Shown here in pieces: positions 1 to 64,000 of a DNA stretch of 64,000 bases. The notes beneath the pieces were generated by a model. The model worked only from the letters and a program-made list of their open reading frames with translations, ran no database searches and was not told the origin of the DNA. Each line of letters begins with the position of its first letter. Positions within the stretch are counted from its first letter, which is position 1. The translations under genes were made by a program, and so were the position numbers. Source of the stretch: Raillietiella orientalis (taxonomy: Eukaryota); contig JAYWIR010000016.1 in assembly GCA_036172245.1 (NCBI GenBank), forward strand, positions 806,001 through 870,000. The letters run 5' to 3'.

Positions 1-299
1 GCCTCCATTTTGGACAAAAAGCTGAGGATGCGAGGGAATTCCGGGCATGAGAGTGGACAGGATGAAGTCGCAGATCAATGCGGCGTGGACAGGATGCTTC
101 GGATCAAAGCCAGAAAATAAGTAGTTTAATAGAATATTTTGTTTACATCAAAAAGGAAAATTTCTTGTTTTCAGTTAAAACTAATAAGACAGAAATATCT
201 GTATTAAATTTAGGATTTAATTATGCTTGAAGCTGTTAGTAATGATTTTTACATGTGATTTTATATTGGTTAAAATAATAAAGTGTATATAAAAATTTT

Positions 300-720
300 A
301 AAAATGAAATATGTAGTATTTAATTTTAATTGAATGTCCATGGGGATCCTCCTGGATAGCACCATGGAATACTTGATGTGTCCTTTGGAAAAAACTTCTG
401 TCTTGTACAGGTTTGCTCCGGTTGTCCTCAGAAGATACAGAAATGGCGCTGGCACTGTTCCCAAATGGAAAGTCTTGCTTGCTGGGACGAGACTCCATTT
501 GATCCAGGACTTCATTCTCCGGCCTCATTTTTTCGTTTCCCTCCCGTCATGAGGGGAGAGACATAAGACGGACGGCCTCCTGCGGAAAGCTCTGGGGGGC
601 TTCATAAGGCCGAAGTTTTGCCTCGAAGACCTGGTAACACCTCGAAGAAATGTAGGATTCGGCATCTTCACGATTGGGAAGATGAAGCCACAGCTCCAGT
701 TTAGGATGATGGTCGTGATG
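300..720 (-). mobile_element. Decayed 3' end of an L1/Tx1-like ORF2
   Basis: Degenerate Cys/His C-terminal motif (CGF..NREDAESYISSRC, across a frameshift) followed by an AT-rich tail. Confidence 0.4.
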
Positions 721-729
721 GCTGAGAAG

Positions 730-1953
730 TGGAGGAGGGGGCTTCTGGTGATGCCGCCTGCACACAAAATCCTGAGGCGCGCGGACGGTTGCGAGGGCAC
801 GGCATCGCTTCTACCTTACAACCGAGATCGCACGGAGGCGCTCGCGTTGCCACCAAGGCAGATCTCTGTACTGTGGAAAGATCATCCGGAGATCTGTGCC
901 GCCCCGAAAGCAACAACCCTTGGAAGCAGGAGGTGGTGGTCACCTGGACCCGCATCACGCGCGCTGACTCAGAGTTCACACGTCTCATCTGCAACCTGGG
1001 AACAGCCTCCCTGGAGGGAGTAATAAGGGACCAGAAGGGGTCCGTAGCCACTGCGGCTTTTCTAGCCGCGACGCTGTCCTCCCTACGGAAGAGAAATGAC
1101 GGTTGTCAACTGGCAGGCTGGGTGACCTCGTAGCAAGGGCGACAACACTGGCGAGCGAGTGGAACTCGGGTCCGTTGTCTGACGCGGATAAACCCAGAGT
1201 GAGCTCCAAAGGGCTGCTCCGTCGGGAAGAAACCTCGACATTCCGTCGTCGTGGATCGTAACTCCTCAGACAGCTCCGTTCTCCCCCCCAGATGGCAGCA
1301 CGAAGAGGTGCAATCAGCTGGCCGTGCAATCAGCGGCGGCGACATCGCTGGACGTGAGCGAGAAGCGTCCCTGCTGACTGAGAGCCAGCGGCGGAGAAAT
1401 GGGATCTCTCGTGCGCCTGCTGCTGGAACGCGGTGACCCTCGTGGAAGCTCGCGGGGAAACCTCGCGACTGCTCCACCTCGACCGGAGGACATCCCGGAA
1501 GGGCTTCTGCGGAACTGCTGCTCGTGGGACGTGCTTTCGCCTGCTACCTCGATCCTGAGTCGCATCCGGAGGATAGTGATGTCCCGGAACACTGAGGAGG
1601 AGAGTCAGCAGGGAAGGTGCACCGCACGTCTCAAACTCCGCAGTGATAGGATGTAGCGAAATAGCCTTTCAAGGATGTCCGATTCACGGAACACGCCGCT
1701 TGCATAGCACTCAGGTTTCAGCAGACGCGTCACGCGTCACCGATGACCCCTGTCCCTTCATACCCTTTTATTTATTTGTCGATTGATTGTCTTCCCTTCC
1801 CTACATCCTCCACGGCCTTCTGTGCAGTCAGCCTTATTTTCTTTTTCTCCTCCCCGTACTATTTTCATGGACCAGTGGAATTTCTGATCCATCGTGGCCT
1901 CTTTATCTTTCTTTTTTTTTTGGAGGAGGGGGTGGGAGAATAAACTCCCTGAC
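730..1953 (+). mobile_element. L1/Tx1-like non-LTR retrotransposon, 5'-truncated and decayed (family X)
   Basis: NNPWKQEVVVTW..SLEGVIRD..LAATLSSLRKRNDGCQLAGW aligns with the 43701-44363 ORF (NYNAWRQKSVDSW..SLQDVMQD..LAEALSALEDREDSSQLASW). Ends AATAAACTCCCTGAC. Confidence 0.75.
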
Positions 1954-2699
1954 GCAACCATTTCAGGTGGGCATGGACACCACCTGAAATGCTTCAAGAT
2001 CCGAATTACTCCAGTCAAAGACGCTGCATACTGTCTGACGCACCTTCCTCGCATCCTGGGAGTCACCGTGACTGTCCTGATCCTTTCGATCCTAGTGACT
2101 TTCGTGGTCCCGAGAATCTGTCGGAGTCGATTCCCCGTGTGGACCTCGCTTCTCCCTGAGTGGCAGTCCGAAGGGAAAGAGAGAAGAAAAAAGGGACGCA
2201 TGCCGGGCTCAAAAGGCTCGGAGTCCTCACCCCTCCTCCCTCACTCCTTTCAGGGATCGCACCTCCCTGGAGGGCAACTCGAAGCGGCACCTAATAGGAT
2301 GCGTCCCTCTCAGCAGGCGGGGCGTTCCATGGTCACAGAAGGGCTGCGCAGCTCTTGGTCTTGGGAAAGAAGGCATCCCCGCGCAGTGCCCTCTTCTGGC
2401 AATCCCTGAGTGAAAACCTCGGAGAAAGACACGCCAGCAGGGGACCCTCTTCCTTTTCGCCGTGGCTACCATGGTAGCAGGGGACCTCGTTTCCGGCTCC
2501 CCCCCTAGCTTATGATCTGCAGTCACTCCCCGCTCTCTGTCTCCTGCCGTTGGCAAAGGCATAAGGGCGGCAAGGGGAAAGAGAGGTGAGGAGGAAAACT
2601 TCCTCTCCCACGCTTGCCGTTCTCCGAGGGGAGGAGAGAAGGACGCATCCCGGAAGGCCATCAGGGAAGTCCGAAAACCTCCTGTCGCGGGGCGACGGC

Positions 2700-4150
2700 T
2701 CTTCTCCCCTTTGCTGCCTTGGAGACCTCTCCCTGCTCTTCCGACCGCTATCAGCACTGAGATGGTCTCGGATGGGTGCCGCAGACACCGCCTCCATCCG
2801 TTCCGCATTCCTCCCGGGTTTTTGTTTTCCGCCTTCCGGATGCTTCTGCAGAGACTGGAATCCGAGGGAGCGCGGGATTCCGAGTCCCCAGCCAGCGGTT
2901 CGCCGTCCATGCGAAACGGAGAGAATCTGATAGAGCTGGAGCTCCTCTTCCGGTCCCGGAAAGCACGGTATCCATCCGCTCTTCGTAGAGCCAAACGACG
3001 CAGGTGGAACAAACAGGCGAGGCGTCCTCTTTCTGATTGGACGTCGGTCATGCGCCGGGCGACTGACAGCCGGAAGGAAAGAAAGACTTCCCTACCTGGA
3101 AGACTCCACGTGTCCCTGGAGATCAGATCACGTGCCGCGCATTTCCTTCGAACATGCTCGCGACGCAGACCTCATGTGAATGCAGCGCGAACTCCGCGGG
3201 AGCGTCTGTGCTTAGGACGTCTCTTTTCCGCATGCACGCGACCTTGGCCGCACGAGCACCCGATAGTGGGCGGTCCCTTTCTCCTCCCGAACTCGCCGTC
3301 TGCGGATCGACGGCACTACTGAGGAAAAGCGAAGATCCTCTGCATCATCCAGGTTGGAACCTGCTTTCCCGGAACATCCGGAGAACCTCGCCACGTTGTC
3401 AGGCTGCCGCAGCATCCGCGCAGCGAGGTCGCCGCGTTCCCTGGAGCAGGTGGAAGGAGCACGTGCGTGACGGAATCGCTTCCAGATTCCCGGTTTTAAG
3501 GGAAGCTCTCGCGGGAGTCACCCTCCGACGCCTCCTTCCTGATAGGGTTGCCTTTGGCTGAGACTGCGTTCCAGCCGCTCCAGAATTCGGTTCCTATCAG
3601 ATGACCAACTCGAAAGTCTCCGCCTCGAGTCTCCCTCGTTTGCTGACCTCCTTCTTGGTCAGTAAAGAGGAAAAAAGCAGCACAGAGGAAGGTCTGGTTT
3701 TCAAGTGACCGGTCCCGGTGATGTCTCGAAGAGAAAAAGTGACCCATCCGTTCCTGCACCTCCAATTCACGAGATTTGCTCAGCATGTCTAGGGGAAAAG
3801 AAAATCTGCAAGAACAGTGCGGTACAATTGCGGTGGAAGGTATTCCGACGGATCAGACTCGCGACAGGAGGGGGATCAGCTGTTCCAGAAGTTCGGGGTC
3901 AATCAGCCCTCCGATTTCGATTCTTCATCAGTCTCCAACCACCCTTACCAGACATCCACCAGAGGAATCACCCTTTTTGCCTGAAAGGTGGATGGTAAGA
4001 TGCTGGAGAGGGAGAGCAACCTCATCGGAGCAAAAGTCGCGCGCTCTTGACGCCTTCGTCTCCCTCATCCCCACCCCGTACTCTTCAAGCTGAAGTTTGC
4101 GGCGCGCTGCTGCTGCCGTTTTTGCAGAGAAGGTGCAGCTGTCGTTTTAA
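2700..4150. mobile_element. Scrambled L1-like ORF2 fragments (RT N-terminus on +, APE endonuclease on -)
   Basis: + strand LRRLLPDRVAFG*DCVP near 3520-3575 resembles ELLKDVAAGSDCVP near 45.1 kb. - strand GVGMRETK and SSGGCLV resemble the APE N-terminal motifs. Confidence 0.45.
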
Positions 4151-4159
4151 TCAGGACAA

Positions 4160-6080
4160 GCCGGGGTGTTTATTCATGAAGAAGTAGGGAAGGAGAGGGG
4201 AGAGAAACCTAACATGTTGGGAACGCAGTTCTCAGAAAACAACAAAAAGGAGTTCAGAGGGAGGATTCACCACCACACACACCCGGGTTCTGAAGAGATC
4301 AAAAGTGAGAGACAATGGTCAATGAGTTCATCAGAGAAGAAAGAAGGGGGAGGGTGGGGGTAATGGTTTTTGGTCACCTTTGTTTTCTTGAACCGGAACG
4401 GAATGCTGGCGATCTCCTGGAGACACTCATTCTTCCAGGTGAGGCCACCTCGCAGCCGTCCTTAGGTAGGCGGCTACATGAGGGCTTGGGCTACACCTCC
4501 CAACGACTTCCCCTCGCTGCGTCCGAGACTCCAGCCAGCACATGGCGGGCAGTGACCATAGCGCGGGTGCAACTGATCGTTGCGATTCGTTGGCGCCCAA
4601 CCGGTACTTCACGTCGCGCAAAAGGATCGCCTCAGCGAGTCCTTGGCGGTATCCTTCAGGAACAGGAGTGCTGAACACAACCTCCGCCACAGTTTGTGAG
4701 GAACACCCGCAGTCCATCAAGAGATGGGGAAACAATTCGATCGCCCTGCATCTTAAACAGTTTGGGGACATAGCTCTCCTGGAAAAGACACGCCGGCTCT
4801 GATTACACGGGAACCTCCAATGCAAGAAAAAGCAGAACCTCTGCTTCCAGTTTATGGGGAAGACCGAAAGAGGGACCACGAGTTCTATGGAAGCACACTA
4901 AGTAGTTCTCTCCACTGAAGCAGTCTCATCCCCCGAGAACGAGTGGAAGCGAACTCCAATTCGTGGTCCTCCAGCCGACGAGGCGTTTCACAACTCCTGC
5001 AATGGCGTACGAAAACTCCCACCCCGCCGGTTGACAGTTGTCGTCGCTTGCCTTTAGGGCAGACAGAGCGGCGGCAGGGGGTATGACGGCTATCCCGGAT
5101 TGCTTGGTCTAGTCCTGCCGGACTTCTTCTGGAGGGTCGCAGAGAAAAGCTCGTAGGTGACGGAGGACTTCTGGGCTCACATCCAGAGTGGCAACCCAGA
5201 CCTCTGCTTCCTCCTGCATCCAGACATTCCAGTTCGTGGCGAGTCGGGATATACAGGATTGGACTTGGGCTTCCAGAAGTGAGACCAGTTGCCTCAACGG
5301 AAAGCCGAGTCCACCCATCTTGTGCCGGGTCTGCGGCAGCGTCAAAAGAAGTCCTTCTCTGCAAGTGTGCTGTCTAAAGATTAGGCGTGAGAACACACCA
5401 GGGCGAGGTCCACAATTTGGCACGCCGAGGTGTGGCTCTCCGGGATGCATGCTCCAAGTGCGCGCACCACTGAGGAGTTCCTGGAACCAGACACGCTCCA
5501 GAAGAACATATCCTTATGTCAGGTACTTTGGCATCCTCCCTCACACAAAAGCCTATAAGCTCCTAATTCCCCTTCTTCCCACCTCCCAGCCCTACTTCTT
5601 CTTGACAAGAAGGATACGCCCAGGGAGTTAGTCCGTTCTCCTTGCACTCGTCCCTCTCGTTCTCGTTGGGAATGGCACCTGGGATCCATGCTCTGACGTG
5701 GCATTTGGGTGGAGGAGACCAATCCCAGAGAGAGTTTGGTTGCTCCCCTGAGACCAGATAAGAAGCATCCACTCTCCAAAGTGCATCAGAAGTCTCAGCA
5801 CCGCTACACGAGAGGACGATGGCTGCTGACCTCAAGTGAAAAGAACTTTATCTCTAACGTCTCCAGAATAGCTGTGGCTATTGTCCATCGGGACTCATCG
5901 CAGTCCTCAGCAGCCGCCAACTTCGAGCTTCCCCAGAGTCCAGTTTGGGGTCAGCTGGTTTCGCCCTTCTAGAAGACTCCTGCGATGCAGGTGCACAACC
6001 GACTGGAGTAGGGCAAGCTGGGTGGTGGCGGATCCTCACTGGGTGCTGAAGCGTCTGTCACGAGCATTTCAGAGGGGAGG
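4160..6080 (-). mobile_element. L1/Tx1-like retrotransposon, decayed (family X)
   Basis: Zn-finger-like C-terminus FFLHWRFPCNQS..SPNCLRCRAIELFPHLLMDC, frameshifted RT remnants upstream, and 3' end AATAAACACCCCGGC. Confidence 0.8.
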
Positions 6081-8419
6081 GACCTAATCTCCTCACCCCT
6101 TTTTTGCGTTCCTTCTGGACCAGGGCCTCCAGGTGATGGCGGTCCCTCCGAAACTGCCTGCAGCTTACTCGGGGCGCCGACCACTCCCCCCTTTTCCTGA
6201 TTTCGAAGTGGACTCCTCTCCTTCCCGAGGCGTGGGTCGAAAACCGAGGATCGAAGCAGGAGTCTATGGTCTCGGCTGCGAGAGAGAGACCTCAGAGGAA
6301 GGAATCTCCTCCATGCGAAAATCGAACCGAATGAAGCGCAGCGCTTTTCTCAATCCCCGCGAATGGGGGAGGACTCCTCCCTGAGCTCCGATGAAGATAC
6401 CCTGATGCCCACGTCGTTGGACGACCCCGCTCTTATTGAGAGGCTGGAATCCGCATCTCATCCGCTCTCCTCGTTCCGGTTTCTCCCATCTGATACCCTT
6501 TCCTCGTTTCTCTGCTTCTCGTGCCACCTGCCGTGATTTTTCGACGTCCACTGTTGGCGACGAGAAACCTCATCCTACGGAGCGATCGATCCCGGCTGTT
6601 CGTCTCCTCTTGCTGGGAGACTCGATCTTGTCCATCATCTGACACAGGTTCTCGTTCCTTCCTGGACGTCTCGCCTTCCCCCTTCTCCTTACGGACGCAC
6701 AAATACTCTCCTCCATTATCCATGCTCCCTTGCACCGAAGCTGAGGATCTTCTTTCCACGAGCCACAGCCTTTGCCAACAGCACCCGCGCTTAATCCTGG
6801 CGTAGAATGCAAGGACTAAGCGCGGGTGCTGGTGGCAAAGGCTGTAAAATGCAAGGGGAAGGATCAGACAAAGGGAACGATGCTCCGAGCGGTGTGCTGC
6901 AGCCACCATTCGAGAGAGAGGGGGAGGGAGAAGGGGAAAGAGAAGCAAGCACTTCGAAGGAGGAGGAGCAGACGCCACGAAGGGAGGTTTTGCTGGACTA
7001 GCTCCGGTTGAAAGGAGGAAAGGGGGGAGGAAGAAGAAAAAGAGTCGAAAAGCTGCTTGCGAAGCGTGGACATGACACCTCCTCTCTCCCTTTCCTCTCC
7101 CTCTCTGTAGCCTGGGGGAGGGGTCCGTGGACTCGGGCCTCCGGCGGCGGCGGTATAAAATTCCTTCCGGTTTGCTCGAGGTCTGCTCATCACCCCCCGA
7201 GGGAGGGAATATCTTTGAGGAGGAAGTTGTTCTTCAGTCCAGAAAGGAACCCAGGAAGGCCGGCTTTGTGTGTGTGTGTGGCTAACGGCATGGCTTTTCT
7301 GCTGGGGTCGCCTTGGCGCCCATCCGGGGCATCAGGAACTCCTTACTTCCGTTGCCTTCCGCGACTTGCTGAAGCGCCTCTGTCCGAGTTCCAGCTCGCG
7401 AAAACGCCTTTGCATCTCTCCCACCCGGGCCGATTGGGATGCTCGGTAGTGTGGCCGGTCCACTCCGATCTCCTCCTCGTCACGGCATTTCTCACGCTGT
7501 GCTTGCCAGAGATGCAGTTGCTCGGAGGTATTCAAGGGACCACTGCCGAGAGAAGCTGGACCTCCGAGGCCGGGTGCAACGTTCGGCGGTCCTGAGGGAA
7601 GGGGGGATGCTGTTGCTTAGATTCCCCCCTGTTCCTGCTCTGGAGATCCCAGGAGAACGAAGGATTCGCGGGGGTGAATCGACTCTCACTGGAAGGCCGT
7701 GTCGTCCTTCCATCGTCCCTTCCGTGGTGCCCTCGGTGACCGGTCCAAGGATCATCTCTTTTTCTCAATCCTCCGAGCTCAGGCTGAGGCCGGGCTCAAG
7801 CTCTTTTTTTTTTTTTTTTCGAGCAGGGAAATCTCAGGACACGATCTTGGGAGCGGAAGGAGACGGAAAAAGTCAGCGGCAGCAGAGACAGACGGGAAAG
7901 AGGGAATCGCGTGAGTTTTTATCTGATGCCGGCCGCCTCGTGTCTCCCGACGGATTGGGTTCGACGATCCTACCGATGGAGATCGAACCAGACGTGACTC
8001 CAGAGCTAACGAGGCGCTCGCTCGAGGGTAGGTGACATCTCGGCGGAGGCGTCTCCTCAGCGGAGGGGCTTTCGAGAGACGGAGGGGTTCTACCAGGGAA
8101 AGCGGCGCGCTGGGTAGGAACAGAAGGGTGGGAATGTGAGGGGGGAGAGAGGGGTCCAGAGGGTGCCGCGCGCCTCCTTTCCCTCCTTCTCTGGAGAACA
8201 AAGGGTGCGACGCTTCCTTCTCCCACCGAGGTCTCTCCAGCTCTTCCTCGTCGTACTGCTTGCTCCATCTCTCGGCCGTCTGCCGCACGAAGCACTGCCT
8301 CTCCCGAACCTTCCCGATGGGCTCCTGAGGCGCATCCCAGTGACAAGGTGGAAGCATCGGATCGTTGGTTCCCCGTTCCCTTCCGCCACCCTTCGACCGC
8401 TCAGAACTGTCACCTGAAA

Positions 8420-9650
8420 CGTTCTTTCATCCGAAAGGAATGAGGAAACTGCAGGGGGAATTTTAGGTTCGGAAGAAGCAGTCTCCTCCGATGACCACTA
8501 GAAGGGTGATCGAAAAGGGAAGGGTCCAGGAAACAAGGAATGTTACTCCACTTTGTTCGATGCTGCAGCGCTGTGTGAGGTATCCTTGGGAAGCTGCTTT
8601 TTCCCAGTGCTCTGTTTCTGCACGCACCTGCGCGTGGTCGACCACCCTTTCTCCATGATGCAGCAAGTCTTCGCGAGCGCGGCGTCCCGGTGCGGCATCG
8701 CTGTCAGTCGCAGACAGTCGGGAGAGCTCCTCATCTTGAGGATGATGTAGGTCTGGGAGTCAAGTTCCTTGCACGTCGTGGGGCGTGCAAGCCGTCGAGG
8801 GCCCCTGCGTGGCCACCAGAGTTCTGAGCATAACGAGGAAAAGTCTTTTTTTCCCCAAAGCACGAGCGCGTCCGGGAGGAACACCCCTGAGCCCTCTTTA
8901 ATGAAAAAATTCAGAGGAATCCTCCATTACGTTCCTGAAAAACTCAAAATAGGGCCTCGTGGGTCGCGCTGCTCGCATCCGTCGGTTGCGAGGCGTGTGC
9001 GCATTTACTCTCAGGAGTCCAAGGTTTCCCTCTTCGTTTTCAGCTGCCTGCGCAGGAGGGGCTGTTACTAGATGATGCTTCTTGCTTGTCCCGACAGCCC
9101 GTCCTCATCACTTGGGCGCAGGCGTCTCTTTCGGAGAGTCCGTTTCGGGGAACCATTGAATCTCACCTAAAAGCATCGATGGATTCGGCGGAGAGCATCC
9201 ATCAGTAGTCTAAAGTGGGACTGCGGTGTGACCCGACCTTCGCACGGGACCATTTTTTCCAGCTTCGGACGTCAGAGATTTCTTCCCTGACACGACCCCA
9301 GGCCCGGTTGCTGATCTTGAAGACCACGGTCTTCGGACTGTTAAATGATCGAGTCATCGATGTGCAAACACGAAGCAGGACGAGTCTCCAAAGGACCATC
9401 GAGAAAGAGGTGACCGTTGTAGCGGTTATCTCCTTCTCACAAATGCATTTTGGGAGAGGAGACCCCGGATCGGTGCAATGTCCCCATTGCTAAAAGTGAA
9501 ATGGCTCTGACAAAGATATCATAAGGTTCTATGGCTGCTCCAAGGGTGTGCTCCTGGAGCACGGCTCTGCACTTTCCTGACGCGGAGGAAACTGCTTGTT
9601 GTGGCGTCTCCTGTTCCGGTTGCTCATGCCGTCTCCATCCTGCGTAAGAA
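8420..9650 (-). mobile_element. Decayed L1-like fragments (endonuclease and RT pieces)
   Basis: QSGVTFLVSW..VIGGD (APE-like) and SFNSPKTVVF (RT domain 6-like); many stops. Confidence 0.4.
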
Positions 9651-9689
9651 TCGATCCAGCATGACGAAGACACCCGACATGAAACGCCT

Positions 9690-10310
9690 GCCAACATAAC
9701 TGGACACGAGTGTGTGTGGACCCTCAACTGTGGCAGGTGTGGAGAGCGTGAACCCTTCCTGCACATGCTAGTGGACTATGTTGCCCTCCGGCACCTCTGG
9801 GAGCTCTTTTCCGCGGCCCTAGGAGCCCCCGGAGGCAACTCCAGGGACGCTCTGAAACCCCTCCTCGTTCGCGAAGCCCTCCGGCCGGCCGTCTCGTGAG
9901 CAGCCTTCTGCTGCTGTGAGGGATCGTCGCTGTCTGGAGCGACCCAAGAGGAGGACCGAGTGACAGGGGTGCCGTTTGCTTCGCCATCTGCTTCATCAGG
10001 ATGGTCACGAGAGGACTCCACTTGGACAGCCATTTCCAGCAAGAGCTTGCCGTCATCCTACAAAAGATGCAGAGGACCTCCTCCAGCAGACAGCAATCCT
10101 TCCCTGCATCCCCCATGCCCTCAAATTGTTTTATTTTTCTTTTGTTTCTTTTTCTTTTTGTTTGCCCCCTCCCCTCTGCTGCCGTAGCGGACCTCACCGG
10201 TCTGGGAACCGACAACGCGGCAGATTAGATCCAATAAGAGCGGAGTTGGACCACCAGTCCAACCACAGAAATTGTAAATACTTATTTAATTTATAAACAA
10301 ACGTCCCGGC
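9690..10310 (+). mobile_element. Short 3' fragment of a family X retrotransposon
   Basis: NCGRCGEREPFLHMLVDY Zn-finger-like motif, pyrimidine-rich UTR, hairpin at 10245-10263, and end AACAAACGTCCCGGC. Confidence 0.8.
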
Positions 10311-11160
10311 GTACCCGGGTGAGAATCAAACCTTGTTTTCGAGTGCTCAAAGCAGCAGCACAGATCAAGGATAGTGATGACGCTCACTGTCCTTCCGAAG
10401 TGGCAGGCGTGGCCGGACTTTCGAAAGGACTTTCGGGATGGGCTGATCGCAGGCAACGGTCCATCGCCGCTTCCACACCACCTCCTCGTCGCCCTTGGTT
10501 GCGTCTCCCGTGGGAGGAGGCCGGCACGTCGCAGGAAAGGGCCCAGCGTGCGCCGCACCGCGACCTTCTGCACGCGCCGCCCGCACCTTCGCTTGGGGTC
10601 TCTCGCACAGAGCTGGCAGCAGGATGAGGCGAGTCATCACGTGTAACAAGAGACGATGAGGGAACCGCGCATATCTTCGCCGACCGCCGACTCGGAGAGA
10701 GATGCCCTTCCCACGGTCGAATCCTAGGGTTGGTCTGTTCACGGAGGTAGCGTCTCATGCCCCCGAATGTTCCGGAAACAGATTCCCTGCATATTTTCTC
10801 AGCAAAAGGAGAGACTGCGAAAGTACGTGCGAGGGAGCTATCTGCACAACGAGCGCTACTCAAGTGGACGCAGCTCCTCTCAGTGGTCCCGGAGGTGCAA
10901 CCCGATATGTCACGTTCGGTCCGCAGTCTCGTGTCCGCTGGAGGGGCGGAGGGGGAGGATGACATGGGACCGCAGTCAAGACACGCGAAGGCAGCCTCTT
11001 CGGCACGTGGAGAGAGGAAACGCACCGGGAGCTGGAAGGAGGAAAACCGCGGTCCCCACGTCCATCTGATAGGCAAGCAGGAGGGTGACGGACTAAGCCA
11101 CACCCAGTCTGATGCTCTGAAGTCAAGAGACGCGAGGGTCGCAGGAAGTCCTCTGTAACC
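10311..11160 (+). mobile_element. Decayed L1-like ORF2 C-terminal fragment
   Basis: DALPT..CP..VPETDSLHIF, a zf-RVT-like motif split across frames. Confidence 0.5.
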
Positions 11161-14100
11161 GCCGGGGTGCCTATTTAATGAAAAATAAACCATTGGGGAC
11201 GCGCTGGTTCCCGACTGAAGATACAGGAAGTTGAGGAGGGTTCACCGACACGCTGGTCGGAACATTTAAAAAATAGGGATAGTAAATAAATAAATAAAGG
11301 GAGGGTGGAGACGGATCGACGGTCTCGGCCGCTCTTTCCTCCTAGAACGGGCGCTGGATGCCGGCGATCTCCTCCTTAACTTCTTGTACCAGGTGAGATC
11401 TACCTTGAAGCCGTCCTCATGTAGGCTGGTGACCTCCCTTCGCTTCGCTTCTCCGTCTCGAGCACATGGCGGGCCGTGACGAAGTCGCGATCACCGCACC
11501 GGTCGAGCGTGCGTTGGGTGCGAAGCGCCGCAGTGCAGGTCACGTGAGTTGTCCTCCCGGAGCGAGAGCGCTAACGCCAGCCTCCGCCGCAGTTCTTGGA
11601 GGGCACCGCAGTCGAAAGGTCAGGTGCGGAATCGACTCCACCGATCCGCACCGGGCACACAGTGCGGGGATGCAGCTCTTCCCTGGAAGCACGATGCAGA
11701 CTCTGATTGCATCGGAGTCCCCAGTGCAGAAAGAGCAGCATCGTCTTTTCCCATGTCATAGGGAACACGGAAGTGTTCAAAAACAAGGGAGGGACCACAA
11801 GCTCCTCGGGGAGACTTTCAACTGTTCGGACCATCGAAAGAGTCCCTTCGCCCGGAAGCACGGAGTGGCGACATTCATCAACTCGCACGTCTTCCAGCCA
11901 CCAAGGAGTTGCGTCTTTCCTGCAGTGGTGAAGGTGAGTTCTCGCCTCGCCGGTAGGCCACTGTCGTCGCTTGCCCTTAGGGCAGACAGAGTTGCGTGAA
12001 GTGTGGCCTCCAGCTTGGACCACCTCGTTGATCCCAGCATCACCGCTTCCAGAAGATGGCCGAGGAAGTGACCCAGGGAAAGGAGTTCCTCCGGGTACAT
12101 TCCCTGGTATGCAGCCTAGGATACAACCGCCTCCTGCCTCCAGATATTAAAGTTCAGAGGGCAGCAGGAGATCTACAGATGGACTTCCAGAAATGAGGCG
12201 AGTCGGCCTCGAGGGGCAAGCCAAATCACCTCACCCTGTAGCAGAAGCTCAGCAGCAACGAAAGCAGACCTTCGCTGCTGAATCTATCCCCCTGAAGATT
12301 CCTGGAGATGCTGAAACCTTAGAAACTTCTCTGTGGGCGCATCTCCGAAAGATGAGACGTGCTGCGGCACACCACGGGGAAGTCCACATCATGGAGCAAA
12401 GTGCCAACATTCGGAACTGAACTTTCAATCCGATTCTCTCCAGCGTCGGGATAGTTAAGTCGGCACCCCGACGCAGCCTTGTATGCCTCTTTCTCTCAGA
12501 CCCATCAGGACGTCCCTGGTATCCCTACGGTGCTCTGCCCTCCTAAGGAGGATGCTTCGTACGAAGGAAGCCGAAATGGCCCTCCACGCGGGGTCATACA
12601 GGGACACGACGCCCTGATCGCGGAAGAGCCCTCGAAGGATCTCTATCCCGTGCTGTATCCTGGTAGTTCCATTGCCTGCATGACCACTCTCCAGTCCTGG
12701 GAGAGAGTTCTGCAGGTGTGGAGATGCAAGCCCATTTCTTTCTAAGCTTCCGCGTGCAGGGTAGTTTGCTCGGGTTCGTGGCCCAATGTCGGATCCTTGT
12801 GCCACACAGGATCGCTCCGTGATGGAACATCAGGAGGCAGTCCTGGATCTCTGACGACAGTTTGGACCTCCAGAGGATGGTTCTGCTGGGTTCAGGGCTG
12901 GTTGACCCAAACCTTGTCCCCAAGTCGACCCCAAAGCTTCCGCGGCGGTGGTCTTCTTCCTGCTGTGGTCATCCAGTGCTCCAGGGTTGACGAGGTTTGG
13001 TTCTTCCAGATCTCGCGGAACTTGTACGTCGATGAGGCGGTGCGAATCGGTCAGAACATATTGCCAGGATCGAATCATCGATGTGGTTAGAGCATAGGTT
13101 CCCAAACTTACTTGGCCTACCGCCCCTTTTTCAGATAAAAAAAAATTACTCAGCGCTCCCCCTGAAAATGCAGCCTCCTTAAGGGAACAAACAGGAAGAT
13201 GTAATGACAAACTTGCGTTATTTCAGGTACCTATATTTCTATCTGCGTCACAGAACATAGTAAGAAAAGACGTTGTTAAATAACAACTAAAATCGAGGAA
13301 TAATTAACTTCAGAAATACATCAATATGCAATTTAAAATCAGCTATTTACAATTTACATTACATCTATTTTCCGCTCATTAAAATATTAAATTTTCCTTT
13401 ATTAACACGTGCCTTATTTACCAATTAACACAGATGGAAATGAGATGTAGATAAATATCAATGATCGACAGTTTTTTTACGATTTCGTTCTCCCGCTTTC
13501 GTTAATGTTCCAATGAAAAATTGGACAAATACGTCAGCTGTACGCTTCAGGAAGTATTGTACCGACACAAGCCTGCTACAATTTTATTATTAGTAAACAC
13601 CAGAAGACGCAGAAACGTATGGTAGATATGTAAGTAAACGCACACATACACTCACACGTAACTTTCTGTTTCATCAAAACCGTCTTAAAAATGAATGCAC
13701 TCACACCCTTTTTTTAACCATTTTTCGCACAGTTGAGGAACACTATAAATTTGATTCCATAATTTCGCCTATTGATGGCGTCGTAAGTGACGCAGGTGAT
13801 GACGCATGCGTTCCCGCAGATGGATGCTGAATTTTCCGACACGCGCGTCTGTCTGCTCCGTGAGGAGACCTCTTTGCTGACTTAACCACCGACAGATCAC
13901 AACTTGCATTTTGCGTGTTTGTTTGGGAAACAAAGTACCTGACCTAACAACGACTTCCCATGATACACAACGGATGAAATCTGTACGGACGTTTTTTTTT
14001 TTTTAAAAAAAGGATTTCTTACCTCCTGCTCTTTCTGTATGCTTTCACCGCCCCCTCCCCCATTTTTATTCCCCCAGTTGCACTTGAGGCCACGATCGCT

Positions 14101-14900
14101 CCCCTGAATCGTCCCAGCGCCCACCAGGGGATCGTATCGCCCACTTTGAGAAGCGCAGAGTTAGAGGATGAGCCCTCATCATTAAAGTGCCAGAGGGAAT
14201 TTTGGAAATTTCGATTTTAGAAGTTTCCGATCTTCAACGCGGAACAAAGGGTCGACGAGACTGCATGTTCACCCCACTCCCTGCCCCCCTCCTCCTCCAG
14301 AGGAATGCATCCTGCTGCTAATGAAACGCCATTTCGACGGCTTCCCCTAGCAGTGGCTTTCTATGGCATTCGTGAGAGTTGGAGGATCACCGCGCCCCAC
14401 CATCGCCCGCGTTCTTCTCGGTGCGGGGAGAGACGGATCAGATTAAAGTGTTCTGGGGCTTGACATTAGCATTCTCTGCAGCTTGGTCAGCTGTCACCGG
14501 AACAGAACCGGGGCTAAGGCATGCCTAGAGACGAATAACGACCAAGGAAGGATTAATTACGCCTGCTCGAGGCGGTCGGCTGCTGCCAGCGCCTGTGGAT
14601 CCTCCTCCCGAATAGGGAGGGCACGCAAGGATCGGGGGGAGGCTTTCGCAGACGGGAAACCACCTACGACCAAGGCGCAAGTGCGCCGCAGTCGTCATCG
14701 AGTGCAAGAGGATCCGCCCGGGGGCGGGCGAGGATGCAGACAGAGCACGAGCTTCCCACGCGGCCCATCTGCTGCCCGAACGGCGCTGCAGCTGGGGCTG
14801 CGCGCACTTGGGCTGCTGCTGCAAATGAGGCTTCTTCGGGCCACACATCAATTTCCCCAAATCAGTTTTCATCTGCTAGCTGTACGCGAGGAATCCTTCG
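11161..14900 (-). mobile_element. Family X retrotransposon, long decayed copy interrupted by the hAT MITE
   Basis: SVFPMTWEKTMLLFLHWGLRCNQS and AGKTQLLGGWKTCEL match the other copies; 3' end AATAGGCACCCCGGC. SLWHFN (post-endonuclease motif) lies near 14180, beyond the MITE. The 5' limit is approximate. Confidence 0.7.
13093..14158. mobile_element. Non-autonomous hAT (Charlie/Buster-like) DNA transposon or MITE
   Basis: Degenerate TIRs CATAGGTTCCCAAACT and CTGCGCTTCTCAAAGT (reverse complement of the right end). 8-bp TSD ggttagag (13085-13092) vs agttagag (14159-14166) with central TA. AT-rich noncoding interior inside GC-rich LINE sequence. Confidence 0.8.
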
Positions 14901-15399
14901 TTTCACCAGGAGCAAATTGGTCGGAACTGTTCTGTCCTGCTGATCCCTCCCCCCCTTCAAAAAAAAAGAAAAGATAAGATAAGAAAAAGATGTTTCCACT
15001 TCTAAAATTTGCGTGCTTTCGAGGCCTTCACTCGTTTCCGGGAGTCCCAAAATGAAAGACGGAATGGTTCCTCTCAACCCCTCAGCTGCACGTCCGTGAC
15101 GGAACAGAGAGGTTCTTGAACCTAAACGCTGCTGACAGGAAGTCCCACGGAGCTGTCTTGTTAATAACCTGTGAATGGAATTGCTAGCGGGCTATGACCT
15201 TGGCTTAAAAGCGGTCATCCTGCTGTAGCAGGGATAATCGCTCCCTGTTTCCGTTCGAGCGCAACGGAATTGTTCTCTCGTTCCTGTAGAAACGTGGGCA
15301 AGGATGCAATCGTGGAGGGAGGGAGTGGGACTCCTGAAATACACGGCAACGTCACGTGTCTTGGCCCCATCCAGGCTCCTTCGAAAGCCTCCAGTGCTC

Positions 15400-16700
15400 G
15401 CCCCTTTGAAACGACGAAGCATTCCACGCCGAGAGAGACCAGCTAAGTTATCCCCCTACCTTAGTTCAGTCATCCCGCTGGATGGAGTTTGGGGATTTTT
15501 CGGGAGCGAGCAGCCTCGTTTCCTCCCGAAAAATCTATTTTCGATCCGCCCTTGCAACTCTTTGGACGGGAAGGAGCGCACGGAGAACGAAACGGTCAAC
15601 GTGGGATTGCACACTTTCAGTTTTCGTGACCTGCCGTTGACTGAATGGACATGTGCAGAATTCAAAGCAAATGATCACCGGAAAATACATAAGCGGCCTG
15701 TTCCATCGATTGGAGGTCTTGGAAATCGTTCCTTCCAGACTTTGCGCTCGATCGAATTCAAATCTCAAACGCACAGAGTAAACGCCTATCTGCTCAGCCG
15801 TTTGTTTATGGGTTTTCGAGGAAGCTGGAACACGCCCTGGGGGGCAGCATTTCAAACGTGAGGACAGCGGCCAGCCAAATGCCTTCGAAGACGGCAGACG
15901 CGCCGCTCTTGTGACCAGGATTTTTTTTCCCCCCGTGGGATCACAGCCGCAATTGGCCTCTTCTGTGTTCTTTATCTGAAGCTCGCACTGGTCACCTGAA
16001 GCTCGGATTCTGCCAGAATCCAAAATGAAACAACTTTGACCTTTGTTAGCATTCTGCATAAGGAATGACGCTGCAGAGAAACTAAGCCGAAACGAGCTGG
16101 AAATGAGGATGCGATCAGTGTTTTAAGAGAAGAGCCACTGGGCTTTCGATCTGGTTGGTGGGCCTTGTCAATGGCTTCTTGCCGGTGTTTGCAGTGTGAA
16201 TGCGGACGCCAGCTCAAGAATGGTGCCTCAAGCACATTGCGAGCACTCACAAGCAGTTGGCTTGCACAGAATCTTTGCGCCGCTTTGGCACTGGGCCAGC
16301 CTGAGTCGCCCGTTCGTGTCCATGACCTCCATCTCCAAGGTTACCCTAGTCAACAGTTCTGGCTTTTGTTTGTTCTTGGCGAAGAGTTTCCGGAACAACC
16401 TATTATAGCTCCCCCAACGTGCATCAAATGAACTCTGGAAAACCGAGTGGTCGGAAGGGGTCTCGTGCGACCACAAGGGACTGGTTTCCACAAAGGACTC
16501 CGGCAGGAAGCGAGAGATCTTTCTGGATGACCCTGAAATCTCAACGGGCTTATGTATCGTAGCATCATCGTCTTTGGACACCGGCAAAGCACGGCAGAGG
16601 CTGTTTGTGATGGTTTGCGATGGCCTGCTGTTGCCATCGCTACGCTGACCGATCCACGTGCTGCTTGAGCACGCCATCCTCGTGCACAGCGCGGACGCAG
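15400..16700. mobile_element. Highly decayed L1-like fragments
   Basis: + strand KLSPYLSSVIP and PSIGGLG; - strand SRKISRFL..PSDH (APE C-terminus-like). Confidence 0.35.
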
Positions 16701-18777
16701 CATCACACTGCTGGAGGAGGAAGTCTCGTTATCTATGATTTGCATTTTTTAAAGGTTGCGAAAAGGTTTCTATTTTTTGTTTTCCCCAAGCGCAGCGGCG
16801 GAAGCTCATTTCTTTCTTAAGGTGGCCTCCACTGCCTCTAGACCCGCCCAAATGATAAGGGAGGCACCGATGAACACTTGGCTAGCACTGCATCATTTCC
16901 GCAGAACACGAACCGATTACGAGAACATCCCCGTTGTTGCTTTTAACGTATGAAGTCCAAATTTAGACCCAAAGTGTTTGTGGCTGCATCTTGGCTGCAG
17001 ACCATCGGAGATGGACTGATTTGAGTATCAAGATTCAGTTCCGCATGATAATGAAGAATGAGCTATTAGTGGTTGATTTTTTCGTATCGCATGGCCAATT
17101 AAGCGCACTTCTGGAACAGTGCGCCTTACTTCTTGCAGCATCACTTCTGACTACCACAAGCAATGCTTGTAGTCTTTTCGAAATCTGATTCTGCGACCCA
17201 TCGCATGCTTTATCTCTCTCACTGATAGTATCTAATCGCTGAAGGAGGCGGCGGCTGTTTGCATAGAGAATCGGCTTGACATACTCTTTAATCTACGAAG
17301 CCATTTTGTCCTGAAGATTGGTGCTGTTCCGATGTGGATTTGTTGATGCGAGAGTCACGGATGAAATTCTGTTTTCCTTTTATTTTTTTTTTGCCCTTTT
17401 CGGCAAACGAAAAGGCAGGAAACCACACTGGAAAAACAGGAAACACAACGAACACTTTTAGTTTACCGCTCAACAGGTGCATCGGTTGCTTGGAAACCAT
17501 TTGTGGAAGCTCCAGTCCGCGAAGAGATGTTCTCATTCCTGTGGGGAACTTTGATAAGGATGAAAAAAAAATTCGTTTCGCTTCGTCCTTATGTTTTTTT
17601 TTTCCTTTCTTTCGCAATATGCGCGTCGCACTTGATGCAAATGAGGGTGGTTGCTTCACCGCATGAAATGAAGGAGCGGCGGAGCTGATCCATCCATCCA
17701 TCAACAAATGAAGCGCAGCTTCCTCTTTGTGCTTGGGGAGCTGTTCCTGGGAACATGCTCCCCAAGAAACACCCGCTGCAGTCTTTCGACAGCCGCGTCA
17801 GCTGTTCCGTGGAGGACGCGGTATAAACGCCAAGCACTTCCGGATGCAGACCTAGTCTTTTGAGGCCACACAGCTCTCGCCTATCTCTTGCAAACAAGCA
17901 AGAATTTCGATTCCCGGTCGTCCAGCATGTGAAAAACGACACGCACACGTGCAGACGTAGGTGTCACCCACGTTGCACGATACGTAGCTTCTGGTTTCAG
18001 GAAACGAACTGGGTGCTTTTTATTTGACGTTCGTCATAAGAAAGATTGTTCCTCCCTAAGGATCTGCTGATGGAAGGCTACCATTGCCTTTTTGTTCCAC
18101 GAGTGCTCTCCTTTACCTTTTGCCTTTGGGATGTGTTTCTTTCTTGCTCCGCCTGCGTTTCTTGTCCCTTCCCAATGGCGAGCGGCTGCTGTCCTTCGAA
18201 CAGTGTTTCGTGTTTTCTTTCCCTCCCAGCCAAACGTGGATTCCTCGTGTTCGGGATGTTTGTGAACTCATACGTCCATCACAACTCAGCATTCTTCTCC
18301 GCATTCTCGATCCGTTCTCATGCACTTTATGTAGTCTAAACAGAAACGAATTTTGATCCTCTCCCCCCCCCTTTCTCCCTCCCTCCCCAACATAGTTTGC
18401 TAAAGGCGATGAAGGCTTTTAGAAAACAAAATGTTTGCTTCCTCACATTGTAGGGCAAAAAATTTCATTGTATTCATTTCCTATGAATCTTGCTGGACAG
18501 AAAGCAAGATGTGAAAAAGTGTGTTTTCTTGCTTGCAAAGTACGCTTCTTTCGCGTCGAAAATGACGTGGAGGATGGCTTGACGACGATCAGGAGACGCC
18601 AACATCAACACTACGTTCACAAGAGGGATAAATAACTGAAAAAGGAAAACAAAACCCGAATGAGAAGAGCCGGATGCTCGTTCTCGGGGAGAGTAGCTGG
18701 AATCACTTAAATTCCCTAGACTGTGTCTCCTTTTAGGGGAGAGGGGGTAACTAGAGTAGTAGAGTAAAACTAACCGG

Positions 18778-19103
18778 ATGCAAAGTAAGGAAGTCTTTTC
18801 CTTTTCTTTTTCTTCATCGAGGAACTAAAGATTTTCAAAGATACCGCTAGCGGCTGACTTTCTGGCAACACGGCACGCACATCCCGTCCACTGACTCAAA
18901 TATTCAGCATAGAGTTGACCTTGCTGGTGCCAAAGCACCATCCGTAGACCTTGAGAGCATTTATGTGGTGTTCCTGTTGGTTGGCCTCATAAACGCAGCC
19001 ACATCATCACCACAGTCCGCGTCGGCGGCTGCGTGGAGAAACCAGCCGCCCAGCGTTGCGGGATCGAATCCCACACGGGGAAGGGGCAACGCCCAGAAAC
19101 GGG
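18778..19103 (+). other. Candidate 5' exons (signal peptide) of the alkaline phosphatase gene
   Basis: ATGCAAA|gtaagg (18778-18784) spliced to ccgtag|ACCTT (18948) gives MQNLESIYVVFLLVGLINAATSSP, which looks like a signal peptide. No strong phase-1 donor was found to join it to 23343, so the link is unproven. Confidence 0.35.
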
Positions 19104-19729
19104 TGCGTCCTGGACCGCCGGAGCCGCCGCGTCCGTGGTTTCTGGTGCGGTGGCACTGGTGGGAGTAGCCCCCCGGGATCCCTCCAGGAGTTAAGGAGCA
19201 CAGGTTCCCTTTGGCTCTCCCCTCCGGTCGTGAAAATGGAGTTGGTTGACATCCCCCTCGGGGGTTGCTGCCTCTTCAGAGAGTAAGAAGCGCGCAACTT
19301 CATTGAGGGAGCGTCCTCCAGGGGAGGAATCAAGGAGCCGGTTTCTTAGCGGGTTCCCATCGGCGAAGAAACCCTCCGAAGAGAATAAGGAAGAGGGACT
19401 TCCCCTTCATGATTCCCTTCGGAGACGACCAGGGTGAAGGGTTCCCTTCGGGATTCCCTACCAAGCTTGAGAGGCACAGACTCCTTCCTCTGGAGCCTTC
19501 CTGGATGTATAAGGCGTTTCCATTTCGGGGCATCCCTTATCTTGAGGAGCTAATGAGCACCCTCAGGTGGCGTGGAACAATGCTGAAGAGTTTCGTGAGG
19601 TCTTAGGCGAACGGTTCTTCAGTTCTTAGCAAACCAAAAAGAAGAATTCCCCTCAAAAAAAAAAAAAAAAACTGGAAGGAAAGTAGAGAAACAGAAGAAC
19701 CCTAACAGGATCGTCAACCATCGTACCTT

Positions 19730-20500
19730 AATCCCCTCTTCTTGCTGCCCTCCCTAAGGGACGCAAAGGGACAGAGTGATGCCGGCAAGGTGGGAATAGC
19801 AGCAAAGACAGAACTCCTGGTTGCGTGGACAATCCAGGAATTGACGTACGCTGCGACCCCGAGTGTCCCACCCCAGGGAGAGCTGCTCGACATCCCTCCG
19901 GAGGAGGTGAAGCGGCCATCAGCGTGCTGGAACAGTGGCGACCTCCCTCTCTAGTGGCAGGAGTTGGAGCTGCTGGTGTTGCATAGCGGACTCCGGTGCA
20001 AGGTGCGCCTTCACCACTGGATACGGGGGAGGGTGAGCGCTCAGTGCGACTGGGGCGGGAAGAAGGACACCCTCCCGTACCTGCTGTCAGCAACTGTGCT
20101 GCCCTGAGACCCCTTAGGACCACCCTTGAATCCAGGCGGGCTTTCCCAGGGACATTTTCAGACGCCTCTTCGCGCGTACCGCACTGCCGCCAGCTGAGTC
20201 CCTCGCAGTTCCCTGATGTTTTCGCGGGACCATGGAGACCTGGAACGCAAGAAGAGTCCAGAATGGAAAGGATGCCATCCACTAGACGGCACTCTCTTTG
20301 AAGGCAACCTCGAGATGGTCTCACCCGGGAGAGACGCGGACAGTATCCTGAACAGGATGCTGTCCGAGGTGATCATCGTCCTAGGCCGATAGTAACGATC
20401 TTCCTGTGAGGTATCTGTTGACCTTTTAACATAATTTCGGGGTCAACAGTGGTGCTCTAGTAGACCAAATCGTTCTCTTCCTTATCTGTATGGCTTTTCA
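19730..20500 (+). mobile_element. Family X retrotransposon 3' fragment
   Basis: AAKTELLVAWTIQEL..WQELELLVLHSGLRCKVRLHHWIRGRVSAQCDW aligns with the other copies; hairpin at 20415-20449. Confidence 0.7.
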
Positions 20501-21339
20501 AACTTTCAGGTCTCACGAAGGGTGAACGTCTCCAACGCTCCTTGAGAGCACGGGCGACTTTGCCTCGGTTGCGCGCTTCCAGTTTGCTCGAGCATCCCTA
20601 AAAGATCGTCTGGGAACACCACTGTGGATCTCGGATGATGGGCGGAAAGCCGTCTTTCCCGCTGATCGTTGAACGTGCTGGGAATCCCCAGCGCAGATTC
20701 TGCGCGCCCGTTCCACTACACGCGGAGAATTCTACCTTCTGATGTCCTTCTTGCGTTGGGAGAAAAGTCGTGCGCGAAAATGCACTTTTTAATCTTTTTA
20801 AAAAAGCACACACACACACACATACACACACACTTTCACGAGACACACATGCGTTAGCTTTGTAGTGAAAATATGGCGGATCGCTGAGCGCTGATGGCTT
20901 CAAAAGGAGAAGAAACGTCCACGCAATCAACGCTCTTCGACAAATGTTACCGAGGACGAAGCGGCTTGGTCAGCTTTGTGTTTGTGTTGAAGAATCCTCC
21001 TTTGAAATCCCGAGAGCTTCCGAAGCTTCTGATCTCTTCCTTTCGCAACCTTTCTGATTAATATGAGCATACACGTGCCCAAGAAAGAGGATCCTGTCAC
21101 GAAGCACGTGGCCAGCGATTTGGCTACCCAACCGATAAGTCATCAGAATGCTCTCTTTTTTAGAGCCACCTCATCGGATGGACCCCGAGTGCTTGAGGAT
21201 AGGTATCAGCGAGGGATCTGTTTCGTTTTTTCGAGAACAGCGATGTACCAAGGTGCAGCTTCCAGAAAGCAAGGTGTCCTTTGGGAAGTCGAACGGCTCT
21301 CATGGTTTTGCCCCTAAAAAGAGAATCGCTCGCTTTTAA

Positions 21340-22200
21340 GCGCTGTACCATATCTTGATGGTTCCTGGTCCTCTTGTGGAAGATGAGAACCTGCGACGGC
21401 TCGAAAGAAACGTGATTTTCTGTATGATGCAGCCAGTGTTTTCGGAGCTCAAGGAACAGGTCCTTTCATCCTCTTCGGAAGGGAGACCACAGGATACGAA
21501 TGCGCACTCTTCTTGAGCACTGTTACTGCTGTCTTTTGCAGCGCAGCGCTTGATTTCGATTCTTTTCGTGGATTCCCGGGCTATTTTCCGGTTGATCCCG
21601 TTTCGTTCGGAAGTGTCCTGAAATGTTTCCCATCCCGAGCGCATGTACTGCTTTGAACTTTCGAAATTGCAATCTTTGGGATGCAACGCAAAAGCTCGGG
21701 CAGCTTGCAAGAACAAGCTCGTGAGAGCTCACTATCAGGATGGTGAAGCACGCATCATGTTGTTTCGAGCTAACGAGCTCATTCGTTCGGAAAGACGTTA
21801 TCGTGCTGTATCACAGGAAGGATGGTGATACTGTGGATCTCGTTTCCAAGCAGACTGGAAGGGCAACGTCCACAAACGCTGCGCACCTGGGTCTAAAGCG
21901 ATCACCAGCATGGAGTCTCTTCGAGCGGGGGTTGCAGTGCAACGTGGAACGGATGCACCCAAGTGTGTTCCTGCTGCAAAAATCCACTCCACGAAGGGAA
22001 CTCTCTCCAAACTGGAAAGAAGTCGTTGAAAACAACCGGGCTGCTGGTGTTCCTGAAATGAGCAACCAATGGCGCCAGGAGGCTCGGAAATCCTGGTTCC
22101 TCCGAACCTGCGAAAGGTTTGCTCTGGCGGTGGAAGGAACGTCTTCCAAGACACAGAGTTTTTAAGCGATGCCCAACATTCGCTCTATCGGTAGGCAGGT
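21340..22200 (-). mobile_element. Decayed L1-like fragments
   Basis: IRSTLHCNPRSKRLHAGDRFRPRC resembles the family X Zn-finger lead-in. Confidence 0.35.
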
Positions 22201-23342
22201 GTAGTTTGCATTGCATGTTGCAGGCCTCTGGTTAAAGTGCAATCGGTGACACATCAACACACACTGACTTCATCAAATGCCAATAGCATTGGCAAAATGA
22301 TATCAATCCATCTCAGCTTACTCGACTTGAAGAGGCAAAAACGGAAGACGAAACGTGGAAGTTTCGTGCAGTTTGTGTTCCAAGCCCTGCGATGAATGGG
22401 TAGTCTGCTAAATTATGCGAAGATCGTTAGAGTGAGTCAACTTCACGTCATCAGCAGCAGCCAGGGATGTCTCCCGGAGGGAAGGGAAGATGGAACTGCT
22501 CAGCTGCACCTTCCTCAGTGAACGTGCGACAGTAGCAGAACGGTGGGTGTCTGGAAGTGCCGCACGTGATTCGTCGGGAACAGTGGACTGTTCTCGTCTG
22601 TGCGTACGTACAAGGAAGCGACTCACGCGGCATTCGCCCCGTCCCTTTGGTTCACGCTGGACGTCATGTGTTTCCCGGCAGCAGCATCCAGGGTTCGTTC
22701 GTCACAGGGACGCTCGCATCCGACAGCGTTTCTCTTGGTGTTTCTGTTCGCCACGGTGAATGGTGCAAAGATTCGTCCAAATGAAGGTCAGTTCAAGTGC
22801 ACGGTGGGTCTTCCTCTGAGAGTTGTGCTCGTCGCGGGTGGCTGTTTCTTGGCGCTACAAAGATCGTCCATCCCCTTCGGTGTGACCCCTTTGAATCCGC
22901 GTTTGTCGTTTTCCGCGTTGCCCATTACGTTTCGTATTTTAGAGGCCGCAGATCATATCAAGGATGCCCGAGTTCGGTTTCCCTCGCAGACCTTGCACAT
23001 GTGTGGAATCACATCGTTCTTTGCTTTCAGAACGGTTCCCGGAAGTCTTTCGGTCAAAAATTTTTGGGATACGCTTCGTGTGCCACGCGTCTCTGTGCAT
23101 CGTCTCCATTATGTACCTTAAACACTTTATGTATTCATGCAAAAGTTGGCGTCACTTCCTATGAATGTGTGCGTGCACGTATCTACATTGTACGTATGAC
23201 TATATCACACATTATTGCACACACGTGTATGTATGTATCATTACACTGCGTGTGTGTGTAATTATTTCATTGTTTCATTTCGAGAAATTCGTTGTACAAA
23301 TCATGCCTCGATTTTTTTCCCAATTTTCCGTTCTCATTCCAG

Positions 23343-26300
23343 ACCGCAGCTATTGGATGAAACGAGGAGAGGAAGAGCTTCAGCATGCCCTGAATATCCT
23401 GAAAACCAAAGACCCTGTTGCAAAGAATGTTATAGTTTTTGTTGGTGATGGTATGGGCATAACCGTTTCAGCAGCAGCACGCATCCTCAAAGGACAATTG
23501 CAAGGCGAAACAGGAGAGGAAGGAAAACTCTTTTTTGAAAATTTTCCTCATGTTGCTCTAAGCAAAGTAAGTGCTTTTTTTTTTTCTTTTTCTTTTTTGT
23601 GCATCTGTGTCAATGTTTTCCTTGGATTGCTTTTTTTTCTTTTTTGCATCTTGACCTTTCGTCTTAGCAGCTCCCAGCATGTCTTTCTTGATTGGGCTCC
23701 AGAGGTTCAACACTAAGGAGAGTCCTTAAGCGTGTAACAAAAAAAGATACTAAACAGGAAATCAGTGGAATGTCGCCGCCGGCGAAGAGATCCTCGTCTT
23801 TACGCCTGCATTTTGCCCTCAAGAAATTCTAATTCGGAAGAAACAGTTCCCCCGTACACACGGATGTTCCCAGCGCAAAGATTTCGTATCTCCGGCATCC
23901 ATCGGCTCATTTATTCCGTTCTTCTCGCGCCATGTGCGGCGCACACTTCAGCGAGGCCTGCGGTTATACAGACCACTGTCGGTGACTTATCAGATAGCGT
24001 AATAAGCATTTTCAGTAGTCCTTCGAAATGCGTTTCCCGTGACCTGAAGATGAGCCGAAGGCATGAGAGGTTAAAAGCTTCGCACGGCTTCGACAGGGAA
24101 GTGGTACTCGACCTGGCGTGTGCAAATCAAGTGCGCTCTGCTTGACCATTCATGAGGGATGCTTTCTGCTGCACTCAGCAGTACTCGAATGGTGGAGCAA
24201 TTAAGCAATGTATCGGTCCGTGGATATGCAGCTCTGACGGAGAAGGGGCTCTAATAAATGTAGCGTTAAATAGACAGGAAGATTGGGACCGGATATCGCT
24301 AGATGTGTGTGTCGGTTTCCTAGAACTTTCGAACCAGTTCCTCAGGCATCTCGCAGTCCAGTCGGATGAAATGCACCCTCGCTTATCTTCCTTGGATGCG
24401 TACCATAATTGCAGTTCACAACGGCGTGTAAAAGCGCTTCGCGAACGCCTCCGAAACGCTGTTCGAAGTACAGAGTGGTTCACGGCGGGAAAAGGAAGGG
24501 AAGGGAGGGGATCGGAAAAGGGAATCTCAGAAGGAAAAAAAAAAAAAAAGATTTCTGAAAGATGTCGGTTTCGAAGCTTTCCTCGATTGCAATGTTTCGT
24601 GTTGGCGACACCACAACCACGGTATTTATGAGAAGCTCTTATTTTAATTGGTTGTAATTGTGTTTGGGCGTCACATCCCGCGATGACACGGAGATAGCCG
24701 TATCTTGGAGACTATCTTGCCAGATCTGTATTTCTCTTAACCAGTTCTTCACAGATGCCCACGTGATGCTGTGAAATCTAAATGTGCACGTTCATTTCAG
24801 ACGTACTGCATTGATAGACAGGTCCCGGACTCTGCATGCACGGCCACGGCACTCTTCAGTGGAGTAAAAAATAATTTTTATACACTTGGAGTAGATAATT
24901 CAGTGATCATAGAGAATTGTGAAACACTGCTTAACCAAAAGATCCCGTTATCATCGATGGCCAAGTGGGCCCAGGAAGCCCAGAAGGAAACTGGTTAATA
25001 AGTCTATTTGCCATTTGCTTTGCACTTAATCTGAGTGTGTGTGGTTGCCTCATCCCTTCAGCAATTCCATCCCTCCCCTCTTCCCCCCACTTTAAATTCG
25101 CATTGATGAATGTAAATCTCAAGACACCTTTTTGTGAGAATCAAATGGGAAAGATCGTTGTTTCGCATGCATACATGTTTATCTTGATATGTGTCCAAAA
25201 CTTTGGGGCTTTACCGGTATCTAATCAGAGCTTCCTAATAGCGAACAGAAACTCTGCGTTTCTGTAGTTCTGCGTGTGATTCTCTCTGCGAAGGAAATAG
25301 GAAAGTGGGTCTGTTCCTATCTCTTACCGTCCCTAATCCTTCCCGCCATAATCCTTTTGCAGTTTTTTTTTTTTTTTTTTTCGTCCTGTGACATGATAAC
25401 CGCCGTGGTATTCTTCATTCGAGAAGCAGTAGTTTTTATGGAGGAAAATACATGATAGTAGATGCTTGTATCAGTCAAACGCGCGAATATCCATATGTCA
25501 TATATGCGGAGCCAAAAGGTACAGAGGAAAAAAGGTCAATGACGGGAGGTGTGAATCCACAAAGCTTCATTCGATGCGGCACAGATGGCACTGCATAACG
25601 TGGGGTCGCTCGCTCGCTGCCGCGGAGAAGCAGTCACTCGCACGCGCTGCCGAGGCGTAGGTTGCGTGCTCGCGCGCTCGCCCGTCTATCGGGCGCTTCT
25701 CCAAACGCCCCCTCCGAAATCGCGGTTTCGGAAACTTCAATCCTCCGAACTCCTGCACCGAATCTGCTCCTCTGCTTGGGTTCCAGTTTCCGGGTGCAGG
25801 CATCGGGTCTGCTGCATCGGCTGACCTCGGGCCGTCCGTTCATCGAGCGCACGATCTGAGATCCTGTTGGACCTGATGCTCCCGTCGTCGAAGAGCATTG
25901 CTGAAACAGGACGCTCCCCCTTTCCTCCTCCTCCGCTGGAGATGAGAAAAATAGATTGCTTCCCGCCCAGCCTACGGTCGCCGTTGCGGACGAGGCGCGG
26001 GAACTGCACCCAGGACGAATCCTTTGCTCCTCCGGTGTCGTTCTGGGGTTCCTCCTTTGATGTCAGCCGTATCAGCAGGCTGTCCCCCCCCCCTCCCGAA
26101 GCCCCCCAGGCAGAACTTTTCTGCGGATGTCCCGAATCGGGCGTTTCGCTGGCATCCTCAGCCCCCCTCTCTTGTCTGGCACCACGCACCTTTTCGGAAA
26201 ATTCCTGCGGAGATTTCCAGTGGGCGGAGTGTTCGAGTTGTACGAATCATGGGGAATCCTCCCTCTCCCCCCCCCCCACGCGCACCAGGCGACCTGGGCA

Positions 26301-29300
26301 TCTCGCTCTCCTTTTCATTTTTCATGTTTTCTTTTTTTTTTTTGACGCTTATTCCCGAATCCTGTCGGTCCCTGATCTGCTGCTGGAAAAAAAAACAGAA
26401 AATGAAAAAGAAAAAAGAAGTGCAGTTGGCCACCCTGCGTGACACCAGCCAGATTTGGGGGGATCTCGCGCAAACCCTCACGCCGTGCACCAACGCGCTC
26501 CGCGTGATCCCGAGACTTTCGTGTCCCCGCGATCCGCAGTGCCCCATTTCTTCGGTGGCGCTTCGGAAGTTTTTTGAACTCAAATCCTCGGTCCCGCCTC
26601 CACAGCTTCTCATGCTTCCCGGGAAACGCGCGTCCGCGTCGACGGCTCCGTCCTTCCCGGACCTCTTCCGCCGTGATCGCCGTGATTTTTCGTGCGTCTT
26701 CCCCCCCCCCCCCCCCCCCACCAGCCACTTCTTGCGCGTCCAGCCGCGAAGTCCTGCTGTCTCCCGAGCATCCCGATGCGCCGCGGGCATCCCCCCTTCC
26801 TTCTCCGAGATCGCTTGGCACAGAAGAGAGTGACGTGGAGATTCTGCTAGGTGTCGTCACCACCACGCGGATAAGCCACGCAACACCTGCCTCCCTCTAC
26901 GCTCACGCGAGCACCAGGAATTGGGAGTGCTACACCAACGATCAACGGTGCAAGGACATTTCCCTGCAGCTAATCGAGGAGTCTCCGGGAAGGGACTTCA
27001 AGGTGAGGAGGGAGGCGGGCGCCCCCGGAGACGTAACCTTTCTTCCCACCAGGTGATCTTCGGCGGAGGCCTGCAGACCTTCCTGCCTGCCGACGACACA
27101 GGGAGCACGGACAACAACACTTGTAGGCGGCAGGATTCCAGGAATCTCCTGGATGAATGGAAGAACAGCATGCAGCGCAGGAATCTCAGCCACGCCTTCC
27201 TGAGCAACCAGGAGGAGCTGAGGCTCCTCGACGTGACCCAAACCGACACGATCATGGGTGAGTCCTTCCCTCGCTTTCGGGCGACGTGGGGGATCGGGGA
27301 GAGCAGGTCTGTTTGCTCCCGGGCACCTGCCCTACCACCTGGACAGGAAGGAGGACGAACCTGCTCCTCTGCTCCACGAGATGGTCGAGAAAGCGGTGCA
27401 GCGCCTGGCGAAGAGCGATAGCGGTTTTCTGCTGATGGTAAGGTCTCCCCCTCCCCCTCCCCTCCCGTCCGCCTCCTGATTGCTGGCCAACACGCGTATG
27501 CTCCCCTCCCTCCCGTCCAGGTAGAGGGAGGGCACATCGACCGGGCCCTGCACGAAAACAAGGCCAAAAAGGCCCTGGTCGAATTGCTGGAATTCGACAA
27601 GGCGATCGAGGTAGCGTACAATTTGACCGATCCGAAAGACACGCTAATCATAGTGACGGCCGACCACTCCCACACACTCACCATGAGTGGGTACCCGGTC
27701 AGAGGAAATGACATCTTGGGTAAGTGGTAGGGACTGGTCTTCCTCCTGGAGAGGGGTGGGGATGAGCACCCGCGACGCTGCACGCTTGGGGAATTCTCCC
27801 TCCCTCCTGCGCGTGCTCTTTGTGTGTCCGTGGTACCCTGAAGTGCTGAGGTGCGCAGAGGCGGCGGCGCTCTCCTCTGGAGGGTCTCGTGTGGGTGCAA
27901 GGGGGGGAGGACGCTGCCCTACGACCCCCCTCATCCGATCCCTGCGAGTAGAGATCAGGAGGAAACACTGCAGCAGGAAACACTGACTGAGGAGTTTCCT
28001 CCTGAACAATCGCAGCTCGAGGGAAACTCTGCAAGCAGAGTTTCCTTTGAGCTGGGGCGATTCCAATTGAGCAGCAGAGGCCGTTCTAGGACGAAGAACC
28101 GACCTTGGTATCGCACCACGGAGAGTCAGGGGTTCTCCCGGAGGAAGAACTTCCCAGGTAGGAAAGGATGGAGAAGAAACGATTTCGGAAGATGAGAGGA
28201 GAACGGGGGCGGGTGCTCCGCAAAACCATTGGGCAGAATCAGGGTCTGAGGGAGCGACCGAGCTGGCGGCCGCTGGCTGCTGCGGTCTCCGTGCTCCGTA
28301 CCAAGCGTCGCCGGTTCGAGTGTGGTGAAGAAGCGCGCCAATCCCTTCGGAGAAACCGGGAAGCATCCCTTCGGGGTTCGCTTCAGAGAAGGAGGAAACA
28401 GGGAGCGGTTCCCTTGCAGGTTCCCTCCTCAGAAGAAACGGATGGCTCCCTTCGGAAAGGGCAAAGAAGAGGGCTTTCCCTTGCGGGTTCCCTAACAAAC
28501 ATTAGAGGAACGGACTCCTTCCTCCAGAGCTCTTCCCGGATTCAAAGGGTGGACCCTCCGGAATCACCCTCCAACTTGAAGAATCGTCTGGGCGAACGCC
28601 TCTTCTCGCGGCTGCGCTGTCCTCTGCCGCCATCTCCGCGTTCGGCCCTCTCCCATAGGGGCATCGAGTGCGTGCGGTCGCGCGCGCGCGCACCGGGGGA
28701 ACTCCCAAGAGGTGCGCGGATGACAACCGCGCAAAGAAATGGCATCAACAGAGGGAGCCAGGCGAGATCCAGAAAGAGTGGGAGGGAGACCTCGGAGTTC
28801 CTCTCAGGAATGCCCATTGCCACCTTCGTGGGCAGGGCCGAGGGTGCTCGTCCAGCAAACGGGTTCAAGACCACGAGGGAAGGGATGGAGAGCGGAGTCG
28901 AGAGAGCTTCCCGACGCCTACGGAGGCCCTTCTTCCTCTGTATCTGGGATGGCCCCGGATGCCACCCGTGACCTGGTTGCCACGTTTCTCTAGAAGGGCT
29001 CGTCCTTCGTGACGCAGATGCGAGGTTTCCGGAAGTCTCCCGTGCTGAACTTCCTGCCGCCCGCGTCGCGCAACAGCGAATCCTTCGAACGGCCGATGGA
29101 GACAGAGAGGGACACCGCAAGGAATCGACCCCGGTCCGCGAGGGACGCTGCCTCGGCAGGAGTGGCGCGAGTTGTCAGCTGCCGACCCTCGGCGGCCAGG
29201 GCTGAGACCAAGGGGATGCAGGACTGGTGTGACCTTTCCCTTGCAACGCCCTCGAGGAAGTTTGTTTCGGCGGAGAGGAACGGCTGCGCCGCGACAAACT

Positions 29301-32300
29301 TTAGAGCTCGAGGAATCGCGGTCGTGGTCTCCAGGCGGTAGCAGCGTCGTGCCCTCGGCGTCCGCACGCGATCGGGCTGCCCTCCGCGATCGCAGCTTTC
29401 AGAAGGACGCTGAGGAAGCTCTAAAGCGCTTCACGTGAAAAGGGGTTTCCGTTGCAACCGGTCAACGGGAGGGGAGCGCGCTTCGGATGCGTGTGTTCCG
29501 TCGACCGCATCTGCCACCTGATAGTGGAGGCATCTGCGTGACGCTGCTTCCATCGATCTTCAAATGAGAAGCCAAACATGCCGATCCTGTGACCATCATC
29601 AGCATGCGCGAAAGGTCTAGCCGTGCTTTGCGAGCACCGGCGGGAGCATCTCAGCTTCCCGTGTCTTCTTACCTCCTATAAGGAATTGCCAGGGCGCCCC
29701 CTGGGATACATCGTCTTGGCATTTTTTTCTTTGCCTTTCGGCAGTCGCCCTGCAGTGCTGGGTTTTTTTTTTTTTGGAAGGGGGGGAGTCGCTGTTGAGG
29801 CTTTGAGCTTTCGAGATGCTCGACGGCCGCTTTGCCTCTTCCGAGGGAGCACACGCAAGAGTCTTTGGTTGGACCCCCATCTGGAGGGACACCCCGGAGC
29901 ATGGGGCGAGAGCCGGTAAGGCGACATGGAATGTGCCAAACGGACGAGGCCTGTCTCTCTTGGAGAACCATGGTGACGGCTGGCGGATGGCACGGGATTT
30001 CGAAGGTGTCCCTCCCCCCCTGAGCGCTGCCCCGCCAGAGGGGGATCCAACCAAGGACTCTTGCGCGGCCTTCAGTGCCTTTCGGATGCAAAATCAAACT
30101 GTCGCGGAGCAGCTCGGCGGCACAGCCAATGCATTTTCCGGGGCTGCAAAGATCATTAGGAAATTGCGTCCCGTCGGTTCGGAGGTGTGGCCTTCGGGCA
30201 GAAGGCGCGCGGCGAAGCTGGGTCGAAGGCTTCCGGACCGCTGACCCTCGACGGCCAGAGGGAGGGACGGGCGCTTTTTTCCCGAGCCGACACTCCCTAC
30301 CGGCTCGGGAAAAAAGAGGTCGCCCCTTCTCTCCCTGCTTTTCTCCCTCCTCCTCCTCCCTTCTCCTTCAGGAGCGCCTTGCCCGCATGTCTACTCTTCC
30401 CGTCGGACCGACACTCCCCTACCATCTCTTGGAGACAATCCCCCCTTCCTCCCCCCTTCCTTTTCCTCGTCTCTCGAAGAGTGGATTTGCGAACCGGCAC
30501 TTCCGCCAACGCAATCGGTGCGGAATTCGAGAAAGCCAGCAAAACGCCAGAAAGTAGGGACTGTTGACCATATTTCGGTTTCCCTTGGCGCTTGAGCAGT
30601 AGGGGCGAACCGCTGTCCGCGGCCTGCTGGCGGGCAGGTTCTCTCATGCATTTCAAGACGAAACCCCCGTTCGCTGCCCTCTTCCATCCCACTTTCCCAC
30701 GGGAAAGACGTTTAGTCGGTCTTCAGCTAGGGTGGCAGCACCAGCACGCGTCCGCAGACTGTCCTCAGTCTTCAGGAGAATCAGAAAGGAGATGAAGATT
30801 TCGGATGACAGTGCTTACTCCTCCCCTCCCCTTCCCAATTCGTCATTGCGTTGCCTCCTGCCCTCCGTCTCCTCCAGCTTCGAAGCCACCAGGAATGTTC
30901 CCAATACGATGGCAGCGAATCCGATTCCCGGAAGCAGGAGGATTCCCGCGCTCGGTATCATCGGTGCCTTCCTCCTCCGCGGAGAGGCCTGCGCGTCTTC
31001 TTAGCCCGGGCCGCAGAGGCGCGCCGGAATCTCCCACGGGCTGCCCGAATCGTTTCGAGCCGGCGAGGCACCCGCACGTGGCCTGGGAAACTTTTCGGTA
31101 GATACCTGAGCATTTCCCCACCCCCGAGGCGCTTGACTGACACTGAGTCCGAATTCCTGCGGATGCTGTGCCGCCTCGAGGTCCAGTCCGCGCCGATCAT
31201 CAGCAGCATCTCTTTCCGGAGCCGGACGGGAGGCGACGATCCAGTTTGCCGGGCTTCCGATCGCATCAGCGGTGGAGAAGGGTGGCAGGGGATTCCGGAA
31301 AGACGTGAGAACTCCCGGTTGAACCGGGCAGTTTGGGCTTGGAAGGGGGAAGGGGGGGGGGGGACTGGCACATTCGGCGTCTCCCGTTTCTCGGAACGCG
31401 TTCCGCTATGGCATCTCTTTGTGATCGATCGCAAAGCTCCCCAATCTCCTCCCCATCCCGATTGGCCACCCAATACCTCTGGAGCGTTTGTTGCTATCGA
31501 AGGGGCACACGGCAGGCGGAGCGGAACGCCACGTCATTCGCGAGACAAGGATTGCGGAAGGGGGGGGAGCGCCGATGTCTGGAAGGGCCGGCTGCTGCTG
31601 CTGCTGCTGCTGCTGCTGTTTGCATTCGCATAGCGAATAAACAAATCCAAGGATGCAGGGTGCCTCATGGGTGGGCCGCAGGCCATCCTTTTGGCAGCCC
31701 TGCATCTCCGCGCCACATACGGTGTGTGAGCGATGAGTGCGCAACCATGAGCGTCCCCGCCCTCCTCCCAAGCATTCCTCCTGCTTAGAAAACGGGGTCG
31801 ACTTGAGGGAGGTCCAGGCGGGAACGTAGTCAGCACCTCGAGGGCACGGGCTCCTGCTCCCGGCAGCGGCGATGGCCGAAGGAGCGATTGAACGCTGGAA
31901 GCGGTGGCGAGGAGGGTTCCAGGGGACTCCGGCGCGGGCCAGAGGAGTCACCAGGTCGCAGGCGTGGGAGTGGCTTCCCCAAGTGGGGCTCGGGAGGCGT
32001 TCCGTACGTTTCGGGCTTCCGCGGCTCGTAGGAGTCCTTCCCCCCATCCTTCCATCTACCGGAGGGAGGAGAGAGAGACGTGTACCGATGACCTCGTTGC
32101 AGGAATCGCCGAAAACTCGCCGGTGGACAATCTCCCGTACACCACGCTCAGCTTCGCCAACGGGGTGGGCTTCCAGTACTCGGTGGTGAATGGCAGGGTG
32201 GTCCGCCGCAACCTCAGCACCGTGGACGTGACTGACAAGGACTATGTCCAACAGGCAGCCGTCCCCAGGGAGAACCACGACGAGACCCACGGAGGGGAGG

Positions 32301-32619
32301 ACGTGGCCATCTACGCGTCAGGTGAGGAGGTCGGCAGGTGGTCGGCAGCGCGCGCGCGAAGGTTGTGGCGACGAACGGGTGAAACGTGCCCCCAGGACCC
32401 TGGTCGTCCCTTTTCCATACCCTCCACGAGCAGAGCTACGTGGCGCACGTCATCGCGTACGCGTCGTGCATTGGGCCGCGCAGGCACGCGTGCGCGGCCG
32501 ACGTCGGCGACGTGTCCCCGGCGGTCGACACCGATGCAGCCGCTTCCACCTCCGCCTCACTGGACCCGCGCCTCTGGGCGCCGTTGATCCTGGCGATCCT
32601 CTTCCTTTGGCTGAGATGA
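23343..32619 (+). CDS. Alp: Alkaline phosphatase, membrane-bound (GPI-anchored type); first coding exon(s) not firmly located
   Basis: Phase-compatible GT-AG exons 23343-23566, 24801-24993, 26851-27002, 27053-27257, 27307-27437, 27521-27719, 32103-32321 and 32396-32619 give ~514 aa. Motifs: [12 protein letters not shown], catalytic Ser [47 protein letters not shown]. The hydrophobic C-terminus ([15 protein letters not shown]) resembles a GPI signal. Confidence 0.96.
28008..28062. repeat. Short near-perfect hairpin
   Basis: cagctcgagggaaactctgc-aa-gcagagtttcctttgagctg; the two mismatches are G-U pairs on the + strand. Confidence 0.85.
29841..30085. repeat. Long imperfect inverted repeat in the large alkaline phosphatase intron
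   Basis: 29854-29884 matches the reverse complement of 30035-30065 at 28/31. Further arms: ggagggacacc/ggtgtccctcc and ccgagggagcac/gtgcctttcgg. Confidence 0.85.
31591..31618. repeat. (GCT)9 microsatellite, intronic
   Basis: Read directly from the sequence. Confidence 0.9.
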
Positions 32620-35352
32620 AACCGGAGAGCTCCCGAGACGGAGGGAGGAGAAGAGGGGAAGGGGGAAAAGCATCGCCGACTCCGTCCATCCCCCTCCCGG
32701 TTCTCGGTTTTCGGATGTGCGGACGGTGCCTTCGGAAAAAGGAGACGGGAGGATAGGAAGGAGGAAGGAAGGACTCGAAAAAAAGGAAAGGAAAACCAGT
32801 GCGGGAAGGGGATCTGCTCCCGATCCCCTTACAAAAATAAAAATGAAAAAAAAAAAAAAAGTGTTCATTGTTGCCATGCGGGCTTCCAGGGACACGATCT
32901 GGAAAACCGTTCCAAGTCAGCTCGGGCGTCAAGAGAGTCTCGAGGCTCCCCCTCAGAGGCGGCAGAGACCCTTGGCCCGCAGCTAGGGAAGGGCCCGCAC
33001 GGCGGGCGAGGAATCCTTCCCCCCTCCAGTACAGGAGCAAGATCGACCTCGGAAAGGCGGGGTTCGCCATCCGAGATCGCCCGGCTACGAGATGCCGAGC
33101 TCTCCACTTCCCGAGAGGACGCCAGAGGACCACCGGGACCCTTCCCGGGAATATCTGGCACCCTCCTGAGGTGGACGCCCCTTTTGGAACGAGTGGGAGG
33201 GTTGGGTGCGGGGCGAGTTGGCAGAGGCCGGCTGCAGCTGGAGTTGGGCTTCCTCCCCGGCGTATCTTTCGGCCAGGATGCAGCCTCATCCCTTGCTGCC
33301 TCCCCCTCTCAGGACTTCCGGTTCTCCTGCCCCGAACGGCTTCGCCGTCGAGACGGTGGACGACAAAAAGGGAGGCCCCTTTCTTCCCTTTCCCTCTTCC
33401 CTTCCTTTTTTCCCCCTCGTGAGTGGAGACCCACCTCGGGCTGAGCTCCTCCGGGAACCCTTTCTGCCCACCCGCTCTCGGCAAGTCCGTAATGGTCCAG
33501 GGCGCGCAGAGGCGGCCTCATCTTCCATCGCAGCTCCTCCCCGCATCCCCGGAAGGCTACACCCAGGAGGCCGAAAGCGACCTCGCAGCGTTCTATACCT
33601 CCGCACGTGGATGAAGAGTCCTCCGAAGCCGGGTGAGGAGGAATCCTCCGCGGGGGATGGGAGCAGCCATGCTCGAGGGCCAGGGAGGGGACTGGAGGAG
33701 GAGGGAGGGAAAGACTACCTGGCTGCTCGCGGTGGGGATGCAGAGGAGGGAAGGAAGAGACGCGATGGCTCCAGCAGCAGGTGATTTTTGCGGCACGGGG
33801 TGGCTCAGGAACGAGGTAGGTAGGCGTACCCGGAGCGGGACGTAAACGGGCATCCGGGAGAGTCCAGGTCTCCTCCCGCGTTCCCCGTCTCGTCGGGCTT
33901 ATTGCGGCTGTCTCCGTTTCCTTCGAATTTCTGTCCCGCCCTCCCTGAAGGCGGCGTTGCTACTGAAGGGGGCATAGTGGCGAGTGTTTGTAAGGGAGCG
34001 CGCGCGCATCCCCCTCACTGCCCCGGCTCGGGGAGGAGGGCGAAGTAAGAAAAGGGCAGCTCGCTGCCCTTGGCCCCTCCTCTCCCGCTCTCTCCTCCTC
34101 TCCGTTCCCCACATACACACATCCCGTTGGCCGTTCCCCACTTCCCAATCTCTTCCTGGGCTTCGGGACAGATGGGATTTACGTGCGGAGGGAGGGGGAG
34201 GGGTTCGGAGAGAACCAGAAAGGGGTCCTGGGCCGCCGAAGCTTTAAGTCAAAGTGGTGCTTCTCACATCCCTCGGGTGTTTCTGCAGGGAGGAGGGAGG
34301 AGAGGAGTGTGTGTGCTGCGGAGTCGAATCTTCGCCTGCCGAGGGATGCGCGTCGACTAGGTTGGACCTATCTTGCCTGCGAGATGCGAGAGCGGGTCCG
34401 AAACAGCAGGGAATCCCATGGGCGGAGGGAAGGAACGAGATTGGGATGAGGGCTGCGGCTCCAGCCGCAGATGCTGCTGCGGAAGCCGCCGCCAAGAGAC
34501 GAGGAAAAGGGGTCGGGGATCCGAAGGTAAGGGTAGACTTGCGGGCGCGGATATACTGAAGAAGGGAGGAGAAAGGGGAGGGAAAGAAGCAGCAGTCCTG
34601 TCCGTACATCCTTCTCTCCGCGTCCATTTCCACAGAAACGGCGTGCTCTACCTACTGGAGCGCTGACAACGGGCAGCCCTCCCGAGCACGGCGTTTTTTT
34701 TTTTTGTTTCTTTTTTTTTTAAAAAAAAAAAGGTGGAAGAGAGTGGGGAGCCCTAAGCAGGAGGGATGATGCAGTAAGAGAGAGGATTATTATTTTTGGA
34801 CCTATGGAAATGTGGGAGGAAGGGGAGGACTCCCGGAATCCGCAGCTGCCGAAAGGTGAGCGGAAGGAAGGAAGCGCGCCGCGCGCGGAAGCTGCAGCCG
34901 TTCTCGTACCCACAAGTTGCCTGGGAATCTCTTTGAACGCTTCTCGGCCTTTTGGCTAAGATCAAAGGGAGGAATGGATACTCAGGGGGTCCAGAGCTGG
35001 AAGGGTCAGGTGGCTGACGGTGGATGGAACTAGGAAAAGTGGTCTTGCAGCAACGCCTACGATTCCTCCAGGGTCCACGGTGGGTGCACGCGTTTGGTGT
35101 GCTCCTCTCCCCTCCGCTACCAGTCCCAGTCCCTTTGTCCAGAAAGCAGGAGAGGCATCCGCAACGACCCTGGAGCCCATGTGGCAGCAGTGCATGCTAG
35201 TGGGTGGCGCACGCTCAGGTGGAGACTCGCCACACCCTCCCTTCCTTCCCTCGTTCGAGGCCATTGCCTTAAGGTGGTTCTCCCATACCGCCCATCCAGA
35301 GAAACCAGCTCCACTTACCGGGGAGAAGAGAGGGAGAAGGAGAAGAGGTATG

Positions 35353-38300
35353 GAGCCAGTTTTTACTGCAGAGACGTCTTCGGGAACGCCTAGGCGGAAG
35401 CCGAATCGTAGCAGGGGGCGCGGCCCTGGCTCCACCCAGCCCTTGGTTCCGGAAGTCTGGCGGCTGCCAAGAGGCGTTACGGGAGCGCATAGAGGGAGGT
35501 TCGGATCCTCCGCTCAAAGCAGGGGGGCGGAAATCCTGCTGTCTCCGTTCGAGCAGCCTCGAAGCGGAGGGAGCTGGCAGGAGGTGACTGAGAGCTCCCC
35601 TGGGGAGACCACCGTCGACTCTAGAGGGAAGGGTGGAGGGGAAAGTCGTCTTGGAAGCTGCTCGGGCGGCGAGACGACTGAAAGAGACATCTTGCCCCCA
35701 CACTTCCTCTCCCGCGTCATCGACCTGTGGGAAAGAACCACCTCCGACCTGAGGGCAAAATCCACTTCCCTCCCACACGCAAACTTCACTGGTTATGAGG
35801 ACGCCTTCCGAGATCACATGCACATCACTCCCCCCTTTCCACACTCGTGCTTGCAGGCGGTTGCAAGTCCCGAAACGCCCTGACTGGGACAACAGAAGCA
35901 CTCGTCGGGTTCGGGAAGGCAGCGCCCCCCTCCGCCCCTCATGCGTTGTTCAAGCGGGCGGCTAGCGGCCGCACTAAAGCACTCCAGGGCCCACAAACAG
36001 GGGCTTCTGAAGTGCGTGGTTCCTCCTTGTCCCCTCTTCTGTGGGTGCGCAGCCTCGACCCCAGGAAGGAACTGGCAGGCAACATGGAGCCAACCATCGA
36101 GCAGTGAGCAAGGGCAGGGATGGATAAGCCATCCTTCACTCTCCCCCCTGTGAGGGAGAGAAGGGGGGGAGTAGAAGGTTGAGAGGATCTGCCACCCAGT
36201 GGATGAGGCGCCAACCGGCTTCAGCGGAAAGGCAACCGCTAAAGAGGAAGGAGGAGGGGTAGGACGTTTCCCTCGGTCCCTACCTCCCAAGCAACTCCCC
36301 TCGGTTTTCCCCCGTGATCGTCAAAGAAACAAATTGTATTTGCATGCTTCATGAAGCTGTTCGAGGGTCGCCCGGAAGAGAGAGAAGGGCAGGGGAAGAA
36401 GAGGGAGTAGCCTTTTCAGGCATCCTCATAGAATTTGTACATCCTGCCGTCCAAAGTTTCCAGGAAGACGAAGTTTTCGTCGCGGCATCCTTCCTCCGGG
36501 TAGGTGACCATCTCGGAACTTCCCTTGGCGTCGCACGTCCTCTTGATGATGACGCACGTGTCCAACATGCGGACGAGGCACAGCATCATCACCTGGAAGA
36601 TGTAGATCGCATCCATCCCTTCCACATCCCGCTTCTGAGAGGGGAAGGAGGTAGGGAGTCTTCCCATGGCCCTCCCTGCTAACTCCCGGTTCTTCTCCCT
36701 CTCCCGAGACTCGGGAGGAGGCGGGAGACGGGAAGGAACGCCTCTCCGAAAAGAATGTCTCCCTCTGTCCGGTTCCTCCCTGTAATGCGTGCGGGAAGGA
36801 GGAGTGCCCCGGTCCTTCCTTCTTTGACCCGTCCTCGCCAGAGCTTGCCGAGAGGCGTCTCGAGGCCGGCAGCAGCGACGGTCAGCGCAGTGTCAGAGCA
36901 AGCAACGACCACCGCCCTCTCCCCTTGCATACCCTCTGCTCACTTGAACTGTTGCCCGTTTCTTGAGGAGGGACCCGCCCACACTTCAACTTCACTCCTG
37001 CGGGAGGTTACGTTGGCCACCCTACATTTCCCTCACCTTCGGGGTCATCCCAGGGACACCCTGCTCTCCCGAACTTCCCGCAGAGACGGATCCTCCACCT
37101 CCGTTCACCCTTCCTGCCTCCTTTCTAGCTGCCGGATCCCGTGCAGGAATGCTGCCCGCCCCCAGGGGAGAGGGACGAGAAGAAAAGGGAGGAAAAGGGA
37201 GGAGAAAGGGGGTTTGCTGAGGGTGGTGGGGGAGAAAGGGGGAGGTGAAGGAGTGGGAATCCACCGAACGTCTACCCACCCCCAACTCCTCTTTTCCTTC
37301 CCGCTCCCACAGGGGGACGAGTGCAGGAAGCCGATCGGAAACAAGGAGGCAGCTCCTGCGCGCGGACGCCTCCTCTCCCCCCTCTGCAAACCTCCACCCG
37401 CGTGGGGAATGGACGGGAGGAATTCCCTTTTCGTCTTTCCCGCGACTCCCCCTTTGTAAGGAGTCAGGGCGCTTACGTCGTCCACTTTCACGACCTGTAC
37501 CGTACTGTTGTGGATCCACGTGATGTGGTTGAGACGGTTCATGATCCACCTCAAGGGGGTCCTGTTATCCACGTCGCCGAAGAGTTCCTTCCAGAGCTTC
37601 GCGTTGGGGCCGTAGCCATCGTTCACCTTCATCCAGTAGTATTGCCTCATCACGTACGACAGCATCTGCAGCTTCAGCCCCTCACAGATCATTGTCCCGA
37701 AGCGCTGGTTGCTCTCCAGCGCCTCGACGACGAACCTCTCTCTGAACTGCTCGGGCACCTTCCGGGTCCTCTTCACCTGGAAGGGGAAAGGAGCGGCCGG
37801 GAAGCGCGTCCGAGGAGCCGATGTCTCCCTTACGAACAGCTTGAGAGCGCACAGACAGCCACGCATCCAGGCGACGCGATCCTCCAGGTCCTCCCCGAAC
37901 TCCTCCTCGTCCAGCGGGGGGTTCAGCCGCCAGATACCCAGCATGTCCCATTTCCCGAATTCGTTGAACACCTCCTCGTACTCCTTTCTCGGGGAGAAGA
38001 GGTCGCCCTCGAAGTGGACGAGGTTCTTCAGGACCACACCGGCCAGAACGGCCTTGAGCACGGCATACCCGTTCGGTCCGAAGAGGACTTTGTGCCGTGG
38101 AAATGGGACGTAGCCACTGACCACCAGCGATTGTACCATCTCCAGGAAGTCGGCAATTTCGCATTGCTGGTCGTCGCTTCCTCCTAGCGGCAGGGAACTA
38201 AAAGTTCACGCGTGCGAGATGGGTGCCAACTCCTTTCCCCTCGTTCCCTCCGCCTTCAAAGACGGGCGAAAGCACCCGGTTGCCCACCTTCCGCGCACGG

Positions 38301-41300
38301 CGAAGTACCATCGAAGAGACCCCGACCCGAGGATATTCCGCGCGAAAGAGCGAGACAAAACGAAAACGAAGATCGGCGGTCCTGTAGAAACGGTCGAAAC
38401 GCTCCACTCGCATTGACCGGGGAAGACAAGGGAGGAAGGAGGAAGGCTTCTGGTCTCGTGAGGACGCGCCCGCTCACTCGGAGGCTGAGCGCTCGCGAAG
38501 TCATCGCAGTAACTCAAGCCAGCAAAGGCTCGTGCAAGATGCAAGCTCCCAGCCCTGACCCCACGCGCACCCGCGCGGTCGCGCTCGCAACTCACTGTGC
38601 GCTCAAACACGCGGGTGCACGTTTCCCTCACGAGTGCAGGTGAGTAGGGGAACAGGCGGGACCGGGAGCGCTTTCCCCTGCTTCTCTACTTTTCGCAGCA
38701 GTTGTGGCTGCGGGGACCAAGGCGCTCATGGGGCCGAGGGAGGTGGGGTCAGCCACCGGCCGCCACTGCGCCTGCTGCGGCGGTGCCTCTTGGCTCGCAG
38801 CAGTTCTCTCGCCCCTACCCCAAAACGCCTAGCCCAGGGGCCGCCTTTCTCTCCATTCGGTCTCCGAGGCGACCAGCTTCCGGAGCCTCGACCATGGCTT
38901 AGCGGACGGATTGCGGAGACTTTTTCGGCACGCGCCGCATGGACGGAGGTGCACGCCGCAGTGTCTTTCCGCGCGACGCCGGAGTGTGCGTCGGCGGACT
39001 CCGGCGTCGGCGGAAAGATACTGTTGGGGGTAGGGGAGGGGGGCAGCCGGAGGAGGAGAAAGCGTTCCGCTTTTCCTCCTCCGTCCTCCCTCGTCTCTCG
39101 CAAAAGCGGTCGACCTGCAAGGGAAAACGTGTCCTCCCCTGGAGGCATTTTTTCTCGAGGTGCCGTGTTGGGCGCGAGGGGAGGTGTCAGGCAGGGTGGC
39201 ATCCCGAGTTGCCTCATGGGAGACTTTCGAAAAGGGGGAAGGGAGGTAGCATCCACCTCGTCCGCCTTCCCCTCTCCTCTCTCCAGCATCCGCCAACGAA
39301 TCAGCACGCTCCCGTCTCCCGCGAGAGCAGCTTCCCTTTTCCTCCCGAGGAGCTGGGACGTGCTACCCTTCCTTCCCTTCCTTAGGCCTCGAGACTCCCG
39401 CGGAGAACGCGGGCACCTCAGCCTCTCAGCTTTCCGACCATGCTTCTCTAGACGTCTGTCCCGATACCGGTTGATCGCTGAGGTCGCTCCCTGGATGGGT
39501 TCTTTCCTTCCTCTCGCCTTTTTGCGCCTTCCCCCTTTCTCTGCCGGACCTCCTCCATGAACTTCTGCATCCGATTATCCCCTTTTTCCCCTCCATCCAC
39601 GATGCGCTTTAGAGGAGTCAGCGTGTTGCCGTTAGCGACCACAGGTTGTTGCGAGTCGCACCGGAAGCGGACTTTGGGAACGCTTCTCCGGGGACGATTA
39701 GTGGGTTTCTGCTTTCTTCTCCCGAGGATTTGGAAAGGAAGGAAGAAAAAGTCCCCTTTCCTCCCACCCTCTTACTTTGCAGATCGGACTGCGGCCGAGA
39801 TAACTGCAGGACGGAGGGTCAAAGACAAGTGGCGCTCGACGAGGAGCGCCGAAGGGAGCGCCTGCCGCAGCCCGCGGACCGAATCCTCCGCCGTGCTCGT
39901 TGCTCTGGCACGCGCACATCGCGGCGGCGGTGTTCGTCCTCCTGCGGCTCCCGGCATGATTCTGGCTGGAGGGAGGGGAACACGTGATAGGCTAGCGCGC
40001 TAGTGGCGCTTCACGCGGGAGGAGCTGCTTGCGTACCCTTTAGGCAGATGTTCCTCCACTCGCCTCCAAGCAGAGACACGCGGACGCCGATCCCTATGCA
40101 AGGGCAAGAGGAAGCGCCATTTTACCACTCACCTATCCGGGAAAGCTAAGAAAGGATGCAGCACGAGCGGTGGCAGAGGCAGCAGCAACATTGGAAGATG
40201 AGGTCGTCTAGAAAAACGCTTGGGGGGGCTTGGAAGCCAAGTGTGGGGGCCGGAGGCCAAAGAAACTGTCAAAGGAATCGGTCGGTCGCATGCACCTTCG
40301 CTGGGTATGCGCCAAGAGAGGTCGTCACTTCAAGCGGATCCCCTCCGTGCTCCAGGCGTACTGACCTTCTAATGAAGCTTCCCAGCCTGCCGACGAGGCC
40401 GAAAAGATTTTGGTAGAAACTGGACATTTTCGGAATCAGGTATCAGAAGAAGGGAAGGAAAGGTCAGAGAGCTTTGTTGAGCTTGAAACAACTAAAGGGA
40501 AAAGGTGTAAGTTTGCACACAAACACGCAAAAATGAAGTCGTTCTCATGACAACAAGATTTTTCAGGAAGGCGAGCCGGACTGGACACGGAAACCACACT
40601 GATTCCCATTCCGTACCTACGCCGGACGGTTCTGGAGCCATGACCTACGTTTTCCCCAGTCCGACATGCTGTGTGCTGAATTTATCTTCTACTTTCGTTC
40701 ATGCAAGTGTTGGTCAATGTCACTGGTTTTCACTTTCAAAGTTGGTCTTCGGGCATCCAGTCGATGAGTTTGCGTGGGTAATTCACTCACATGACAAGGC
40801 TCCTGAGTCCTTTGCAGGATGTAACAGTACGTCCAAGCGGGAATGCGTCCACAACTTCCGATGCCGATTTCCCTTTTAACTACACTTTTCAGTATTTCAA
40901 CAGCCGGCACACTGTGGATTCCGGTCCTCCTTTTTGCCCTTCTTACCACGCTGCTCGTGATAAACAGGGCGATCGTGATGCGGACCATCGGGTTGTATCG
41001 AGGAACGTTGCCGTTCCCTTCAAACATCCCTGCCAGGATCTCCATCTTGTCCGTCCTCTGCAGGCCTTGGCCCAGTCCCGGCGCAGCGTCCTGGCAGGTG
41101 AGCACGTGGGGTTGCGTTTCCTTGGCTCCACAGGCCTTGCATATCTCTTCTTGCGCGTCCCCTGACCAGTGTCTCGCCCCCGTGCCGCTCAGGATGCCTC
41201 CGTGATAAAACAGCAGGTGGTCACCTTCAGTGTCGGGTGGTAGATCGCTCGTCCAGACCGTGGTCCCAACCTCCAGCAGGTTCATCTGTCGGCGCCCGTA

Positions 41301-41715
41301 GCGGCTGACGGCCACAGACAGAGCGTCGTCCTCGTCGGGATTCTTCTTCGCTGCTTCTCGGATGTTTCGTCTGGTGATCAGGCGCCAGCATTCGGATTCC
41401 TAATTTCTGCAGAGCTCTCGATCTTTGTGGGTAAATCTTTCTATCGTTTTCTTGGTGGGGTGGATCAGTCGCATTTTCTGGCGATCGTCACTGGTTTCAA
41501 ACTGCTCGCAGTCCTTGATGGTCCTGTTTGGCCTGTCGAACATCCACCTTCTGGTGTCCCAAGGGACGCTCAGGAAGCATGGGATGATCTTTGCCAGTTC
41601 GTGCCGGCGCTATTTTGAGTTCGTGGGTGTTCCCCAGTGCTTGCTTGCGCTTCCAAGCGGGATCGATGCTTCGCCACTGTCCTTGTTTGCCTATTAGGGT
41701 GGACATCAGACCTCT
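35353..41715. repeat. Segmental duplication, copy 1 (~6.4 kb)
   Basis: Colinear near-identity with 48073-54436 (offset 12720-12721); the ORF track gives paired, near-identical translations. Confidence 0.97.
36416..38183 (-). CDS. OTULIN/FAM105 (peptidase C101)-like protein with catalytic residues replaced, copy 1; 5' exons unresolved
   Basis: Exons 38183-37834, 37776-37477 and 36634-36416 have canonical, in-phase splice sites. Colinear matches to human OTULIN as recalled: GYAVLKAVL~NYCALRATL, ICEGLKLQML~LYEAVKFLML, LFGDVDNRTPLRWIMNRLN~LFARDTSNDPGQLLRNHLN, and gapless QVMMLCL..R..TYP..D..VFL..DGRMYK~QVEMFLL..R..VYP..D..VTL..DDRHYN. Confidence 0.8.
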
Positions 41716-42795
41716 GGAATATCGAGCAACTGCGAGTAGGCTTTATGCGCTGCATAGGGCCACTCGTCCCATTTGTCGGCACGATCCAGGATTTGTCGCA
41801 CGTCCTGCAGATCCATGGATTGCTCGTACGATTTGATCCCGGTCCCGCCCTTGTCTCGCGGTCGGCACAACAGTTTTAGTCTGACCTTCGTCTTTAACTC
41901 TTTCCATAGCATTTTTCTCTGCAGTTGTTCCACCTGGTTGCTCGTCCGCTCGTTTAGTCGGCAGGAGGCCGCTCTGAGGAGCTCCTTGGGAAGGAGGACT
42001 CCGTTCCACAGGTTTGCCCTCTGCTTTCAGGCAAAAGTCCAGTTGGACGTATTTTGCAGCCTCTTCTCTCGTTTTCCCCAGGATTTCTTCCCACATGTGC
42101 TGCGAAGCCGAGGCGTCGCCGATGTGGATTCCCCAGTACTTGATGCCGTCCACTACTTGGAATCCAGTCTCCGTTACGGCGGACCGGTGGAGGATTCCGA
42201 TGGGCAATAGCTGGGATTTCTGGGCGTTGATCTTCAAGCTTAGGCCTCTCTCCATGGACTTGACGACACCGAGGAACGCATGCTGGTCCCTCTCGTCCTT
42301 CAGGAAGAAGAGGAGATCGTCCGCATGCTCCAGTTGCGTTAGTTTGTCGTCGTCTAGCCTTAGTCCTTGCAGACGGCCGCCACAATGCGCCAGTGACGAA
42401 ACCGCCTGCATGCACACCACGAACAGCATCGGACTACGGGCGTCTCCTTTGAGGATTGTCCTCTCCATCCGGAAGACTGCCGTGTCTTGCCCGTTGATGG
42501 TTATCCTGCAGTACTGTCCTTCGAGATTCTTCAGCATGTAGTCGCCGAAGTATTCCGGGTAGACCAGCTTCCTCAAAATCTTCAGTAGGATTCCATGTTG
42601 CACGGTATCGAACGCCTCCTCCATATCTGTGCATCCAGCACCAGGTTGTCGCCGATGTAGCGACTGTTACCTATGGTCGCCTGGGCACACTTCACGTTGT
42701 CAGACATGCTGCATCCGGGCACCGCGCAAGTCTGCATTGGAGAGATGACGGATGAGAGCGTCTTGCTTAAGCAGTTGGCCCAGATCTTGGCCAAC
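40500..42795 (-). mobile_element. L1/Tx1-like ORF2 (RT plus Zn finger), downstream part of element A; frameshifted pseudogene
   Basis: AKIWANCLSKTLSSVISPMQ, DMEEAFDTVQH, LKGDARSPMLF, HADDLLFF, LKINAQKS, IKYWGI, RPRDKGGTG, CKACGAKETQPHVLTC. Confidence 0.92.
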
Positions 42796-44875
42796 CTGCG
42801 TTTCTTTTTGCAACTGCCACGTGTACGGTATTTCCGTTCGCAGGGGCATCAGGCAGGGCGACAGTTTAAGCCCGTTGCTCTTCAGCATCTTTGAGCTGGT
42901 GCTGAGGGTGTACAGGCTGACGCTGGAGTACCTGCCTAGCTCTTGCCCGTGAACGCCTGCCGTGGCTGCCTATGCAGATGACCTGCTTCTTCTGCTCCCC
43001 ATGTCCACCCCGGCGTCCAGTGCCGAAGATTTCTTCGAACTGATTCGTCGGGGACCGGGCGTGAGCGTGAACAGGAAGAAGAGCATGGTCGTTCCTGTGG
43101 GAGCGTCGTGGGAGGGGCAGTTCGACTGGATCCGCCTGGGAATCCCCACGGCAGGGTTCTTCAAGTACCTTGGCGTTCCGCTGGGCGACCTTGGAGCTGC
43201 CGAGGCGTGGTCGGACTGCCTTCATAAGGCAGAGTTGGCCGCCAGCCCGTTCATTAATGTTAAGTTTACCTTGCCGGAACGGGCGGCCATTTGGAATAAC
43301 TTCCTGGCCCTCCTCCTCCGACACCTGTTTTTTATCATGGACCCCCCCCTACGCGGCCAAAGAGCGGGCAAAACGCCTGCTAAGAAACGCTCTCTGGGGT
43401 CCGGCGCAATCCAGGATCCTCCTTAAAGACCTGACGGCTCCACGTCGGGATGCCGACCTTGGCACCCTGACGATGGAGCGGATTGGACTGCAACTGCAGT
43501 TCCGGATGCTAACACTGTGTGCCGAGCTTTGGGCTGCCCCGCTCTGTGCGCCTGCGCACATCCTCCTACGGAGGTGTGCCGGTAGTGAAGGACTTCTTTC
43601 CTTGGTTCCGGGCAGGCGCTACAGAAAACAGGGGTTTGGCTATCCTTTGAGGGCACTCGCCTCACTGCTGGAAGCCAATTCGTGAATTTCCTGCCGCCCA
43701 ATGAACTACAATGCTTGGCGGCAGAAATCTGTTGATTCTTGGGCTGCATTTCTGGAAATGAGTACCGATGATCTTCGCCCACTGCGTCAATTCCAACCTG
43801 GGTCACTCCAAGATGTGATGCAGGACGAGGTGAAGTTTTCCACCCTGGCCGCCACGCCCCTCGCCGAAGCGCTGTCTGCCCTCGAGGATAGAGAAGACAG
43901 TAGCCAACTTGCGAGTTGGGAGTTCTCCTGCACCATCGCAGGAAGAACGAAACTTCTCGGCGAATGGGACATGAGGGAGCTGGCGGATGCCTCCACTCGT
44001 GCTACGGCAAAGGGACTTCTTCGGTTGAGAGAAGCTCTTGGTGTTGCCCCCGATGAACTGATTGTTCCTCCCTGCTGTTTGTACAGTTCGGTGTTTCCCC
44101 TTGCATGCAAGCAAGACGTCTTTCTCTTCTTGCACTGGGGTTTCCGCCACAACGAGCGGCGGCGCCGAGTTTCTGGTGGGGTGGCTTCTCCCTACTGTGC
44201 CCGGTGCGGGGAGACGGAGTCGTTCCCGCACCTTGTTGTGGATTGCGGTACCTCCAGGAACTCTGGCGGACGTTGGCAACAGCACTCCTGTCACCGGGGG
44301 ACACCGCCCGAGAAGTGCTGCGACGGTTCTTCCAACCGCAAGGACTTTCGACGGCTGCGATGATTTCGACAGTTAGTTGCATCCGCGCCATCGTCATGGT
44401 CCGAGACGTGCTGGAGAACACATGTCAGCGATGATGTGTCATCAGGAAGGCAGCTGACTTCATCAGTGCGGCTGCTGGGTGGCGACTCTTTACCGAAAAT
44501 GAAACAGAGGAGCTCACCAGCATCCATGGTCGGATTACCTATGGTTTGGAACGTCGAACCCGGTGATCCACCTCCATTCCCATTCAATTTCATTTTTATT
44601 TTCGCGCTATACTTCCCATTCGCTCTGTAGTGCTTTTGGTACTCTTAGTCTTTGTGTTTTCCGGGGACTGCGGAGCGTCACCAAAGATCCCTGGCCCTTT
44701 CCTCCCATTTAGACTGTTCTTCTTTGTTTGTTGTCCCCCCCTAATCTACCACCCGTTCCTGACCTTCCGGTTTCCTGGCCTGCGTGCCAGTGGCGTATCT
44801 TCGTTGTAGGTTTTCTCGTAGTTGTCGGCTGGAAAGAACTGTTTCCAGATGGTTTATCAAAATAAACGTCCCGGC
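42796..44875 (+). mobile_element. Family X retrotransposon (element B), 5'-truncated, nested antisense in element A
   Basis: RRGIRQGDSLSPLLF, AYADDLLL, VNRKKS, FKYLGVP, CARCGETESFPHLVVDC; ends AATAAACGTCCCGGC. Confidence 0.92.
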
Positions 44876-44884
44876 GTGACCAGG

Positions 44885-45760
44885 TAAGAAACTTTGAGTC
44901 TGTGTTCAGGATGGAGATAGGACGCCATTGGTTGGGTCTCCTCCCTTTGTCAGCAGTCTCATCCTGCTTTCGTGGAACGAATCGGGGATTCGTTCTTCTT
45001 GATTGCGAAGCGTCAGCTCGTAAAACAACCGCAGGTAGGCGCGCAGGTGCCGCTGATAGTGCGAGATGGGCACGCAATCAGAGCCTGCAGCCACATCCTT
45101 GAGGAGTTCTCCGAATGCCTGCTTCGCTTCTTCCATGAAGATTTCTTCTTCCAGGCTTTCCTTCTGCTGCCTGCTGAGCGTCTCTTCTGTAGGTGGCGAA
45201 GGAACACCTCTTCCTCAGTTCTGCACAGTTCTTGGGCGTCGGAGGTGGGCGGCGTAATGTTCATCGGAAGCCATGACGCTCGTGGAAAATCCCGCTGGAT
45301 CTGGTGGCGTATCTGAAGGGAAGGGTCGCTAAGATGCCAGCCGCTGCAGAAGGCGCACTTCCCGACAGTAGCGGCGATCCTCAACCCCATTCCCTTCGGA
45401 GCGTTCTGCGAGGACCCGGGGAGGGGGAGGGGGAGGGAGTTCCGGACTGCGAGTCCCGGACTCGACGGGAAGACTCCAGCGCAGAATTCCGCACGTCAGT
45501 CGCTCTGTGTCAACAGCACTTTTCGCGGGTAACACGGTTGTCACACTCCATCCCTTCCTCTATGGAACGCATTAGCAGTTGCACGCACTGCCAACGGCAT
45601 CGTATCTCCCCCGCAAGGAGCGCTTGTGCGGCAGCCGCGCAGAGGGAGGGGTGGGTAAGCTGGGCATTGGTAGCGTGTCCTCTGGTGTGCTTATCTTGCC
45701 CGAGGAGTCGGAAAGTCCTCCGCGGTGCTGGCTCATGCTTGGCTGACTAGAATAAGGGTC
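44885..45760 (-). mobile_element. Upstream part of element A (linker and RT N-terminus)
   Basis: EEAKQAFGELLKDVAAGSDCVP..IPDSFHESRMRLLTK..WRPISILNTDSKFL, which continues into AKIWANCL at ~42790. Confidence 0.85.
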
Positions 45761-48022
45761 ACCAGAATGGGGTCTTCCCCACCATCTCGCAAAATTGACG
45801 CCCCTTAGGATAGGATGGGTTTCCTTCTCTCTCTCTTTCTCTTACCCCTCATTTTCAGGGTGCGGTATTGAGGCAGCGGTCCTGTTTTGTCGCACACTTT
45901 CCTGCGCTCTCCTTCCGGGATGGCTTTTGAACGCAATCGGACCCACCGCCCGCTGAACCCATCTCCTTCCTCTCTCCGATGAAATTCAGGACCTCTTCCG
46001 CTCCTGCCTGCAGGCCTTTCGCTCTTCACTCCTCCCTTCGGTGCTTTCCCTACCGATGCAGGGAAGATGCGGCCTCCTGGAGACCCGAAGCAAGCGCATG
46101 CGGCTCTGTGAGGTACTTCGTTTGCCCCGCGGCCTCACGACCCTTACTCTTCCCTTCTTTTCCTGGATACTTCGCGGGGGTAGGGGAAGTAGTGAAAATC
46201 CCCTCCCCTTCCCCGGTGTGCCTCACAGCCGGAGCAATGAGGGCGAGGCGCTTTTAGCTACGCGCGGAAGGGAGAAAGGTGGCGGTAGATGGAGGTAAGG
46301 AAGGTGTCGACCCTTCCCTCTTCCCATTCCACGAAGAAGACTTCGATCCTGAGGATCGTCAGCATGCGCACGGAAACTAAGCTTCCGTTTCCTGGCCCGC
46401 GCCGACTCTCGCAAAGCGTTTTCCTGGAGTCTGGACGCGGCGGGAGTGCGGGTCAGCTACTCCGGAATCCCAGGGAACGTCGCTACGGTCGGAGATCGGC
46501 CAGAAAGGGGGGCGAGGTCTCCCAGGAGATTCTCCGAGCCGGAGAGGAAACGCTGGGATGCGAGCTGGATCGCTCTCTCTCAGGACCTCTCCCACACTTT
46601 CCTCCCCGGCAATCCAAGAGCGCGGGGGAAGGAGCCGCAGAAGTCGCAGCAAAGACTTCAAGGGAAGGAAAGTGTGGGAGGTTACGTAGTAAGAGGAGAC
46701 TCGTCAGAAGGAAATGATGCTGCTTTTCTCCTCGATAAGATTTCTAATAGCAGCATCTCGTCTGCACAAACCTTCTAAGCGAGTCTGCATGCTTGGGTTT
46801 CTAATCTGTTAGGGTAGTGGGAAGTTTCCACTATCGTCTACCCCTGCTTTTTCTCTTCAACTCGTTTTGTGATTCTGAAGGCTCTTTCATAATGGACGGT
46901 GGTCCATCCGATGTTGCCAGCGCTTATCATCGACCTAGCATGCCTCCTGTCGAATTCTCCAACGTTACATGACTTCCCGGATTTCCAAATCCCAGAAATC
47001 CCACGACGATTGCTCCCACGACGGCGCTCATCCCTTTTAGAGTCTAAGCGAAGAGCCAGTCCTCGCTGCTTGCTCCCCTGCTCCTGTCTTTCCTTCTCCA
47101 GCGCTGCAAGGAATATTCGTTGGAGCAAGCTACGTCCAGTGTGATTGCTTTTCCTGAGTCCTGGACCACTATGTGTAGCTTTAGCTTCGAAACTGTGTGC
47201 CCGGAACACTTTGATTGGAGACCGCTGATCTTTCAGAGTAGCCCTCTAGATCTGTGTCAGTATAGCTCGGTTTGCCGATGCATCTGCTGAAGATGTGATT
47301 TACACATTCTTCCCATCTTTCGAACTTTGTGCACTGGCAGCCGATGCCATCCCTGATGGAGGACACCCACACAGACAAAAGAAGGTGTTGAATCTGCAAC
47401 CCGTGTATCGAAGGTGTTCCCCGTTAGATAGAAAAGCCCTACTCTGCCGAACGCAGGACAAGGTCTTCCCTTGATCCGGGTATTTTGCAATGCGGGATGT
47501 CTTTTCTGCATTTTAGTAAATTGTACATGGGCTTGAGGCAATTTGCTTTCTATGATTTTCAAATAGTATAATTGCCGCCCATCCTCTCGTGTGTGCGTCA
47601 AAAGTGGAGCAGCCAATGTAATTGCGAGCATTGACTCATTTCGAACAGGAACTAAGAGTGATGACGTTGATGGAGTTTCCCCCCTTCTTTCCCCCGGGTC
47701 GGTACAACTGTTCTGTGGAATCTTCGTTTTTATTTAAGGACATGACGATTGTAGTAAAGGTTTTGTCTCACAGAACTCCTGGAACCAACGGGCACTCTCG
47801 CAGATGTTCTGTTGGTTATGATAGCAACCGATAAACATGAACACTGGAATATTGTGGTTTATCCTTGGAGGAAAGTGAATTGTCCAGGTGACACAAATAA
47901 AAAGAAAAGAAAAGCTTTACTTGACCTTCCTGTCACCTTTGGAGCGCAGATGCCGGATTCCCCCCTCCTCCCTCCCCACTCCGAAACTTTCAAGCATGTA
48001 AACCAAACCTGGGCGCCTACGG

Positions 48023-48074
48023 CTCTTCCAAATCTTTAAACTTGCTTGCTCGATGTTCAGTGGAGAGATGATGA
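48023..48074 (+). repeat. 52-bp direct repeat at the left flank of duplication copy 2
   Basis: ctcttccaaatctttaaacttgcttgctcgatgttcagtggagagatgatga; 49/52 identical to 54449-54500. Confidence 0.9.
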
Positions 48075-49136
48075 GCCACTTTTTACTGCACAGACGGCTT
48101 CGGGAACGCCTAGGCACAAGCCGAATCGTAGAAGGGAGCGCGGCTCCGACGCCACCAAGCCCTTGGCTCCGGAAGTCTGGCGGCTGCCAAGAGGCGTTAC
48201 GGGAGCGCATAGAGGGAGGTTCGGATCCTCCGCTCAAAGCAGGGGGGCGGAAATCCTGCTGTCTCCGTTCGAGCAGCCTCGAAGCGGAGGGAGCTGGCAG
48301 GAGGTGACTGAGAGCTCCCCTGGGGAGACCACCGTCGACTCTAGAGGGAAGGGTGGAGGGGAAAGTCGTCTTGGAAGCTGCTCGGGCGGCGAGACGACTG
48401 AAAGAGACATCTTGCCCCCACACTTCCTCTCCCGCGTCATCGACCTGTGGGAAAGAACCACCTCCGACCTGAGGGCAAAATCCACTTCCCTCCCACACGC
48501 AAACTTCACTGGTTATGAGGACGCCTTCCGGGATCACATGCACATCACTCCCCCCTTTCCACCCTCGTGCTTGCAGGCGGTTGCAAGTCCCGAAACGCCC
48601 TGACTGGGACAACAGAAGCACTCGTCGGGTTCGGGAAGGCAGCGCCCCCCTCCGCCCCTCATGCGTTGTTCAAGCGGGCGGCTAGCGGCCGCACTGGAGC
48701 ACTCCAGGGCCCACAAACAGGGGCTTCTGAAGTGCGTGGTTCCTCCTTGTCCCCTCTTCTGTGGGTGCGCAGCCTCGACCCCAGGAAGGAACTGGCAGGC
48801 CACATGGAGCCAACCATCGAGCAGTGGGGCAAGGGCAGGGATGGATAAGCCATCCTTCACTCTCCCCCCTGTGAGGGAGAGAAGGGGGGGAGTAGAAGGT
48901 TGAGAGGATCTGCCACTCAATGGATGAGGCGCCAACCGGCTTCAGCGGAAAGGCAACCGCTAAAGAGGAAGGAGGAGAGGTAGGACGTTTCCCTCGGTCC
49001 CTACCTCCCAAGCAACTCCCCTCGGTTTTCCCCCGTGATCGTCAAAGAAACAAATTGTATTTGCATGCTTCATGAAGCTGTTCGAGGGTCGCCCGGAAGA
49101 GAGAGAAGGGCAGGGGAAGGGGAGGGAGTAGCCTTT

Positions 49137-50904
49137 TCAGGCATCCTCATAGAATTTGTACATCCTGCCGTCCAAAGTTTCCAGGAAGACGAAGTTTTCG
49201 TCGCGGCATCCTTCCTCCGGGTAGGTGACCATCTCGAAACTTCCCTTGGCGTCGTACCTCCTCTTGATGATGACGCACGTGTCCAACATGCGGACGAGGC
49301 ACAGCATCACCACCTGGAAGGTGTAGATCGCATCCATCCCTTCCACCTCCCGCTTCTGAGAGGGGAAGGAGGTAGGGAGTCTTCCCATGGCCCTCCCTGC
49401 TAACTCCCGGTTCTTCTCCCTCTCCCGAGACTCGGGAGGAGGCGGGAGACGGGAAGGAACGCCTCTCCGAAAAGAATGTCTCCCTCTGTCCGGTTCCTCC
49501 CTGTAATGCGTGCGGGAAGGAGGAGTGCCCCGGTCCTTCCTTCTTTGTCCCGTCTTCGCCAGAGCTTGCCGAGAGGCGTCTCGAGGCCGGCAGCAGCGAC
49601 GGTCAGCGCAGTGTCAGAGCAAGCAACGACCACCGCCCTCTCCCCTTGCATACCCTCTGCTCACTTGAACTGTTGCCCGTTTCTTGAGGAGGGACCCGCC
49701 CACACTTCAACTTCACTCCTGCGGGAGGTTACGTTGGCCACCCTACAGTTCCCTCACCTTCGGGGTCATCCCAGGGACACCCTGCTCTCCAGAACTTCCC
49801 GCAGGGACGGATCCTCCACCTCCGTTCACCCTTCCTGCCTCCTTTCTAGCTGCCGGATCCCGTGCAGGAGTGCTGCCCGCCTCCAGGGGAGAGGGACGAG
49901 AAGAAAAGGGAGGAAAAGGGAGGAGAAAGGGGGTTTGCTGAGGGTGGTGGGGGAGAGAGGGGGAGGTGAAGGAGTGGGAATCCACCGAACGTCTACCCAC
50001 CCCCAACTCCTCTTTCCCTTTCCGCTCCCACAGGGGGACGAGTGCAGGAAGCCGATCGGAAACAAGGAGGCAGCTCCTGCGCGCGGACGCCTCCTCTCCC
50101 CCTCCGCAAAACCTCCACCCGCGTGGGGAAGGGACGGGAGGGATTCTCTTTTCGTGTTTGCCGCCACACCCCCTTCGCGGGGAGGCAGGGCGCTTACGTC
50201 GTCCACTTTCACGTCGTCTACCGTCCTCTTGTGGATCCACGTGATGTGGTTGAGACGGTTCATGATCCACCTCAAGGGGGTCCTGTTATCCACGTCGCCG
50301 AAGAGTTCCTTCCAGAGCTTCGCGTTGGGGCCGTAGCCATCGTTCACCTTCATCCAGTAGTACTGCCTCATCACGTACGACAGCATCTGCAGCTTCAGCC
50401 CCTCACAGATCATTGTCCCGAAGCGCTGGTTGCTCTCCAGCGCCTCGACGACGAACCTCTCTCTGAACTGCTCGGGCACCTCCTGGGTCCTCTTCACCTG
50501 GAAGAGGAAAGGAGCGGCCGGGAAGCGCGTCCGAGGAGCCGATGTCTCCCTTACGAACAGCTTGAGAGCGCACAGACAGCCACGCATCCAGGCGACGCGA
50601 TCCTCCAGGTCCTCCCCGAACTCCTTCTCGTCCAGCGGGGGGTTCAGCCGCCAGATACGCAGCATGTCCCATTTCCCAAATTTATTGAACATCTCCTCGT
50701 ACTCCTTTCTCGGGGAGAAGAGGTCGTCCTCGAAGTGGACGAGGTTCTTGAGGACCAGACCGGCCAGAACGGCCTTAAGCACCGCATACCCGTCGGGACC
50801 GAAGAGACCTTCGCGCTGCCTAGGTGGGGCGCAGCCACTGACCACCAGCGATTGTACCATCTCCAGGAAGCCGGCGGCTTCCCATTGCTGTTCGTCGCTT
50901 TCGC
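49137..50904 (-). CDS. OTULIN/FAM105-like pseudo-deubiquitinase, copy 2; 5' exons unresolved
   Basis: Paralog of copy 1 at offset 12721. Exons 50904-50555, 50497-50198 and 49355-49137; splice sites and open frame are kept despite many substitutions. Confidence 0.8.
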
Positions 50905-53219
50905 CTTGCGGGGGGGAACTAAAAGTTCACGCGTGCGAGATGGGTGCCAACTCCTTTCCCCTCGTTCCCTCCGCCTTCAAAGCCGGCCGAAAGCACCCGG
51001 TTGCCCCCCTTCCGCGCACGGCGAAGTACCATCGAAGAGACCCCGACCCGAGGATATTCCGCGCGAAAGAGCGAGACAAAACGAAAATGAGGATCGGCGG
51101 TCCTGTAGAAACGGTCGAAACGCTCCACTCGCATTGACCGGGGAGGACAAGGGAGGAAGGAGGAAGGCTTCTGGTCTCGTGAGGACGCGCCCGCTCACTC
51201 GGAGGCTGAGCGCTCGCGAGGTCATCGCAGTAACTCAAGCCAGCAAAGGCTCGTGCAAGATGCAAGCTCCCAGCCCTGATCCCACGCGCATCCGCCCGGT
51301 CGCGCTCGCAACTCACTGTGCGCTCAAACACGCGGGTGCACGTTTCCCTCACGAGTGCAATTGCGTAGGGGAACAGGCGGGACCGGGAGCGCTTTCCCCT
51401 GCTTCTCTACTTTTCGCAGCAGTTGTGGCTGCGGGGACCAAGGCGCTCATGGGGCCGAGGGAAGTGGGGTCAGCCACCGGCCGCCACTGCGCCTGCTACG
51501 GCGGTGCCTCTTGGCTCGCAGCAGCTCTCTCACCCCTACCCCAAAACGCCTAGCCCAGGGGCCGCCTTTCTCTCCCCTCGGTCTCCGAAGCGACCAGCTT
51601 CCGGAGCCTCGACCATGGCTTAGCGGACGGATTGCGGAGACTTTTTCGGCACGCGCCGCATGGACGGAGGTGCACGCCGCAGTGTCTTTCCGCGCGACGC
51701 CGGAGTGTGCGTCGGCGGACTCCGGCGTCGGCGGAAAGATACTGTTGGGGGTAGGGGAGGGGGGCAGCCGGAGGAGGAGAAAGCGTTCCGCTTTTCCTCC
51801 TCCGTCCTCCCTCGTCTCTCGCAAAAGCGGTCGACCTGCAAGGGAAAACGTCTCCTCTCCTGGAGGCATTTTTTCTCGAGGTGCTGTGTTGGGCGCGAGG
51901 GGAGGTGTCAGGCAGGGTGGCATCCCGAGTTGCCTCATGGGAGACTTTCGAAAAGGGGGAAGGGAGGGAGCATCCACCTCGTCCGCCTTCCCCTCTCCTC
52001 TCTCCAGCATCCGCCAACGAATCAGCACGCTCCCGTCTCCCGCGAGAGCAGCTTCCCTTTTCCTCCCGAGGAGCTGGGACGTGCTACCCTTCCTTCCCTT
52101 CCTTAGGCCTCGAGACTCCCGCGGAGAACGCGGGCACCTCAGCCTCTCAGCTTTCCGACCATGCTTCTCTAGACGTCTGTCCCGATACCGGTTGATCGCT
52201 GAGGTCGCTCCCTGGATGGGTTCTTTCCTTCCTCTCGCCTTTTTGCGCCTTCCCCCTTTCTCTGCCGGACCTTCTCCAGAAACTTCTGCATCCGATTATC
52301 CCCTTTTTCCCCTCCATCCACGATGCGCTTTAGAGGAGCCAGCGTGTTGCCGTTAGCGACCACAGGTTGTTGCGAGTCGCACCGGAAGCGGACTTTGGGA
52401 ACGCTTCTCCGGGGAGGATTAGTGGGTTTCTGCTTTCTTCTCCCGAGGATTTGGAAAGAAAGGAAGGGAAAGTCCCCTTTCCTCCCACCCTCATACTTTG
52501 CAGATCGGACTGCGGCCGAGATAACTGCAGGACGGAGGGTCAAAGACAAGTGCCGCTCGACGAGAAGCGCCGAAGGGAGCGCCTGCCGCAGCCCGCGGAC
52601 CGAATCCTCCGCCGTGCTCGTTGCTCTGGCACGCGCACATCGCGGCGGCGGTGTTCGTCCTCCTGCGGCTCCCGGCATGATTCTGGCTGGAGGGAGGGGA
52701 ACACGTGATAGGCTAGCGCGCTAGTGGCGCTTCACGCGGGAGGAGCTGCTTGCGTACCCTTTAGGCAGATGTTCCTCCACTCGCCTCCAAGCAGAGACAC
52801 GCGGACGCCGATCCCTATGCAAGGGCAAGAGGAAGCGCCATTTTACCACTCACCTATCCGGGAAAGCTAAGAAAGGATGCAGCACGAGCGGTGGCAGAGG
52901 CAGCAGCAACATTGGAAGATGAGGTCGTCCAGAAAAACGCTTGGGGGGGCTTGGAAGCCAAGTGCGGGGGCCGGAGGCCAAAGAAACTGTCAAAGGAATC
53001 GGTCGGTCGCATGCACCTTTGCTGGGTATGCGCCAAGAGAGGTCGTCACTTCAAGCGGATCCCCTCCGTGCTCCAGGCGTACTGACCTTCTAATGAAGCT
53101 TCCCAGCCTGCCGACGAGGCCGAAAAGATTTTGGTAGAAACTGGACATTTTCGGAATCAGGTATCAGAAGAAGGGAAGGAAAGGTCAGAGAGCTTTGTTG
53201 AGCTTGAAACAACTAAAGG

Positions 53220-54436
53220 GAAAAGGTGTAAGTTTGCACACAAACACGCAAAAATGAAGTCGTTCTCATGACAACAAGATTTTTCAGGAAGGCGAGCCGG
53301 ACTGGACACGGAAACCACACTGATTCCCATTCCGTACCTACGCCGGACGGTTCTGGAGCCATGACCTTCGTTTTCCCCAGTCCGACATGCTGTGTGCTGA
53401 ATTTATCTTCTACTTTCGTTCATGCAAGTGTTGGTCAATGTCATTGGTTTTCACTTTCAAAGTTGGTCTTCGGGCATCCAGTCGATGAGTTTGCGTGGGT
53501 AATTCACTCACATGACAAGGCTCCTGAGTCCTTTGCAGGATGTAACAGTACGTCCAAGCGGGAATGCGTCCACAACTTCCGATGCCGATTTCCCTTTTAA
53601 CTACACCTTTCAGTATTTCAACAGCCGGCACACTGTGGATTCCGGTCCTCCTTTTTGCCCTTCTTACCACGCTGCTCGTGATAAACAGGGCGATCGTGAT
53701 GCGGACCATCGGGTTGTATCGAGGAACGTTGCCGTTCCCTTCAAACATCCCTGCCAGGATCTCCATCTTGTCCGTCCTCTGCAGGCCTTGGCCCAGTCCC
53801 GGCGCAGCGTCCTGGCAGGTGAGCACGTGGGGTTGCGTTTCCTTGGCTCCACAGGCCTTGCATATCTCTTCTTGCGCGTCCCCTGACCAGTGTCTCGCCC
53901 CCGTGCCGCTCAGGATGCCTCCGTGATAAAACAGCAGGTGGTCACCTTCAGTGTCGGGTGGTAGATCGCTCGTCCAGACCGTGGTCCCAACCTCCAGCAG
54001 GTTCATCTGTCGGCGCCCGTAGCGGCTGACGGCCACAGACAGAGCGTCGTCCTCGTCGGGATTCTTCTTCGCTGCTTCTCGGATGTTTCGTCTGGTGATC
54101 AGGCGCCAGCATTCGGATTCCTGATTTCTGCAGAGCTCTCGATCTTTGTGGGTAAATCTTTCTATCGTTTTCTTGGTGGGGTGGATCAGTCGCATTTTCT
54201 GGCGATCGTCACTGGTTTCAAACTGCTCGCAGTCCTTGATGGTCCTGTTTGGCCTGTCGAACATCCACCTTCTGGTGTCCCAAGGGACGCTCAGGAAGCA
54301 TGGGATGATCTTTGCCAGTTCGTGCCGGCGCTATTTTGAGTTCGTGGGTGTTCCCCAGTGCTTGCTTGCGCTTCCAAGCGGGATCGATGCTTCGCCACTG
54401 TCCTTGTTTGCCTATTAGGGCGGACATCAGACCTCT
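53220..54436 (-). mobile_element. Duplicated 3' part of element A
   Basis: 284-aa ORF 53410-54264 with CKACGAKETQPHVLTC; near-identical to 40500-41715. Confidence 0.9.
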
Positions 54437-54448
54437 CGAACCTCAGAC

Positions 54449-54500
54449 CTCTTCCAAATCTTTAAACTTGCTAGCTCGATGTTGGGTGGAGAGATGATGA
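54449..54500 (+). repeat. 52-bp direct repeat at the right flank of duplication copy 2
   Basis: ctcttccaaatctttaaacttgctagctcgatgttgggtggagagatgatga; 49/52 identical to 48023-48074. Confidence 0.9.
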
Positions 54501-56877
54501 AACAAAGTTTTCGAGAATCAGAACATGGTGATTGGCTTTGTGCACTTCTCACATTCTTCCGGCCATCTGAACACCATGAGTCCTGGGATGTGGCATTCAG
54601 ATCGACGGACGGAAGACAGAACAGAATGCTGGCAAGAAGACAAGCGATGACGCGTGTAGAGAAATAGATAAACGTGCACAGAAATGTTGCCGAGAAGACA
54701 TTGGGCCAAAATTCATAATTGCTGAACCCATGACAGGTTGTGCATTCCTGATTTCGTAACGAATATTCAGTCCGTGACATCGTTTGGAATTTTAAGGGAT
54801 GGGCATTCGAGCCGATGCCTTATCCACGGGTAATCGTGATAAGAGTGTGTCGTATGTACTGAAGATAAGAGTAGCTCTTTAATCGGAATCTTTTGTCAGC
54901 GAAGTATTCATTTATATTTCGCGGGGAATTTTTTCGTATTTACTCTCTAGTGTTCGTGTTTATCGATTCCATTAAAATGTGTACGTTCGAAAAAAAAAAA
55001 AAAAGGTACGGTTGTAACGAAGCTATATTTCCTTTACATAAATTCAAACTCTATTTTAAAGAAAAAGACAATTGAAAGTTCATGGCATTCTGCCTACAGA
55101 TCGAGTAAAAAAGTTGCTTGTAGCTGAGTTGATTAGGAGTGCTATCGGCATTCATAACAGAATACTGAAGATTCTGAGCAGATGCTTCTTCAGGACGTTT
55201 TTAGGGCTTCCATGGATACGATATGATTTACAAGATGATCATCTAAGTATCCTTGCGCAGACCATAGATGCTTTTGTCGACAACTGGTTACCATTGCTGT
55301 TAGCTATAGTTGGAAAATTTAGCATTTCTGATTTTCTTACACAATGCATGAGTATTCATGTTTTTGTTTTAGGGGAGGAAAGGAAAGAAGAAGGAAAAAA
55401 ATCAACTGTCTGCAATATTTTGAAAGTGTAGAATCTATAATGAAATAGTTTACCGAGAATTCATTCTTTCCACTGGTCTTAGGGTAAAAAAAATTCTAAT
55501 TCATCATTCTTTGATTTATGATTGAAGCATCTTCGGGTATCAGGAAATTCTAATCAGAACCGGAATAATGATGGAATTTTGGTGGCAAATATCGGGAGGG
55601 GGGGGGGGGGGGAGAGAACAGATTCACGTGCAAAAACGCAACTCGGGCAAACGTCGTTTGAATTAAAATTCATTTCGTATTCATTATTCATCTTGAATCT
55701 TCTGTAAGACGCTCTTCCTGTATATTCTCGTAAGATAATTGAAAATAAATTCTGTACAAATTGCATTGCTCGTACAGAATTCAACAACATTAAATCGGAC
55801 ACAGAGAAAATGGCCATAGCGATTTTCACTCTAAAAGTCCTTCCACCAGTACATCTTTTACATTAATTTGGTGAGCATTGTCACACACCACAAGTAGTAA
55901 GATACTCAGAAATCAGTTTCCTTGTAAGCATAAACGTATTCTAATTTGACATTTGATATGTTTTTATAGATTTAGAAATCTCTGAATTATTCTCCTATCT
56001 ATCCGTAACTTCTTAAGTCCAAAAAAAATTACGGCAGGATAAAATGCATCCATTATTTCCTTGGATTGTGACAGGTTGTTGAGATATATATAGAAACAAT
56101 TAAGAATTTAGTAATAAATGGAAGTTTCTTACGAAGGAACAAATATACACGAGAACTGTGTTTTTGAACTGCTTGTAACATTTTTATAAATGAAAGCATT
56201 AAAATAAGGGAAAAGGGAAATAAGCAATCTTTGACATCACACATTGCTTATTTGAGAAACACTGTTGGTAGATTTGTTTTTGCAATTACACGGAGACATC
56301 CATTCAAAATTTGGCTTTAAGACTCTATAGTGTCTTAAAGTCGGATTTTGTTTCTAAGGTTTGTGATGCTTCGATCACAGTTTTGTGCCTCTAGTCACAT
56401 CTTTATGAATAATTGTGTGTTTGCATTGTTTTCAAAGAAAAGAAGCGTGGCTGAAAGTTTCGAATGTTTCCTTTGAATTGAAACCCGTGAATAAATACTC
56501 ATCCATCAAATTCAAAAAAGTTTGCAGCTCTCGCACGTTACGTCATGGTGGCACCATCCTGGAATTTCTGTGGCGTTTCATCTGGTCGTCCGAAGTGTGA
56601 ATCATGACATGCTGTGGTTGTAAATAAACGCTCATCAAATGTAGCATATGGATAACTCTAGGATGAACTGTTTTAATTTATGCACAAATATATCGTTTAA
56701 AAAATTTATCTTTCGGGAATACGTAACGGCAACAGTTGATGTTCGGGAGTGTATCTCGTTAAACCAAATTCCATATTTGGCCTGTGAATGTGTAACTGAA
56801 CGAACAAAATTTTTGATAATTATGTCATTTGGGTATTGTTTCCCGTCTCTCTAATTATTTATAACCGATTATTTTAG

Positions 56878-57829
56878 GCAGTTAGTCTTCAACCGTATTT
56901 AACAGCTGTGAGGCATACCTTGACAGCTGCCATGTGCCTACAAAATTTTCCATCACAGATTGTAGGAGCACAAACTAAACCAGAAGTTGAACTTAGGTAA
57001 CAGTAAATAAGTGGCTTTTTATCAAAGTTAATTCCACCAAATATCATGTTTTCTGTGAGGATGTGAAAGTGTTTTGTGTTGTGTTAAGACTGCAATGTAG
57101 ATTCAGTGTATGGTAGCATTCACTGAGATGCTTTTTCAGCGAACCAAAAGAGAAAAAGCAAGTTCTATTTTGGTTTACTGATGCGTCTCCATCTAATGGG
57201 AATGAAACCAATTCAATTTATGGTTTAGTAGTAAACCAATAAATGGCAAAATACATCTTAAAAAATTCAAATTGTAAATATGGTCAAAATTATTGTGAAA
57301 AGATTTGTATGTGAACAAAAATCACTTGTATTTTTTGTCTTTCTCTTAAGAAATAGTAAGGAGCTTCTTTTAAATCCAGTTCTTATTACTCGTAATGACA
57401 CTGAAAAAGTACTTATTGAATCATCAATCAATTCTTTACGTGTCAGCATTGCCTTTAAACAAGCTGATGAAATTGAGCGAATTTTGTTAAACAAATTTGC
57501 CAACATGATGATGAAACGGGCAGAAAGTTTTTTTATTTTAAGAAGGAAGCCTGTCAAAGTAATGTTACCAATATTTCCACCATATAATAATAATTTCATT
57601 AGGGATATAATATTAGCTTTTTGATCACTAACTTCCACACAGAGCAGATGTATAAACATAAATTGATAGACTTCATTATTCAATTCATGGAAGAGATCAG
57701 CAAGGAAATCTCCGAAATGAAAATAAATGTCAATGCACGTTTTCGCATTTGTGCTGGAGAGTTCCTAAAGATAGTAAGTCATTACAGTGCATTACTTAAT
57801 ATTGAAATCTGAATTTTTAGTTTGACTGA
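56878..57829 (+). CDS. ARPC4: Actin-related protein 2/3 complex subunit 4 (p20-Arc)
   Basis: Exons 56878-56996, 57351-57558, 57603-57773 and 57821-57829 encode [15 protein letters not shown]...[54 protein letters not shown]. The ATG-only first exon is not certain; a candidate ATG|gt lies at 56545-56547. Confidence 0.96.
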
Positions 57830-57915
57830 TATTGCAAGAATGCATGTTTCAATTATGAATTTATTTTATCCAAGTTGATAATAAAATAATCCTTGGGTTT
57901 ACAAAAACTGGATTA

Positions 57916-60900
57916 TCATAATGTGGGAAAATACTTATGTAGGAGAGACAGACACGTTTCATAACCAAGAAAACATGCTGCATTAGCAGGGAACGCCCTT
58001 AGTAACACAGGAGTGAGTCCTTTATATAAAGACCGTATTCCTTCTTCCTTGATCAATTGTTTGAACACATCACGCATTCCTTTGGGATATGTTCCTTCAG
58101 GAGCTATGAGAGGTGCTTGTTATATATCTCTGCAAGAGTTCCTCACCAGTCTGCAACCGTGATTTCAACACATCCGGAGGAATAGCTATTAGCCAATTCA
58201 ACATACCAGCCATACCTCCAGCAAACAAGATTCGACTAGGACTGAGATCATGACTTGATGAACCAGGAGGAGCTAGGACTTTCCTTAACCATTCATATGA
58301 CATAAAGTATACTCCACTGGCTGGCATATCTATAGAGTACAAGACTACATTGGTTGGGGCTTAACATATTAAAATGGTAAACATTTACTTTTTTACATTT
58401 TGTCACCAAACTTGCATACAAATTTTTTTTAATAGAATTTTTTGTTGTGCATGAATGCTTTGTAAATATAAGATTATTTGTGATATGAATTAACGATTTA
58501 AGTTTCCAAAGGTTCCATTTCATTTCTCTATGTTACAGAAAACCTGTTTTCTTTTTTTTCAGATACTCTTTTTAACCAAGGTTGTATCTAACTGTTTCAC
58601 TCACCTGTTTGGTTTTGGGGGTTATACATACTTGTAACATGAATAAGTTTGCAGCTTTTCAACATGAATAAGTTTGCAGCTTTTCATGCAGATCATTGTA
58701 GGAACAGTATTGAAAATATAGCGTTGTTTCCTTTAATTTTGGCATCAAAATTTTTTTTATTGTTTGCTTGCTTGTGATCACTTGAAAGCATGTTATCATT
58801 TGGGGAGTTTCAGTTGAAATGCCTTATTATCAACTAACAAACTTTGGACTGATTTTAGACATGTTAACTGTGTCTGCTTATAAAATTCAGTTGAACTTCC
58901 ATGCTGTTTATCTTCAAACATTTAATCATACATATCCTTCTCACAGTGAAATCACCAAATGATTTCCAGACAACTCTGCAAATCCTTTCTTAATCTGGTA
59001 GCATTCATTGTTAGAATAAGAATAAATTTTTTCATGTGATAAGATAAAGATCATCTTCATATTGAAGATTAATATCAAAGCAACAATAATAAAAATCTGC
59101 TTAAAGTTCATTACTGTATTCAAAACATAAATTATTAGTTCCATTATTGTATGAATTCGTTAATAAAGCAATGTTGAAATTTTTTTTTAACATGTTCTGA
59201 TTTCATTTTAAGAACATTCTCACTTTTCTGTATTTTGAAGGCAAATATACTGAAGTCTGTGTTTCTGAAAAGTGCTTTGAAGCAGGAATAACATAATCAA
59301 TTTGTGCTGCTTTGTCAATCAAGGTAACTTTCTGTAATCTTTTTTACTTTTCTGGATGAAAAGTAAAAAAGATACATGCATTACTTTAGCAAATACTGAT
59401 GCCGTTTTCCTTCTGCACTCTGTTTTTTAGTTTTTCAACAGAGTTGAGGTCTTTGAAAATTATTAATCCATGAAGACATCTGATTTGGTTCACACAGTCA
59501 TATACACATGTGAATTGACAAAATTTTCCCTTCTCCTTGCAACTTTCTCGAGATTGAGTATAAATCTTAATTCTGATCAGCAGTAACAGCCTGTTTCTCA
59601 TACTCACACTTGTTTTAGATGTTTATGAATTTATTTAGTGCTTATGTAGGCACATGCATATTTCAAAATTTTTAACAAAAACTGCTTGCGTTTTCTGCAT
59701 ATTTTTTCTTCTGTTCGGTTCAGTTTGAGCAACAACCAGTGAAAAGGGAAGAAGATCAAAGGAGTATAACATCACATTAATATCTTCATTAGAAATGCAA
59801 AGTTTTTTACGAGTACTAATAGGATACTGTTCAAGAAATCAAAACTTTAAACTGTGGTGAAAAGCATGAAGACTGATCATGATGAAAAACACTTTATTCA
59901 TCACAACAGTTCATAACATTCACATTCTATGTTCATTGTATATACCATGAGTGCTAGCAGTCAATTTATACTTTCTCTCAAAAACATGGGAAACACTGCA
60001 AAAAACAAGCAAAAAAAAAAAAAAAACAGAAGCAGACTCAAATCAGACTTTTGGAAATGTTCTTCCTTGAAGAAGAGAAAAATTTTTTTATCAAGACTGT
60101 AAATTAAGAAGAGAACCATTATGATAAATGTAAACCAATTAAAAAGGAGTTGCACACTTGAGAATTGTATGACTTGACATTTTGGTCAAAAGATACAACA
60201 GAAGTCAGGGCTATATACTTATTCTGGGCAATAAATCGTACAGTAATGTTCTGAATGTGGATTCTGAAGTGAATCTGAAGGAGCAAAGGCAGATATATCA
60301 AAGAAAAAAAAAAAAATACCCAGAATATACAAAAGGGTGAAAAATAGTCTATTGACAGTTCTGTATATGTTTCTGCATAACACTGGAAAATAAACAGAAA
60401 AGATCTTGATGGGAAGGAATTATAATTAGTGTACAACTGATGGTGTAATGAGGATTCCAAGAATGAAGGATGAGTCTCTGTAAACTTAACAAAATTAGTG
60501 AACAAAATTGAAATAGACAAAGTATGTAATTTGAGTATTGTCATTGGAATTGGGGGACAAGGATTGCATAAGTAATTGGAAGTCATAATAGCACTTTTAG
60601 GGGGCAGTTAATTATCTTTAAAGCACAAAACTTAGTGCTGTATTCAAATATGAAAACAAGAATTAAAAATACACACATATAAATGGTTTAACAAAATTAC
60701 TTGAAAGCATTACCAAAAAGCACTTCAAATAAAAAACAAGCTCAAAACAATCATAGGGATGTAATGCTCTCAAGTGAATGTATCCAAACATGAAAAAAAT
60801 TTACATGAAATTTAAATTTGATGATGACCAAGAATTCACTTCTTTGATGGAGATATTGACATGTGACTTATGCAAAAAAACCTTAGAATTATAGATGAAA

Positions 60901-62450
60901 GATACATGAATTCTACAAATCAAGAAAATTAATAGATGCATAAATACAAGAAAGTCAACAACAGTAGTCCTCAGCATTCAAAAAATGAAATTGTTTTCAA
61001 AAGATGGGGAATTTCAAGATACTTACGTTATTTTTATGGGAATATACTATTGTGTTTTGTAGGTATCATAAATGAAGCAGAAGTTGAAAAACTCCAGCAG
61101 AAAATAATGCACAAATAAAGTTCGGTTACCTGAATTTATACAAGAGAAAAAAGATGAAAATGATCTTGGAAGAGACAATCATGAACACAATGCATTGTTA
61201 TGTTAATTCGCTTATTGCATGTACTCCTCTGCTATCTGTAAACATTCATGTATCAAACTCACCTCGAAGAAGAGTAGCACAAGTTCCCTTAAACAGACTC
61301 TTCACCCCACCTACTTTATATAACTTAAGTATAAGATCCAGTGGACCAGCATACTTTGCTGATCCATTCTGATGTTGTACCTATGAATAAAATCAGTAGA
61401 GGAATACTACATTTTCCATTACTTGAAGAAGGCACTTTATCCTTTCTCCTGGAGCCATAATTGCAGTTGTAAAGACTCCTGACAGCATACCAGCTGCAAA
61501 CAACTGCAAACTACTTAGTTCAGTTTCTGGAGTTGTTTGTTGTAGTTTTTTACCAAGACCAAATCCAAAAAAACACACTGAGAATATTGGGGTGATTCCA
61601 ACAAGGGGAGCAGCCATGCCTAAGGTTGCAATAAAGTTTTTATGTTGCTTTTCCTATTTCAGAGAACAAATAATTTACTTAGTGCAATAGTATTTAATTC
61701 CTAACAGTCACACATAAACGAATAACAAAATTCACTAACATTTGGTAACATAGCTGCAGAATTACCTTCTGAATCAAAAATAATATTCTGCCCTAAAAGT
61801 CTATTTGTAACTTCTTAAAGAAAAATTTACAACTCAACTGCTAAGCATCACCACAGAATATTATTTTTGATTTAGAAATTAATTCTTCAGCTGTGTTCTT
61901 AAATTATTTGTAAATTCTTAAAGAAGAATTTACAGATCATTTACTCCCAACCATTTAATCATATTTTTTTTTTTTCCTCTAAGATTATTAAACAGTGGAA
62001 AAGTTTTAAGGAGGGCGCCAATTTTAATTGTAATTCCAATTAATCACGAAACAGTAAAAACGTTGACACATTGTTTTACCTTTATAAAATCCACGAAAAC
62101 CTTCACTTTTTACTATACTCAGTGCACAGTCAAGTGTTCCTTTGTATAATGGAGGATATGTACTTGGCATGGTCTGTAATCTTACCTGAGAACACAATCT
62201 TCCTTTAGAATGTTATTAAAACACAAAATTTAAGATCAAATTACTTTCGATATAGGAAAAAGTTTTGCTGCTTGAATTTGGATAACTTAATTCAATAGTT
62301 CAGATCTATAAATCAAATTTGTGCAAATGTGATCATGGACAGACATACCTTCAGTGTATCTAAAGGATGACCAGCGATTACTAAACAAATCCCTCCAGCA
62401 CCACCAGCAATGAAATTCTTAATTGGTGATGTTCGACTGGACTCAGCCAT
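57916..62450 (-). CDS. SLC25A20: Mitochondrial carnitine/acylcarnitine carrier (colt/CACT-like), 297 aa
   Basis: Exons 62450-62349, 62185-62080, 61619-61423, 61380-61263, 58329-58147 and 58103-57916 total 894 nt in frame. Three carrier repeats: [36 protein letters not shown]; also [11 protein letters not shown]. Confidence 0.95.
58636..58685. repeat. Perfect 25-bp tandem duplication in a carrier-gene intron
   Basis: aacatgaataagtttgcagcttttc x2. Confidence 0.95.
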
Positions 62451-63599
62451 TCTGAAATCATCACTGAGTAACCATGTGTACACACTGTACAAACACACAA
62501 TTGATCTTTTGAACAATGAACATTGAATCTTTCAAATACATTCAGCATAATATTTACGAGCAGCTCACGGATTATCACGACGGAAAACGAGAAATGCTCC
62601 CAATTTTTTTTTTCCAAAATTGTATCATAAGAAAACTTCGTCCCGGTTCTACAAGTCAGTTCTTTGTAAGTGCATGGCACAAATGCAAGCAATCTCCGGC
62701 ATCATTTTCAAAACCAACCCACATTAATAGCACTTGAAACCAGGAAAATACTCCTCACAAGATCATGACATATACCAGGAAACGAATCCTACAAAATCCC
62801 ATCGTCTAGACTAGGTCAAGTTGAACGGGGCTCGTGTAAACATTTTCGTACACTTTATGCGTACGATAAAAACGTACCTCACTTTTGCACCACGTCGAGG
62901 TAATGCTTGCTGATTGCAAAGGGCCACGTAAGGCACTCAGATAATACCTTTGGTGGTTAAGATGAGCTCTCGACCGTCATTCTGCAACCAAAAAACGCAA
63001 CCTTTCCGGCTCGTGCCACAGCCTTCTGCCGGAGGGGGGGGGGAAGGGGGGCATTCCACGAGCACAGTTCTCCCAGACAGGAATGCGAAAGCTTCGTTCT
63101 CCCTGAGATAGCTGATCAAAAACAAAAATAAGATCGTCGTCGTTCAACGTCTGCAGGCACCATCGGTCGACTTCGTTTCGGCTATGTCTTCTTGCGGGGA
63201 AATACACCCCAAGCCGACGACCACTTCCCCCACCTTCCGTGTTTCCGCGGCAAAAACGGAAGCTCTGTTCGAGTCCCTTTGGGGAGCACAGGGGGAGAAG
63301 GGTCGCACGCTTCCTCCAGCTTGGGGGTGACCACGGAGAGCACGCAGCAAGCTTCCTCGCGTGGTTCTCCTTCTCTCCCGTCCTCCCCGGCTCCACGCCG
63401 TCTGCATCCCTGCCGGTTGTTGGGATGTGCTAAACGCTCGGGAAGGAGAGCTTTCCAAGCTGCCCGCTCTCTTGGACCTGCAGCATCATCAATCCCTCAC
63501 TTGAAAGATCGGTCGGTCAAGGAGCCTGCCCTCCTCCAGCCCGTCGCTCTCGGATCGGGTCGAAGAGTTAGGGAGGCGGAACAAAGTTTGATCCGCCAG

Positions 63600-64000
63600 G
63601 CTTCAGGCTCTTCCACTGCTGACCCGACTCGACCCCATGGCTGTGTATGGTGACGGGGGAGGGTTAAAGGGTCCGTCGAGGACGCCTCTTCGCAGGATGC
63701 TGTGAAACCAAAATTCAGGAAAGCCTCCACATCGCCCAGCCCTCCGAGATGCTCTCGTACTACCGGATGGTATCCACAAGCGTACTCAGTTGAATACACG
63801 CTTCTGCAGATCGTACATTGCAATTTTAAACTTTCAAGAAACATCTTGATTCCTACAGCGACAATCTTTGCATGCATAAAGGATCTCAGATAATCCAAAA
63901 ATCTTCCGGCACCCGAGCGCGAAGTCCAACCTCGCCCTACACCCAATCTCCCTCAACCGGTCTTGAGCGGGGATGCCAAAAACGATTCCTGCTAAAAGCA
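63600..64000 (-). mobile_element. Decayed RT fragment at the window edge
   Basis: IAMYDLQKRVFN (DxxKAFD-like) and ILRRGVLDGP (RRGVRQG-like), with stops. Confidence 0.4.

Follow-up and report, generated by a model that had tools for sequence, protein, structure and literature searches.

A two-copy, intron-containing gene whose predicted product is probably a very divergent OTULIN-family pseudoenzyme

Results

Features of the locus

The gene described here lies on the minus strand of a 64-kb window, the window being the whole stretch of DNA that was analysed. The other features recognised in the window are a non-LTR reverse transcriptase, an alkaline-phosphatase gene, and an ARPC4 exon (Table 1). 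The best PDB sequence matches of the alkaline-phosphatase gene are 1K7H and 1SHN, which we take to be shrimp enzymes. The ARPC4 exon sits in an AT-rich stretch and shows 55-75% identity to the best 120 of its 701 matches, these 120 coming from molluscs, echinoderms, arthropods, a nemertean, and Mortierella-type fungi. An invertebrate origin, as proposed in the first-pass annotation, is plausible; no close annotated relative is among these 120. A search of the 64-kb window with Rfam returned no match.

Table 1. Features of the window. Positions count from the first letter of the window; exon positions of the gene on the minus strand are given for both copies.
Feature	Position	Strand	Remarks
Copy A, coding exon 1	37834..38139	-	102 codons, counted from the first ATG in frame; contains Ala26
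Copy A, intron 1	37777..37833	-	57 nt, GTAAGG...TTCCAG
Copy A, exon 2	37477..37776	-	100 codons; PF16218 match (Table 2)
Copy A, intron 2	36635..37476	-	842 nt, GT-AG, GTAAGC...CTCTCAG; no coding signature
Copy A, exon 3 and stop	36416..36634	-	72 codons (36634-36419), stop codon 36418-36416; holds Asp62, Met65, Lys67
Copy B, gene	49137..50860	-	exons 50860-50555, 50497-50198, 49355-49140; stop 49139-49137
Duplicated unit, copy A	35339..41719		6.4 kb, spanning the gene with its flanks and the 3' portion of a non-LTR retroelement
Duplicated unit, copy B	48062..54440		self-BLAST partner of the copy A unit
Non-LTR reverse transcriptase	41743-42666	-	RVT_1 match; same strand as the gene
Alkaline-phosphatase gene	~23.4-32.4 kb	+	many exons
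ARPC4 exon	57262-57621

Exon-intron structure and coding signal

Read directly from the sequence, copy A consists of three in-phase exons. Exon 1 ends in ...AAGCTGTTC at 37834 and is followed by a short intron with a pyrimidine run and CAG at its 3' end, while exon 2 ends in ...GTGGACGAC at 37477, directly before the GTAAGC donor of the second, longer intron. Both junctions are in phase 0, and the spliced model joins 102 + 100 + 72 codons into 274 codons with no internal stop. Since the length of intron 1 is a multiple of three and the intron contains no stop codon, the stop-to-stop ORF at 37105-38205 reads straight through it, and exon 3 appears only as a separate small ORF. The first-pass annotation of this DNA had described three in-phase exons hidden in this way by the ORF track, and the sequence bears out the coordinates of its 57-nt in-frame intron and its separate last ORF.

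The first in-frame ATG of copy A is at 38139. An AG at 38185-38184 directly precedes 38183, the upstream limit given in the first-pass annotation, and translation may start upstream of 38139, or a short exon may lie behind this AG.

Long ORFs are frequent on both strands of the window's GC-rich DNA, so that ORF length alone says little here and the composition by codon position becomes decisive. Over the whole CDS, GC at codon positions 1/2/3 is 0.555/0.321/0.843 in both copies, and the GC of intron 2 is 0.62. When the minus strand of 33000-41000 was scanned for a coding signature, defined as 30-codon windows in which GC3 exceeds GC2 by at least 0.40, solely the three exons carried it, and it was interrupted at the 57-nt intron. 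Between 38140 and 40700 the scan gave no convincing coding signal, a finer scan adding one marginal 18-codon window, and thus no upstream coding exon is seen in that interval. On this sequence evidence, the gene is a real, intron-containing, eukaryotic one that is present in two nearby copies.

Duplication and divergence of the two copies

The second copy was found by self-BLAST, which pairs the two units listed in Table 1 as a direct duplication with 97.65% identity over 6383 columns; the gene copies, A and B, are 12.7 kb apart. Copy B has the exon-intron structure and splice sites of copy A and likewise keeps 274 codons open. Intron 1 of the two copies differs at a single position, and the two proteins have 27 differences in 274 residues. 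The divergence is mosaic, with ~9-15% around exon 1 and its upstream flank, ~11% at the border of exon 2 and intron 2, and 1-3% elsewhere. This looks like an older duplication that has mostly been homogenised by gene conversion, or, alternatively, like conversion of patches by a third copy. Two places gather the differences between A and B, namely the first 25 residues of the protein and the surroundings of the insertion described below, which hints at a variable interaction surface.

Near-identical direct repeats of ~50 bp were found just outside both ends of the copy B unit. An origin of copy B by retrotransposition with 3' transduction was considered and ruled out, the 3' end of the unit having no poly(A).

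Matches to the Peptidase_C101 profile

Each exon product was scanned separately against 24,736 Pfam families at E<=10. Five of the 21 gene-derived queries returned a match, and in all five cases the family was PF16218, Peptidase_C101 (Table 2). By exon, the tally is 2/2 for exon 2, 3/6 for exon 3, and 0/12 for exon 1 (0/7 for copy A), with 0/1 for the exon 1-2 read-through. The last is the 243-aa sequence P0001 (exon 1 + intron 1 + exon 2), for which no Pfam family was returned at E<=10. At the same threshold, no match was obtained with the copy A exon 3 pieces of 72, 71 (P0002), and 52 residues.

Table 2. Matches of single exon products to PF16218 (profile length 265).
Query	E	Score (bits)	Query residues	Profile positions
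Exon 2, copy A	0.051	13.4	16-86	135-202
Exon 2, copy B	0.049	13.5	14-86	133-202
Exon 3, copy B	0.2	11.5	14-67	209-262
Exon 3, copy A, 62-residue piece (36419-36604)	0.19	11.6	4-57	209-262
Exon 3, copy B, 62-residue piece	0.15	11.9	4-57	209-262

The matches are colinear and occur in both copies, and the end of the domain falls at the C-terminus of the protein. All of them, scored piecewise and not over the spliced whole, lie below the Pfam gathering score of 27 bits. The kinship with OTULIN/FAM105 put forward in the first-pass annotation is thus supported for exons 2 and 3, by colinear sub-threshold PF16218 matches in both copies, and finds no support in exon 1. In these single-exon comparisons, PF16218 was the sole family returned, in both copies, with the best match at 13.5 bits against the cut-off of 27. 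A further feature that it had described, an insertion of ~20 residues, is borne out by the profile alignment, in which 27 residues stand against 6 profile positions between 202 and 209. Intron 2 falls inside this insertion.

As a control, a further 150 ORF fragments of the window, each 100 residues long and some of them antisense to the gene, were scanned at E<=1. Twenty of the 150 matched something, 23 different families in all, none of which recurred in two fragments, and PF16218 was matched by 0/150. One control match was a true alkaline-phosphatase exon; among the remaining 149 non-genic fragments, seven gave matches at E<=0.05, as the E-value predicts. A single match at E=0.05 is therefore unremarkable, and it is the concordance of the matches that carries weight. 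The chance of a second match to one given family is ~0.2/24,736 = 1e-5, before allowing for ~10 tries. From the concordance of these profile alignments, we consider exons 2 and 3 to be probably homologous to the OTULIN family.

Database searches and structure prediction

Searches of the PDB sequences with phmmer and hmmsearch, using P0001, exon 3, and a two-paralogue profile, returned no OTU chain at E<=10; the only PDB rows obtained were at E>0.2 and were driven by the intron-encoded peptide. A word-indexed collection of 5.8 billion sequences yielded no match to P0001 at E<=0.01 or to alignment A1 at E<=10, and a phmmer search of 1.84 billion representatives likewise returned nothing. The self-match is also absent from those collections, so that the genome's own proteins are apparently not in them. 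Pattern searches matched metagenome contigs 597 times and contigs of prokaryote genomes 384 times; tblastn confirmed none of these. In a language-model protein atlas, a 221-residue piece gave no usable match, and exon 2 reached <=0.79 to clusters of bacterial helix-turn-helix transposases, which is chance level. At ordinary sequence-search sensitivity, the protein is an orphan.

An AF2 prediction for the 221-residue exon 1-2 read-through from a two-sequence alignment gave a mean pLDDT of 36.7 and a pTM of 0.33, an unusable model. Complex prediction, in which each exon product formed a chain of its own, scored 0.00 and gave no verdict.

Residues at the inferred catalytic positions

Residues 14-67 of exon 3 cover 54 profile positions, and since the two lengths are equal, an ungapped alignment is presumed. 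Under this presumption, Asp62, Met65, and Lys67 of exon 3 correspond to profile positions 257, 260, and 262. We assume an offset of 79 between profile position and human OTULIN residue, a value compared solely with the residue numbers in PMC7862380. As given in the sections of that paper drawn on here, the OTULIN triad is Cys129/His339/Asn341 and Asp336, which precedes the His by three residues, is inhibitory; the spacing of Asp62/Met65/Lys67 matches that of Asp336/His339/Asn341 (PMC7862380). We infer that Met65 and Lys67 occupy the positions of OTULIN His339 and Asn341.

The first-pass annotation had claimed that the whole triad is replaced, and the codon positions it gave are correct, Ala26 lying at 38064-38062 and Met65 of exon 3 at 36442-36440, with the Lys two residues on. 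Its replacements of His by Met and of Asn by Lys agree with profile positions 260 and 262 by way of the assumed offset of 79. Ala26 is the proposed counterpart of Cys129, exon 1 being the exon that has no profile alignment. Alignment aside, residues 1-94 of copy A are free of Cys (copy B carries a single one there, at residue 10) and no His occurs in exon 3, so that a canonical papain-type triad is unavailable. Replacement of the triad in the 274-residue protein is accordingly judged likely from the sequence.

Comparison with OTULIN and FAM105A

OTULIN is the closest point of comparison, as it belongs to the sole Pfam family matched, with matches that together cover 133-202 and 209-262 of the 265 profile positions. 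The length of the protein is also near that of the OTULIN OTU domain, aa 80-352 (PMC3690481), and an Asp precedes the His position by three residues in both, cf. Asp336/His339 (PMC7862380). The part of OTULIN that forms the helical arm for the distal ubiquitin (S1 site), aa 254-264, falls in the aligned part of exon 2. The protein differs from OTULIN in having Met and Lys at the inferred His and Asn positions and no Cys for the role of Cys129, in the ~20 residues inserted between profile positions 202 and 209, and in a similarity too low for phmmer.

The largest differences concern the N-terminus. The N-terminal PIM of OTULIN (Tyr56) binds the PUB domain of HOIP, whereas our protein, with its first ATG at 38139 and the scan covering 38140-40700, appears to have no N-terminal extension that could hold a PIM/Tyr56. 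The first ~24 profile positions, covering alpha1, which is part of the S1' site, also appear to be missing. By counting lengths, we infer that Met1 lies near profile position 18-25 and that alpha1 would therefore be absent. In OTULIN, according to the passages of PMC3690481 used here, the S1' site formed by alpha1/alpha2 (W96, T100-K102) holds the proximal ubiquitin and underlies Met1 specificity.

OTULINL (FAM105A) resembles the protein in having an OTULIN-family domain with a disrupted triad and a likely non-catalytic role (PMC7862380, in the portion consulted). In contrast, FAM105A keeps His at two of the triad positions (Asp139/His350/His352), whereas all three would be replaced here, and our protein has no region for a membrane-localisation motif, which in FAM105A is N-terminal. 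As stated in the relevant part of PMC5381560, OTULIN emerged in bilaterians, and FAM105A is its vertebrate whole-genome-duplication paralogue (ohnologue), inactivated within mammals. If the organism sequenced is a non-vertebrate, the loss of the triad here would thus be independent. With regard to ubiquitin, FAM105A neither cleaves nor binds it, and does not bind LUBAC, according to the sections of PMC7862380 drawn on, and ubiquitin binding by FAM105A is cited in PMC5381560.

Discussion

Taken jointly, the evidence from sequence leans toward a real, two-copy gene encoding a 274-residue protein that would descend from the OTULIN/FAM105 (Peptidase_C101) branch of the OTU deubiquitinases and would have lost the catalytic Cys, His, and Asn in the course of that descent. 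Three other explanations were weighed against this one.

In the first of these, the gene is OTULIN-derived and non-functional, being a decaying duplicate or a passenger copied with a retroelement, whose frame is open because the copies are young. The gene does lie directly downstream, on the same strand, of the non-LTR retroelement, and the duplicated unit includes the gene together with the element's 3' part; yet 274 open codons and four intact splice sites are kept in both copies, and a long-dead gene would not keep a GC3 of 0.84 against 0.62 in its own intron. The comparison of the copies is divided on this point. Overall dN/dS is 0.74, and exons 2-3 carry 13 non-synonymous changes but a single synonymous one, so that the comparison does not demonstrate purifying selection, whereas exon 1, the most diverged block, has a ratio of 0.49 (pN 0.070, pS 0.135), which speaks against a non-functional gene. 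The failure to find a relative in any database searched would suit a dead duplicate, but so great a distance from all known OTULINs implies that the frame has been open for a long time. On balance, we hold this explanation to be unlikely.

The second is a lineage-specific orphan unrelated to the OTU proteases, in which case the Peptidase_C101 matches would have arisen by chance. Every match is at 11.5-13.5 bits, the cut-off being 27, similar E-values arise by chance in ~5% of the control fragments, and the matches came only after the protein had been cut into pieces and 21 queries made; the empty PDB and large-database searches and the atlas result point the same way. What makes chance a poor account is that two non-overlapping exons match the same one of 24,736 families, colinearly, over 71 + 54 residues and in both copies, when a second match has the small probability given above, no control fragment matches PF16218, and no control family recurs. 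The coincidence of the domain end with the C-terminus of the protein is also at odds with an orphan, and we regard this explanation as quite unlikely.

The remaining alternative is a relative of another OTU branch, e.g., otubain (Peptidase_C65, which we take to be PF10275), or an active enzyme with non-canonical catalytic residues. Presumably the Cys-loop and C-terminal His motifs of OTUB1 can be aligned to the same positions of the protein, but with no family besides PF16218, and thus no C65, matched at E<=10 in the 21 gene-derived queries, no OTU chain among the PDB sequence matches, no Cys in copy A early in the domain, where the canonical one is expected, and no His in exon 3, which encodes the C-terminal sheet region, it is very improbable. 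In the sections of PMC3690481 drawn on here, OTUB1 is the OTU structurally closest to OTULIN.

Returning to descent from the OTULIN branch with loss of the triad, the protein is a probable, very divergent OTULIN-family pseudoenzyme, and as such would be of a known kind. Having lost its triad, it would be unable to cut ubiquitin chains in the papain-type manner. Any function would then be non-catalytic, in binding or as a scaffold, in line with what is reported for vertebrate OTULINL/FAM105A; our best guess is a non-catalytic binding protein. A role as a binder or decoy of Met1 chains in NF-kB signalling is speculative, and the idea meets an obstacle in that the S1' (alpha1/alpha2) region appears, by length counting, to be missing.

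A more far-reaching proposal, which we think has only a slim chance of being right, is that a non-vertebrate, possibly non-bilaterian lineage independently made a triad-less, N-terminally shortened OTULIN-fold family whose members now diverge through duplication and patchy gene conversion, the changes being concentrated near the entrance of the former active site. If true, such diversification would suit a decoy that binds ubiquitin or effectors in host-pathogen conflict.

In the part of PMC5381560 drawn on here, FAM105A is the only inactive OTULIN paralogue described, and it is a vertebrate duplicate. If our preferred explanation is true, the gene would represent a second, independent loss, here of all catalytic residues and within a distant lineage, in which a deubiquitinase fold was recruited for non-catalytic work, and it would offer a natural comparison for which surfaces pseudoenzymes retain. 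The candidate relationship to OTULIN was invisible in whole-piece searches and emerged once the exons were scanned singly.

Structure of the duplicated unit

The two 6.4-kb units carrying the putative OTULIN/FAM105-like gene (copy A, 35339-41719; copy B, 48062-54440) diverge as a mosaic, i.e., blocks differing by ~9-15% are interspersed with blocks differing by 0-3%. This alternation suggests gene conversion, for which a third copy at another genomic site is a possible donor.

Immediately upstream of gene copy A, and sharing its strand, lies a non-LTR retroelement; only the 3' part of this element is present at copy B, and the similarity between the copies stops within this element, at position 54440. 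A ~50-bp stretch (TCATCATCTCTCCAC...AAGTTTAAAGATTTGGAAGAG), its two occurrences differing by a few mismatches, flanks duplicated copy B on both sides. It resembles either a long duplication of the target-site type or a junction formed by recombination. Poly(A) was absent from the 3' end of the duplicated unit at copy B.

Surrounding sequence

GC content drops sharply, from ~0.5-0.61 to 0.33-0.39, over 56001-64000, a stretch that includes an ARPC4 exon. Of the 701 database matches to this exon, the best 120, from both animals and fungi, share just 55-75% identity with it, which marks the host lineage as divergent or unsampled. A multi-exon alkaline phosphatase gene occupies about 23400-32400 on the plus strand, with kilobase introns between its PF00245 pieces.

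Features of the duplicated units and surrounding sequence (window positions)
Feature	Position	Strand	Remark
PF00245 piece 1	~23420-23570	plus	Pfam
PF00245 piece 2	~26850-26980	plus	Pfam
PF00245 piece 3	~27050-27260	plus	Pfam
PF00245 piece 4	~32125-32330	plus	Pfam
Blocks diverged ~9-15%	35339-35538, 37339-37538, 37939-38338		copy A coordinates, compared with 48062-54440
Non-LTR retroelement, copy A side	40689-44400	minus	RVT_1 at 41743-42666
Non-LTR retroelement, copy B side, 3' part	53410-54440	minus	
~50-bp repeat, two occurrences	48024-48072, 54447-54495	read on minus	just beyond either end of duplicated copy B
ARPC4 exon	~57346-57558	plus	inside low-GC stretch

Follow-up and report, generated by a model that had tools for sequence, protein, structure and literature searches.

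Divergence peaks in duplicates that undergo gene conversion have been described for the red/green opsin pair and for RHCE and RHD, the latter in the model of Innan (2003), as cited in the part of PMC3924837 that treats these pairs. We find a comparable arrangement in a 64-kb window of the Raillietiella orientalis genome (the whole stretch of DNA analyzed, GC-rich eukaryotic sequence with no N), in which a 6.4-kb unit is present twice. Each copy carries a two-exon gene on the minus strand that is probably a distant relative of the OTULIN family (Pfam PF16218, Peptidase_C101, OTULIN / FAM105). The copies are ~99% alike outside three short patches and ~16% different within them, and this mosaic divergence is real and highly non-random. 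It is most likely a new example of a known, fairly ordinary evolutionary pattern in a weakly OTULIN-like gene.

The sole long repeat in the window is a direct duplication, which self-BLAST aligns over 6383 columns with 144 mismatches and 6 gap openings. The unit has no third copy anywhere in the 64-kb window, and Rfam and tRNA scans of the whole window were empty. The parts of the duplication are as follows:

35339..41719, copy A of the duplicated unit (6.4 kb), from self-BLAST and MAFFT alignment
48062..54440, copy B of the duplicated unit (6.4 kb), from self-BLAST, 97.65% identity to copy A
41720..48022, minus strand, 6.3 kb without a counterpart in copy B, LINE-like element, RVT_1 match
48023..48074 and 54449..54500, tail of unit A and its second occurrence after unit B, from self-BLAST

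Homology between the copies stops at 41719/41720 and restarts at ~48011-48023. The intervening 6.3 kb contains a reverse-transcriptase frame (41746-42666, minus strand; RVT_1, E = 8.9e-12 in Pfam). The tail segment (52 bp, 94.2% identity and 3 mismatches by self-BLAST) lies beyond this extra 6.3 kb in copy A and after copy B, with 8 bp between, at the other end. This arrangement is most simply read as a ~6.43-kb unit duplicated in tandem, the first copy of which was subsequently interrupted close to its end by a LINE-like insertion. Alternatives are a deletion in copy B in place of the insertion in copy A and, for the origin of copy B, retro-transposition; no clear target-site duplication was found. 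We set aside the version in which copy B is a retrocopy made by LINE 3'-transduction and the 52-bp segment is its target-site duplication, as copy B has no demonstrable LINE sequence, keeps its intron and lacks an A-tail.

We judge it highly improbable that the two copies are divergent haplotypes of one locus joined in tandem by the assembly, the apparent paralogs then being alleles. An identity of 97.65% is within the range of divergent haplotypes, but both copies lie in one gap-free stretch without N, with other sequence on both sides (35 kb and 9.5 kb), and they differ structurally by the 6.3 kb present in copy A only. Moreover, the A-to-B joint, formed by the 52-bp tail segment and the start of unit B, partly resembles the left border of unit A, which is what a genuine duplication would leave at its joint.

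The gene is modeled from two exons in each copy:

37477..38196, minus strand, gene A large exon, open frame of 240 codons; GC1/2/3 0.60/0.35/0.83; sub-threshold PF16218 match in its C-terminal half, E 0.07
36416..36634, minus strand, gene A terminal exon with stop, 72 codons; CTCAG/AAG acceptor, in phase 0 with the exon-1 donor
50198..50917, minus strand, gene B large exon; GC1/2/3 0.60/0.37/0.825; sub-threshold PF16218 match
49137..49355, minus strand, gene B terminal exon with stop; GC1/2/3 0.51/0.31/0.83; PF16218 match, E 0.2

The codon periodicity of the large exon ends exactly at the GAC/GTAAGC donor (slashes mark the junctions); the open frame runs 123 codons past this donor, with GC1/2/3 of 0.64/0.63/0.66 there. 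Both junctions are in phase 0, and joining the exons in frame gives VKVDD/KREVEG. The terminal exons, whose codon periodicity was measured on the copy B exon, are 91.5% identical at the protein level. No other codon-periodic block, and hence no candidate middle exon, was found between or upstream of the two exons (48062-53100), so we adopted the two-exon model. The original prediction held that frame and splice sites are kept, and indeed the donor, the acceptor and the stop codon are the same in both copies and the frame is maintained. The peptide pairs that it quoted also read as given (YVPFPRHKVLFGPNG vs CAPPRQREGLFGPDG, and HNSTVQVV vs HKRTVDDV). Because the register of the PF16218 match places Met-20 (38139 in copy A) near the start of the profile, translation may begin at this residue rather than at the start of the open frame.

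PF16218 is the only family that emerges at relaxed thresholds among 24,736 Pfam families. In the large exon of gene B, residues 152-226 correspond to profile positions 131-202 of 265 (E 0.15); longer pieces of this exon score 11.9 and 12.2 bits and its C-terminal half alone 13.2 bits (E 0.058), and in the large exon of gene A the C-terminal half only gives 13.0 bits (E 0.07). Residues 14-67 of the gene B terminal exon correspond to profile positions 209-262 of 265 (E 0.2, 11.5 bits). The order is thus collinear, with the large exon at ~130-202, the terminal exon at 209-262 and profile positions 1-129 without a match. Since two exons match the same family collinearly out of 24,736, which is unlikely to occur by chance, we regard a distant OTULIN-family kinship of the gene as probable. 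The gene resembles this family in its sub-threshold but collinear matches, first in the large and then in the terminal exon, and departs from it in best scores (11.5-13.2 bits) far under the Pfam gathering cut-off of 27 bits, in an unmatched N-terminal part and in the lack of a PDB sequence match. The N-terminal 101 residues of the large exon gave no PF16218 match, and it is presumably within them that the catalytic cysteine of the OTULIN family would fall. The profile match of the terminal exon occurs in gene B only, a faint hint that copy A may be drifting.

Broader searches returned no relatives. The 366-residue open frame has no Pfam match at E <= 1. No homologue of the large exon was found by word-based search among near-length proteins or by phmmer among 1.84 billion representative proteins, and the exon has no match in the ESM Atlas; against the PDB it gave no match by sequence and two chance-level matches by profile (E 1.4 and 1.8). 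Scans of genome, viral and metagenome contigs found no relatives of the gene. An AlphaFold2 model built on the two-sequence alignment (mean pLDDT 40.0, pTM 0.31) was too poor for a fold search.

We next consider how the differences between the copies are distributed. About five differences had been predicted over 1.3 kb near the right end of the unit against dozens within ~280 bp of the gene, a contrast that the MAFFT alignment reproduces (5/1301 vs 37/288). The core of this alignment (35450-41700 in copy A coordinates) has 133 differences in 6251 columns, distributed as follows:

35450-37381, 27/1932 differences, 1.40%
37382-37507, first cluster, 22/126 differences, 17.5%
37508-37904, mid exon, 4/397 differences, 1.0%
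37905-38192 (B 50626-50913), second cluster, 37/288 differences, 12.8%
38073-38192, core of the second cluster, 26/120 differences, 21.7%
38193-40399, 38/2207 differences, 1.72%
40400-41700, block previously taken for a retrotransposon, 5/1301 differences, 0.38%

The two predicted clusters (37385-37510 and 37920-38200) are real. Window maxima of the scan statistic at widths of 40, 100, 150 and 300 columns are 15, 21, 28 and 37, against highest shuffle maxima of 8, 12, 15 and 21, and the observed value was attained in none of 5000 shuffles at any width (0/5000). A two-state hidden Markov model with 0.9% divergence in the background and 16.4% in islands is preferred by BIC over a single state (1302 vs 1407), which disfavors uniform divergence; a three-state model is not preferred (1340 vs 1302). 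By region, the background outside the clusters is ~1.5%. The long high-state tracts of the model cover 35354-35448 (13 differences), 37379-37510 (22 differences, two runs) and 38028-38195 (30 differences, two runs), and there is one additional short high-state run at 37953-37973. The alignment therefore has the form expected for converting duplicates, a low background with sharply bounded tracts of high divergence. We refer to the three long tracts as islands 1 to 3 and list them with the block in which the copies differ least:

35354..35448 (B 48074-48168), island 1, non-coding, at the duplication's left edge; 13/95 differences
37379..37510 (B 50100-50231), island 2, last 11 codons of the large exon and first ~94 bp of the intron; 22 differences
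38028..38195 (B 50749-50916), island 3, first ~56 codons of the open frame; 30/168 differences
40400..41700 (B 53121-54421), least-diverged block; 5/1301 differences
53413-54330, minus strand, 306-codon open frame in this block, copy B

Island 1 had been overlooked in the original prediction. Its 13 differences in 95 positions have a probability of 4e-9 under the 1.5% background, and it is followed by 362 identical bases. At the right of the unit, the 52-bp tail segment has 3/52 differences (P = 0.045 under the same 1.5% background), and divergence at the two ends of the unit exceeds that of the interior. The two internal islands both touch the coding sequence of the large exon, an arrangement with a chance probability of 0.041. 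The five exonic differences of island 2 are all non-synonymous, and the other 17 of its 22 differences are intronic, beyond the donor. The earlier statement that the clusters spill into introns thus applies to the first cluster and not to the second, which ends 4 nt within the open frame; the adjoining 69 bp upstream are identical in the two copies. Micro-inversion does not account for the clusters: identity is 18-38% in the inverted and 62-87% in the direct orientation.

The near-identical 1.3-kb block had been proposed as dead retrotransposon sequence against which the gene could be compared. Its low divergence (0.38%) stands, but it is less diverged than the other non-cluster DNA (5/1301 vs 69/4536, Fisher p = 6e-4) and so is not the right neutral baseline; we suggest that it is the most recently homogenized part of the unit rather than a neutral clock. 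Its assignment to a retrotransposon finds no support. The duplicated 1.3 kb has no Pfam match or homologue, the reverse-transcriptase match lies only in the adjacent non-duplicated DNA, and the 306-codon frame matches no Pfam family and has no homologue in searches of proteins of similar or greater length. Nor is the block's low divergence due to CpG decay, given a CpG observed/expected ratio of 0.66-1.21 and few CpG-transition differences.

Rates at silent and protein-altering sites distinguish among the possible causes of the clusters. Nei-Gojobori counts for gene A vs gene B gave the following values:

codons 1-98, dS 0.214, dN 0.117, omega 0.55
codons 20-56, dS 0.296, dN 0.159, omega 0.54
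mid-exon codons 99-229, dS 0.012, dN 0.010, omega 0.81

The first of the two causes originally put forward was diversifying selection, for which dN/dS should exceed 1 at background dS. We find instead that dS is raised ~15-25-fold in the clusters (0.21-0.30 vs 0.012) with omega between 0.49 and 0.72; in the islands omega is ~0.5, not significantly different from 1 (P = 0.13). Because dS is raised, one cluster is mostly intronic and island 1 is non-coding, positive selection on point mutations does not account for the clusters. Silent and non-coding sites share the excess in the islands, as expected for converting duplicates, and the sharing by synonymous sites suggests that the islands are older tracts rather than sets of selected point mutations.

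A narrower version, in which the duplicate is young and selection diversified individual sites in its insertion and close to what was the catalytic loop, draws on codons 28-37 of the loop, where changes are mostly protein-altering (omega 1.47; 9.5 non-synonymous and 2.5 synonymous among 12 changes, not significant), and on the five exonic changes of island 2 and the changes of the terminal exon (6/6), all of which are non-synonymous. We give this version very little credence: in the same tracts dS is up 15-25-fold with omega at 0.5-0.7 overall, 17/22 differences of island 2 are intronic, island 1 is non-coding and no omega value differs significantly from 1. A gapped alignment of the loop suggests that part of its difference is a pair of compensating 3-bp in-frame indels. 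Outside the islands there are 14 non-synonymous and 3 synonymous coding changes (omega 1.2, with omega <= 0.3 rejected at P = 0.015). Constraint on the gene pair seems weak, at least recently, and this makes selectively guarded differences less likely.

The neutral classes of sites have diverged to the same extent in the three islands. The edge (13/95), the intron (17/92) and synonymous sites (12.5/67.2) fall in a range of 14-19% and are statistically indistinguishable (chi-square p = 0.61), as would be expected if the islands had a single age. This equality and the raised divergence at the ends of the unit lead us to the explanation that we favor, to which we give somewhat better than an even chance: A and B would be an old pair of tandem duplicates that gene conversion between them has kept alike, with the islands as tracts that escaped. 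An early tandem duplication of the ~6.4-kb unit with its two-exon minus-strand OTULIN-family-like gene would have been followed by repeated non-allelic gene conversion between A and B (concerted evolution), which would have kept them 98-99.6% alike over ~94% of their length. Three short tracts would have escaped and gathered differences since the duplication (~16% raw, ~0.18-0.3 corrected divergence). Island 1 is the left edge of the unit, which conversion tracts would rarely reach since they need homology on both sides. The internal islands, one at either end of the large exon (its N-terminal ~55 codons; its last 11 codons together with the start of the intron), could persist through selection that removes converted alleles erasing functional differences between the paralogs (an Innan-type 'peak of divergence'), through mismatches that, once the tracts had diverged, block heteroduplex formation, or through both. 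Selection against homogenization may thus protect the two internal islands. That both of them touch coding sequence (p = 0.041) fits a peak of divergence around sites that resist conversion and lends this view modest support.

Conversion is read here from the pattern that two sequences of one genome form. The uneven background (0.38% vs 1.5%) is what conversion events of different ages would give, although the evidence for several tract ages consists of this one regional contrast, the three-state model not being preferred.

The other cause originally put forward was patchy conversion with further paralogs. A tract-wise history of recombination or conversion agrees with our results; its direction needs revision and is most likely homogenization between A and B with escaped islands. 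In the original version, the two copies would be young (~1.5% apart), and ectopic conversion would have brought foreign tracts into one of them from more diverged paralogs in other parts of the genome. The sharp island borders, the equal involvement of synonymous, intronic and non-synonymous sites and the intact frame would all suit such a donor, as would the upstream border of island 3, which lies <=4 nt from the start of the open frame and fits a donor with homology to the exon only. No donor was seen, however: the window holds no third copy, and no relative turned up among the 1.84 billion proteins, in the word-based search or in the contig scans, collections that may lack the organism. A donor ~16-20% diverged gives few perfect-match runs in which conversion can start. 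A 12-mer search of both strands of the window for a local template of the patches returned single chance words only. Such imports leave two things unexplained: that an island as diverged as the others sits right at the duplication's non-coding edge, and that neutral divergence is the same in three separate patches (p = 0.61). A shared neutral divergence would be unexpected for three independent imports. An edge island as deep as the internal ones, together with the raised divergence of the 52-bp tail segment, favors escape over patches imported from other paralogs, which nothing would direct to the edge. For these reasons we consider an ectopic donor unlikely, and the larger gene family that had been deduced from the clusters does not follow from them.

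Local hypermutation would provide a different origin for the islands. Repair or replication of an error-prone kind (break-induced or microhomology-mediated replication, for example), acting when the duplication arose or later, would have produced showers of substitutions in a young duplicate, both at its junction and at two sites within it. Island 1 does lie at the duplication junction, and the spectra differ, with a transition:transversion ratio of 37:35 in the islands vs 53:22 in the background, that is, relatively more transversions in the islands. Even the background is rich in adjacent double substitutions: its 75 differences include 6 such pairs, where we estimate that ~1 would be expected. 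Inside the islands, however, the 15 adjacent pairs among 72 differences are about what chance gives at this density (~12 expected, again an estimate), and we saw no APOBEC-like strand-coordinated signature and no single-type signature. To our knowledge, densities of 16-22% over 95-170 bp far exceed those found near such junctions. We regard hypermutation as decidedly improbable; the transversion excess in the islands and the background double substitutions leave a mutagenic origin some weight.

More generally, silent sites, introns and duplication edges can separate a tract-wise history from apparent fast adaptive evolution. If A and B have indeed been homogenized around escaped islands, an age read from the 1.5% background would fall far short of the true age of the duplication, a caution for dating duplications under conversion. 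The internal islands would then mark where these lineage-restricted OTULIN-like paralogs may differ in function, and they would offer a cheap guide to mutagenesis or binding studies. A more specific proposal, which we hold to be quite unlikely, is that selection maintains the differences between two putatively dead OTULIN-like paralogs in two places, the N-terminal ~55 codons, where the active-site cleft would once have been, and the C-terminal insertion, while conversion homogenizes the rest. Were it true, the locus would encode a lineage-specific pseudo-deubiquitinase pair whose members had divided their binding specificities between them (types of ubiquitin chain, say, or a role as decoys for effectors of pathogens), and the peaks of divergence would trace the surface that determines specificity.

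The closest parallels to the A/B pair, as far as they are described in the part of PMC3924837 cited above, are exon 5 of the human red and green opsins and the RHD/RHCE pair. As in those systems, the introns and flanks are near-identical here (PMC3924837), divergence rises sharply and locally at silent and nearby non-coding sites as well (PMC3924837), and the copies lie in tandem a few kilobases apart (PMC3924837). The Raillietiella pair differs from them in that conversion and selection are inferred from two sequences of one genome only, and in its weak amino-acid constraint, with omega at ~1.2 outside the islands. Finally, unlike the coding peaks of the opsin and RHD/RHCE genes, one of the three islands here would be an effect of the duplication edge.

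The two direct copies, A and B, which each carry a minus-strand, two-exon OTULIN-like gene, lose their homology at a break (41719/41720) where a stretch confined to copy A begins.

41720-48022, minus strand: LINE-like insert of 6.3 kb, present in copy A only.

The reverse-transcriptase frame of this insert ends at 41746, 27 bp off the break in homology. The insert (41720-48022) bears no A-tail, and no clear target-site duplication was seen at it; the empty site in copy B bears a 16-bp local repeat of TCAGACCTCT.

Within 35450-41700 (copy A coordinates) and outside the short, highly divergent islands, the copies differ at 75 positions, among which six adjacent pairs, or double substitutions, were found. 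Such pairs are over-represented, with six observed against about one expected by our own estimate.

35976-77, 36399-400, 38639-40, 38855-56, 39558-59 and 39746-47, among others: adjacent double substitutions between copies A and B.

Immediately past copy B, GC content falls sharply from about 0.60 to 0.31–0.33 (54500-62000 of the window). The long open frames of this low-GC stretch gave no Pfam matches, and neither RNA families nor tRNAs were found within it; it holds one tandem repeat (58636-58686), a perfect two-copy array of a 25-bp unit. The window also contains an alkaline phosphatase gene, whose exons are scattered across about 9 kb and separated by long introns, with pieces of the PF00245 profile occurring in the order 1-50, 101-151, 154-219 and 336-400 along the window.

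23165-32584, plus strand: alkaline phosphatase gene exons, identified as pieces of Pfam profile PF00245.

Elsewhere, an 81-bp palindrome at 6765-6845 is 86% identical to its own reverse complement.

The OTULIN-like gene of copy B is overlapped on the opposite strand by a long open frame.

49970-51553, plus strand: open frame of 527 codons, antisense to the copy B gene.

Its equivalent in copy A spans 312 codons, and the copy B frame (49970-51553) has no Pfam match. Most probably this antisense frame arises as a side effect of GC-rich third codon positions in the sense gene.
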